Source: Nitrososphaera viennensis EN76 (GTDB lineage: Archaea > Thermoproteota > Nitrososphaeria > Nitrososphaerales > Nitrososphaeraceae). Taken from it: 32,000 nt of DNA. Below are positions 1-32,000 of the stretch, in pieces. The position numbers and the translations under genes were made by a program. The stretch covers positions 960,001 through 992,000 of the forward strand of contig NZ_CP007536.1 of assembly GCF_000698785.1 (NCBI RefSeq). Direction: 5' to 3'. Within the stretch, counting starts at the first letter, position 1. Every line of letters starts with the position of its first letter. The notes under the pieces were generated by a model. The model saw only the letters and a program-made list of their open reading frames with translations. It made no database searches and had not been told where the DNA came from.

Positions 1-98
1 ACTGCAAAGATGCCGAATACAAGGACGCCAATCAGAATGCCAACAGCAATCTTGGGAACTCCTTCCGTTGCTCGTGCGATCTGGTTAGTAAATGACAT
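1..98 (-). CDS. N-terminal fragment of a membrane protein gene that runs off the left edge of the window
   Basis: Minus-strand ATG at 98..96 opens MSFTNQIARATEGVPKIAVGILIGVLVFGIFA..., a hydrophobic helix. The frame is still open at base 1. It is absent from the ORF track only because it is truncated. Confidence 0.35.
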   Translation of the reverse strand, partial: MSFTNQIARATEGVPKIAVGILIGVLVFGIFA

Positions 99-121
99 TC
101 TATTTCGCATGCAATCTGGTG

Positions 122-130
122 TTATATAAA
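122..130 (+). promoter_or_regulatory. TATA-box-like element (TTATATAAA) upstream of the 143..856 gene
   Basis: AT-rich TTATATAAA in otherwise GC-rich DNA. Archaeal TATA boxes lie ~25 nt upstream of the TSS, so the true start codon is probably downstream of the TTG at 143 (TTG 191 or GTG 212). Confidence 0.35.
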
Positions 131-142
131 GAATGAGACAGT

Positions 143-856
143 TTGTCCAACTGGACGGTTTATCCAACCCTTTGCGCGGCACGTAAATACTTGTTCGGGC
201 AACCAAAGAGAGTGCACACTTTTGTAAGAGCGCTTGAAAAGGTGGCAAGCAGGTACGCCCCAAGCAGGCTCCTCTCCTTTGGAGAGGTGCACGTCTTTGT
301 GGCCTTGCAGTTGATGAGCAGGCGCGGCCACGTGAGCAGGGACGCTCTTTCAAAAGAGCTTGCCCTTGGCGGGGGCGCGGTAAAGACCCTCGTCAAGCAC
401 ATGAAGATGGCAGGCCTGATAGAGACCTCAAACGGCGGCACGAAAATGACCGCAAAGGGCAGGGGCATCTTTGAGGGCCTTGCATCGGCAATCCCGGCGG
501 AAATGGACCTGCCGAGGCTGCAGGTTGCGCTGGGCAGGCACAACTATGCAGTTCTTTTGCGCGAGTTTGGCTTTGCGGTCAGGTCGGGGATCGAGCAGCG
601 GGATGCTGCAATAAAGATGGGCGCAGCAGGCGCGACCACCCTTTTGTACCGGGACGGCAGGTTTGCCATGCCTGACAGCGGGCAGGACCCGCTGAAAAAA
701 GAGCAGACGCTCAAAAAAGAGCTTGCCGACACGCTAAAGCCGCAGGAAGGCGACGTGGTGATAATCGGCAGCGCGGAAAAGGGCAAGGTGGCCGAGCTTG
801 CCGCAAAAAGCGCGGCACTTGCCACCATAATGGCGCACGAAAAGCATGCCAGCTAG
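143..856 (+). CDS. Archaeal winged-helix protein, DUF4443-like (putative regulator)
   Basis: 237-codon ORF with GC-rich third positions. The N-terminal segment SRRGHVSRDALSKELALGGGAVKTLVKHMKMAGLIETSNGG reads as a wHTH. The architecture recalls the archaeal DUF4443 family, recognised from memory and not searched. The start is uncertain (143 TTG / 191 TTG / 212 GTG). Confidence 0.65.
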   Translation: MSNWTVYPTLCAARKYLFGQPKRVHTFVRALEKVASRYAPSRLLSFGEVHVFVALQLMSRRGHVSRDALSKELALGGGAVKTLVKHMKMAGLIETSNGGTKMTAKGRGIFEGLASAIPAEMDLPRLQVALGRHNYAVLLREFGFAVRSGIEQRDAAIKMGAAGATTLLYRDGRFAMPDSGQDPLKKEQTLKKELADTLKPQEGDVVIIGSAEKGKVAELAAKSAALATIMAHEKHAS

Positions 857-1018
857 CCAGCCGACTTCAGTCCTTGCGGTAGGCGTAGACCTTGGCGCCA
901 AGGGACCGTTGTCCTCTTTTCTTACCAATCTTGCCATGCGCTTTCCATACCAAGTAGGCCAAATAAACCTGGTAGTAATTTACGACTTACCCAGTACTCT
1001 AGAACTAACTTCGGGCAA

Positions 1019-1027
1019 TTTAATATA
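1019..1027 (+). promoter_or_regulatory. TATA-like box TTTAATATA for the 1055..1240 small gene
   Basis: Centred ~32 nt upstream of the ATG at 1055, which fits a very short or absent leader. Confidence 0.4.
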
Positions 1028-1054
1028 GTAGAAGAATAGCAGAACGGCCTGCAT

Positions 1055-1240
1055 ATGGGATTTCTCAAAAAGCTAAAGGATGCGGCAGGGCAGGGCGTTG
1101 AAAAGGGCACAGAGCTTGGCAAGAAGGGAATCGAAAAAGGCGCGGAGGTAGGCACAAAGGCGTACGACGGCGCAAAAGAAGCGGCGCAGAAAGGCTACGA
1201 AAAGGCGCGGGAAGACAAGAAAAAAGAAGAGGAAAAGTAA
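1055..1240 (+). CDS. Small hydrophilic Lys/Glu/Gly-rich protein (61 aa), hydrophilin/stress-protein-like
   Basis: ATG start with a TATA-like box at the expected distance. The sequence has repetitive (E/K)KG-x-E-x-G-x-K periods and a KKKEEEK tail. No family was recognised. Confidence 0.55.
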   Translation: MGFLKKLKDAAGQGVEKGTELGKKGIEKGAEVGTKAYDGAKEAAQKGYEKAREDKKKEEEK

Positions 1241-1247
1241 GGACTAG

Positions 1248-1826
1248 TCAGTTCCCCAGCGTCCTCACCATGCCGACTATGCCGTAGAGCGGAGTCTCTC
1301 CAAAGTGGTTCAGGACGCTCGTGTCAATCGTGAATACGATCACCTGCTTTTGCAGGATCTTGATCGTGACTGGCGTTTCGACCGGCCCGTCCCTCGTGGT
1401 TATCGTGGCTTTGCCCTCAAGGGTGGTTGAGGAATCGTCTGAGAACCACTTGCTCACCTTGAAGTCGCTTATCGCGTGCCTGTGCATCGCGTTGCCGTCT
1501 GTCATGACCATCCTGACCGATGCCCTGAACGATACGTTCGGGTTTTCATTTCCGCCGTCAGGCTGGGTGACTATCATCCTCCACGGGCCATAGACCAGCC
1601 AGTGGGCGCCGTCTGCCCCGGTCTGCATGGTTGAAAACACGCCGCTTGCGACCATACGCTTGTTGTCCTTCATTGCCGCCGTGATGCGGTCAGACATGCC
1701 CAGGTTGTCGCCCTGAGCCTGCGCAACGTTGCCGGACAGGAGGGCTGAAAATGCCATCCCTGCCACCAGAATTGCGCTAAGGCCAAGTATTGCTGCTGCC
1801 TGCTGCTGTTGTTTGGCAGTTGTCAT
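1248..1826 (-). CDS. Exported/membrane-anchored hypothetical protein (192 aa)
   Basis: ATG at 1826 gives MTTAKQQQQAAAILGLSAILVAGMAFSALLSGNVAQAQG, a signal peptide or anchor. The 17 codons upstream (GVG start at 1877 is GTG) look non-native. No family was recognised. Confidence 0.7.
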   Translation of the reverse strand: MTTAKQQQQAAAILGLSAILVAGMAFSALLSGNVAQAQGDNLGMSDRITAAMKDNKRMVASGVFSTMQTGADGAHWLVYGPWRMIVTQPDGGNENPNVSFRASVRMVMTDGNAMHRHAISDFKVSKWFSDDSSTTLEGKATITTRDGPVETPVTIKILQKQVIVFTIDTSVLNHFGETPLYGIVGMVRTLGN

Positions 1827-1931
1827 GGTGTACGCCCCATCCTGCTTCCAGATATGTCTTATGTAAAAGAAATACACGGTCGTTAGGGCAAATCCTTTTA
1901 CCCGCGAAAGGGAACGATAGGATCAAGCGCC

Positions 1932-2651
1932 TTGCTCTCACCCACCGTTGACCTCAAGCAGATACAGGCAAGGGCCGAGCGCACCATAGAAAAAGGCGTC
2001 CAGATAGACCTGTCGACTACGCTGTGCAAGCGCTACCTGCGCCGGCACGCAAACCAGAAGACAAGCGTCGTCGTCCTTTACGTGGACATTGACGGCTCGA
2101 CCAAGCTGACGCAGAGCGTGCCTTCCACGCAGCTTGCGCTCATACTCCAGCTTTTTTCGCAGGAGATGAGCCTCCTCGTGTCAAACTATGGAGGATACGT
2201 GCTGAAATACGTGGGCGACGCAGTCATTGCGCTTTTTCCTGCCGAGCACAACGTGGAGCAGGCGTGCAAGAACGCGCTTGAATGCGGGTGGACCATGCTT
2301 GAGGCCATCAGCGGAGGAATCAACCCTGCGCTGAAATCCCACGGCCTTCCAGAGCTGGGGGTAAAGGTGTCTATGGACTATGGCGAGGTCCTGGTGGTGC
2401 TGTACGGAAAGAGCCTTGAAAACTCGCACATCGACATCATCGGCTCGAACATCAGCATGGCGGCAAAGATGCTTGCGTTTGCCCCGTCTGGAAGCATCGT
2501 AATGATGGGCATGAGGGCGCATGACAATCTCGGCGAGGCCGTGAAAAAAGGAATTCAGGAAATCCACGACCCTGACTGGTCATACACCGACGAAAAGACG
2601 GGCTGGCGCTACAGGCTCTATTATTATCACCCTCCTTCTTCTCCCTCCTAG
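1932..2651 (+). CDS. Class III adenylate/guanylate cyclase catalytic domain protein, stand-alone (239 aa, TTG start)
   Basis: Cyclase-homology-domain motifs are VVVLYVDIDGSTKL (first metal Asp region) and GGYVLKYVGDAVIALFP (second metal Asp). GSNISMAAKM sits where GxxVNxAAR(L) is expected. There is no extra sensor domain. Confidence 0.8.
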   Translation: MLSPTVDLKQIQARAERTIEKGVQIDLSTTLCKRYLRRHANQKTSVVVLYVDIDGSTKLTQSVPSTQLALILQLFSQEMSLLVSNYGGYVLKYVGDAVIALFPAEHNVEQACKNALECGWTMLEAISGGINPALKSHGLPELGVKVSMDYGEVLVVLYGKSLENSHIDIIGSNISMAAKMLAFAPSGSIVMMGMRAHDNLGEAVKKGIQEIHDPDWSYTDEKTGWRYRLYYYHPPSSPS

Positions 2652-2693
2652 CTTTACGCCTATTAGGCATGCCATGCAACAATATGCTGTCAT

Positions 2694-3131
2694 ATGAGCG
2701 CAGTAAGCGAGATAATGTCAAAAGGCGCCGTCGCCGTCGACCTTGAACCCGGCACTTCCGCGCTTGATGTCGCCTCTGCGATGGTCAGGGGCAGGGCAGG
2801 CGCGATCATCGCCATCAAGAGTGGCAGGCCGGCAGGCATAATCACCGAGCGCGACCTGCTCAAAAAAGTCGCGGCAAAAAACATCAAGCCGGATCAGGTC
2901 AGGGCCGAGGACATCATGTCGTCGCCGCTTGTGACGGTCAAGGCCTACGACTCTGTCGACACCGCGGCTGGCCTGATGGCCAGGAACAGGATAAAGAGGC
3001 TGCCGGTGCTGGAAGACGACGGGTCGCTTGCAGGCATGCTTTCTGCCACTGACATTGCAAAAAGGCTGGCCAAGATACTGGCCGACGACCAGAGCAGGTA
3101 CAGCTCGCTCAGGCCGGCGCTCGAGCTGTAG
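2694..3131 (+). CDS. CBS-domain pair protein (145 aa)
   Basis: Two CBS repeats are visible: IMSKGAVAV...GIITERDLLKKV and IMSSPLVTV...RIKRLPVLEDDGSLAGMLSATDIAKRL. A T6 tract at 3146..3151 follows the stop. Confidence 0.9.
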   Translation: MSAVSEIMSKGAVAVDLEPGTSALDVASAMVRGRAGAIIAIKSGRPAGIITERDLLKKVAAKNIKPDQVRAEDIMSSPLVTVKAYDSVDTAAGLMARNRIKRLPVLEDDGSLAGMLSATDIAKRLAKILADDQSRYSSLRPALEL

Positions 3132-3267
3132 AAAAGACTGCCAGATTTTTTGCCACATATATGCACCAGCTTTTGGTAACGGTATTTGAAAGCGGGACGC
3201 GCAATACATTTTTTGCAGCAGCATGGCCATGTCATGTAAATACTGCAAGGTGAAACTGTTATCTCAC

Positions 3268-3721
3268 ATGGTTGTTTCGAGAATCCTGGTGCCCCACGAC
3301 GGAACGGAGATGTCCGACAGGGCACTTGAAAAGGCGACCGAGTTTGCCAGGGCGTTCAAGGCAAGGATCATCATCGCGCACATTGTCGACAGCAGGTTCG
3401 TGCCACCAAGCGCAACCCTTGGCTTCATAAGCGACAGGACGTCGCTGGAAGGGGCCAGAACAGAGCTTGTCAAAATCCTAAAGTCCAGCGCAGAGCAAAT
3501 GCTCAAGGAAAAGATGGCAAAGGTAAAAGCGGATGGCATAAGCACCGACTTTGTTCTAGGAGTCGGATCTCCTGCTGACGAGATACAGCATCGCGCGCAG
3601 CACAGAATCAGACCTCATAGTGATGGGAAGCAGGCAGATGAAAAGCAACATCATGATGCTTGGCAGCGTCGCAAGGAAGGTGTCAGAGATGGTGCACTGC
3701 CCCGTCATGATAGTACGCTGA
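3268..3721 (+). pseudogene. Universal stress protein (UspA family) disrupted by a frameshift near 3598..3605
   Basis: The first reading frame gives MVVSRILVPHDGTEMSDRALEKATEFARAFKARIIIAHIVDS...GVGSPADEIQHRAQH. The canonical USP C-terminus ESDLIVMGSRQMKSNIMMLGSVARKVSEMVHCPVMIVR* continues in the next frame (3605..3721). The 211-aa ORF-track product (3223..3858) has a junk C-terminus. Confidence 0.7.
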
Positions 3722-3854
3722 TGATAATGGGGGCAATCAATCCTTGTGCCAGAGACTTCTTCTCTATGCAAAGGGCCTCTTTATCTGCCGCATCCGGCAA
3801 GCGCGCATCCCTCATAGATGTTATAAAGGCGGTCTGTGAATATACAGCTCAGCA

Positions 3855-4370
3855 ATGAGCTCCGAGACTCCGGCACCGTCAAGCGGCTCCCAGCCAGAGC
3901 TGGTCCTTGCAAGGTGGAGCGACCGCTTTTTCGCGTGGCTGATAGACTTTATCATAGTGCAGGTGGCACTTGGCGCAATATTTGCAGCTGCAGCATTTCC
4001 GTTCTGGTTTGGCGATTTTAGCCGCGCAGACAGGTTCTTCTGGGGAGACGGCCCGGTAAGATACGCCATCACGAGCGCCGTGTTCTTTGCATACTGGACG
4101 TTCTTTGAATCTACCAAGGGCCAGTCGATAGGCAAGATGGTGCTAAAGATAAGGACCGTCGACCTTGCAGGCAGGCCGGTTGACACGAAGGGCGCCGCGA
4201 TTCAGAGCTTTGGCAAGGCGTTCCTGCTTCCAATAGACGTCGTCCTTGGCTGGATATTCACAAACGACAAGAGGCAGCGCCTGTTCAACAGGGCAAGCGA
4301 CACGATCGTGATCAAGGAAACTACTGTCAGCACTACGCAACAGCCGGGCGCAAGCTACAGAAAGGATTAG
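3855..4370 (+). CDS. RDD family membrane protein (171 aa)
   Basis: ARWSDRFFAWLIDFIIV is the N-terminal R/D motif. Hydrophobic helices follow, then KGQSIGKMVLKIRTVDLAGRP and FNRASDTIV, which are typical of RDD domains. Confidence 0.85.
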   Translation: MSSETPAPSSGSQPELVLARWSDRFFAWLIDFIIVQVALGAIFAAAAFPFWFGDFSRADRFFWGDGPVRYAITSAVFFAYWTFFESTKGQSIGKMVLKIRTVDLAGRPVDTKGAAIQSFGKAFLLPIDVVLGWIFTNDKRQRLFNRASDTIVIKETTVSTTQQPGASYRKD

Positions 4371-5485
4371 TAGCAGACCATCTGGTCAGTGCCCGTTATC
4401 CGGAACGCCTCTTCCCTTGCGTCAAGCCCAAGGCCGGTGTAAATGTCGACGTGCTTGCCTATTACTCCCGGGCCGGTATCCGCCGCGGTGAACACCATTT
4501 CATTCCACGGCTCGGGAAGCAACGGGATTGCCATCTTTGTAAAATATGGGACAAGGTCCGTGTCAGTCGCCACGCGGCCGACCTGCGCCAAAAGGCCGCT
4601 TGAGGTCCCGGGCTGGCTTGAGACGTGGAAGGCGCCGCCCCAGTGCCCAAGGTAGTCGCCGGCGACGGTCTTGCCCGAGCCCTGTACCATCACCTGGTCT
4701 ACAAATCCCTTGTAGAACGTCCTTGTGCCCTCGTCAGTCAAGACATCGACTGTGCCCGTCCCGGCATAGTCCTCCTCCAGGGGAGTAAAGTAGCCGGTTA
4801 CGCGCCAGCCGTCAGTGCACGCCTTGCCCGCAAGAAGTGGATTGACGTCCAGCTTTTGCGCGGGGTAGATGAGGTACGGCGAAGGGATGTTGTTTCTTGC
4901 CGCAATGTCCGTCCAGGGCACCCCGTACGCCTGGCCTATCCTGTACAGCGTGTCGCCGGGCTGGACGGTGTAGACGATGTTGCCTGCAAGGTAGCCCTGC
5001 ACCCGGATCTCGTCTATTGCGGCCCACTCGTTTTCGGTGTTGCCGTACACGCTTATCTTGACATAGCGCGCGCTGACGTGCTGCTCAAACGCATAGTGCT
5101 CCAGCTCTCCTGTCGACCCGCTGCTGTTGCCCCTGTACGTGTCAAGGTACATTTCGCCGTCAAGGGACGTCCTTATCACAAAGTGCGAGGTCCGCGCGTC
5201 GCCCCTGTACCATGCAATGTCGACGCTGCAGAGTGTTTTTGGCGACCCGAGATCCAGCCTGATCCACGAGCCCGCCCCGTCGTTGGCCCATCCCGTATAC
5301 AGCTTGCCGTCGACGGCATTGCCAGGCGGGCTTGACGGCTGGCTGCCAGATGCCGAGACGTTGGCGGTTTTCAGGCTGCCGCATGACGCCGCGTCGGCCT
5401 GCATTGGAGCCGCAAAGAACAATGACGTGGCAACAATTGCTGATGCTGTCACCATCATCATCATTACGAAGGCAAGACGACGCAA
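4367..5485 (-). CDS. Secreted discoidin (F5/8 type C) - LysM - 3D/MltA-like domain protein (372 aa)
   Basis: The signal peptide is MRRLAFVMMMMVTASAIVATSLFFAAPMQADA. The discoidin-like region is NAVDGKLYTGWANDGAGSWIRLDLG...ARYVKISVYGNTENEWAAIDEIRVQGY. The LysM domain is YTVQPGDTLYRIGQAYGVPWTDIAARNNIPSPYLIYPAQKLDV. The 3D-domain-like C-terminus is RVTGYFTP...VQGSGKT...VATDTDLVPYFTKMAIP...FTAADTGPGVIGKHVDIYTG. Confidence 0.85.
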   Translation of the reverse strand: MRRLAFVMMMMVTASAIVATSLFFAAPMQADAASCGSLKTANVSASGSQPSSPPGNAVDGKLYTGWANDGAGSWIRLDLGSPKTLCSVDIAWYRGDARTSHFVIRTSLDGEMYLDTYRGNSSGSTGELEHYAFEQHVSARYVKISVYGNTENEWAAIDEIRVQGYLAGNIVYTVQPGDTLYRIGQAYGVPWTDIAARNNIPSPYLIYPAQKLDVNPLLAGKACTDGWRVTGYFTPLEEDYAGTGTVDVLTDEGTRTFYKGFVDQVMVQGSGKTVAGDYLGHWGGAFHVSSQPGTSSGLLAQVGRVATDTDLVPYFTKMAIPLLPEPWNEMVFTAADTGPGVIGKHVDIYTGLGLDAREEAFRITGTDQMVCY

Positions 5486-5560
5486 ATTCAGAGGCGAATA
5501 AAGGGCAATCCTTATTTTTCTTCAGGAAAGTCCTTACCTAACAGCGTAGTACAAGATTTA

Positions 5561-6025
5561 CTACTGAAGTTTTGAAACCAGGTTACCTGCTTCCATCTCG
5601 CCCTTTTTCGTGAGCGAGAACAGCTCCTCGCCGGCGTCGCTTGAGCCGTCCTTTTTCACCAGGCCGGCCTTGACCAGCCTGCCGGAAAAGTTGCCGCCGT
5701 CAAACCAGCTGCCGTAGGCCTTGCCCCAGTCGTTGAGCACCTGGCGGATCTGGGCCTTGCTCTGCTTTGGCTTTTGCATCAACGCGACAAGGATAAGGTC
5801 CTGCGTGCCAATGTCATCGACTTTTTCCACGATGCGCTGCTCTAGGCCGCGCGTGACCGTCTTTGAGCTGTCGCTGCTGTTGCCGTACACTGCCTGCTCT
5901 AGGCTTGCCACCCTCTTTTGCAGGTCCAAAACAACCTTTTCAAGATTGGAGCTGTCCAACGGAGTATATGTCAAAATGCAGAGGTACTTATTACTTTCTT
6001 GGCAGGTCCTTCTGCAGCCTGACAA
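5561..6025 (-). CDS. Hypothetical protein with coiled-coil N-terminal half and wHTH-like C-terminal half
   Basis: ORF of up to 154 codons with only TTG starts available (6025 or 5974). The C-terminal half DLILVALMQKPKQSKAQIRQVLNDWGK...GRLVKAGLVKKDG...LFSLTKKGEMEA resembles a winged helix. If the upstream mini-ORF is real, the TTG at 5974 is the likelier start. Confidence 0.6.
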   Translation of the reverse strand: MSGCRRTCQESNKYLCILTYTPLDSSNLEKVVLDLQKRVASLEQAVYGNSSDSSKTVTRGLEQRIVEKVDDIGTQDLILVALMQKPKQSKAQIRQVLNDWGKAYGSWFDGGNFSGRLVKAGLVKKDGSSDAGEELFSLTKKGEMEAGNLVSKLQ

Positions 6026-6149
6026 ACAGGTCCTTGGCCTTTTTCCGGGCGTCTTCGGTGAGCTCTTCGTTGAAAATCGTGTTGCTCAGCGCGTCGAGCA
6101 CCACCTGCCACTCGTCCATTGAAAGCGCAAACGCCTGCTTGTCGCCCAT
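5991..6149 (-). CDS. Unlisted small ORF (52 aa), helical acidic/basic mini-protein
   Basis: ATG at 6149 gives MGDKQAFALSMDEWQVVLDALSNTIFNEELTEDARKKAKDLFVRLQKDLPRK*. Third positions are GC-rich like the neighbouring genes. It is below the ORF-track length cutoff and ends 17 nt before the TTG at 5974 of the next gene. Confidence 0.5.
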   Translation of the reverse strand: MGDKQAFALSMDEWQVVLDALSNTIFNEELTEDARKKAKDLFVRLQKDLPRK

Positions 6150-6249
6150 CTAAATTTCAAATCATGGCGGGCGGCAAGCCAATATATGCCTTAGAGAATT
6201 GCGTGTGTGCAACATCTTTATTGCGGATTGCAGAATTGCAGGCCATAAT

Positions 6250-6381
6250 ATGTTCGAGGCTTCACCATTTGTAGTCATATTCCAGTACGCGTTCATTGCA
6301 GCGTTTCCGCTAGCCGGTCTTGCCGTGGTCACAAAATGGGTCTTTGAAGACTGGAAAAAGTCCAGGCGGACGCAAGGCTAG
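6250..6381 (+). CDS. Small single-pass membrane protein (43 aa)
   Basis: ATG at 6250 gives MFEASPFVVIFQYAFIAAFPLAGLAVVTKWVFEDWKKSRRTQG, one TM helix plus a basic tail. The TTG-extended form from 6199 is unlikely. Confidence 0.4.
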   Translation: MFEASPFVVIFQYAFIAAFPLAGLAVVTKWVFEDWKKSRRTQG

Positions 6382-6427
6382 ACAGTCTGCGGAATAGTTA
6401 TGTTTTTGCAAGCAGCAATATGGAGCA

Positions 6428-6640
6428 TTGTCAAGCAAGAATAATCCACCAGAGCCGTGCCAGTATTGCGGCCACCCGTTTTCCCTTCATTTTAGCGACG
6501 ACGTCAGGGGCATGGGAAGCAAGGATGCCAGAAACGTACACCAAGGGTGCAGCTACCAGTCGTCAAACGACGGCTCCATTTGCCAGTGCCCGGGGTTCAG
6601 GCCTGCCCGGAACGCAAATCCATTCAGCAGCCGAGGGTAA
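6428..6640 (+). CDS. Small Cys/His-rich putative zinc-binding protein (70 aa, TTG start)
   Basis: The motifs are PCQYCGHPFSLH ... GCSYQSSNDGSICQCPGF. About two thirds of third positions are G/C, as in bona fide genes here. There is no in-frame ATG, so the start is uncertain. Confidence 0.5.
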   Translation: MSSKNNPPEPCQYCGHPFSLHFSDDVRGMGSKDARNVHQGCSYQSSNDGSICQCPGFRPARNANPFSSRG

Positions 6641-6657
6641 GGAAAGAAGAAGAGGAG

Positions 6658-6801
6658 ATGCAGACTTGCTTCCACAATTGCGATATGAATCACGAATTGA
6701 AACAAGCCATCATTGCCCCGGCTGGCCGAGGGACGCAAGTGTACAGCATCATCATGCCAGAGCCGCGCGAAGCAGCTTTTTTTGCAACGATTCCTGTCTG
6801 A
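6658..6801 (+). CDS. Small Cys-rich protein, possibly truncated by a frameshift at a T7 run (6777..6783)
   Basis: ATG at 6658 gives MQTCFHNCDMNHELKQAIIAPAGRGTQVYSIIMPEPREAAFFATIPV*. With one extra T in the T7 run the reading continues ...AAFFCNDSCLISWPAMYDFQ* (to 6833), creating a symmetric CX3C...CX3C pattern. Confidence 0.35.
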   Translation: MQTCFHNCDMNHELKQAIIAPAGRGTQVYSIIMPEPREAAFFATIPV

Positions 6802-7046
6802 TTTCCTGGCCCGCGATGTATGACTTTCAATAGCAGAACGTCTAGCTGCGGATTGCAGAGAAGCCTCCAATTGCACCAGAGCAGTTGTACGAGATTATCG
6901 AAACAGTTATAATAGGAAAAATCTGTGTTATTTTTTCATCTAACTGTCAAACAATAGTACGATCTTACGTTGTAATTTCAAAATAATTACATTATCTATC
7001 ATTTTTGCTCAAGGCTTTAAAATCAGTGTTCCCAGTCATTACGGTG

Positions 7047-7361
7047 ATGTCAAGCCTAATAGGTAACAAAATGGCATTGCTATCCCTGCTGGCAGCCGGG
7101 GCGGCACTTGCATCCTACGCCTTGCCTATCGCTGCCTTTGCGCAGAACGGCAGCGCTGACGAGGAACCCAAGTGGAACGACAAGCACTGGCCCCAGCACA
7201 CATGGGATGAAAACACCAAATCGTACAAGGACGACGCCGGCAAGGAATACAAGTGCGAGACCAAGCATGAAGGGTCTTGGTACTACTTCTACAAGGGCGA
7301 ATTCTACAAGTGTGACGACTTCAAGCCAGAAAGCGGCTCCACCAAAGGTCCCTACGATTAA
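7047..7361 (+). CDS. Small secreted Tyr/Lys/Asp/Glu-rich protein (104 aa)
   Basis: MSSLIGNKMALLSLLAAGAALASYALPIAAFAQ is a signal peptide. The mature part is hydrophilic and holds two Cys (KEYKCETKHEGSWYYFYKGEFYKCDDF). Confidence 0.65.
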   Translation: MSSLIGNKMALLSLLAAGAALASYALPIAAFAQNGSADEEPKWNDKHWPQHTWDENTKSYKDDAGKEYKCETKHEGSWYYFYKGEFYKCDDFKPESGSTKGPYD

Positions 7362-7438
7362 GGAGACAACAACACAGCATTACGCACAGAATGCAGGAAT
7401 GACAACTCTGCTGCAAAGCTATCATATCCTTCCTTTTT

Positions 7439-7462
7439 CTTTTTTCTTTTTTCCAAAAGCAG
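7439..7462 (+). terminator. Oligo-T terminator tract downstream of 7047..7361
   Basis: CCTTCCTTTTTCTTTTTTCTTTTTTCC contains runs of T5/T6/T6. Archaeal termination is oligo-T driven. Confidence 0.5.
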
Positions 7463-7516
7463 CTTGGTAGATTTTTTAAAGACCGCAACGAAAATACTAG
7501 ATCTAAGGACGATATG

Positions 7517-7534
7517 CAAAGGGATTAGAACCCT
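7517..7534 (-). repeat. Fragment matching the T-arm/3' part of the tRNA-Met gene (17/18 nt), in direct orientation
   Basis: CAAAGGGATTAGAACCCT at 7517..7534 matches CAAAGGGATTCGAACCCT at 8382..8399, which lies inside the tRNA at 8376..8450. Confidence 0.4.
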
Positions 7535-7703
7535 GAAGCGTCCCCGCTTCCCCGACGCCTACGGCATCAGGTTGGCCGACATAAGAAACATCTCGTTACT
7601 TGCATAACGCGCTACGGTCGTTCGCGAAGGACAGGGTGCGGCGGGCGCTGCTGCGATATTCCAGATTCATATTCGCGCAAGTTTCTTGTGATGTAGGTGT
7701 CAG

Positions 7704-8144
7704 TTAGCTATCAATATCTTCCTTGAAGGTTTGTTTATACAACTGTTTGAAGTGTTCCATGACCTTTTTTCTTTCTTCTTCATCCCATTGTGGGCCTATC
7801 TGCTTCAGTTTTTGCAAAACCGCTTCGAAATCTTCAGGTCTATCCAAGTTTATTGTAGTAAAGTTCGGAAACCAAAATGTGATGTTTATGTCATTATCCT
7901 TCTTTTTTCGATCTTTGTATATGGTGTAAAGTAGTGTGAGCGCAGGAACGGCAAGGTTGGCAAGTTGAAAGATGAATGCAGTAGGTTCAGCTGACGTGAC
8001 TGATTCTACGACTACATGCCGATGTGGAATTCCGATTTCTTTCATCCGTGCAATAATTTCCTGCTTATCTTCTTCGTTCGCGTTGACCGTTATCTTATAG
8101 TCATATCGCCCTGATAGAAAGCGGCTTTCCTTTTCTCCAGTCAA
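7704..8144 (-). CDS. Hypothetical protein (146 aa, TTG start), AT-rich, one central hydrophobic segment
   Basis: The ORF lies in an AT-rich stretch. The product has the central segment PTAFIFQLANLAVPALTLLYTIY and a Lys/Glu-rich C-terminus. No family was recognised. Confidence 0.5.
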   Translation of the reverse strand: MTGEKESRFLSGRYDYKITVNANEEDKQEIIARMKEIGIPHRHVVVESVTSAEPTAFIFQLANLAVPALTLLYTIYKDRKKKDNDINITFWFPNFTTINLDRPEDFEAVLQKLKQIGPQWDEEERKKVMEHFKQLYKQTFKEDIDS

Positions 8145-8375
8145 GCGGTTAACCTAGAAGAAGATTGCCTAAAAAGCATGGCGATCGTTAGTTCCATTAG
8201 TCTTTCTTGTAACATTGTAACTCATGTCTAAGGTTGTTAGGAATAACAGCATGGAACCAAGCGCCCTGAAATGGAACCATAAAGCCTTTTGTTGCACGGC
8301 TAAAGCGCGTGTTTTGCTTCCAATTCGCTTATTTCGTGCGTGAAAACGCAGGTCGTTGCTGCCTAAACAAATTAG

Positions 8376-8450
8376 TGGGCCCAAAGGGATTCGAACCCTT
8401 GGCCGACCGGTTATGAGCCGGTCGCTCTAACCAGGCTGAGCTATGGGCCC
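8376..8450 (-). tRNA. tRNA with CAU anticodon (elongator Met, or Ile2 if the C34 is modified)
   Basis: The reverse complement is GGGCCCATAGCTCAGCCTGGTTAGAGCGACCGGCTCATAACCGGTCGGCCAAGGGTTCGAATCCCTTTGGGCCCA. It folds as a 7-bp acceptor, GCTC/GAGC D-stem, ACCGG/CCGGT anticodon stem, CTCATAA loop and AAGGG/CCCTT T-stem. It is 75 nt and does not encode CCA. Confidence 0.9.
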
Positions 8451-8479
8451 GCGTGCAGAATCAAAAATCGGACGAGTAT

Positions 8480-8487
8480 GTATAAAG
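8480..8487 (-). promoter_or_regulatory. TATA-like box (CTTTATAC on the minus strand) upstream of tRNA-Met
   Basis: It lies ~30 nt upstream of the tRNA 5' end at 8450. Confidence 0.4.
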
Positions 8488-8498
8488 GTTTGGTGCCT

Positions 8499-9191
8499 TT
8501 AACAATACATGCTGTTGCCAACGTACTTTTCCTGCACCGAGTCCAGCAGCAGGTTCTGCGCCTTTAGCGACTCGACGGCGGCCGCAAGCGCCTTTTCGCG
8601 TTTTTCAGCCGGCATTGCAGACAAGATGTCGCGCCACACCTGCGCATGCCTCACGTCGGCCTCCTCGTGGATCTCGAAATAGTTGAGCGCGTCCCTGCCG
8701 GTCATGTTGTAGAATTTCATCAGGCCATCAATCTTGCTCCTGCTTATTTTTGGAAGCTCTGCCTCAAACGCGTACATTGCGGCGACTGCCTCCTCAAATG
8801 ACAGCGAAGTGAGCGACATCATCCTTGCCACCGCGTCGTTTGTCTTTGCCGCGCCAGAATAGCTGGCGAGCTCGGATTGTGAAACGCCCATCGCGCCGGC
8901 AAACCTTGCCCACGGCTCGATGTGCTCCGACTCTTCCTTCAGGTTCTCCTCAATGCTGGGAACCTTTGCAGGGTCGGTGTTGGCAGAGGCGATGTTCTGC
9001 ACGAACGCAGGGACTGCCTTTACCAGCTGGAAATATTCCTTGGAGTAGCCCTGCAGGTGGTCGACTGTCAGCCTGCCCTCTGACCACATCTGGTAGAACG
9101 GGTGCTTCAAAAGGCTGCGCTTCTCTATCTCCGAGTCGATCCTCTCTACAAGGTCGTAATTTTCCATATTATAACTCACTTCAACAGCCAT
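8499..9191 (-). CDS. Heme-oxygenase-like di-iron protein of the TenA/PqqC/CADD family (CADD-type candidate p-aminobenzoate synthase)
   Basis: SLLKHPFYQMWSEGRLTVDHLQGYSKEYFQLVKAVPAFV matches the CADD/PqqC N-terminal signature. ExxH-type metal motifs are present (EESEHIEPW, HEEADVRHAQVW). An alternative start is ATG 9167 (MENYDLV...), which has a T-rich box at a better distance. Confidence 0.8.
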   Translation of the reverse strand: MAVEVSYNMENYDLVERIDSEIEKRSLLKHPFYQMWSEGRLTVDHLQGYSKEYFQLVKAVPAFVQNIASANTDPAKVPSIEENLKEESEHIEPWARFAGAMGVSQSELASYSGAAKTNDAVARMMSLTSLSFEEAVAAMYAFEAELPKISRSKIDGLMKFYNMTGRDALNYFEIHEEADVRHAQVWRDILSAMPAEKREKALAAAVESLKAQNLLLDSVQEKYVGNSMYC

Positions 9192-9216
9192 AGAAAAACC
9201 TTATGACAGCAGACGT

Positions 9217-9254
9217 TGTCAAGTCTTAGGTTGATGAACAACCCTGTCAACTTT
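9217..9254. repeat. Left 38-bp terminal inverted repeat
   Basis: Exact reverse complement of 9505..9542. Confidence 0.95.
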
Positions 9255-9504
9255 TGGCTGATCAAATCTTAATCTTGAATATCTGCTTGGATAATGGATT
9301 ATCGTTGTTGGCAGTAAAGAGCGTGAAGCAGACATGCTCGACTGAACCTCTACTACCCGTGATGGAAACATTCGGGCAAATGGTTAATGATTGCATCAGA
9401 ATCGGCCTGCAAATGAAGCAATGGTACAGGAACCCGGGAGCGTGACGCCGGTAATCCTGAAAGTCGATGCAGGCAGGTTGAGTCTTTTACAACGTTGTCA
9501 ACCG

Positions 9505-9542
9505 AAAGTTGACAGGGTTGTTCATCAACCTAAGACTTGACA
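9505..9542. repeat. Right 38-bp terminal inverted repeat
   Basis: Exact reverse complement of 9217..9254. Confidence 0.95.
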
Positions 9543-9559
9543 GAACCTGACAGCAAGGA

Positions 9560-9565
9560 TTTTAT
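9560..9565 (+). promoter_or_regulatory. TATA-like TTTTAT upstream of tRNA-Glu
   Basis: GATTTTATG lies ~30 nt upstream of the tRNA 5' end at 9594. Confidence 0.35.
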
Positions 9566-9593
9566 GTGAATCTCCCACCGATTGTGCTCAAGT

Positions 9594-9712
9594 GCTCCGG
9601 TGGTGTAGTGGCTATTCTGCCGGCCGTCATGTCCGGCAAGGGGCTGCACAGTCCGGTCAAGCATTGTGGCCTTTCGAGTCGCAGATCCCGGGTTCAAATC
9701 CCGGCCGGAGCA
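9594..9712 (+). tRNA. tRNA-Glu (UUC) interrupted by a ~43-nt intron in the D-loop
   Basis: The exons join to GCTCCGGTGGTGTAGT/CCGGTCAAGCATTGTGGCCTTTCGAGTCGCAGATCCCGGGTTCAAATCCCGGCCGGAGCA (76 nt). The fold has acceptor GCTCCGG/CCGGAGC, D-stem GTGT/GCAT, anticodon stem GTGGC/GTCGC, loop CTTTCGA and T-arm CCGGG-TTCAAAT-CCCGG. The sequence closely resembles archaeal tRNA-Glu. Confidence 0.85.
9610..9652 (+). other. Predicted non-canonical tRNA intron (the boundary can slide by 3 nt because AGT is repeated)
   Basis: These are 43 extra nt between D-loop positions ~16/17. They contain the hairpin GCCGG-CCGTCATGT-CCGGC. The bulge-helix-bulge structure was not verified. Confidence 0.6.
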
Positions 9713-9933
9713 CTAAACTATTCTCCCCCATACAATTTGCCAACCAGTAGCAATAATGATGCTGACGCCTTGCATCATAGGTAAAAAAAAGGTCAGAATG
9801 CCAGAGAAAGACAGCATTTTTTGCCAAACATCATATTGTTGTTATTATTGTTCCAGACCTGATTTTGATGGACGCGATTAGAGAAACAATCTCCACAGAA
9901 TTAAAATAAATCTGCAACTTATGGAAAACTGCC

Positions 9934-10146
9934 ATGCAAGTCAATAAGGCGAGCGACCGTCTTTATGCACGTCTTTGGTCCTTGGGCGTCAACGTATCTG
10001 CAATCAGGCACTCCAATCCTTCAGATGACGACCTCGCAGATTTTGTACACAGGTTGACACTTCTCATGAAAAAGTATCGGGTCCAGGTAGTTCCAGGTTT
10101 GGCGCTTTTGTCCTCGTCTCTGATGAATGAAAGCAGAGTCGTCTGA
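9934..10146 (+). CDS. Small protein, paralog A of a LYxRLxSxGVNVSxI...NPSxxDLxxF family (70 aa)
   Basis: MQVNKASDRLYARLWSLGVNVSAIRHSNPSDDDLADFVHRLTLLMKK... is ~50% identical over 42 aa to the unlisted ORF at 11366..11524. A TAAAATAAAT box lies ~25-30 nt upstream and a hairpin terminator downstream. Confidence 0.55.
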   Translation: MQVNKASDRLYARLWSLGVNVSAIRHSNPSDDDLADFVHRLTLLMKKYRVQVVPGLALLSSSLMNESRVV

Positions 10147-10170
10147 TTCTGCACACATGGTTGCTCTCTA

Positions 10171-10193
10171 CAAAAAGCGCTGACTGCTTTTTG
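10171..10193 (+). terminator. Hairpin with T5 run downstream of 9934..10146
   Basis: CAAAAAGC-GCTGACT-GCTTTTTG is a perfect 8-bp stem, 25 nt after the stop codon. Confidence 0.4.
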
Positions 10194-10415
10194 CCGACCT
10201 CTCCCACTCTTCAGGGGAAAATCTTTTAATCAAATACACTGGGGCGGTACAGCACCGGCGATTGCGGCTTCCAACAGAGCATCCTTGAGACGCGGCAAGT
10301 ATCACAGCAGTGTTTAAGGAAGGCCGCTATTAATATGGAAAAAAAGAAAAGAGACGTTACATCTTTTCATCCATTTCTGGATCACTCTTTTAAATTATTA
10401 CTATATAGTTATTTT

Positions 10416-10697
10416 ATGAGATATAGAAGTAGAATGGACATCGCTTCGGCAATTCTTGATGTTGCAAAAGACGGGGCGCTAAAAACGGCAATAATGTACA
10501 AGGCTTACATGTCATTTCCGCAGCTGAATGAATACCTGGAGCTTTTGCTTAGTAATGGGCTGCTAGAGTATGTTCCGGAGCAAAAGATGTACCATACAAC
10601 GAGAAAAGGGAAAAGGTTCCTGGACAACTACGGGGAAGTAGGACGAGCGCTTCTTCCAAAAGAAAACAACAAGAATGCGGCCATGGCAGAAGCGTGA
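10416..10697 (+). CDS. Small archaeal winged-helix DNA-binding protein (HTH_45-like, ~87-93 aa)
   Basis: MRYRSRMDIASAILDVAKDGALKTAIMYKAYMSFPQLNEYLELLLSNGLLEY...YHTTRKGKRFL matches the archaeal small wHTH pattern. TATA-like TTAAATTATTACTATATAG (10390..10408) favours a start at 10416 or 10434 over the ATG at 10335. Confidence 0.7.
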   Translation: MRYRSRMDIASAILDVAKDGALKTAIMYKAYMSFPQLNEYLELLLSNGLLEYVPEQKMYHTTRKGKRFLDNYGEVGRALLPKENNKNAAMAEA

Positions 10698-10870
10698 TTT
10701 AAGCAAGCATCGAATGATCTATAGTAGCAAAAACTGACCGCATTCAATACAATCGTATAGAGGCATATTCGACGCTGGATAAATGTTATAGAACGAAAGA
10801 AACTGTCATGCGGCTGTGTTCATCAGGCCCAAAAAGCCCTTGAGCTCGACGAGCAGGTACTTTTGGTATT

Positions 10871-11179
10871 CTAGGCTTTGGCCATCATTGCCATGCACTT
10901 GGCAAGGTCTCCGGGCCTGGAATAGTGCAGACTGTCGTCGAGCCCGATGTCTTGGCACATCTTTACAAGAAGGATTTCACCCATTTGTCCCAGAAGCTCA
11001 ACGAGTGCGCCTTCAAAGATGTCGGGCCTTTGCATCACCGCCGTACGAATATCCATTTCGGGATCCAGATAATCCTCTGCAATCCTTGTCATTATCACGT
11101 CATATACTTCTGGACCTAACACGTCTTTGATATTTTGCAGCATTGCATCAGCTAATTTAGGAATATTTATCCGAGACAT
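10871..11179 (-). CDS. Hypothetical soluble protein (102 aa)
   Basis: ATG at 11179 gives MSRINIPKLADAMLQNIKDVLGPEVYDVIMTRIAEDYLDPEMDIRTAVMQRPDIFEGALVELLGQMGEILLV... No family was recognised. It is convergent with the wHTH gene. Confidence 0.6.
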   Translation of the reverse strand: MSRINIPKLADAMLQNIKDVLGPEVYDVIMTRIAEDYLDPEMDIRTAVMQRPDIFEGALVELLGQMGEILLVKMCQDIGLDDSLHYSRPGDLAKCMAMMAKA

Positions 11180-11365
11180 CACAATACCCCGAATATGGTA
11201 AATAATGCCGAATAATTTAACAATTTTGGTATTTTAGCCGCTGATGATCGCTCCCATTATTTGTAATAGATTTTGCGTCACTAATGTTATTCTACTAATT
11301 TTTCCACAGACTGATACTTCTCAAAGGATTAATATGCAAAATGTAACTTGCAGCGTGAAAATATT

Positions 11366-11524
11366 ATGGAAAGGGAAGCTTTGACACAAGAGAGCCTCTA
11401 CGAGCGCCTTGAATCTTTTGGAGTAAACGTGTCCATCATTAAAAAAATGAATCCTTCGCTGGAAGATCTTTTAGAGTTCACGGGCAAGCTACAAGAACTG
11501 ATGAAGAATCCCGCCGAAACCTAA
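11366..11524 (+). CDS. Unlisted small ORF (52 aa), paralog B of the 9934..10146 protein
   Basis: ATG at 11366 gives MEREALTQESLYERLESFGVNVSIIKKMNPSLEDLLEFTGKLQELMKNPAET*. Its upstream region shares TCCACAGA and AAAT-TG-AACTT blocks with paralog A. Confidence 0.55.
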   Translation: MEREALTQESLYERLESFGVNVSIIKKMNPSLEDLLEFTGKLQELMKNPAET

Positions 11525-11961
11525 GTGTGCTCCCCTGTCGACCTCCTGCCAGGCGATGCTAGCCAGGATTCCAGATAGCTGTTCACTGCAGTACCAATCT
11601 CCTTGTTCATCCCGCCATCTTTAGGTTCAAAACAAAATTTATTCAAGACAAGACAACTGCTTCCTCCTCTCTTACAGAAGATGATGATGGCAAGATGGCA
11701 AGCCCGCGATGCGCAAAAAAAACTATCTTGGATGCAATAGCATGTACACGCACATATTGACACTTCTAGTCAATCTTTCACTTCTTGGGGTCCAGCATTG
11801 CCCATAGATGGAATGTTCAAAACTCCTTCACAGAAAATTATCAAATAATGGCGTGAATCACCCAAGTACGCGACGGTGCTACGTTAGGATTTCAAAATAA
11901 TCGAATTATGTGCGCCACTTGCTCAGATATTTAAGAACATGTGATTCGAGAGATTACATTG

Positions 11962-12543
11962 ATGTCAACCCAGATCAGGAACAAAACGACGTTGTTCTTC
12001 CTGTCGGTTCTTGGCGTCGCACTCGCGTCGATGGCAATGGCATCCGCAGCCAACCAGGCTTTTGGCAGCGGCAGCGACTACTATTACAAGAGTTGCGGGA
12101 AATGGTACGAGCACGAGACAAGTACTGACTACGAGTACAAGCTCAAGAAATCGCAAGACTCTTCCGAGCATGAAAAAGGCGGCGGCTACGGCAAGTCGTA
12201 CGACTATGAGTACTCTGACGATGACAAGAAGGATTATGACAAGGACGATAAGGACAAGAACAAGTCATCATACGACTATGGAAGTGGCGGCGGCTCGAAG
12301 GATTCCAGCGACTATGAGAAGTACAAGAGTGACCACACATACAAGTACGAATATGAAAAGTCAAGCAGCACGGTAAGACATGACGGAGACGAGTGGTGCG
12401 ACGAAGACGAGGATGATGACGACAAGGACGACCACTACAACAACAACGACAAATTCTACAAAGATGATGACGACAAGGATGATAATGATGATGACTATGA
12501 TGATGACGACGACAATGATGATGACGACCACGACGGATACTGA
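11962..12543 (+). CDS. Secreted, extremely acidic low-complexity protein with poly-Asp C-terminal tail (193 aa)
   Basis: MSTQIRNKTTLFFLSVLGVALASMAMASAANQAFG is a signal peptide. A Tyr/Lys/Asp/Ser/Gly-rich body follows, ending ...DEDEDDDDKDDHYNNNDKFYKDDDDKDDNDDDYDDDDDNDDDDHDGY. Confidence 0.8.
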   Translation: MSTQIRNKTTLFFLSVLGVALASMAMASAANQAFGSGSDYYYKSCGKWYEHETSTDYEYKLKKSQDSSEHEKGGGYGKSYDYEYSDDDKKDYDKDDKDKNKSSYDYGSGGGSKDSSDYEKYKSDHTYKYEYEKSSSTVRHDGDEWCDEDEDDDDKDDHYNNNDKFYKDDDDKDDNDDDYDDDDDNDDDDHDGY

Positions 12544-12603
12544 CAGACTCCAAAACTACTATCGCTAACAACATGGCAATGCGTATAATTTGAAAGCAAA
12601 AGG

Positions 12604-12643
12604 GGTAACTTGAGCAAGTTACCACTCCCCCCTTCTTTTTTTT
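12604..12643 (+). terminator. Hairpin plus T8 terminator of the acidic-protein gene
   Basis: GGTAACTT-GAGC-AAGTTACC is a perfect 8-bp stem. It is followed by CCTTCTTTTTTTTATT. Confidence 0.5.
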
Positions 12644-12849
12644 ATTCCCGACGATGTCACGGGATAAACTCGAAACAGGGTAGGTACCTTGTGTTATTCT
12701 CGCAAAATGCTGACCGCCGCCAGAACGCCAAAAAAAGAATTTTGTGTCAATGACAATCAATAATTAATAATAAAAAATGAGGAAAGGCCTCCCCACGACC
12801 TTCCCTCCCGCAGCGCAGATGCTGTCGAGCCGAAACCCTTTTTCCTTTT

Positions 12850-13413
12850 TTACGGGATTGACCTGCTGTACAGCTTGCCTTCCAGCGCCAGCTTGTACAT
12901 TTCCGCCACGTAGGGGTTCTTTGCAGGTGCCTCTGCACCAAGTTCCACCAGACGTGCATACACCCTTACCACGTACGCAAGGGCTCCCATGAATGCCACT
13001 ACGACACCCATGTTGAACATCCAGTGGTTCGGAACGGCGAATATTTCTTCCACGAACCAGAAGTGCCATAGCTCGTTGACGCCGATTGTGAACATGGTCG
13101 CAAGGTAGCCGAGGATTGTCAGCTTTAGACCTGTGTTCATCGAGTTGTTCGGGCCTCGGAGTATCGGGACCTTCCTGTCATAGATTGCCACCATACCCCA
13201 GCCGACAGGCAGAGCCACAAAGTGGCTGTACAGCCACCAGTGGGCCGGCGTGAAGGCCGAGTCGCGGATGGACGTCTGGTGCAGCGAACCGTCGACAAAG
13301 TTGTCGACTTCTACTGAGGCAGCGATGGAACCGAGCATGATCACCATGATGTAGATCTTTTTCAGTCTCTGGATTTCGACTTCTTTTGGTATCAGTGCTG
13401 GCATTTGTGCCAT
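12850..13413 (-). CDS. amoC: Ammonia monooxygenase subunit C, archaeal type (187 aa)
   Basis: MAQMPALIPKEVEIQRLKK...VEVDNFVDGSLHQTSIRDSAFTPAHWWLYSHFVALPVGWG...NELWHFWFVEEIFAVPNHWMFNMG...NPYVAEMYKLALEGKLYSRSIP is near-identical in pattern to Nitrososphaera AmoC. The true start is ATG 13413; the ORF-track N-terminal extension is spurious. Confidence 0.95.
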   Translation of the reverse strand: MAQMPALIPKEVEIQRLKKIYIMVIMLGSIAASVEVDNFVDGSLHQTSIRDSAFTPAHWWLYSHFVALPVGWGMVAIYDRKVPILRGPNNSMNTGLKLTILGYLATMFTIGVNELWHFWFVEEIFAVPNHWMFNMGVVVAFMGALAYVVRVYARLVELGAEAPAKNPYVAEMYKLALEGKLYSRSIP

Positions 13414-13449
13414 AGTTCTTTCACGTGTGAAAAGGATCGTCAATCGCCG

Positions 13450-13457
13450 ATATAAAG
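13450..13457 (-). promoter_or_regulatory. TATA-like box (CTTTATAT on the minus strand) upstream of amoC
   Basis: It lies ~37 nt upstream of the amoC ATG, which implies a short (~10-15 nt) leader. Confidence 0.35.
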
Positions 13458-13656
13458 TGAACTTTATGACAATTATGTCAATTTCTCTAGACCTTTGATA
13501 GACAGACAATTCCAATATCTACAATTATATTGTGTTGCAATTTTTTTATAAAATTTTGAAGAATTGTACATAATCAATTATGCTTATCAATCAAGATTGT
13601 CATATACGCGGGCATGCTTTTACACTGGTGAGCGCACGACGCAATATCAGGCCGGT

Positions 13657-13684
13657 TACGTGCGTGTGTGCGTGTGTGTATGTG
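13657..13684. repeat. 28-nt perfect alternating pyrimidine-purine (TG/CG/TA) tract
   Basis: TACGTGCGTGTGTGCGTGTGTGTATGTG lies in the 526-bp amoC/polyprenyl-synthase divergent intergenic region. Confidence 0.9.
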
Positions 13685-13939
13685 GGTCATGCCTCCATGC
13701 CAGCTCCGTTTGTTTTGAGGAGTTGCGTCGATCTTGCGCCAGAGCAGGACAGCATATCCCATACGACGTCTGCCATATGCTACAGACAGGGCGGATCAAG
13801 CAGGCAAGCAAGCCGAATGGAAGAAGGTTTTCCAAGCATCTTTTTCCCATACTCTGAATGTTATTGATATATCCGTATTGATATGGTGATAAATTAATAT
13901 GGTCAACTAATCGGATCACCTCTGGGAAAGAGCTAGTTC

Positions 13940-14803
13940 TTGGGCAGGAGAAACATAGAGGCCAACCCGCTGACAGACCTTTGTGGCGACTACCTCGGTC
14001 GGATTGAAGAAGCGCTCAAGCGCGAGCTCGACTCTTATTCATGGTCAGAATTTCACGCGCCGTTGCGCTATGCCTGCGATGGCGGCAAGCGCATCAGGCC
14101 GCTCATCCTGGTTTTGTCTGCAGAGGCAATAAAGGGCAGGAAGGCAAACGGCGACGCGTACCTTGCCGCATCAGCAATCGAACTTTTGCACACCGAATCC
14201 ATAATACATGACGACATAATCGACGAGGAGCACACCCGCAGGGGCAAGCCGTCGTTCCACGTGAAATACGGCTACAACAGCAGCATCCTCACCGCGGATT
14301 TCGTGCTTGGAGTCATACTTTCCATCGGCTCGAAACTCAAGAACCCCCGCGTCCTCAACGAGCTGTCAAACGCCGCGACGCGCATGAGCGAAGGCGAGAT
14401 GATGGAGATAAGGCTGAACAAGTCGCCGGCGATAACCGAGGACGACTACATCAAGGTGCTCGACTACAAGACGGCGTCGCTGTTTGAGACGTCGGCCAAG
14501 ATAGGCGCGATACTGGGCGAGGGCACAGAGGAGCAGATCCACGCCATGACCACCTTTGGCCACCTGCTCGGAATCGCCTACCAGATCCACGACGACCTCA
14601 TTGACTGGAACGACGAGGACAAGCTGTTCAACATGCTGGTCAAGCAGAACGACAGGTCCAAGGACTTTATCGACAGGATGGAAAAGTTGTACCAGTCGTA
14701 CGCTGCAAAGGCCAAGGATGAACTGCTAAAGGTGGCGCCGGCAAACAGCGAGGTCATCAGGCACCTGGAATTGATGACGGACCTAGCATCGGTGCAGATC
14801 TAG
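13940..14803 (+). CDS. Polyprenyl diphosphate synthase (trans-IPPS, GGPP-synthase type; 287 aa, TTG start)
   Basis: The first Asp-rich motif is LLHTESIIHDDIIDEEHTRRGKPS and the second is GIAYQIHDDLID. GKRIRP is in the expected position. Confidence 0.9.
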   Translation: MGRRNIEANPLTDLCGDYLGRIEEALKRELDSYSWSEFHAPLRYACDGGKRIRPLILVLSAEAIKGRKANGDAYLAASAIELLHTESIIHDDIIDEEHTRRGKPSFHVKYGYNSSILTADFVLGVILSIGSKLKNPRVLNELSNAATRMSEGEMMEIRLNKSPAITEDDYIKVLDYKTASLFETSAKIGAILGEGTEEQIHAMTTFGHLLGIAYQIHDDLIDWNDEDKLFNMLVKQNDRSKDFIDRMEKLYQSYAAKAKDELLKVAPANSEVIRHLELMTDLASVQI

Positions 14804-14950
14804 TCAAGCAGTTTTTCACGGCCACACATAGCTCTACAAGAAGACGAGATTATTTTTCAGAGTACTGCTTGCTTGCAATGTGTTGTTCTAGTGGTGTGGT
14901 CGTTGTAGTGATTAACGACCAGGACGCACAACTGCTTCCGTGGCGGCGTC

Positions 14951-16462
14951 TCAATGCAGCGGGCCGGCCGGGATGCCAGAGATAAAGCTGAGGTCAGGCA
15001 CCGCCTTTGAAGCAAAGTCGATGAGGGGCGCGTGCCAGATGCCAAAGCCCACCATGAACACCACGGCGAACACCAGCACCGCTATCATGGCCCTGGGCTC
15101 CTTTACCCGCTTCATGTCCGGCGACTCCTCCATGTACATCTTTCTCATTATCCAGGCATAGTAGCCAAGCGAGAGCGCGCTGTTGAGGACGCCTGCGATT
15201 GCAAGCCACGGGCCCCAGTCTACCACTGGGCCGGTGTTTATAGCTGCGCCAAAGAGCATCAGCTTGCTCCAGAACCCGTTGAGCGGAGGCACGCCTGCAA
15301 GGGCGAGTAGCGCGATTGAAAACGTGGCGGCAGTTATCGGCATGCGCCTTCCAAGGCCGCGGTACTTTTCAAGGCTATAGCTGGCAAGCGTTATCGCCAC
15401 AGCCGCGACGGCGATGAAACCTGCCGACTTCATGACGGCGTGGTTGATGATGTGGAACAGCGAGCCGGCAAGCGCCTGGTCGGAGTATGGCGCCAGCGCG
15501 ATGCCTATCATGATGTAGCCTGCCTGGGCTATTGACGAGTAGGCAAGCATCCTCGGCACGCTCCTCTGCATTATGGCGCCGAGGTTTCCAATCGTCATGG
15601 TAAAGACTGCAAGTATCGCAAGGGTGAGCGCCCAGTCGGCGTTGAGCGCAAACATGCCAAGGACCACCACGCGAAGGGCTGCTGCAAAGCCGGCCTTCTT
15701 GGTGCCTGACGCAAGCAGGCCGCCGATGGTTGCAGGCGAGCCCTCGTAGGCGTCTGGGAGCCACATGTGGAACGGGACGAGGCCCATCTTGAATCCAAAG
15801 CCGGCGATAAAGAGCGCGATTGCGAGCAGGCCTACAGGCATCATCGACGGGTCGAGGCTGGTCAGCGCCTTTACAGAGTCGCCGATGTTTGTGGTGCCAG
15901 TCATGCCGTAGACTAGGCCTATTGCAAAGACTATGAGCGCCGACGACAGCGCGCCGAACATGAAATACTTTATTGCAGCCTCGTTTGACACCGGGTCGCG
16001 TTTCTGGAAGCCTGCAAGGGCGTACGTCGGCAACGACATCAATTCCCACGCGACCAGGAGCATCACGAGGTCTGTCGAGTAGGCAATGAGCACCATGCCG
16101 ATGCTTGAAAGCAGGATCAGCGAGTAGTACGCCGCCGGGTTTGACCTGCCCTTCCAGTAGTTCCACGACGACGCTGTCATCATGAGAGACACGAGCAGCA
16201 GCGCGACTGCAAAGAACGAGCCGAACAGGTCGTCCGTGAGCACGTCCTGCCCGAACGCGACTGCAGGGAGCACCTCGCCGGAGAACACGCGGAATATCAC
16301 GATCCCCATGGCGACGATTAGCGCGCCAAACGCGATTGCGCTGTACACCTTGTTGCGGTCGACGCCCTTTTCGCGCCTTCCGGCGTCGATGGCGGGTATG
16401 GCCAGGCCTACCACGCCCAGTATTACCGTCACCAGTATTGGCGTTGAGAGCAGGTCTACCAT
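14951..16462 (-). CDS. nuoN: NADH-quinone oxidoreductase (complex I) subunit N
   Basis: 503-aa polytopic antiporter-like subunit with LVAWELMSLPTYALAGFQKRDPVSNEAAIKYFMFGALSS. It is the last gene of the nuo operon. Confidence 0.9.
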   Translation of the reverse strand: MVDLLSTPILVTVILGVVGLAIPAIDAGRREKGVDRNKVYSAIAFGALIVAMGIVIFRVFSGEVLPAVAFGQDVLTDDLFGSFFAVALLLVSLMMTASSWNYWKGRSNPAAYYSLILLSSIGMVLIAYSTDLVMLLVAWELMSLPTYALAGFQKRDPVSNEAAIKYFMFGALSSALIVFAIGLVYGMTGTTNIGDSVKALTSLDPSMMPVGLLAIALFIAGFGFKMGLVPFHMWLPDAYEGSPATIGGLLASGTKKAGFAAALRVVVLGMFALNADWALTLAILAVFTMTIGNLGAIMQRSVPRMLAYSSIAQAGYIMIGIALAPYSDQALAGSLFHIINHAVMKSAGFIAVAAVAITLASYSLEKYRGLGRRMPITAATFSIALLALAGVPPLNGFWSKLMLFGAAINTGPVVDWGPWLAIAGVLNSALSLGYYAWIMRKMYMEESPDMKRVKEPRAMIAVLVFAVVFMVGFGIWHAPLIDFASKAVPDLSFISGIPAGPLH

Positions 16463-16478
16463 TTTTTCTCCATCTCCT

Positions 16479-18542
16479 TTACATCAGCAAGAGCATCACT
16501 ACTATCATGATGCCCACTGCGAACACGAACAGGTACGTCTGCGTGATGCCAGTCTGGCCGCTCTTGACTACCTTTGACATGCCGGCCATTGCGCCCTGGA
16601 ACGCAGGGTTGATGCCGTCGATTACCGTGCTTTCAAAGTAGCGCCAGATAAAGCGGTATATTGCAAGCGGCCCGATCACCCCTCCCCAGTAGAGGGCGGT
16701 GTTGAGGTACCACCTGTTGTAGAGGAACTTCCAGATGCCCCTCGTGATAATGTTGCGGCCAATTGCCTCCGGGTCTGCCTTCCTTGCAATGTAGAACACG
16801 TATCCAAGGCCTGCGCCCACCGCGAAGGCGCCCACTGACGCTATTGCCGCAGTCGGGTTGAGGTTGAGGAACACCCTGCCGGTCGCTTCGTGCTCTGGAG
16901 CGATTCCAAACGACTCGAGGAGGTACTCGCTGAGCAGGTGGTGCAGCTGCTCTTCAAACATGAATCCTATCACGCCGACTGCTATAGTCGCAACTGCCAG
17001 TATCGCAAAGGGCGCCCACATCACAGGGCCCACTTCGTGCACGTGGTGGCCCTTGTGCTCCATCTCTTCAAGGTGCTTGCTCTTGCTGCCAAAGAACGAC
17101 ATGCCTATCATCCTCATGGTGTAGAACGCCGTCATGACGGCGACTATGACCGCCATTGCAAACAGCGGCCACGAGTAGGCATAGCCGGATTCCAGTATCG
17201 AGGCAAATATCGCGTCCTTGCTCCAAAAGCCGGACGTAAAGAGCGGGGCGCCGGCAAGCGACAGCGCGGCAAGCATCATGAAAAGGTAGGTCTTTCTCAT
17301 GTCCTTTCGCAGGCCGCCCATGTCGGTCATAAAGCGCGACCCAACGCTGTGCAGCAGCGCTCCTGCGCCCATGAACAGCGACGCCTTGAACATGGCATGG
17401 CTCATCAGGTGGAAGAATCCCGCGGTGTAGCCGTCGGTAAAGTTGAGCGAGATGCCGGCGATGCCAAGGGCCATCATCATGTAGCCTATCTGCGAGCCGG
17501 TAGAGTAGGCAAGCACCTTCTTTATTTCCGGGCTCACCAGCGCCTGGGTTGCAAGCAGGAACGCCGTGATGGCGCCGGTCCACGCGACCACTTCAAAGAA
17601 CTGGCCCGTGTTGAGCGCGGAAAGCGCAAAGAACAGCGGCCCAAGCCTGGCGACCAGGAACACGCCGGCCTTTACCATCGTCGCTGCGTGTATGAGCGCC
17701 GAGACGGAGGTCGGGCCGGTCATGGCCTCAAGGAGCCACTCGTTTAGCGGGAACTGCGCAGACTTGCCCACCGCGCCTCCAAAGAGAAGAACGGCAGCAG
17801 GCACGAGCAGGTTCTGCTGCGACATGGCTGCCGCCCACGACTGGTCGGCGACAAGCTCCTTGAACCCAAAAGTGCCGGCGTAGGCAAATATCAGGAACAT
17901 GCCGGCAAGCATCATCACGTCTCCGGCCTTGGTCATCAGGAAGGCCTTCATGCCGGCGTGCGTAGGGGCGGTCCACATCGGGATTCCGCCTGCCATGTGG
18001 CCTTCTTTTCCGACATAGTCCTTCTTTTTGTCGTGGTACCAGAACCCGATGAGCGCATACGACGCAAGGCCGACTCCTTCCCACCCAAAGAAGACCATCA
18101 GCAGGTTGTCAGAGATGACTATGAGCTGCATCGAGCCGATGAAGAACAGCATGAAGAACCAGTACCTGGTGAGGTCCCGGTCGCCGTGCATGTAGCCAAG
18201 CGAATACACGAATATCAGAAACGCTATCCAGGCCACGATGTTGGTCATGGCTATGGCAAGCGGGTCGGCAAGGACGCCTGCCTTCAGGCCGAGCGCCGAG
18301 ACCCAGGTGATCTGGCTGTGCACTTCGTGGCCGGCAAGCGCCACCGGTATCAGGGTCGCGGCGGATACCGCGCTGGCAAGCGCAAAGCCTACCGCGATAT
18401 AGTCGCGGGCCTTCTTGCTCCCCTTGGCGATTGCAGGCATTATGGCCGCGCCTGCGAACGGGAGAATCCAGATCAGCCAGACGTTGATTGAATCAGCAAA
18501 CGATGTTGTTTCTACTACCATATTGTCAGGTTCCGCCTCCAT
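16479..18542 (-). CDS. nuoL: Complex I subunit L
   Basis: 687 aa with the GWEGVGLASYALIGFWY signature and the long C-terminal extension typical of NuoL. Confidence 0.9.
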   Translation of the reverse strand: MEAEPDNMVVETTSFADSINVWLIWILPFAGAAIMPAIAKGSKKARDYIAVGFALASAVSAATLIPVALAGHEVHSQITWVSALGLKAGVLADPLAIAMTNIVAWIAFLIFVYSLGYMHGDRDLTRYWFFMLFFIGSMQLIVISDNLLMVFFGWEGVGLASYALIGFWYHDKKKDYVGKEGHMAGGIPMWTAPTHAGMKAFLMTKAGDVMMLAGMFLIFAYAGTFGFKELVADQSWAAAMSQQNLLVPAAVLLFGGAVGKSAQFPLNEWLLEAMTGPTSVSALIHAATMVKAGVFLVARLGPLFFALSALNTGQFFEVVAWTGAITAFLLATQALVSPEIKKVLAYSTGSQIGYMMMALGIAGISLNFTDGYTAGFFHLMSHAMFKASLFMGAGALLHSVGSRFMTDMGGLRKDMRKTYLFMMLAALSLAGAPLFTSGFWSKDAIFASILESGYAYSWPLFAMAVIVAVMTAFYTMRMIGMSFFGSKSKHLEEMEHKGHHVHEVGPVMWAPFAILAVATIAVGVIGFMFEEQLHHLLSEYLLESFGIAPEHEATGRVFLNLNPTAAIASVGAFAVGAGLGYVFYIARKADPEAIGRNIITRGIWKFLYNRWYLNTALYWGGVIGPLAIYRFIWRYFESTVIDGINPAFQGAMAGMSKVVKSGQTGITQTYLFVFAVGIMIVVMLLLM

Positions 18543-20289
18543 TATGATTGCCAGCGGCGGTTGTTTGCGCAGAGACTCCTTCCTGCACCGGAACGCCGTC
18601 GTCAGACTCTTGCCCGAGGGCGACAGGCTCTATTGCTGCTGCAGAATGCGCAGGCAGAGGAAGCACGTTTTCGTGCCCGGCAAACATGCCCTGTATGTAG
18701 CCCGTTATCGGGTTGAGGAACAGGTCGGGCATTATGCCTATCGTAAGTGAAAGAGCCGCAAAGACCATCATCGTAACAGTGATGTACGGGCTTGCCTCCT
18801 TGACGTGCGCCATCTCTTCTGGGATTTTGCCAAAGAACACGCGCTTTAGCATCCACAGGATGTACGCAGATGTCAGTATCGTAGCCACGATGCCAAAGCC
18901 AAACATCGCCGCGCGGAACCAGTCGCCGTCATGGGCGGCAGTCTGCAGGACGCCGTTGAACATGGTCCACTCGGCCATAAAGCCGCTTGTGGGCGGGACG
19001 CCCATGATGGTGAGCGCGCCGATGAACGCAATGACTGCCGTGTAGGGCATCTTGCCTGCAAGGCCGCCCAGCTTTGACATGCTCCTTGTGCCGGTTTGCA
19101 GGATGATGGAACCGGCCATCATGAAGAGCACGGCTTTGCCGAGGCCGTGCGTTATGTATAGCATGGTCGCGCCGGAAATGCCAAGTATGCTCTCCGAGCC
19201 CAGGCCAAAGAGGATGTAGCCCATCTGGCTGATGGACGAATATGCGAGCACCTTTTTGATGTCGTCCTGCATCAGCGCCATGGCGCCTCCATATATCATG
19301 GTCGCAAGGCCCCACATGTTTATGTAGAGGCTGTACTGCTCGTAGCTTCCCGTCAGCAGTTCCATCCAGAGCCGGAGAAGGGCGTAGGCGCCGATGCCGA
19401 TCATTGCCGGCGAAAGCAGCGCGGATACAGGAGTGGGCGCTTCAGCGTGGGCGTACGGGAGCCAGATGTGAAGCAGGAACGCGGCAAGTTTCACGCCGAG
19501 GCCGGCCACGAGCCCAAAGACGATGAGCGCAAGCCACTGTTGCGGGATATTCCCGGCGTTGGCCTTTATCGTGTCAAAGTCATAGCCTCCTGCAAAGAAC
19601 CCCATCGCAAGGAGGCTCAGCAGCAGGACGACTGCGCCGACGTGGGTCCAGAAGAAGAACATCAGGGCTATCCTGCGCCTTGCGCCATAGCCGTAAAAGG
19701 CGACCAGGAAGAACGACGGCACGAGCATCAGTTCAAAGAACACGTAGAACTCGATCACGTTGGTCGCAAGGACCGTGCCGAGCATGCCCATAGAGAACGC
19801 GAGGTAGAGCGCAAAGTAGAGCCCCATCTGGCTGTTTACGTGCTGCTTTGCCTCTGGGCTCAGTTGCACGATGCTTGTCCCGCCGTGGCCGTGGCTTTCG
19901 TGCGATGACGAAGGAGAAGAGGAAGAGGAGCCTTCTGTTTTACCGTGTCCAGGCATGTCCTCCATTATCTTGTGGATCATGTACGGCTTGGAATAGATGG
20001 CAAGGACGGTGCACAAGATGTAGATGATTAATGCAAACGGCAGTGCAAGGCCGTCAAGCCTCAGGCCAAAGTCTCCAAACTGGCCCCACTTGTACGTCTC
20101 GACGTACGAGGTCGTGCCGCCGTGCAGGAGCATTGTCGGTATGAACAGCAGGCCGGTGGATACAGCAAGAGCGCCAAAGGAGAACCACGTGACGGCGGCG
20201 GCCCCTGCGCGCCTCCCGATCACGTACGCAACGGGCGCCATGAGGAGGGGTATAAAGGTCGCTGCCAACAGGAAATATGACTCTGCCAT
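18526..20289 (-). CDS. nuoM: Complex I subunit M (587 aa)
   Basis: The true ATG at 20289 gives MAESYFLLAATFIPLL... and the signature is FYVFFELMLVPSFFLVAFYG. The ORF-track N-terminal 126 codons overlap nuoK and are Arg-rich junk. The stop overlaps the nuoL start by 17 nt. Confidence 0.9.
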   Translation of the reverse strand: MAESYFLLAATFIPLLMAPVAYVIGRRAGAAAVTWFSFGALAVSTGLLFIPTMLLHGGTTSYVETYKWGQFGDFGLRLDGLALPFALIIYILCTVLAIYSKPYMIHKIMEDMPGHGKTEGSSSSSPSSSHESHGHGGTSIVQLSPEAKQHVNSQMGLYFALYLAFSMGMLGTVLATNVIEFYVFFELMLVPSFFLVAFYGYGARRRIALMFFFWTHVGAVVLLLSLLAMGFFAGGYDFDTIKANAGNIPQQWLALIVFGLVAGLGVKLAAFLLHIWLPYAHAEAPTPVSALLSPAMIGIGAYALLRLWMELLTGSYEQYSLYINMWGLATMIYGGAMALMQDDIKKVLAYSSISQMGYILFGLGSESILGISGATMLYITHGLGKAVLFMMAGSIILQTGTRSMSKLGGLAGKMPYTAVIAFIGALTIMGVPPTSGFMAEWTMFNGVLQTAAHDGDWFRAAMFGFGIVATILTSAYILWMLKRVFFGKIPEEMAHVKEASPYITVTMMVFAALSLTIGIMPDLFLNPITGYIQGMFAGHENVLPLPAHSAAAIEPVALGQESDDGVPVQEGVSAQTTAAGNHNGGGT

Positions 20290-20309
20290 CTTTCTTCTTC
20301 TCCCTCTCT

Positions 20310-20612
20310 CTATCCCCGCATGCTCCTGAATTCTGCGACGTCGATTTCCTTGTAGAGGCGGTACGCCACGATAACGAGGCCAAGGCCGATTGCTACTTCG
20401 GCCGCCGCGATCGCGATGGAAAAGAGCGCAAAGACCTGCCCCTGGACGTTGCCGGTCGACCTTGAAAATGCGACGACCACAAGGTTTGCAGCATTGACGA
20501 TTATCTCTATTGAAATCAGCATCCTTATCGCGTTGCGCTTGACCACGATGCCGTATATGCCGACGGCCACGAGCGCGACCGACACTATGAGGAAGTCTAT
20601 CAATTCGGTCAT
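20310..20612 (-). CDS. nuoK: Complex I subunit K
   Basis: 100 aa with three TM helices (MTELIDFLIVSVALVAVGIYGIVVKRNAIRMLISIEIIVNAANL). An ATGA overlap joins it to the nuoJ stop. Confidence 0.9.
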   Translation of the reverse strand: MTELIDFLIVSVALVAVGIYGIVVKRNAIRMLISIEIIVNAANLVVVAFSRSTGNVQGQVFALFSIAIAAAEVAIGLGLVIVAYRLYKEIDVAEFRSMRG

Positions 20613-21133
20613 TTTTGTTGCTCTTCCTCCTCTTCCTTCTCCACGCCCTCTCTGCGCGCAAGCGCAAGGGCCGCGATCACCGATCCAGCAAGCACGAGTC
20701 CAAGGACTATGAGCACCGGCGAGTAGTAGGTAAGCATCTCCTCGCCTATGGCCATAAAGTCGACTGGCGGCGCGGCGAAGCTGTTGGTGCTGTTCAGGCC
20801 GGAAGCCAAAAGCAGCGCGCCAAGGCCTCCCATTATGAACAGCATCAGCACGATGCCGCCTGCCTTTCGCCCCCTGTCCTCCTTTGTCGTAAAGAGTGCC
20901 TGCGTCCTGACAAGCATGACCGTGAATATCAAGAGCACCGCGACGGCGCCGACGTACACCGCGATCTGGAACATGGCTACAAACGGCGCGTCAAGCAGCA
21001 GGAAAAATCCTGCGATGCCGAGCATCGATATAGCGAGGCCTATTGCGCCGTAGATGAGCTCGCGCGTTTCAAGCGCGATGATGGCAGAACCGACAGTGAG
21101 CACTGCAAGGCCTATGAATACTGGATCAGCCAT
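20609..21133 (-). CDS. nuoJ: Complex I subunit J
   Basis: MADPVFIGLAVLTVGSAIIALETRELIYGAIGLAISMLGIAGFFLLLDAPFVAMFQIAVYVGAV. The ATG at 21133 overlaps the nuoI stop (ATGGCTGA). Confidence 0.9.
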   Translation of the reverse strand: MADPVFIGLAVLTVGSAIIALETRELIYGAIGLAISMLGIAGFFLLLDAPFVAMFQIAVYVGAVAVLLIFTVMLVRTQALFTTKEDRGRKAGGIVLMLFIMGGLGALLLASGLNSTNSFAAPPVDFMAIGEEMLTYYSPVLIVLGLVLAGSVIAALALARREGVEKEEEEEQQK

Positions 21134-21626
21134 GCGTGGCACCCCTGTCGGTTATCTTGATTTCAATGTCGCCGTCGTACTTTGGCTTGACTTCGAGCTG
21201 CTGCGGCGTGTATATCAGGTGCTCTTTTGTAAAGCCAGAAAGCTCGTAATCGTTTGTCATGAATAGAGCGTAAAACGGGCAGGCGTCGACGCATAATCCA
21301 CAAAATACGCACTTGCCATAGTCGATCTGAGGCATGATGCTCTTTTTGTTCTGCTTCCAGTTCTCGTCAACCTTGACCATTCCGATGGCCTCCGCGATGC
21401 CCTCGCACGCAATGGCGCAGAGCTGGCAGCCTGTGCACTTGTCGTGCATCAGGATGTGGCGTCCCCTGTATCCTGCGATGCCGACTCCGCGCTTTGGATC
21501 AAACTGGTATCCGTCGCCCACAAAGCGGAGCTTTTGCTCGGGGTATCTGAAAGTAAAGCGCCTTATCACAAGGTGCTTTGATCCCGACTCGATTGCCTTG
21601 ATAAACCCGGAAGCCGTGCCGCTCAT
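21126..21626 (-). CDS. nuoI: Complex I subunit I (2x[4Fe-4S] ferredoxin-type; 166 aa)
   Basis: The true ATG at 21626 overlaps the nuoH stop (ATGA). The two cluster motifs are CTGCQLCAIAC and CVFCGLCVDACP. Confidence 0.9.
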   Translation of the reverse strand: MSGTASGFIKAIESGSKHLVIRRFTFRYPEQKLRFVGDGYQFDPKRGVGIAGYRGRHILMHDKCTGCQLCAIACEGIAEAIGMVKVDENWKQNKKSIMPQIDYGKCVFCGLCVDACPFYALFMTNDYELSGFTKEHLIYTPQQLEVKPKYDGDIEIKITDRGATHG

Positions 21627-22888
21627 CTTACCAGGAGCCCCTCCGGACCAAGTATGCCGCCATATATTAGTGCAAGGGCAACGAACATGTTGATGAACGA
21701 GAGCACGATCAGCTTGTACCAGCCTGTGTGCAGCAGTATGTCTATCCTGATTCTGGGGCTGATGCCTCTCGGCAGAAGCATGAGCAGTATCACGCCAAAG
21801 GTCTTGAGCGTGAACCAGACTATGGCCGAAAGCGTGACAGGGTTGTAGATCTTTTCTCCAGTGTAGCCTGGGATTATCTCTTGCGGGAATATCACCGGGC
21901 CGGCCCAGCCGCCGAGGAACAGGACGACAAAGAGCGCGGCAAGCGCGTACGTCTTTAGATACGAGCCCAGCTGGATGAGGCCATAGATCATGCCCGAAGT
22001 CTCGGTGATCCATCCTGCCACGATCTCGGACTCGGCCTCCGGCAGGTCGAAGGGGATCCTTTCAAGCTCTGCCAGCGACGAGATGTAGAACACGAACGCG
22101 CTTATGGGCAGGAAAAAGATGTACCAGTATGACGAGATCTGGGCGTCGACAATGCCCGTCAGGTTGAGCGTGCCGGCAAGAATGACAACCGATAGCGCGG
22201 ATATTATGAACGGGATTTCAAACGCGATTATCTGGTGCAGGGCGCGTAGTCCGCCGATGAACGGATACTTGCTGTTTGACGCCCACGAGAACAAGAGCGC
22301 AATGAGCGGGAAGAACCCGAGTATCGCAAAGACTGCAAGCAGGCCCACGTCGACATTGGCCACCACCCAGCCGGGCGCAACTGGAATAAGGGCAGTAACG
22401 GCAGCCGCGGTCGAGACGAACGCTATTGGCGCGGCCCAGAATATCGGCTTGTCTGCTCCGGAGGGAACAATTATCTCCTTGGATATCAGCTTCAGGCCGT
22501 CTGCAATGAGCTGAAGCCAGCCCTCTATCTTGCCCACGTAAAGAGGGCCGTACCTGAGCTGCATCTTGGCGAGGAACTTGCGCTCCACAAAGATGGTCAC
22601 CGCTGCAAAGAGTGCTGCATAGGTGAACCCGGGGAACGCCGCCACGCGGAACAGATCCGTATGTATCATGTACTTGACTATCGGGATGGTGCGGGTCGGG
22701 TCTGCCACCATTGTCAGGAACAGGTACGGGGTAAGCGGCTCGTCGCCAAGCGGAGGGAGCGGCACGTAGAACAGCACCACGAACAGGAGCGGGAGCCCCA
22801 CGAGGGAGAATATGATGAGTATCCAGAACACAAGCCACAGGACGCTTCCGATGAACTCGCCAAAGCGGAACGATTCTGTGTACGACAT
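21623..22888 (-). CDS. nuoH: Complex I subunit H (421 aa, N-terminally extended)
   Basis: VERKFLAKMQLRYGPLYVG and PFDLPEAESEIVAGW are NuoH signatures. Confidence 0.9.
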   Translation of the reverse strand: MSYTESFRFGEFIGSVLWLVFWILIIFSLVGLPLLFVVLFYVPLPPLGDEPLTPYLFLTMVADPTRTIPIVKYMIHTDLFRVAAFPGFTYAALFAAVTIFVERKFLAKMQLRYGPLYVGKIEGWLQLIADGLKLISKEIIVPSGADKPIFWAAPIAFVSTAAAVTALIPVAPGWVVANVDVGLLAVFAILGFFPLIALLFSWASNSKYPFIGGLRALHQIIAFEIPFIISALSVVILAGTLNLTGIVDAQISSYWYIFFLPISAFVFYISSLAELERIPFDLPEAESEIVAGWITETSGMIYGLIQLGSYLKTYALAALFVVLFLGGWAGPVIFPQEIIPGYTGEKIYNPVTLSAIVWFTLKTFGVILLMLLPRGISPRIRIDILLHTGWYKLIVLSFINMFVALALIYGGILGPEGLLVR

Positions 22889-22890
22889 TC

Positions 22891-24051
22891 TTACCTGTCA
22901 GCCTCCACGGGCCAGTAGTTCAGCGACCAGTATATCGACGGCATGTCAGCCAGCTTGTTGCCCACAAGCAGGAACGGGAGCGCAAGCATGTTGCGGAACG
23001 AGCCCACCGATATCTTTACCCTGTACGGCTTGGGCGTACCGTCGCTTACGATGTAATAGCCTAATGCGCCCCTTCCGGACTCGACGCGCCTGTAGGCCTC
23101 TCCTGGAGGACCCTTGGGGTTTGGCTGGAGTTTCGTGCGCACGTCGCCAGAAGACGGCATCTTGTCGAGAAGCTGCCTCATGATGTGGCACGACTCTTTC
23201 ATGTCGAGGAACGGCACGTACGAGCGCGCAAACGAGTCTCCCGTCTTCATGTACTGCACCTTGAAATCGATCTCGTTGTAAATGTCATAGGGCTCCACCT
23301 TGCGTATGTCGTAGGGGACGCCCGAAGCCCTGAGCACCGAGCCGGTTACGCCGAGCTTTATCGCGTCTTCCTTTGAAAGGACGCCGACGCCTTCGGTCCT
23401 CTGCCTGAAAAGGGGCATGTTGTAGAAAATGTCCTCGTATTCCTTCAGGCGCTTTTCAAAGTAGTTGATGTGCTCAAGGCACTTTGCCTTGAAGTTGTCA
23501 GGCATGTCGTTTCTGACGCCGCCGGGGATGTTGTAGGCGTGAGTCACGCGGGCCCCGGTCAGCCTCTCAAGCAGGTCGATGAAAAGTTCGCGGTCGCCTG
23601 CCGGCCACATGAACATGGTCGAGTGGCCTAGGAAAATGCCATAGATTGCAAGCCAGTACAGCGTATACACCTGCCTGTTCATCTCGGACGCAAGTGCGCG
23701 GATGAACTGGCCCCTGCGCGGGACTTCGATTCCCATCAGCTCCTCGACTGCAAGGCTGTACGAGTACGTGACGTTTGTGGAATCGTGGATCACCGGCCTT
23801 TCAAGGTGCGGGATGTTCTGGATGACGTTGCGGTACTCGCACATCTTTTCTTCCCCGCGGTGGACATAGCCCGGGTCGGGGTCGCAGTAGACGATATAGT
23901 CGCCGTCGACCTTGACCGTGAAGCGAAAGTGGCCGGAACCAGGGTGCTGCGGGCCGACTGAAAGCGTCATCAGCCTGTCCTCTTCGGTCTCCCTGACCAC
24001 CTGCAGTCCCAGCTTCCTCGTCTCCTCTATCTTTTCTTCAAGGCTTGCCAT
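22891..24051 (-). CDS. nuoD: Complex I subunit D
   Basis: 386 aa with LSVGPQHPGSGHFRF, ERLTGARVTHAY and a C-terminal ...DMPSIYWSLNYWPVEADR. Confidence 0.95.
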   Translation of the reverse strand: MASLEEKIEETRKLGLQVVRETEEDRLMTLSVGPQHPGSGHFRFTVKVDGDYIVYCDPDPGYVHRGEEKMCEYRNVIQNIPHLERPVIHDSTNVTYSYSLAVEELMGIEVPRRGQFIRALASEMNRQVYTLYWLAIYGIFLGHSTMFMWPAGDRELFIDLLERLTGARVTHAYNIPGGVRNDMPDNFKAKCLEHINYFEKRLKEYEDIFYNMPLFRQRTEGVGVLSKEDAIKLGVTGSVLRASGVPYDIRKVEPYDIYNEIDFKVQYMKTGDSFARSYVPFLDMKESCHIMRQLLDKMPSSGDVRTKLQPNPKGPPGEAYRRVESGRGALGYYIVSDGTPKPYRVKISVGSFRNMLALPFLLVGNKLADMPSIYWSLNYWPVEADR

Positions 24052-24060
24052 ATGTTATCA

Positions 24061-24732
24061 TCATCTTCCCTTTATCCTGAACTCCTTGCGCAGCGGCGGG
24101 ATGTCGGCCCAGTCTTCTGGCAGGAGGAACCTTTCGTTTCTCGGGTGGCCGTCAAAGTAGACGCCCAGCATCTCAAACGTCTCCCGCTCGTGGTATTCCA
24201 CGGACTTGAAGACGTTAATTAAGCTTGGGATGTGCGCGTCGTCGCGGTTAGTGCGCGTAGCGAGAACAAGGACGTGTGCAAGCAGGTCGTCGCGGGTGTA
24301 CGAGCCTAGGTGGTAGTTGACCTCTATCTGTCCGTCCTTTGGGTAGTCGGTGCCGGAAGCGCACTCGGCATGGTCAAAGCCCATGTTGTCGCGTATGTAC
24401 GACGCGACTTCGACAATGTTGCCGGGCTCGACCTGGACCTTGATGCGAAGCGGCTTTATGTAAAGAACCTTGACAGCGTCGCCAAAGCGCGTGACAAGCT
24501 GCTGCGCAATGCCCTTTTCAAACGCAGGGGGCTCGGGCTCCTTCTTGGCCGCCGGAGGCGCAGCAGCGGCTGGTGCGGGCTTTGCTGCCGCCGGCACTGG
24601 CGGAGCCGCGGGTTTTGGTGGCGCCGGCTTGGGCGCGGGTTTAGTACTAGAATTATCAGCAGGTTTTGTTGTTGTTGCTGCTGGCTTGGCTGTCGGAGCT
24701 GGCTTTTTCTGCTCTTCCTTGTCGCTGCTCAT
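24061..24732 (-). CDS. nuoC: Complex I subunit C with Pro/Ala/Lys-rich N-terminal extension (223 aa)
   Basis: ATG at 24732 lies 1 nt after the nuoB stop. The C-terminal core (EVNYHLGSY...FKSVEYHERETFEMLGVYFDGHPRNERFLLPEDW) is NuoC-like. The first ~75 aa are low complexity. Confidence 0.9.
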   Translation of the reverse strand: MSSDKEEQKKPAPTAKPAATTTKPADNSSTKPAPKPAPPKPAAPPVPAAAKPAPAAAAPPAAKKEPEPPAFEKGIAQQLVTRFGDAVKVLYIKPLRIKVQVEPGNIVEVASYIRDNMGFDHAECASGTDYPKDGQIEVNYHLGSYTRDDLLAHVLVLATRTNRDDAHIPSLINVFKSVEYHERETFEMLGVYFDGHPRNERFLLPEDWADIPPLRKEFRIKGR

Positions 24733-24733
24733 G

Positions 24734-25255
24734 TTACTTGATCTTTTGTCTCTTGATCTTTTCTTGGAGCAACATACAGCCCTGGATAAGGGTTTCAGGC
24801 CTTGGAGGGCATCCTGGCACATAAACGTCGACAGGGATAATGCCGTCGCATCCCGGGAGGACGTTGTACGAGTCGATGTATAGCCCGCCAGTGATTGCGC
24901 AGGCGCCCATCGCTATCACGTACTTGGGCTCTGGCATCTGGTCATAGACCATCCTCAGCCTCGGGGCCATCTTCCTTGTCACCGTGCCCTGCACCACGAT
25001 AAGGTCGCACATGCGCAGCGAGCCGAACGCCTCGATGATGCCAAACCTCTCGACATCGTATCTTGGGCTAGAGGCAGCTCCAAACTCTACACTGCAGCAC
25101 GCCGTTTCAAGGTGCACCGGCCACAGGGACCAGATCCTTCCCCAGTTGATTGCGTACCCAAGGGGTCTGTCAAGCGCCCTGACCAAGACGTCTGACAGCT
25201 TGGTCACCAGCACGTTAAAGTTGTTCGGTGTTGGGCTTACCAGTTCCTTGTTCAT
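24734..25255 (-). CDS. nuoB: Complex I subunit B (N2 [4Fe-4S] subunit)
   Basis: WPVHLETACCSVEF, MGACAITGG and PGCPPRPE motifs. A GGAGG-like purine run lies ~15 nt upstream of the ATG. Confidence 0.95.
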   Translation of the reverse strand: MNKELVSPTPNNFNVLVTKLSDVLVRALDRPLGYAINWGRIWSLWPVHLETACCSVEFGAASSPRYDVERFGIIEAFGSLRMCDLIVVQGTVTRKMAPRLRMVYDQMPEPKYVIAMGACAITGGLYIDSYNVLPGCDGIIPVDVYVPGCPPRPETLIQGCMLLQEKIKRQKIK

Positions 25256-25331
25256 TTACGCAATCTCTCCTCCTCTTCTGCCTGTACTTCGCCGTGACTG
25301 TATTTAAAACATGCTAGCATGATGATGATAT

Positions 25332-25715
25332 TTACCAGATTCCCTTCCTCCCTGCAAGATACAGAGCGTAGCCCATGGCGGCAAACATGATTCCAAGGAA
25401 AGCGATTATCGGGAGCGTGGCAGTCCTTGGGATGTTAAAGAGGGCCGTGCCCCACGCGTACAGAAAGATGGACATGACGTCAAAGACGACGAACATGAGG
25501 ATATAAGCATAATACTGCATCATGAAATGAGAGCGGCCTTCGCCCGTTGGCATCTGCCCGCACTCCATCGGCAGGAACTTGACAGGATTGTAGCGGCGCC
25601 TCGGAGACACCAGCCTTGACAGGATAAGGGCGGGCACCGAGGCTACAAGACCGAAGCCAAGCATGTAAAGAATTGGCGTAAAGTCTGCAGCGGTCTCCCC
25701 AGCCAAGTCACCCAT
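25332..25715 (-). CDS. nuoA: Complex I subunit A
   Basis: 127 aa with three TM helices, the PMECGQ motif and FVVFDVMSIFLYAW. It is the first gene of the operon. Confidence 0.9.
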   Translation of the reverse strand: MGDLAGETAADFTPILYMLGFGLVASVPALILSRLVSPRRRYNPVKFLPMECGQMPTGEGRSHFMMQYYAYILMFVVFDVMSIFLYAWGTALFNIPRTATLPIIAFLGIMFAAMGYALYLAGRKGIW

Positions 25716-26051
25716 GCTGGCCTAATGAAGGTATAAAATCATTTCGCTTCTGATAAGTTTTGAGTGAAAATTCAAAAAAATCAAAATGACAGAGCACATA
25801 GGGCGATCCTACAATGCCTTTGGTATCTTCCTAACCCTAGGAAGATTGTCTAACTATTAAGATTTGTGGGACGAGTGCTTAGGGGCCAGCATAGAGCTTC
25901 GTCGCCCACTGCTTTGCGTGTCTCAGTAACTTATGAGCCTTGTTCTTTCAATTGCAAGAATTTACATTCCCTATCAGAATTGACCTCCGGGACAAAGATT
26001 TGACAAGGGCATTGGAGAACATCTGTTGCTTCAATGAAGGACGCAAGTGCG

Positions 26052-26076
26052 TTGGCTCATAAAAAATCTGAGCCAA
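26052..26076 (-). terminator. Hairpin containing a T6 run, 13 nt downstream of the 26089..26721 gene
   Basis: TTGGCTCA-(9 nt)-TGAGCCAA. The minus-strand loop reads GATTTTTTA. Confidence 0.3.
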
Positions 26077-26088
26077 GCATAATGAACC

Positions 26089-26721
26089 TTATGGAATACT
26101 CTTTGCTATTTGGACTAATTCATCTGTTGACCTGTGAGCCGTAATGTAGTACTGAATCTTTTCATCTGCATTGAACAGCATTACTGCTGCTGGCATTTGG
26201 ATCGGTTCCTCGTGAATGACTTTTCCGTCAAGCATAATCCGATCCTTTCCCATGTGTGCAGGGATTACAACACCCTTGTGTCCATTGATATCAATAACTT
26301 GAGGTTGAACTTCTCCGTTCGTTGCATTAAAGACGCCTTTTGCATTATCATCTGCCATTTTCTGCTCGTCTGTCAAGTCAGGATTGTATCCCTCTTGAAT
26401 TACAAGTGTGCCGTTTGCGAGTTCGCTTGAAATTTCACCTGGCTTGCATATCTCACGGTCAGAATAATACAGGCTAACGACAAATGTCGCATCGTCTACT
26501 GCTTCCAACCTATATCCTGCTGGCAATGAGCTTTCAGCCGGCTTTCTTACCTCAAACTTGGCGTTTGCAAGTGAATCAGTGTCGGCTGGAAGACATCCTG
26601 CCGTGCTTGCACCCGATACTTGCGAATTGTTCATTCCTGCCATGCTGGCCGCAAAAAATAGAGATGCAGCAATGACCACAGCAGCTATCGGTATGACGTA
26701 TATTATTCTTCTATTCATCAT
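26089..26721 (-). CDS. Exported protein, DUF4367-like pattern (210 aa)
   Basis: The N-terminal anchor/signal is MMNRRIIYVIPIAAVVIAASLFFAASMAG. LPAGYRLEAV...VSLYYSD...INGHKGVV...YYITAHRSTDELVQIAKSI resembles DUF4367-type domains, recognised from memory and not searched. Confidence 0.65.
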   Translation of the reverse strand: MMNRRIIYVIPIAAVVIAASLFFAASMAGMNNSQVSGASTAGCLPADTDSLANAKFEVRKPAESSLPAGYRLEAVDDATFVVSLYYSDREICKPGEISSELANGTLVIQEGYNPDLTDEQKMADDNAKGVFNATNGEVQPQVIDINGHKGVVIPAHMGKDRIMLDGKVIHEEPIQMPAAVMLFNADEKIQYYITAHRSTDELVQIAKSIP

Positions 26722-26727
26722 TATTCA

Positions 26728-27513
26728 TTATTCACCCCATGCTTCGTATCCAGGATTCTGAACCATGCAATCGTTTGTGGTATAGATCCTAGGACCTGTA
26801 CCTACCTTATCATCCGTAGTACCTCCCGTGTAGCTTGCAATGTTGTCAAGGACGTATCCATGACCTGCATAACATTTGTAATTGTTTGTCGTTCCGCCGC
26901 TGAAATAGTCACCGTATACAACAAATCCTCCCGACCATTTTCCCACTTGTAGGAAATCAAACAAACCAGGCATATCGTTTGTCCCGCTAGAGAATGAGTG
27001 GGGAGGCTTTGTTCTGGCGGTTTCTCCAGCATTGTTAACTGGAGTAGTAGTATTGGGGAAACATCTTGTAAAGTTAGTTCCGCCGTATGTGCTCATTAAC
27101 CAACAGTTGCTTGCAGAATTAGTTTGCTGTTCTACTTTTGCGGTAAATGTTGAGCCAACAGGAATAGTAGAAACTAGGTTATGATTGACGCCGGAAGTGT
27201 CATACCAATACTGAAGAGTATAGATTGAAACGACTCCACCGGACTTTAGCGCAAACCAGCCTGCGCCTACGCTCTGAGTCGAAAAGAGATTCATGTATAC
27301 CATGTAATCCCTGTGATTGTCAAAACTTGCAGGATCAATAAAGGGAGATGCAACTACTGTCAGCTGTCCCAAAGTGCCAGCCATAGCGTAAGTTTTTGTA
27401 ATACCTTGATGAGCAGACCAATCTGAGGCATACGCATTCAAAGGGATTAATAGCCCTGCGGCAAGGAAAGCCACGCCGATGCCAGCCATTTTCGGAAAAA
27501 ATTGATATACCAT
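26728..27513 (-). CDS. Secreted hypothetical protein (261 aa), Gly/Thr/Tyr/Asn-rich, probably beta-rich
   Basis: The signal peptide is (MVYQFFPK)MAGIGVAFLAAGLLIPLNAYASDW. It ends 7 nt upstream of the next gene and lies in an AT-rich island. No family was recognised. Confidence 0.65.
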   Translation of the reverse strand: MVYQFFPKMAGIGVAFLAAGLLIPLNAYASDWSAHQGITKTYAMAGTLGQLTVVASPFIDPASFDNHRDYMVYMNLFSTQSVGAGWFALKSGGVVSIYTLQYWYDTSGVNHNLVSTIPVGSTFTAKVEQQTNSASNCWLMSTYGGTNFTRCFPNTTTPVNNAGETARTKPPHSFSSGTNDMPGLFDFLQVGKWSGGFVVYGDYFSGGTTNNYKCYAGHGYVLDNIASYTGGTTDDKVGTGPRIYTTNDCMVQNPGYEAWGE

Positions 27514-27546
27514 TGCCTAAATTGGACCTCGCTACTTCTATGAGAA

Positions 27547-27888
27547 TCAATGGTAATAAAAGTAATTGAAGAAGGTTCTATAAGAGATCTCCTCGTCTTT
27601 ATAAAAACCATTAACGGCATGACCTGTGATTAAAGAATTGACATCGTTAGTTGGAAAGTTCGTCTTGAGATTGATTCGCTGAGTATGGTCCCCTACCAGC
27701 AATTTTCGTTTTTTGATATGAGGTAATTGCCCCTTACTACCACCATAGGCATATGCAGCACCGTGGAGTTTTCCATAGGAACTTGTCGCTCTTGTGGTTT
27801 TGGACTCGGCGCCTTGCTCCCGACTAGCTTTGGCAACGGTTCTACCTTGTTAGGCCTTTGGTAGAAAACCTAACATAATATCATGCAT
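27547..27888 (-). pseudogene. Open frame of 114 codons interrupted by an in-frame TAA at codon 13 (27852..27850)
   Basis: ATG at 27888 gives MHDIMLGFLPKA-TAA-QGRTVAKASREQGAESKTTRATSSYGKLHGAAYAYGGSKGQLPHIKKRKLLVGDHTQRINLKTNFPTNDVNSLITGHAVNGFYKDEEISYRTFFNYFYYH*. A 100-codon stop-free run in AT-rich DNA is unlikely by chance. It is missing from the ORF track because no start follows the TAA within the length cutoff. Confidence 0.45.
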
Positions 27889-27985
27889 AAATAAATCTAA
27901 AAGCAGCCGTAACGAGCGAAAAGGAGCAATGCACAGAAAAACCTAACGAAGACATTTACCTAAGGTATAAAAACTTAACGAGAAT

Positions 27986-28009
27986 TGTGTGCGTGCGTGT
28001 ACGTGTGCG
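27986..28009. repeat. 24-nt perfect alternating pyrimidine-purine (TG/CG/TA) tract
   Basis: TGTGTGCGTGCGTGTACGTGTGCG lies 14 nt downstream of the stop of the 28023..29234 gene. Confidence 0.9.
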
Positions 28010-28022
28010 ACGATCGTTTCGT

Positions 28023-29234
28023 TCAGCCTTTCAGGACCATGTTGAACAGCTGGCGCGCTGCCAACTTGGGATGGTGCAACGCAAGTTTCATCATCTTGCC
28101 GGCGGAAAATTCAGCCTTGACAAAGTCGATGAACTCGTCTGCGGACATGTCTCGCAGGATCTCGATCTCCCGGTCCCATTCTTCGTCCGACAGCCCTATC
28201 CAGCGAGACTGCACCTTGAGCGCTGAAGCGATTTTTGACGCCACCTTGGACTTCCACGCCTTTTCATAGTCCAGAAGCGACTCGCGAGTCGCGCCTTTCT
28301 CAAGCGACCGCGCGCCTACCTCGCCGGCGAGCCTGCCAAACTCGATAGCGTAGCGTATGCCCTCAAGCACGAGCGGGTTTGCCTGCCCTGCCGAGTCGCC
28401 CACCATGAGCAGGCCGTCGGCGACCGTGCTTGCGCGCGTGCCCTCGTTAGGGATGAACCCATAGTGCAGTTCTACTGGCTGTATCTTGCCCAGCTTGTCA
28501 AGCGGCTTCAACCTCTTTTCCAGAATAGCATGCAGCTTGTCAAGCGGGTCGGCCTGCGACTCGGGCCTGCCGATTCCAACTCCAATCCTCACCCTGTTTC
28601 TAGAGAGCGGGAACACCCAGGCATAGCCGGCCTCAGAGTACTGCTGTCCGACCATCAGCGTCCACAGCGCGCTGTCCGCGTGGTCGCAGTAGCACTCGTA
28701 TTCCGCGCCCACCCCGTAGCGCTTCCACTCGCCGGCCATGCCGGCCCTGCGCGCGGCCGAGGTGCCAAAGCCGCTTGCGTCTATCACAAGCGGGCAGGAA
28801 ACCTCAAGGTCGCCCGCCGGCGTGCTTGCCTTGACTCCTGCGACGACCCTTCCGTTCTCTTTCTCTTTTTTTACGACATTGATGACGTTGCTCCTGACCA
28901 TCATCTTGGCGCCGGCCTCTGCCGCCATGAAGGCGAGGTGCTGGTACGTCGCCCTCACGTCGAGGACGCAAGACCGGGGGTTGCTGCCGGCGATCGTCAC
29001 TTCGTTTGAAGGCGAGACAAACTGGTAACTTGAGATCGGGTTGTACAGGTTGCTTGGGATGCCAAGCGCGTCCATCGAGTCTATCCAGCTGACGCCGGAC
29101 GTCCTCACGCTGTGCGCGATTGCTTCGTCCTTCTCAAAGAGGATCACGCTTGCGCCTGCCTTTGCAGCTGCCCATGCCGCGGAAAGCCCCGCGGGCCCTC
29201 CTCCCACCACGGCAATTTCATATCTTTCCACCAT
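28023..29234 (-). CDS. FAD-dependent geranylgeranyl reductase family oxidoreductase (403 aa)
   Basis: MVERYEIAVVGGGPAGLSAAWAAAKAGASVILFEK is a dinucleotide fold. LLMVGDSAGQANPLVLEGIRYAIEFG is the GGR-family motif. The ATG at 29234 lies 4 nt after the upstream stop. Confidence 0.85.
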   Translation of the reverse strand: MVERYEIAVVGGGPAGLSAAWAAAKAGASVILFEKDEAIAHSVRTSGVSWIDSMDALGIPSNLYNPISSYQFVSPSNEVTIAGSNPRSCVLDVRATYQHLAFMAAEAGAKMMVRSNVINVVKKEKENGRVVAGVKASTPAGDLEVSCPLVIDASGFGTSAARRAGMAGEWKRYGVGAEYECYCDHADSALWTLMVGQQYSEAGYAWVFPLSRNRVRIGVGIGRPESQADPLDKLHAILEKRLKPLDKLGKIQPVELHYGFIPNEGTRASTVADGLLMVGDSAGQANPLVLEGIRYAIEFGRLAGEVGARSLEKGATRESLLDYEKAWKSKVASKIASALKVQSRWIGLSDEEWDREIEILRDMSADEFIDFVKAEFSAGKMMKLALHHPKLAARQLFNMVLKG

Positions 29235-29238
29235 TGTC

Positions 29239-30570
29239 TCACCCTGCCGTGAAAGAGACCTTTCCAAAGCGCATGTACGGGAGTATCGAGGCGCCTATAA
29301 CCTTGCGCTCCTTTGATAGCCCAGTCAGGTTCTTTATGCAGTCAAAGACGTTTCCGGCGACCATCACCTCCTTGACAGGGTGCACGAGCTTGCCGTCTCT
29401 CACGAGCCAGCCTCCCTTTACCACGCCGGAAAAGTCGCCGTTTACGGGGTTGACGTTTCCAGAAAACCTGCTTATCATGACGCCCTGCTTCATCTCTGAC
29501 ACCAGGCCGTCAAGGGACGACCTGCCGGGCTGGACCACAAAGTTCGTGGTCGCAACCGACGGGGGCGAGCTTGTCGAGCCCGAGGCGTTTCCCGTGCTCT
29601 TGGCGCCGGCTTTTTTTGCAGTGTAGGTGTTGTAAAGGAATTTCTTGAGCACGCCGTTTTCGATGACGACGTTTTTCCTGTGCGGGACGCCCTCGCGGTC
29701 AAAGCTGGCAGCGGCAAGGCCGTCTGCGTTTGTCGCGTCGTCCTCCACTGCAAGCAGGTTAGACGCCACGCGCTTGCCAAGCTTGCCTGCAAACATGCTC
29801 GACTTTTTCTGGACAGCGTCAGAGTTTACGGCGTGCGCCACGACTTCTTCCACCATCTCCATTGCGGCTGCAGGCGTGAGGAGCATCTCGCCCTTGAAAC
29901 TGTCGATCAGCTTTTTTGCGCCAAGCGAGCCGGCGGCTGTTCGCGCAAACTCGCTTGCTGCGGCGTGGACTTCGATGTCCCTTACGCGGTGCGTGCCACC
30001 TGACTGGACGTCAAAGCTCGACACGTCGTTGCCGTCTATTGCCATGCCCATTATCGACCACGAAAACACGCTCAGCTTCTCCGACAGCGAGACGCCGTTA
30101 GTGTTGGCAAGCCAGTGCGTCATCACGGTCGCGGCAAAGTTGCCGCTGTCGACGCTTACCCTCCTGTCGTGCGACTTGGCAGTCTTTAGCATCTCGGCGG
30201 CAAGCCTTGCGGCGTCCTTGGCTTCAAACGACTCGGCGTTTTTGTCGTAAATCCCGCCGACGCGGCTTACCTTTGACTTTGCTGGAAGGGAGTTGAGCTT
30301 GTCACGTGGGCTCACGCGCGCTATCTTGACTGCCGAGTACACCGCGCCCCTGACTTTTTCCGGGTCGAGGCTGTTGACCGCGTAGAACCCCAGCGCGCCA
30401 TTTAGAAAGACGCGGATTCCAACCGCGCTGGCCTTTTGCGTCTTGGCCTGCTTCAGGTCGTTGTTCTCGATGAACACTTCTGACTCTTTGGTGACGGCGG
30501 CATAGATCTCGGCGTCGCTTGCGCCGTGGGCCTCTGCCTCCCGGAGGGCGAGGCGAAGCAGGCTCTCCAT
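29239..30570 (-). CDS. pmbA: PmbA/TldE family protein (partner of the TldD metalloprotease; 443 aa)
   Basis: MESLLRLALREAEAHGASDAEIY..., ...GIRVFLNGALGFYAVNS... and C-terminal SRFSGNVNPVNGDFSGVVKGGWLVRDGK fit the PmbA_TldD fold. There is no HExxxH. The ATG at 30570 lies 2 nt after the tldD stop. Confidence 0.85.
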   Translation of the reverse strand: MESLLRLALREAEAHGASDAEIYAAVTKESEVFIENNDLKQAKTQKASAVGIRVFLNGALGFYAVNSLDPEKVRGAVYSAVKIARVSPRDKLNSLPAKSKVSRVGGIYDKNAESFEAKDAARLAAEMLKTAKSHDRRVSVDSGNFAATVMTHWLANTNGVSLSEKLSVFSWSIMGMAIDGNDVSSFDVQSGGTHRVRDIEVHAAASEFARTAAGSLGAKKLIDSFKGEMLLTPAAAMEMVEEVVAHAVNSDAVQKKSSMFAGKLGKRVASNLLAVEDDATNADGLAAASFDREGVPHRKNVVIENGVLKKFLYNTYTAKKAGAKSTGNASGSTSSPPSVATTNFVVQPGRSSLDGLVSEMKQGVMISRFSGNVNPVNGDFSGVVKGGWLVRDGKLVHPVKEVMVAGNVFDCIKNLTGLSKERKVIGASILPYMRFGKVSFTAG

Positions 30571-30572
30571 CC

Positions 30573-31988
30573 CTACTGCATGCCTCCTATTATTGCGGTG
30601 CACCGGACGTGCGGGCCCCCGCCGTCGACCTTGGCCGGCTGGTACTTGCCGCAGTAGCCGGTGCCAATGTCGTACTCGAACTTGCTTCCGACCATGTCTA
30701 TCGACTGCAATACGTCAAACGCGTTGCCCGAGATGCTTGCGCCCCTCATCAGCTCCTTTATTTCGCCGTTTTCAATAAGGTGCGCTTCCTGCGCGCCAAA
30801 CATGAATTCGCCGTTTGCGTCTGCCTGGCCGTTTCTTGCCCCCTTGACGAGATAGCCGTGCCTTGTCTCTTTTACCATCTCGTCAAGCGTGTCGCCACGC
30901 GGCTCGATGTACGTGTTTCTCATACGTATCAGGGGCTCGTCGCTGTAGGTAAACGCGCGTGCGTTGCCGGTCGATGCGGTCCCAAATGCAAACGCAGACT
31001 CGCGGTTGTGCAGGAACGACTTCAGGACGCCCTTTTCGATTATCGCTGTCCTGCCGGCCTCGACTCCCTCGTCGTCGACTCCGATGGTGCCGGCGGCGTT
31101 TTCTGCAATATCAGACCTGCCGCTGTCCACAAGCGTGACAAGGTCGCTTGCCACCTTCTGGCCCAGCCTGTCCTTGACGACAGATCCGGAAAGGACGAAA
31201 TCCGCCTCGACCGTGTGGCCGACTGCCTCGTGGCACAGGAGCCCGACCATACCGGGGTCCAGGATTATCGTCGTCTTTTCGCCTGTCGCGTATTTTGCCT
31301 GGAGGAGTTTGGCCGCCTTTTCTGCTGCCGTCTGCGCGTATTCAAGGTGGCTTTTCTTGAACAGGTCATCCCAGCCGCCCGTTATGCCGATGCCCTCGTT
31401 TGCGGTGACGCTCTGGGCGCCGTCCCTTGCCACCGCGGTGACGTTGAACTCGGGCTTTGAATCAAATATCTCCACTTCTGCGCCGGCGCTGTTTGCGATC
31501 ACCTTGTGGTCCAGTATATCGCGGTAGGCGGCTGACGCAGTCTTGATCACTTTGGCGTGCTTGCGCGCTGCCACCTCGGCCTCCCTTGCGACCCTGACCT
31601 TTTGCTCGATGTCAATCCCCGCAAGGTCGCCTTTTGCCTTTGCCACAAACGTCCCTTTTGCCATCTTTGACTCTGCGAGGCCCTTGACCTTGTTCTTTTT
31701 CGACCTGCCAAGGACGCGGGCCATCGAGACTGCCTGTACAAGCGACTCTTTAAGGTCGCCCTTTGACATGCTTGCAGTGCTTGAAAAGCCCCAGCAGCCG
31801 TCCACCAGGACCCTGATGCCGCAGCCGGCGCTTTCGACCATGCGCACCCGCTCCAGCCGGCCGTTTGCAAAGTTGACTTCAGAGAACGACCGGGCCTGGT
31901 AGCGCGCCTCGACATAGCTTGTGCCCCTTGACGATGACGACGATATGAGCGACCGGAGCATGTCGAGCACTGCCTGCTGTTGCAACAA
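30573..31988 (-). CDS. tldD: TldD family zinc metalloprotease (the 5' end may extend past the window)
   Basis: The HExxxH motif is GLLCHEAVGHTVEAD. GCGIRVLVDGCWGFSST and C-terminal YCGKYQPAKVDGGGPHVRC match the PmbA_TldD fold. The frame is still open at 32000, and the listed start is a TTG. Confidence 0.9.
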   Translation of the reverse strand: MLQQQAVLDMLRSLISSSSSRGTSYVEARYQARSFSEVNFANGRLERVRMVESAGCGIRVLVDGCWGFSSTASMSKGDLKESLVQAVSMARVLGRSKKNKVKGLAESKMAKGTFVAKAKGDLAGIDIEQKVRVAREAEVAARKHAKVIKTASAAYRDILDHKVIANSAGAEVEIFDSKPEFNVTAVARDGAQSVTANEGIGITGGWDDLFKKSHLEYAQTAAEKAAKLLQAKYATGEKTTIILDPGMVGLLCHEAVGHTVEADFVLSGSVVKDRLGQKVASDLVTLVDSGRSDIAENAAGTIGVDDEGVEAGRTAIIEKGVLKSFLHNRESAFAFGTASTGNARAFTYSDEPLIRMRNTYIEPRGDTLDEMVKETRHGYLVKGARNGQADANGEFMFGAQEAHLIENGEIKELMRGASISGNAFDVLQSIDMVGSKFEYDIGTGYCGKYQPAKVDGGGPHVRCTAIIGGMQ

Positions 31989-32000
31989 CGACGACGATGA

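What the first reader, a model, noticed from the sequence alone, without database searches (positions are those of the whole stretch)
4367..5485. Secreted discoidin + LysM + 3D/MltA-like protein: murein-directed domain set in an organism that should have no murein
Behind a clear signal peptide the sequence shows three elements. The first is a galactose-binding-like/discoidin domain. The second is a textbook LysM (YTVQPGDTLYRIGQAYGVPWTDIAARNNIPSPYLIYPAQKLDV). The third is a C-terminal region with the TGYFTP...QGSG...ATD...AADTGPGVIGKHVDIYTG pattern of 3D-domain/MltA-like lytic transglycosylases.

From established knowledge, LysM binds peptidoglycan or chitin-type glycans, and 3D domains occur in bacterial cell-wall-cleaving enzymes. 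Ammonia-oxidising archaea have S-layers, not murein.

The inferred role is either a bacterial-cell-wall-targeting (antagonistic or scavenging) exoenzyme acquired from bacteria, or a glycan-binding protein repurposed for the archaeal envelope or matrix.
Basis: partly seen in the sequence, partly recalled or inferred. Interest (0 to 1): 0.7.

Follow-up and report, generated by a model that had tools for sequence, protein, structure and literature searches.

The report
Secreted murein-cutting enzyme in Nitrososphaera
A soil ammonia-oxidising archaeon that has no bacterial-type cell wall encodes a secreted protein with two sugar-binding domains and a compact, apparently active copy of the bacterial wall-cutting enzyme MltA, so it most likely acts on the walls of neighbouring bacteria, although nobody has tested this.

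Summary
ORF 4367..5485 (-) encodes a signal peptide, a discoidin/CBM32 domain, one LysM and a C-terminal 3D/MltA-like module.

The window is Nitrososphaera viennensis. The protein is AIC15373.1 / UniProt A0A060HIM2, already named "Peptidoglycan-binding lysin domain and 3D domain protein". No held paper discusses it.

The C-terminal 150 residues are a compact MltA:
- The predicted fold matches only MltA lytic transglycosylases at the top.
- MltA T99, V161-QGS164, D261, D297 and catalytic D308 map to T230, V267-QGS270, D308, D336 and D347.
- These residues are conserved in a 113-protein family.

The module occurs in five AOA genera and several bacterial phyla. Its fusion partners elsewhere are mainly murein-directed.

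At this locus the LysM is a 46-residue indel relative to positional orthologs. All three domains are under purifying selection (dN/dS 0.12-0.24).

Best reading: an exported lytic transglycosylase aimed at bacterial murein (confidence about 0.55). Chitin or the archaeon's own glycans remain possible.

It extends the archaeal peptidoglycan hydrolases of Strock et al. 2025, whose screen omitted 3D domains.

The parts
4367..5485 (-). Whole gene. Longest ORF is 372 aa from TTG 5485; the NCBI-annotated start is ATG 5464 (365 aa, AIC15373.1 / WP_075054395.1); the stop codon is 4367-4369.
5390..5485 (-). Signal peptide, residues 1-32 (MRRLAFVMMMMVTASAIVATSLFFAAPMQADA), with predicted cleavage after ADA. 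Probably Sec-type, because the RR is not conserved in orthologs.
   Evidence: Hydrophobic core; lone low-pLDDT helix 2-19; conserved A-x-A motif; translation. No SignalP was run.
5006..5359 (-). Discoidin / F5_F8_type_C (CBM32) domain, residues 43-160. Ca-site residues D59 and T64, Arg98 and Trp154 correspond to AlyQ D209, T214, R248 and W303.
   Evidence: Pfam E 1.5e-19; AlyQ CBM32 7d29 E 4.5e-25 with alignment; residue roles from PMC5651945; conservation in 9 relatives
4844..4972 (-). Single LysM domain, residues 172-214. Together with its linker it is a 46-residue in-frame indel relative to the LysM-less positional orthologs.
   Evidence: Pfam E 5.1e-14; beta-alpha-alpha-beta in the model; indel and dN/dS 0.12; translation
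4370..4819 (-). Compact MltA-like catalytic module, residues 223-372, bracketed by conserved Cys223 and Cys371.
   Evidence: Model pLDDT 88.3; Foldseek top 14 hits are all MltA family; profile against MltA E 1.4e-4; conservation
4796..4798 (-). Thr230 of the TGYFTP strand, equivalent to MltA T99, which orients the catalytic Asp.
   Evidence: (T in 105 of 113)
4673..4684 (-). QGSG motif (Q268-G271), equivalent to MltA Q162-G165 on the domain-B face that contacts the -1/-2 sugars.
4406..4573 (-). Pfam 3D domain match (residues 305-360), containing D308 (codon 4562-4564; MltA D261) and D336 (codon 4478-4480; MltA D297, which binds the N-acetyl of the -2 sugar).
4445..4447 (-). Codon of Asp347 (HVDIY), equivalent to the catalytic Asp308 of E. 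coli MltA.
   Evidence: The D308A mutant chains 2pi8, 2pic and 2pjj differ from wild type at exactly this aligned position; D in 100 of 113 family members; translation
5486..5560 (-). 75-nt intergenic region upstream of the gene, with A/T-rich stretches (AAAAATAAGG, CTTTATTC) that could be archaeal TATA elements. The upstream gene on the same strand (5561-6025, weak wHTH) is conserved at this position in orthologous loci.
   Evidence: Sequence; synteny. The promoter assignment is inference only.

Best explanation
The gene encodes an exported, modular lytic transglycosylase of the MltA/3D (GH102) type whose substrate is most likely bacterial peptidoglycan outside the archaeal cell.

Proposed sequence of events:
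1. Sec export, then cleavage after Ala32 (inferred).
2. The Ca-stabilised CBM32 domain binds a carboxylated sugar through Arg98 and Trp154. The LysM binds a beta-1,4-GlcNAc-containing backbone. Together they hold the enzyme on a cell-wall or matrix surface (inferred from residue conservation and from what is established for these families).
3. The compact MltA module accommodates the glycan strand in a groove between the double-psi barrel face (T230, D308, D336, G338) and a reduced domain-B face (V267-Q-G-S270).
4. Asp347, oriented by Thr230, acts as the acid/base. It cleaves the MurNAc-beta-1,4-GlcNAc bond and forms a 1,6-anhydroMurNAc end, as in MltA and YuiC (inferred by homology).
5. The outcome is weakening or lysis of neighbouring bacteria, or solubilisation of murein debris. 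Which of these occurs, and what the archaeon gains, is unknown.

Shown here: the domain set, the fold, conservation of the catalytic residues, purifying selection, chromosomal vertical inheritance and the family's distribution. Not shown: secretion, catalysis and substrate.
For: - Fold: a module model with pLDDT 88.3 has MltA-family lytic transglycosylases as its 14 best PDB matches (E 1.6e-6 to 9e-3, query TM-score up to 0.65). YuiC follows, matching over the 70-residue core only. Expansins score E>0.5.
- Sequence: the family profile matches E. coli MltA at E 1.4e-4 in three collinear blocks. The D308A mutant chains pinpoint the catalytic Asp as window D347.
- Residue roles come from PMC4499186: T99 orients D308; D297 binds the -2 N-acetyl; V161 and S164 contact the sugars. 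All have counterparts here.
- Conservation in 113 family proteins: D347 in 100, D336 in 111, D308 in 106, T230 in 105.
- Purifying selection against the 84% ortholog: dN/dS is 0.20 for CBM32, 0.12 for LysM and 0.24 for the module, with dS 0.35-0.55.
- Fusion partners of the module elsewhere: SLT (2), PG_binding_1 (2), LysM (2), Muramidase, Amidase_2, Amidase_3, PG_binding_3, and Polysacc_deac_1 (11).
- LysM was added to an existing CBM32 + module protein at this very locus.
- Precedents: secreted archaeal peptidoglycan hydrolases kill bacteria (PMC12352652). Bdellovibrio secretes an MltA-like enzyme into prey, and its catalytic Asp is essential (PMC10127604).
Against: - No biochemical, proteomic or expression evidence was found for this protein.
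- LysM and MltA/3D sites also accept chitin-type ligands. MltA binds chitohexaose, and YuiC converts penta-GlcNAc to a 1,6-anhydro product. So murein specificity is not established.
- The CBM32 resembles uronate-binding modules, not known murein binders.
- The gene is chromosomal, syntenic and widespread in AOA. That differs from the patchy, plasmid-biased pattern Strock et al. regard as typical of weapons, and would also fit an endogenous role.
- Most family members have EGWG where MltA and this clade have QGSG, so the domain-B face is not uniformly MltA-like.
- The Pfam 3D score of this particular protein is only just above the cut-off.
Confidence: 0.55

Rival explanations
1. The same enzyme chemistry is aimed at a non-murein beta-1,4-GlcNAc polymer from other organisms, chiefly fungal or arthropod chitin or chito-oligosaccharides in soil. 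LysM provides chitin binding. The purpose could be matrix penetration or release of N-containing sugars.
For: - LysM domains bind chitin as well as murein. PDB matches to our LysM include chitin-binding CVNH-LysM, CEBiP and Ecp6 at E-values similar to those of murein-binding ones.
- MltA binds chitohexaose, and YuiC makes 1,6-anhydro-GlcNAc-GlcNAc from penta-GlcNAc (PMC4499186).
- The commonest fusion partner in the family is a CE4-type polysaccharide deacetylase (11 of 113), which acts on chitin as well as murein.
- N. viennensis is a soil organism (established knowledge).
Against: - The other fusion partners are murein-specific: Amidase_2, Amidase_3, Muramidase, PG_binding_1, PG_binding_3 and SLT.
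- To my knowledge no MltA/3D enzyme is known to degrade polymeric chitin. The YuiC product appeared only after long incubation during crystallisation.
- No chitinase, chitin-binding CBM or GlcNAc-uptake gene lies nearby.
Confidence: 0.17
2. The protein works on the archaeon's own surface, either remodelling or attaching to S-layer N-glycans or an exopolysaccharide matrix. LysM would recognise a GlcNAc-beta-1,4-GlcNAc core and the CBM32 would recognise acidic sugars. This is the 'repurposed for the archaeal envelope' reading.
For: - The module is inherited vertically at stable chromosomal loci in several AOA genera, like a housekeeping gene rather than a mobile weapon.
- N. viennensis AIC14646.1 belongs to the TACK clade of the Agl24/Alg14-13 family, whose Sulfolobus member makes the chitobiose N-glycan core (PMC8993221).
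- Acidic nonulosonic sugars have been proposed for an AOA S-layer (PMC4836417), which would suit an Arg/Trp carboxylate-type CBM32 site.
- CBM32 modules are expanded in secreted Nitrososphaeraceae proteins (PMC11131427).
Against: - No GlcNAc polymer or N-glycan structure is known for any AOA (to my knowledge, and none was found in the searches).
- The nearby GT2 is HpnB/CruG-like, not a NodC or chitin synthase.
- No conserved envelope, glycosylation or division gene accompanies the module across AOA.
- Bacterial members of the same family, at 36-42% identity, live in murein-containing cells and fuse the module to murein enzymes.
- The N-terminal binding domains are swapped freely among AOA lineages, which is typical of enzymes aimed at varying external targets.
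Confidence: 0.18
3. The C-terminal module is a non-catalytic double-psi beta-barrel (expansin/RlpA-like). The protein would then be only a glycan-binding adhesin or wall-loosening factor.
For: - Double-psi barrels include non-enzymatic glycan binders. Expansins and RlpA-like proteins appear far down the structural hit lists.
- E. coli mltA mutants have no phenotype under laboratory conditions (PMC10127604).
Against: - All three signature Asp residues, the orienting Thr and the QGSG face are retained and conserved. A pure binder would not need them.
- Expansin matches are insignificant (E>0.5, probability <0.3), against probability 1.00 for MltA.
- The module's dN/dS is 0.18-0.24.
Confidence: 0.06
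4. Artefact: a bacterial gene on a contaminating or misassembled contig, or a decaying recent horizontal import.
For: - The domain set is typical of bacteria.
- One bacterial-labelled MAG contig (L020, Chthoniobacteraceae) carries a homolog that groups with Nitrososphaeraceae, showing that binning errors or transfers do occur in this family.
Against: - The identical protein lies on the 2.53-Mb N. viennensis chromosome and on contigs from many independent samples.
- amoC, a nuo operon and geranylgeranyl reductase are in the same window.
- Flanking genes are syntenic with other Nitrososphaera contigs.
- The ORF is intact and under purifying selection.
Confidence: 0.01

Closest known systems
E. 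coli MltA and its homologs (membrane-bound lytic murein transglycosylase A; CAZy GH102; PDB 2ae0, 2pi8, 3czb, 7esj, 6qk4)
   Same: - Best structural and sequence match.
- Double-psi barrel with a second lobe inserted after the TGY(Y/F)TP strand.
- T99, V161-QGS164, D261, D297 and D308 all have counterparts: T230, V267-QGS270, D308, D336 and D347.
   Different: - The inserted lobe is about 65 residues instead of about 140, and there is no Pfam MltA (PF03562) match.
- There is no lipoprotein anchor.
- A family-specific Cys223...Cys371 pair and an invariant Glu237 are absent from MltA.
- It is preceded by CBM32 and LysM domains.
- The host has no murein.
Firmicute Sps proteins: YocH (SpsA group, 2 LysM + 3D) and YuiC (PDB 4wjt, 4wlk)
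   Same: - Secreted, with LysM placed N-terminal to a reduced MltA-type catalytic domain that keeps the three Asp residues (PMC4499186).
- The YuiC core superposes over 70 residues.
   Different: - YuiC lacks the inserted lobe entirely and is a domain-swapped dimer. This module keeps a compact lobe with the MltA QGSG motif.
- There is no sequence-level hit to YuiC.
- It has one LysM rather than two, plus a CBM32.
Archaeal modular peptidoglycan hydrolases (Strock et al., PLoS Biol 2025, PMC12352652), e.g. Woldo and Danwoldo of Halogranum salarium, and LysM+SLT proteins of Nitrososphaerales family CADDZS01
   Same: - An archaeon without murein encodes a signal-peptide-bearing protein that combines a murein-binding domain (LysM) with a murein-cleaving catalytic domain. 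That is the same logic of inferred cross-domain action.
   Different: - The catalytic class (3D/MltA lytic transglycosylase) was not in their domain list, so this family was invisible to their screen.
- It is chromosomal and vertically inherited in AOA rather than patchy or plasmid-biased.
- It carries an extra CBM32.
- No killing activity has been shown.
Bdellovibrio bacteriovorus Bd3285 and Bd0519 (secreted MltA-like lytic transglycosylases used on prey; PMC10127604)
   Same: - An MltA-type 3D enzyme exported to act on another cell's murein.
- Short forms (237-247 aa) consist of essentially the 3D domain alone.
   Different: - It is bacterial and is delivered into the prey periplasm during invasion.
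- It has no LysM or CBM32.
CBM32 modules of alginate lyase AlyQ (7d29, 5xnr) and Yersinia YeCBM32 (2jd9)
   Same: - Closest solved relatives of the discoidin domain (E 4.5e-25 and 3.5e-11).
- The Ca site, the carboxylate-binding Arg (R248 to R98) and the key Trp (W303/W124 to W154) are conserved.
   Different: - Those modules accompany polysaccharide lyases or stand alone in pectin or alginate utilisation.
- Here the module is attached to a murein-type enzyme.
- Its ligand is untested.

Membership tests
MltA/3D lytic transglycosylases (Pfam PF06725 3D + PF03562 MltA; GH102) | Three conserved aspartates, including the catalytic one (E. coli MltA D261, D297, D308) | tested here: met
   D308, D336 and D347 align to them (with the mutant chains marking D308). 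Their roles are described in PMC4499186. They are conserved in 106, 111 and 100 of 113 family members.
MltA/3D lytic transglycosylases (Pfam PF06725 3D + PF03562 MltA; GH102) | Thr of the TGYYTP strand that orients the catalytic Asp (MltA T99) | tested here: met
   T230 in TGYFTP aligns to MltA 96-106. It is T in 105 of 113 members.
MltA/3D lytic transglycosylases (Pfam PF06725 3D + PF03562 MltA; GH102) | Two-lobed fold: a double-psi beta-barrel (domain A) with an inserted domain B that forms the substrate groove | tested here: inconclusive
MltA/3D lytic transglycosylases (Pfam PF06725 3D + PF03562 MltA; GH102) | Pfam 3D domain match above the gathering threshold | tested here: met
   24.5 bits against 23.8 for the window protein, which is marginal. 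Relatives score 29-45 bits, and 101 of 113 family members match.
MltA/3D lytic transglycosylases (Pfam PF06725 3D + PF03562 MltA; GH102) | Cleaves MurNAc-beta-1,4-GlcNAc with formation of 1,6-anhydroMurNAc | not testable with these tools
   This needs purified enzyme, sacculi and LC-MS.
Sps/YuiC-type 'stripped-down MltA' (Firmicute stationary-phase survival proteins) | Catalytic domain reduced to the barrel, with no inserted lobe | tested here: not met
   A 65-residue insert with helix 259-268 and the QGSG motif is present between TGYFTP and VATD. YuiC aligns over only 70 columns and gives no sequence hit.
Sps/YuiC-type 'stripped-down MltA' (Firmicute stationary-phase survival proteins) | SpsA-type architecture: signal peptide, then LysM, then the 3D catalytic domain | tested here: met
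   LysM 172-214 precedes the module 223-372. There is one LysM rather than two, plus an extra CBM32.
Archaeal modular peptidoglycan hydrolases sensu Strock et al. 2025 | At least one listed catalytic Pfam domain plus at least one listed cell-wall-binding Pfam domain in an archaeal protein | tested here: not met
   LysM is on their list, but neither PF06725 nor PF03562 is (S10 table). N. viennensis is absent from the Nitrososphaeria rows of S2. The protein fits the concept but not the operational definition.
Archaeal modular peptidoglycan hydrolases sensu Strock et al. 2025 | Secretion signal and bactericidal activity | not testable with these tools
   The signal peptide is inferred only. Killing assays are needed.
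LysM (PF01476) | Full-length match to the 43-residue beta-alpha-alpha-beta module | tested here: met
   E 5.1e-14 over profile positions 1-42 of 43. The model shows strand-helix-helix-strand with pLDDT of about 80. dN/dS is 0.12.
CBM32, uronate-binding subgroup (AlyQ domain B, YeCBM32) | Structural Ca site (D209, T214), carboxylate-binding Arg (R248) and key Trp (W303/W124) | tested here: met
   The alignment places D59, T64, R98 and W154 at these positions. Residue roles are in PMC5651945. All four are conserved in the 9 discoidin-bearing relatives. Ligand binding itself was not tested.
Expansin / RlpA-like non-catalytic double-psi barrels | Closest structural similarity to expansin or RlpA domains, and lack of the MltA catalytic triad | tested here: not met
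   Expansins score E 0.5-0.9 with probability <0.3. RlpA-like viral proteins score E>0.3. The catalytic residues are present.

The most novel reading that the evidence does not exclude
Ammonia-oxidising archaea as a group carry an anciently acquired, vertically inherited, secreted MltA-type lytic transglycosylase whose targeting domains are swapped lineage by lineage (CBM32, LysM, an uncharacterised W..G.I.D.EF motif domain, and others). If it is active on murein, AOA routinely breach or scavenge bacterial cell walls. That would be an unrecognised antagonistic or trophic link between the main nitrifiers and their bacterial neighbours. Alternatively, the conserved enzyme reveals an as yet unknown GlcNAc-type polymer in AOA envelopes or matrix.
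Probability: 0.25. Interest if true: 0.8.

Novelty: new variant of a known kind. Interest (0 to 1): 0.5.

Why it matters
AOA are among the most abundant archaea and control the first step of nitrification. They are generally viewed as self-sufficient chemolithoautotrophs with few known direct interactions with bacteria. A conserved, secreted and apparently catalytically intact murein-cleaving enzyme would add them to the archaea that act on bacterial walls.

It would also extend that phenomenon to a catalytic class (MltA/3D, GH102) that the only systematic survey did not screen for.

N. viennensis EN76 is available in pure culture and the protein is small and modular. The question is therefore directly testable: does a nitrifying archaeon lyse bacteria or mine their wall debris?

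If the target instead proves to be an archaeal glycan, that would reveal an unknown component of the AOA envelope.

The module is also a structurally interesting intermediate between full MltA and the stripped-down YuiC.

Tried and rejected
1. Nearby GT2 as a chitin-like synthase. This would have supported a self-made GlcNAc polymer. The protein (L063:14832-16091) is HpnB/CruG-like over its full length (E 6e-55), and NodC matches only partially (E 6e-10). Rejected.

2. Conserved operon partners. Clustering of neighbours in 24 AOA loci found only genus-level synteny and no partner shared across clades. In the window the flanks are RDD, Usp, CBS, an adenylate cyclase and a small wHTH gene. These are uninformative.

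3. Viral origin. BFVD matches are bacteriophage 3D proteins and are weaker than the MltA matches (best E 1.9e-4, query TM-score at most 0.47).

4. Direction of inter-domain transfer. In an NJ tree with 100 bootstraps, archaea and bacteria mostly separate, but deep nodes have <40% support. Unresolved.

5. Tat export. The RR of the TTG-start N-terminus is not conserved in orthologs. Sec is assumed.

6. Lipobox. The 'AASC' after the signal peptide resembles one, but orthologs have E or T at -2 and -1. Cys35 co-varies with Cys86 inside the discoidin domain, so it is more likely a disulfide.

7. Equivalence of invariant Glu237 to YuiC Glu98, the proposed second carboxylate. YuiC could not be aligned by sequence, even with the insert deleted. 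Untested.

9. Expression evidence. The gene was not found in the held supplements of the N. viennensis transcriptome paper. The Kerou et al. 2016 proteome paper is not held.

10. Literature searches linking AOA with LysM, lytic transglycosylases, GH102, discoidin or peptidoglycan-binding returned nothing specific.

11. The first tree script timed out.
Full report
**Observation**

Gene callers and NCBI start at the ATG cluster 21 nt downstream, giving 364 or 365 aa. This does not change the mature protein.

Pfam finds three domains:
- F5_F8_type_C (discoidin/CBM32) at residues 43-160, E 1.5e-19.
- One full-length LysM at 172-214, E 5.1e-14.
- A 3D domain at 305-360, E 3.2e-5 (24.5 bits against a cut-off of 23.8).

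The third call is marginal on its own but is secured by the evidence below.

The N-terminus has a hydrophobic core at residues 4-24, followed by ADA|AS. It is modelled as an isolated low-confidence helix. The A-x-A motif is conserved in orthologs. I could not run a signal-peptide predictor, so export is inferred.

**Organism and context**

The exact protein belongs to a cluster containing AIC15373.1 / WP_075054395.1 / UniProt A0A060HIM2 from the 2.53-Mb chromosome of Nitrososphaera viennensis. NCBI names it 'discoidin domain-containing protein' and UniProt names it 'Peptidoglycan-binding lysin domain and 3D domain protein'. The domain composition is therefore already on record as an annotation.

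The window also carries the following:
- amoC (12850..13515, minus strand)
- a nuo operon (about 14951-25255)
- polyprenyl synthetase
- geranylgeranyl reductase
- a tRNA-Met

The same protein occurs on contigs from many independent samples. Its neighbourhood (wHTH gene upstream; RDD, cyclase, DUF4443 and CbtAB downstream) is syntenic with a Nitrososphaera MAG whose ortholog is 84% identical. Contamination or a recent mobile import can be excluded.

I found no paper that discusses the protein.

**The catalytic module is a compact MltA**

Residues 223-372 are the most conserved part of the protein across 20 relatives. Invariant or nearly invariant positions include C223, W227, T230, Y232, P235, E237, G269, G271, D308, D336, D347 and C371.

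A profile of this module hits E. coli MltA (2ae0) at E 1.4e-4 in three collinear blocks:
- WkiTGYfTPve with MltA 96-106
- vkieGsGkt with MltA MDVQGSGYIDFGD
- the 3D region with MltA 256-318

The D308A mutant structures (2pi8, 2pic, 2pjj) differ from wild type at exactly the column aligned with window D347.

The YuiC structure paper (PMC4499186) gives the roles of the MltA residues, which map as follows:

| E. coli MltA | Role | Window residue |
|---|---|---|
| D308 | Catalytic carboxylate | D347 |
| T99 | Orients D308 | T230 |
| D297 | Binds the N-acetyl of the -2 sugar | D336 |
| D261 | Third conserved Asp | D308 |
| V161, S164 (domain B) | Contact the -1/-2 sugars | V267, S270 (in V267-Q-G-S270) |

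An AlphaFold model of residues 216-372 (14-sequence alignment, pLDDT 88.3, pTM 0.79) has MltA-family lytic transglycosylases from eight entries as its 14 best PDB matches (E 1.6e-6 to 9e-3, probability 1.00, query TM-score up to 0.65). YuiC follows, aligned over only 70 columns. Expansins are insignificant.

The stretch between the TGYFTP strand and the 3D region is about 65 residues, against about 140 in MltA, and there is no PF03562 match. Architecturally the module therefore lies between full MltA and the fully stripped YuiC.

The C223/C371 pair (110 and 111 of 113 members) probably closes the module with a disulfide, which fits an extracellular protein. I could not measure the distance in the model.

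**The family and its distribution**

An exhaustive profile search of 1.84 billion cluster representatives found 115 clusters at E<=1e-30, 238 at E<=1e-10 and 1060 at E<=1e-3.

A pattern-based scan of one genome per species returned the module from two groups:
- AOA, at 40-69% identity: Nitrososphaera, Nitrosarchaeum, Nitrosotenuis, Nitrosopumilus and Nitrosotalea.
- Bacteria, at 36-42% identity: Pyrinomonadaceae; Bermanella, Kangiellaceae, Saccharospirillaceae and Colwelliaceae; Thiothrix; Verrucomicrobia; Saccharibacteria; Actinomycetota.

The scan is not exhaustive. It missed N. viennensis itself, so absences mean nothing.

In an NJ tree the window protein groups with other Nitrososphaera sequences (99%) and with Nitrosotalea (95%). 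Nitrosopumilaceae form other groups and bacteria cluster together, but deep nodes are unsupported. The direction and age of inter-domain transfer remain open.

Neighbourhoods are conserved only within genera. That points to vertical inheritance at stable chromosomal sites.

Across 113 family proteins the catalytic residues are conserved: D347 in 100, D336 in 111, D308 in 106 and T230 in 105.

Domains fused to the module elsewhere are mostly murein-directed: Polysacc_deac_1 (11), SLT (2), PG_binding_1 (2), LysM (2), and one each of Muramidase, Amidase_2, Amidase_3 and PG_binding_3. This is the main indirect argument that the family's usual substrate is peptidoglycan.

**Modular evolution at this locus**

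AOA members combine the constant module with different N-terminal parts:
- CBM32 + LysM: the window, P0002 and P0003-5
- CBM32 only: P0006-9
- LysM only: P0015
- an unassigned beta-rich domain: P0021 and P0022
- a roughly 40-residue W..G.I.D.EF..A..YL motif with no Pfam match: the Nitrosopumilales-type proteins of about 250 aa

The LysM-less CBM32 genes lie at the same locus as the window gene, with the wHTH gene upstream (67-68% identity) and the RDD gene downstream (68-72%). One genome has two tandem copies.

The difference is a clean 46-residue in-frame indel. In a module tree rooted on the Nitrosopumilales-type sequences, the LysM-bearing proteins are paraphyletic. The simplest history is one LysM gain at the base of this Nitrososphaera clade, followed by loss in the P0006-9 lineage.

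Against the 84% ortholog, dN/dS is 0.20 for CBM32, 0.12 for LysM and 0.24 for the module, with dS 0.35-0.55. All three domains are maintained by selection, the LysM most strongly.

**The discoidin domain**

Its closest solved relatives are the CBM32 of alginate lyase AlyQ (E 4.5e-25) and YeCBM32 (E 3.5e-11).

The AlyQ paper (PMC5651945) identifies a structural Ca site (D209, T214), an Arg that binds a carboxylate (R248), and a Trp critical for polygalacturonate binding in YeCBM32 (W303/W124). In the alignment these are D59, T64, R98 and W154. All four are conserved in the nine discoidin-bearing relatives.

The domain is therefore of the type that binds carboxylated sugars, but its ligand here is unknown.

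Similar CBM32 modules (about 50% identity) occur in other secreted Nitrososphaeraceae proteins. They are reported as expanded and highly expressed in soil Nitrososphaeraceae (PMC11131427). The module was therefore probably recruited from the archaeon's own repertoire.

**Mechanism and rivals**

I commit to the following reading at about 0.55 confidence. The protein is exported. The CBM32 and LysM hold it on a glycan surface. The compact MltA module cleaves the MurNAc-GlcNAc bond of bacterial murein, with D347 as acid/base, to give 1,6-anhydro ends.

Two precedents make this credible:
- Secreted archaeal peptidoglycan hydrolases kill bacteria (PMC12352652).
- Bdellovibrio exports an MltA-like enzyme into prey, and its catalytic Asp is essential (PMC10127604).

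The rivals are:
- **Chitin or other foreign GlcNAc glycans (0.17).** LysM and MltA/YuiC sites accept chito-oligosaccharides, and YuiC even makes a 1,6-anhydro product from penta-GlcNAc.
- **The archaeon's own S-layer glycans or matrix (0.18).** This is supported by vertical inheritance, by a TACK-clade Agl24/Alg14-13 homolog in N. viennensis, and by proposed acidic sugars on an AOA S-layer. It is weakened by the absence of any known AOA GlcNAc polymer, by the nearby GT2 being HpnB-like rather than a chitin synthase, and by the lack of conserved envelope partners.
- **A non-catalytic binder (0.06).**
- **An artefact (0.01).**

**Comparison with what is known, and novelty**

The fold and catalytic site are those of MltA. 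The LysM-then-3D order echoes Firmicute YocH. The biological logic is that of Strock et al. 2025.

The protein fails that paper's operational definition only because 3D and MltA domains were not on their catalytic list. In Nitrososphaerales they report only LysM+SLT proteins in family CADDZS01 and one GH108 protein.

What is new:
- a catalytic class not yet considered for archaea
- a compact MltA variant with a Cys-Cys clasp
- a CBM32-LysM-MltA architecture
- a family-wide, vertically inherited presence in ammonia oxidisers, with swapping of targeting domains

What is not new is the bare domain annotation.

I rate it a new variant of a known kind, with interest 0.5. It is a good, directly testable lead in a cultured organism, but its function is entirely inferred.

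**Caveats**

- The trees are NJ with weak deep support.
- The fusion census has no taxonomy attached.
- The genome scan is pattern-limited.
- dN/dS uses a simple Nei-Gojobori estimate on pairs.

Noticed in passing
L002:1143-2096 and L002:2542-3468 (Nitrososphaera sp. MAG L.E.AR.1): The LysM-less ortholog is present as two tandem copies (53% and 49% identical to the window protein) at the same HTH...RDD locus. This is a local duplication of the CBM32 + MltA-like gene.
   Followed up: partly
window 2694-3858 (+): The CBS-domain and Usp gene pair lies between the RDD and cyclase genes in N. viennensis but is absent from the orthologous position in L068, where RDD abuts the cyclase gene. The Usp match covers only profile positions 4-97 of 141 and the C-terminal third of the ORF looks low-complexity. 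It may be a truncated or frameshifted Usp.
   Followed up: no
window 12850-13515 (-) and about 10871-11179 (-): A solitary amoC copy (Pfam AmoC E 5e-14, matching only profile positions 78-243), with no amoA or amoB beside it, and a small NitrOD2-domain ORF about 1.7 kb away.
   Followed up: partly
P0026-P0041, N-terminal residues about 30-70 (e.g. P0027 'DTFLPDWVFKLAEFWQSGDISDNEFGNAVKYLQEQNVIQL'): Nitrosopumilales-type family members replace CBM32 and LysM with a conserved motif of about 40 residues (W..G.I.D.EF..A..YL) that has no significant Pfam match. It may be an uncharacterised AOA surface- or glycan-binding module.
   Followed up: no
L020:5140-5589 (contig DASYIS010000555.1, labelled Chthoniobacteraceae): This homolog, labelled bacterial, pairs with a Nitrososphaeraceae sequence (L023) in the tree (58% bootstrap). 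It could be a misbinned archaeal contig or a recent archaeon-bacterium transfer.
   Followed up: no
window residues C35 and C86 (nt about 5381-5383 and 5228-5230): Two cysteines in the discoidin domain are conserved in all nine discoidin-bearing relatives, which suggests a disulfide. The 'AASC' just after the signal peptide superficially resembles a lipobox, but orthologs do not conserve it as one.
   Followed up: partly
L063:14832-16091 (about 6.8 kb beyond the window start, in the same conserved neighbourhood): A GT2 glycosyltransferase best matches the hopanoid-associated HpnB and the carotenoid glycosyltransferase CruG (E 6e-55 and 5e-32, both below the family cut-offs). It sits next to a Polyketide_cyc2/SRPBCC gene and CbtAB, and may glycosylate a lipid in this archaeon.
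   Followed up: partly
window 9001-14000 and 26001-28000: G+C drops to 41-48% in these stretches, against 55-60% in most of the window. The first stretch holds the amoC/NitrOD2 region.
   Followed up: no
Genome-contig scan: The pattern-based scan did not return N. viennensis itself, although both search patterns are present in the window protein. Absences in that list cannot be read as gene absence.
   Followed up: no

What the first reader, a model, noticed from the sequence alone, without database searches (positions are those of the whole stretch)
9217..9542. 326-bp element with perfect 38-bp terminal inverted repeats wedged between the CADD-like gene and tRNA-Glu
Positions 9217..9254 and 9505..9542 are exact reverse complements (38/38), far beyond chance in 32 kb. 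They enclose 250 bp with only a 63-codon ORF.

A direct repeat AACCT(TA)TGACAGCA / AACCTGACAGCA lies just outside both arms (TGACAGCA at 9204..9211 and 9548..9555). This may be a target duplication or part of the ends.

The internal ORF fragment ...AVKSVKQ...LLPVMETFGQMVNDCIRIGL faintly recalls N-termini of archaeal TnpB/OrfB-type proteins. That would make this a deletion derivative (MITE) of a larger IS, but the similarity is weak.

The element occupies the shared upstream region of two divergent genes, so it may supply or disturb their promoters. If transcribed it would form a 38-bp dsRNA stem.
Basis: partly seen in the sequence, partly recalled or inferred. Interest (0 to 1): 0.65.

Follow-up and report, generated by a model that had tools for sequence, protein, structure and literature searches.

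The report
Dead TnpB transposon remnant (MITE)
The inverted-repeat element is a 336-bp gutted copy of a TnpB-carrying jumping gene, inserted between two promoters of a soil ammonia-oxidising archaeon; it matters mainly because its family has IS6-type ends and 8-bp target duplications instead of the usual IS200/IS605 anatomy.

Summary
The arms 9217-9254 and 9505-9542 are 38/38 complementary, and no such match occurs in shuffled sequence.

The element is an insertion. The closest relative has an empty site (…CCTTATGACAGCAAGGATTTT…). The window carries 336 bp (9212-9547) flanked by a perfect 8-bp target duplication, TGACAGCA.

The interior is an internally deleted tnpB gene. It keeps 35 N-terminal codons and 42 C-terminal codons, which are 83% and 68% identical to a frameshifted 1324-bp full-length relative in the same Nitrososphaera genome.

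Two corrections apply:
- The true ends lie 5 bp further out on each side.
- The family is not IS200/IS605-like.

About 60 related TnpB-only elements end in GGTTCTGT(C/T)AA…. At least 11 insertions have 8-bp duplications. Their ends are 15-20/24 identical to those of IS6-family (DDE_Tnp_IS240) transposons of the same archaea, including one in this genome. Mobilisation in trans by an IS6-type transposase is therefore the best explanation, but it is inferred.

The remnant keeps the whole covariation-supported RNA scaffold at the right end, which resembles an ωRNA. Both neighbouring core promoters are intact. Copy number in the genome could not be measured.

The parts
9204..9211 (.). Left copy of the 8-bp target-site duplication, TGACAGCA
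   Evidence: The empty site in L005 reads CCTTA-TGACAGCA-AGGATTTT with a single copy. The coordinates were checked.
9212..9547 (+). The whole non-autonomous element (336 bp): an internally deleted TnpB-only transposon with IS6-type ends
   Evidence: It is an insertion relative to L005 and about 80 other orthologous loci. Its left 190 bp and right 130 bp align at 74-81% with the 1324-bp element L085:4858-6181 from the same genome.
9212..9261 (+). Left end (LE) inverted repeat: a divergent 5-nt tip GACGT, then 45 nt of which 9217-9254 are perfectly complementary to the right end
   Evidence: Family LE tips normally read GGTTCTGT….
9308..9412 (+). Remnant of the TnpB N-terminus: TTG start plus 34 codons, (M)AVKSVKQTCSTEPLLPVMETFGQMVNDCIRIGLQ
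   Evidence: 83% identical to the L085 TnpB. phmmer and a profile search find 369 thaumarchaeal homologues, some named 'putative transposase', one of them with a PF07282 domain.
9403..9414 (+). Internal deletion junction. About 1 kb of tnpB is missing relative to L085:5048-6053. The join is out of frame and lies at a short GG(C) microhomology.
   Evidence: blastn alignment blocks. The frames are shown.
9412..9540 (+). Remnant of the TnpB C-terminus in another frame: NEAMVQEPGSVTPVILKVDAGRLSLLQRCQPKVDRVVHQPKT*. The stop codon TGA (9538-9540) lies inside the right inverted repeat.
   Evidence: 68% identical to the last 39 residues of the L085 TnpB.
9405..9547 (+). ωRNA-like structured module, kept intact. 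Long-range stem 9405-9411/9468-9474. Terminal stem 9477-9486/9532-9541 enclosing hairpin 9489-9502/9508-9521. Invariant 3' tail AGAACC 9542-9547.
   Evidence: RNA fold -49.7 kcal/mol, z = -3.3, with the same architecture as L085. Both stems are supported by covariation in 38 family members: 95% of cells paired against 71% in shuffles, 96 double-change cells against 31, and 27-45% paired in slid controls.
9498..9547 (+). Right end (RE) inverted repeat ending …CTTGACAGAACC. The tip matches the family and the IS6-type consensus (reverse complement GGTTCTGTCAAG).
9548..9555 (.). Right copy of the 8-bp target-site duplication, TGACAGCA
9188..9203 (-). Conserved TATA/BRE-like box of the CADD-like gene (minus strand TAAGGTTTTTCTATGG), outside the insertion and intact
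   Evidence: Conserved as GCCATAGAAAAACCTT in L005-L010, L012, L015 and L016. Its role as a promoter is inferred from position and conservation only.
9556..9569 (+). Conserved TATA/BRE-like box of tRNA-Glu (AGGATTTTATGTGA), outside the insertion and intact
   Evidence: AAGGATTTTATGTGAA is conserved upstream of tRNA-Glu in all close relatives. Its role as a promoter is inferred.
9594..9712 (+). tRNA-Glu(UUC) with a 43-nt intron at 9610-9652 (neighbour, not part of the element)
   Evidence: Alignment to the intron-less tRNA-Glu of relatives.
8499..9167 (-). CADD-like / TENA-PqqC-family gene (neighbour). The likely start is ATG 9167 rather than 9191.
   Evidence: Pfam PF03070 and PF14518. Most homologues align from residue 9-14 onward.

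Best explanation
The element (9212-9547) is a non-autonomous, internally deleted copy of a roughly 1.2-1.3 kb TnpB-only transposon family that is common in ammonia-oxidising Thaumarchaeota.

Shown:
- It is an insertion with an 8-bp target duplication.
- It is homologous to both ends of a tnpB gene.
- The family's ends are inverted repeats beginning GGTTCTGT.
- Other members also have 8-bp duplications.
- These ends closely resemble those of IS6-family (DDE_Tnp_IS240) transposons of the same archaea, one of which is in the same genome.

Inferred:
- A full-length element lost about 1 kb of tnpB by deletion at a short GG(C) microhomology.
- The remnant was inserted by an IS6-type DDE transposase supplied in trans. 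That transposase binds the inverted ends and makes staggered cuts 8 bp apart.
- The insertion landed in the 8-bp spacer between the divergent core promoters of the CADD-like gene and tRNA-Glu. Because the spacer was duplicated, both promoters stayed whole and the insertion was tolerated.
- The remnant keeps the complete structured RNA module at the 3' end of tnpB. This is probably the ωRNA scaffold, whose last stem is formed partly by the right inverted repeat itself.
- Today the element is most likely an inert relic. It encodes no protein, its left tip is GACGT rather than GG…, and the only same-family tnpB found in the genome is frameshifted.
For: Inverted repeat.

Empty site and duplication: (L005, 90% identical CADD-like protein).

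Absence from relatives: none of 80 orthologous loci contains the element, and their spacers are about 57-100 bp against 401 bp here.

Homology of the interior to TnpB.

Full-length relative in the same genome (L085:4858-6181): ends GGTTCTGTCAAGTCTTAGGTTG…/…CAGAACC and flanks TTGCATCT/CTGCATCT. It is identified as TnpB.

Family ends: 56 distinct right ends finish in CAGAACC or a near variant.

Target duplications: perfect 8-bp duplications in L125, L138, L145, L150, L154/155, L161, L115, L130 and the window, and 7/8 matches in L085 and L144.

IS6-type DDE elements of Nitrososphaera/Thaumarchaeota:
- L013:5772-9969 has a 50-bp perfect TIR beginning GGTTCTGTAGCATCTTCGGCTCAT, the duplication CCCTTTCA, and a PF13610 hit at 1.2e-16.
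- L175:790-3876 has the TIR GGTGCTGTCACATCTGCGGCTGATG, 20/26 identical to the window's right end, and the duplication CTCTGGCA.
- L169, from the N. viennensis genome, has the TIR GGTTCTGTATACTTGTCGTCGG.

TIR identities between the two kinds of element are 15-20/24.

Published IS6-family criteria are an 8-bp duplication, a GG tip and a cTGTt motif (PMC7986276). N. viennensis EN76 carries at least 7 IS6-family hits (PMC6563490, supplement file 4).

RNA module.
Against: - No transposition was observed, and no transposase has been shown to bind these ends.
- Only one copy of the short element is known. I could not scan the source genome, which is absent or masked in genome contigs, so the multi-copy criterion for a MITE is untested.
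- The left tip differs from the family consensus at 4 of 5 positions while the next 38 bp are perfect. This is unexplained.
- About half of the family members with good inverted repeats lack a duplication.
- One IS6-type element, in N. viennensis (L169), also lacks one.
- No element was found that carries both the DDE transposase and tnpB.
- The window element is only 74-81% identical to L085, so its direct parent has not been found.
- The RNA module has no Rfam match, and its expression is unknown.
Confidence: 0.8

Rival explanations
1. It is an IS200/IS605-type remnant (PATE, IS1341 group). In that case it is moved as single-stranded DNA by a Y1 HUH TnpA that recognises subterminal hairpins, and the inverted repeat is just the LE and RE hairpins.
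For: The cargo is TnpB, and earlier surveys labelled thaumarchaeal copies as IS200/IS605 subgroup IS1341 (PMC6563490 supplement). The right end contains a hairpin at 9489-9521.
Against: IS200/IS605 elements have no terminal inverted repeats and make no target duplications (PMC13565253, PMC4810608). This family has 17-50 bp inverted ends and 8-bp duplications in at least 11 insertions. No partner hairpin was apparent in the left ends examined by eye, though this was not tested systematically. The right-end stems carry many G-U pairs and lie within a larger RNA-like fold.
Confidence: 0.05
2. It is a host regulatory palindrome or an invertible promoter segment (inverton) that controls the two divergent genes.
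For: It lies between two divergent promoters. The arms are perfect, as recombination would keep them.
Against: It is absent from all relatives, including a 90%-identical one. The interior is a decayed tnpB gene. It is flanked by a target duplication. Four independent assemblies of this strain show one orientation only. Both conserved TATA-like boxes lie outside the segment.
Confidence: 0.03
3. It is a genuine TnpB-derived MITE, but it is moved by some other DDE transposase, and the resemblance of its ends to IS6-type ends is convergent or superficial.
For: No direct link between the transposase and these ends has been shown. The archaeal 'IS6' clades are themselves only distantly related to bacterial IS6/IS26 (PMC6807381). 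Several families other than IS6 also make 8-bp duplications; this rests on my own knowledge and was not checked here.
Against: The ends are 15-20/24 identical to three thaumarchaeal DDE_Tnp_IS240 elements. That is as close as those elements are to each other (16/24), and they share the same 8-bp duplication length. Published criteria for IS6 ends are met: GG tip and cTGTt motif (PMC7986276).
Confidence: 0.1

Closest known systems
MITEs of the IS6 family (ISfinder MITEBth2 and MITEHarch3, 227 and 336 bp; cited in PMC7986276 and PMC6807381)
   Same: Short, with no transposase. Inverted ends of the GG…cTGT type. 8-bp target duplication. Presumed mobilisation in trans by an IS6-family DDE transposase.
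   Different: The interior here is not IS6 transposase debris or anonymous DNA. It is a deleted tnpB gene together with its RNA module. The left tip is not GG. Only one copy is known.
DDE-transposase-associated TnpB elements with symmetric ends (Altae-Tran et al. 2023, PMC10691335; the review PMC13565253 names ISL2, IS630 and IS1031)
   Same: TnpB sits between inverted terminal repeats. The 3' end of tnpB lies within 250 bp of the transposon end. Solo TnpB copies carry the same ends as transposase-bearing elements, which implies mobilisation in trans.
   Different: The partner here is an IS6-type (DDE_Tnp_IS240, ISDsp3-like) element, which is not among the families named in the texts I could read; the supplement was not available. 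No element with both genes was found. The tnpB reading frame runs into the inverted repeat, and the repeat forms one strand of the terminal RNA stem.
IS1341-group (TnpB-only) members of IS200/IS605, and their PATE remnants in haloarchaea (PMC3119063)
   Same: TnpB-only cargo. Frequent internal or core deletions leave terminal-only remnants. Copies are highly diverse and mostly decayed.
   Different: Those elements lack inverted terminal repeats and target duplications and insert next to a short fixed motif. This family has both repeats and duplications.
ωRNA (reRNA) of TnpB, for example from ISDra2
   Same: A structured RNA encoded on the sense strand. It overlaps the 3' end of tnpB and ends exactly at the transposon's right boundary, so the next bases would serve as the guide.
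   Different: Sequence and fold match no Rfam family. Expression, processing and guide use are untested. The guide would begin with the 8-bp target duplication.

Membership tests
MITE (miniature inverted-repeat transposable element) | Short (under about 500 bp), with no intact transposase gene | tested here: met
   336 bp. The only ORFs are out-of-frame tnpB fragments.
MITE (miniature inverted-repeat transposable element) | Terminal inverted repeats | tested here: met
   38/38 perfect and 43/45 overall. The outermost 5 nt do not pair.
MITE (miniature inverted-repeat transposable element) | Target-site duplication and an empty site in relatives | tested here: met
   TGACAGCA occurs twice here and once in L005.
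MITE (miniature inverted-repeat transposable element) | Related to a longer element with the same ends | tested here: met
   L085:4858-6181 in the same genome, and about 60 metagenomic relatives.
MITE (miniature inverted-repeat transposable element) | Multiple copies in the genome | not testable with these tools
   The source genome is not searchable. A 22-mer from the repeat has no exact match in genome contigs or metagenome contigs. The ORF product is not on record elsewhere.
IS6 family ends (criteria from PMC7986276) | 8-bp direct target repeats | tested here: met
   Seen in the window and in at least 10 further family members.
IS6 family ends (criteria from PMC7986276) | Short related inverted repeats with a GG tip and a cTGTt motif | tested here: inconclusive
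   The right end and the family consensus, GGTTCTGT(C/T)AA, meet it. The window's left tip is GACGTTGTCAA, with no GG. The 'caaa' motif is only partly present (CAAG/TAAC).
IS6 family ends (criteria from PMC7986276) | Encodes, or is mobilised by, an IS6-type DDE transposase | not testable with these tools
   None is encoded in the element. DDE_Tnp_IS240 transposons with 15-20/24 identical ends exist in relatives and in the same genome. Mobilisation is inferred.
IS200/IS605 family, IS1341 group, and PATEs | TnpB (RuvC plus zinc-ribbon) cargo | tested here: met
   The full-length relative gives NCBIfam guided_TnpB 6e-25, PF07282 1.6e-16 and PDB TnpB 1.5e-6. The window holds both termini of the gene.
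IS200/IS605 family, IS1341 group, and PATEs | No terminal inverted repeats and no target duplication; insertion 3' of a fixed 4-5 nt motif | tested here: not met
   Inverted repeats and 8-bp duplications are present. The definition is taken from PMC13565253 and PMC4810608.
TnpB ωRNA | Conserved secondary structure overlapping the 3' end of tnpB and ending at the right boundary of the element | tested here: met
   Two helices with compensatory changes at 11 of 12 pairs, against controls. The window copy folds the same way.
TnpB ωRNA | Transcribed, bound by TnpB, and using the flanking DNA as guide | not testable with these tools
   No expression or biochemical data are available.

The most novel reading that the evidence does not exclude
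Ammonia-oxidising Thaumarchaeota may host a large, so far undescribed family of TnpB-only transposons that have swapped the usual IS200/IS605 or IS607 chassis for IS6-type inverted ends. They would be moved in trans by IS6-family DDE transposases, producing 8-bp duplications. The transposase-binding repeat at the right end would double as the last stem of the guide-RNA scaffold, so that the left end, the right end and the RNA partner strand co-vary. The window element would then be a 'solo ωRNA' derivative that kept exactly the RNA module. This would link an RNA-guided nuclease to a copy-in, cointegrate-forming transposase that leaves no empty donor site, which is awkward for the current 'restorative homing' explanation of why transposons carry TnpB.
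Probability: 0.4. Interest if true: 0.7.

Novelty: new variant of a known kind. Interest (0 to 1): 0.5.

Why it matters
For this locus, the result settles an odd-looking palindrome as a harmless transposon relic. It also explains why the insertion is tolerated: it split two back-to-back promoters exactly at their 8-bp spacer and duplicated that spacer.

More broadly, TnpB is the ancestor of Cas12 and is used as a genome-editing tool. Its biology is understood almost entirely in IS200/IS605 and IS607 elements, which excise without a scar.

A widespread archaeal TnpB lineage sitting on IS6-type ends would extend the short list of TnpB partnerships with DDE transposases. Its guide-RNA stem is built into the inverted repeat and its guide starts with the target duplication. 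Such a lineage offers a natural test of what TnpB does for a transposon that may not leave an empty donor site.

It also suggests that the thaumarchaeal TnpB copies listed as 'IS200/IS605, subgroup IS1341' in earlier surveys should be re-examined: if they belong to this family, their ends and mobilisation differ from what that label implies.

Tried and rejected
- **Exact TIR search.** An exact 22-mer from the repeat (GTTGATGAACAACCCTGTCAAC) had no hit in genome contigs or metagenome contigs. This says little, because the source genome is absent or masked there and relatives differ at single bases.
- **First protein search.** The first word-indexed search with the 63-aa ORF found nothing, and Pfam found nothing. 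Only the exhaustive phmmer run and a profile built from its hits exposed the family.
- **Other copies of the ORF.** An exact look-up of the ORF product elsewhere found nothing on record.
- **Rfam.** At gathering and at permissive thresholds, Rfam gave no match for the RNA module.
- **IS26 transposase query.** That hit was then confirmed with Pfam.
- **Inverton or regulatory palindrome.** Rejected: the element is absent in relatives, only one orientation is seen in four assemblies, and it is homologous to a transposon.
- **Y1/IS605-type PATE.** Rejected because of the inverted repeats and the duplications.
- **tRNA-targeted integrative element.** Rejected: the repeats are inverted rather than direct, and the tRNA gene is untouched.
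Rejected: the right-hand AACC is the tip of the element.
- **L177/L178 (a third IS6-type transposase locus).** These showed no recognisable GGTTCTGT ends.
- **PNAS 2023 supplement.** The supplement that lists the DDE partners was not available.

Full report
**1. The observation**

The window sequence shows the two arms exactly as described. Positions 9217-9254 (TGTCAAGTCTTAGGTTGATGAACAACCCTGTCAACTTT) and 9505-9542 are perfect reverse complements. With two mismatches the repeat runs to 45 nt, 9217-9261 / 9498-9542. A search for the 38-mer with up to three mismatches finds only these two sites in 32 kb. It finds none in 100 dinucleotide-preserving shuffles. The 63-codon ORF (9254-9445) and the two TGACAGCA octamers (9204-9211, 9548-9555) are also there.

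**2. Where the window comes from, and what lies next to the element**

The CADD-like protein (8499-9191, minus strand; Pfam TENA/PqqC and Haem_oxygenase_2) is encoded identically on CP104300.1. This is a 2.52-Mb Nitrososphaera chromosome. I take it to be N. viennensis, because its IS6-type transposase P0150 is annotated as N. viennensis and also lies on the 2,527,938-bp EN76 genome. The same protein is encoded on three other contigs. All four are 100% identical across the element and show the same orientation.

On the other side lies tRNA-Glu(UUC), 9594-9712, with a 43-nt intron. ARAGORN and Rfam miss this gene.

**3. It is an insertion with an 8-bp target duplication**

I fetched 80 orthologous loci through the CADD-like protein. 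In nearly all of them tRNA-Glu sits divergently about 57-100 bp upstream of the gene. In the window the gap is 401 bp. None of the 80 loci has any blastn match to the element, its arms or its interior.

The closest relative (L005, 90% protein identity) reads:

…GCCATAGAAAAACCTTATGACAGCAAGGATTTTATGTGAATC…

The window reads:

…GCCATAGAAAAACCTTA[TGACAGCA]GACGT-TGTCAAG…CTTGACA-GAACC[TGACAGCA]AGGATTTTATGTGAATC…

So 344 bp were added: a 336-bp element (9212-9547) plus a duplicated octamer.

The conserved boxes on either side are AAGGTTTTTCTATGG on the minus strand and AAGGATTTTATGTGAA on the plus strand. They are present in all close relatives and lie just outside the insertion. From their position and conservation I infer that they are the BRE/TATA elements of the two genes. 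If so, the element landed in the short spacer between two back-to-back core promoters, and by duplicating that spacer it left both intact.

**4. The interior is a gutted tnpB gene**

Pfam and the word-indexed protein search found nothing for the 63-aa ORF. An exhaustive phmmer search found six short proteins 61-73% identical to residues 18-54. A profile built from them found 369 thaumarchaeal proteins. Several are named 'putative transposase', and one carries the TnpB zinc-ribbon domain PF07282.

One hit (P0105) lies on the same chromosome. Its locus (L085) holds a 1324-bp element with a frameshifted tnpB. The reconstructed 408-aa protein gives these scores:

- NCBIfam guided_TnpB, 6e-25
- Pfam PF07282, 1.6e-16
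- solved ISDra2 TnpB structures, 1.5e-6

The window element aligns with the left about 190 bp and the right about 130 bp of L085 at 74-81% identity.

In protein terms, 9308-9412 encodes (M)AVKSVKQTCSTEPLLPVMETFGQMVNDCIRIGLQ. This is 83% identical to the TnpB N-terminus (E 1e-19). In another frame, 9412-9540 encodes …EAMVQEPGSVTPVILKVDAGRLSLLQRCQPKVDRVVHQPKT*. This is 68% identical to its last 39 residues (E 2e-15).

About 1 kb is missing, and the join is out of frame at a GG(C) microhomology near 9403-9414.

**5. The family does not have IS200/IS605 anatomy**

Canonical TnpB elements (IS200/IS605, IS607) have no terminal inverted repeats and make no target duplications (PMC13565253, PMC4810608).

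I fetched 80 metagenomic loci with full-length relatives of the L085 TnpB (41-73% identity). Their features are:

- All are TnpB-only elements, 1.2-1.3 kb long where both ends could be located.
- 56 distinct right ends finish in …CAGAACC or a near variant.
- Where a left end is recognisable, it begins GGTTCTGT(C/T)AA(G/C)T….
- Perfect 8-bp duplications flank L125, L138, L145, L150, L154/155, L161, L115 and L130.
- L085 and L144 have 7/8 matches.
- About ten members with good inverted repeats have no duplication.

An 8-bp duplication, a GG tip and a cTGTt motif are the published hallmarks of IS6-family ends (PMC7986276). The IS257 repeat is GGTTCTGTTGCAAAGTT (PMC4856351).

**6. IS6-type transposons with the same ends live in the same archaea**

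One orthologous locus (L013) has a 4198-bp transposon inserted in the same promoter spacer. It has perfect 50-bp inverted repeats beginning GGTTCTGTAGCATCTTCGGCTCAT and the duplication CCCTTTCA. It carries a 294-aa DDE_Tnp_IS240 transposase (Pfam 1.2e-16) and an HsdM-like passenger gene.

Homologues of that transposase are abundant: 5831 hits. One is a 378-aa protein annotated as N. viennensis (P0150). Its element in the N. viennensis chromosome has the ends GGTTCTGTATACTTGTCGTCGG (L169:989-3655).

A third element, L175:790-3876, has the ends GGTGCTGTCACATCTGCGGCTGATG. These are 20/26 identical to the window's right end. Its duplication is CTCTGGCA.

Over the first 24 nt, TnpB-element ends are 15-20 positions identical to these DDE-element ends. 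The DDE elements are 16/24 identical to each other.

An earlier survey lists at least seven IS6-family hits in N. viennensis EN76. In N. evergladensis it labels TnpB copies 'IS200/IS605 ssgr IS1341'. In N. viennensis the rows I could read show one IS200/IS605 and one IS607 entry (PMC6563490 supplement).

I conclude that an IS6-type DDE transposase most likely mobilises the TnpB-only elements and their deletion derivative in trans. This is inference, not demonstration.

**7. A conserved RNA module at the right end, kept whole in the remnant**

I aligned the last 110 nt of 38 members and folded the alignment with RNAalifold. Two helices emerged: a long-range stem, and a terminal stem that ends 6 nt before the boundary.

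| Measure | Observed | Control |
|---|---|---|
| Cells forming a standard pair | 95% | 71% in shuffles |
| Cells with changes on both sides | 96 | 31 in shuffles |
| Shuffles reaching the observed covariation score | 0 of 500 | – |
| Cells paired when partners are slid by 1-3 columns | – | 27-45% |

Eleven of twelve pairs show compensatory changes. G-U pairs are frequent, which points to the sense strand.

One strand of the terminal stem is the inverted repeat itself: GTCAAGT/ACTTGAC, GTGAAGT/ACTTCAC, GTAAAGT/ACTTTAC, GGTAAC/GTTACC, and so on. The invariant tail AGAACC follows. This matches the layout of a TnpB ωRNA whose guide would start at the flanking DNA, here the duplication.

The window's 9405-9547 folds into the same two-domain structure (-49.7 kcal/mol, z = -3.3), as does L085. 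The 5' strand of the window's long-range stem (GCCTGC, pairing with GCAGGC) differs from that of L085 (CGCAGC, pairing with GCTGCG) in a compensatory way.

The deletion thus removed almost exactly the protein-coding body and left the RNA module whole. Whether this reflects selection or chance cannot be decided from one copy. Rfam has no matching family.

**8. What it does now**

Most likely nothing:

- No intact ORF remains.
- The left tip is GACGT rather than GG….
- The only same-family tnpB seen in the genome is frameshifted.
- Both neighbouring promoter boxes are untouched.

A transcript spanning the element could form a long hairpin, and the RNA module could in principle be expressed. Neither can be tested here.

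**9. Comparison with what is known, and novelty**

As an object, this is a MITE-like deletion derivative, which is a known kind of thing.

The family it reveals is less ordinary. TnpB associated with DDE transposases and symmetric ends has been reported as rare. PMC10691335 describes six DDE branches and names IS630. The review PMC13565253 lists ISL2, IS630 and IS1031. IS6-type partners are not named in the texts I could read. Two IS6 reviews do not mention TnpB, and a full-text search for TnpB together with IS6 gave nothing relevant. The supplement of PMC10691335 was not available, so prior description cannot be excluded. I therefore rate it 'new variant of a known kind'.

**10. Limits**

- Copy number in the source genome is untested.
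- The direct parent has not been found.
- The odd left tip is unexplained. ACGTTGTCAA recurs at 9213-9222 and 9492-9501, which may hint at a repair or template-switch event.
- Half of the family members lack duplications. This is expected if copies recombine or if cointegrates resolve, but that is not shown.
- All mechanistic steps involving the transposase and the RNA are inferred.

Noticed in passing
window 9594-9712 (intron 9610-9652): tRNA-Glu(UUC) carries a 43-nt intron in the D-loop region. ARAGORN and Rfam at gathering threshold therefore miss the gene. The intron is present in L005 and L016, shorter in L008/L010/L012, and absent in L006/L007/L009/L011.
   Followed up: partly
window 9204-9211; L013:5772-9969; L016:about 3255-4475: The few-bp spacer between the divergent CADD-like and tRNA-Glu promoters has been hit independently three times: by the window MITE; by a 4198-bp IS6-type transposon with an HsdM-like passenger gene (duplication CCCTTTCA) in L013; and by an unrelated insertion of about 1.25 kb, encoding a disrupted small membrane-like protein, in L016. 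It looks like a tolerated 'safe harbour'.
   Followed up: partly
12 nt 5' of the left duplication in the window, L085, L115, L125, L130, L138, L144, L145, L150, L154 and L161: The bases just upstream of the duplicated octamer are T/A-rich (CTTA, CTTT, CATA, ATTA, TTTG, TTTT, ATTA, ACTG, TATA, TTTG, TTTG). This could be a TAM-like motif or simply a preference for AT-rich targets (n = 11).
   Followed up: no
window 9212-9216, 9213-9222 and 9492-9501; L161:134-138: The left tip of the window element is GACGT rather than the family's GGTTC, although the next 38 bp are perfect. ACGTTGTCAA occurs both at the left tip and inside the right-end hairpin. Another member flanked by a duplication (L161) has the left tip GACTC.
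   Followed up: no
window 9165-9191: The annotated ATG at 9191 of the CADD-like ORF lies inside the conserved TATA-like box. The ATG at 9167 (MENYDL…) is about 28 nt downstream of that box, and most homologues align only from residue 9-14 onward. This suggests a leaderless mRNA starting at 9167.
   Followed up: partly
window 9934-10146 and 11348-11524: Two small paralogous ORFs (70 and 58 aa) share a motif, LYxRLxSxGVNVSxIxxxNPSxxDLxxF. Their function is unknown.
   Followed up: no
L086:370-972: An independent, in-frame internal deletion derivative of the same TnpB family (200 aa: about 100 N-terminal residues fused to about 100 C-terminal residues with the zinc ribbon). None of the 120 best profile hits to the N-terminus is longer than 200 aa, so fragmentary copies are very common in Thaumarchaeota.
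   Followed up: partly
L169:989-3655 (N. viennensis CP103305.1): The IS6-type element of N. viennensis is 2.67 kb long. Besides the 378-aa transposase it carries a MazE-like antitoxin gene and several small ORFs, so it is a passenger-carrying IS. It has no flanking duplication.
   Followed up: no
L004 (Logan contig SRR139061_111): A short-read assembly of the same strain breaks 30 nt into the inverted repeat. This is probably an assembly break caused by the 38-bp repeat, not evidence of rearrangement.
   Followed up: no
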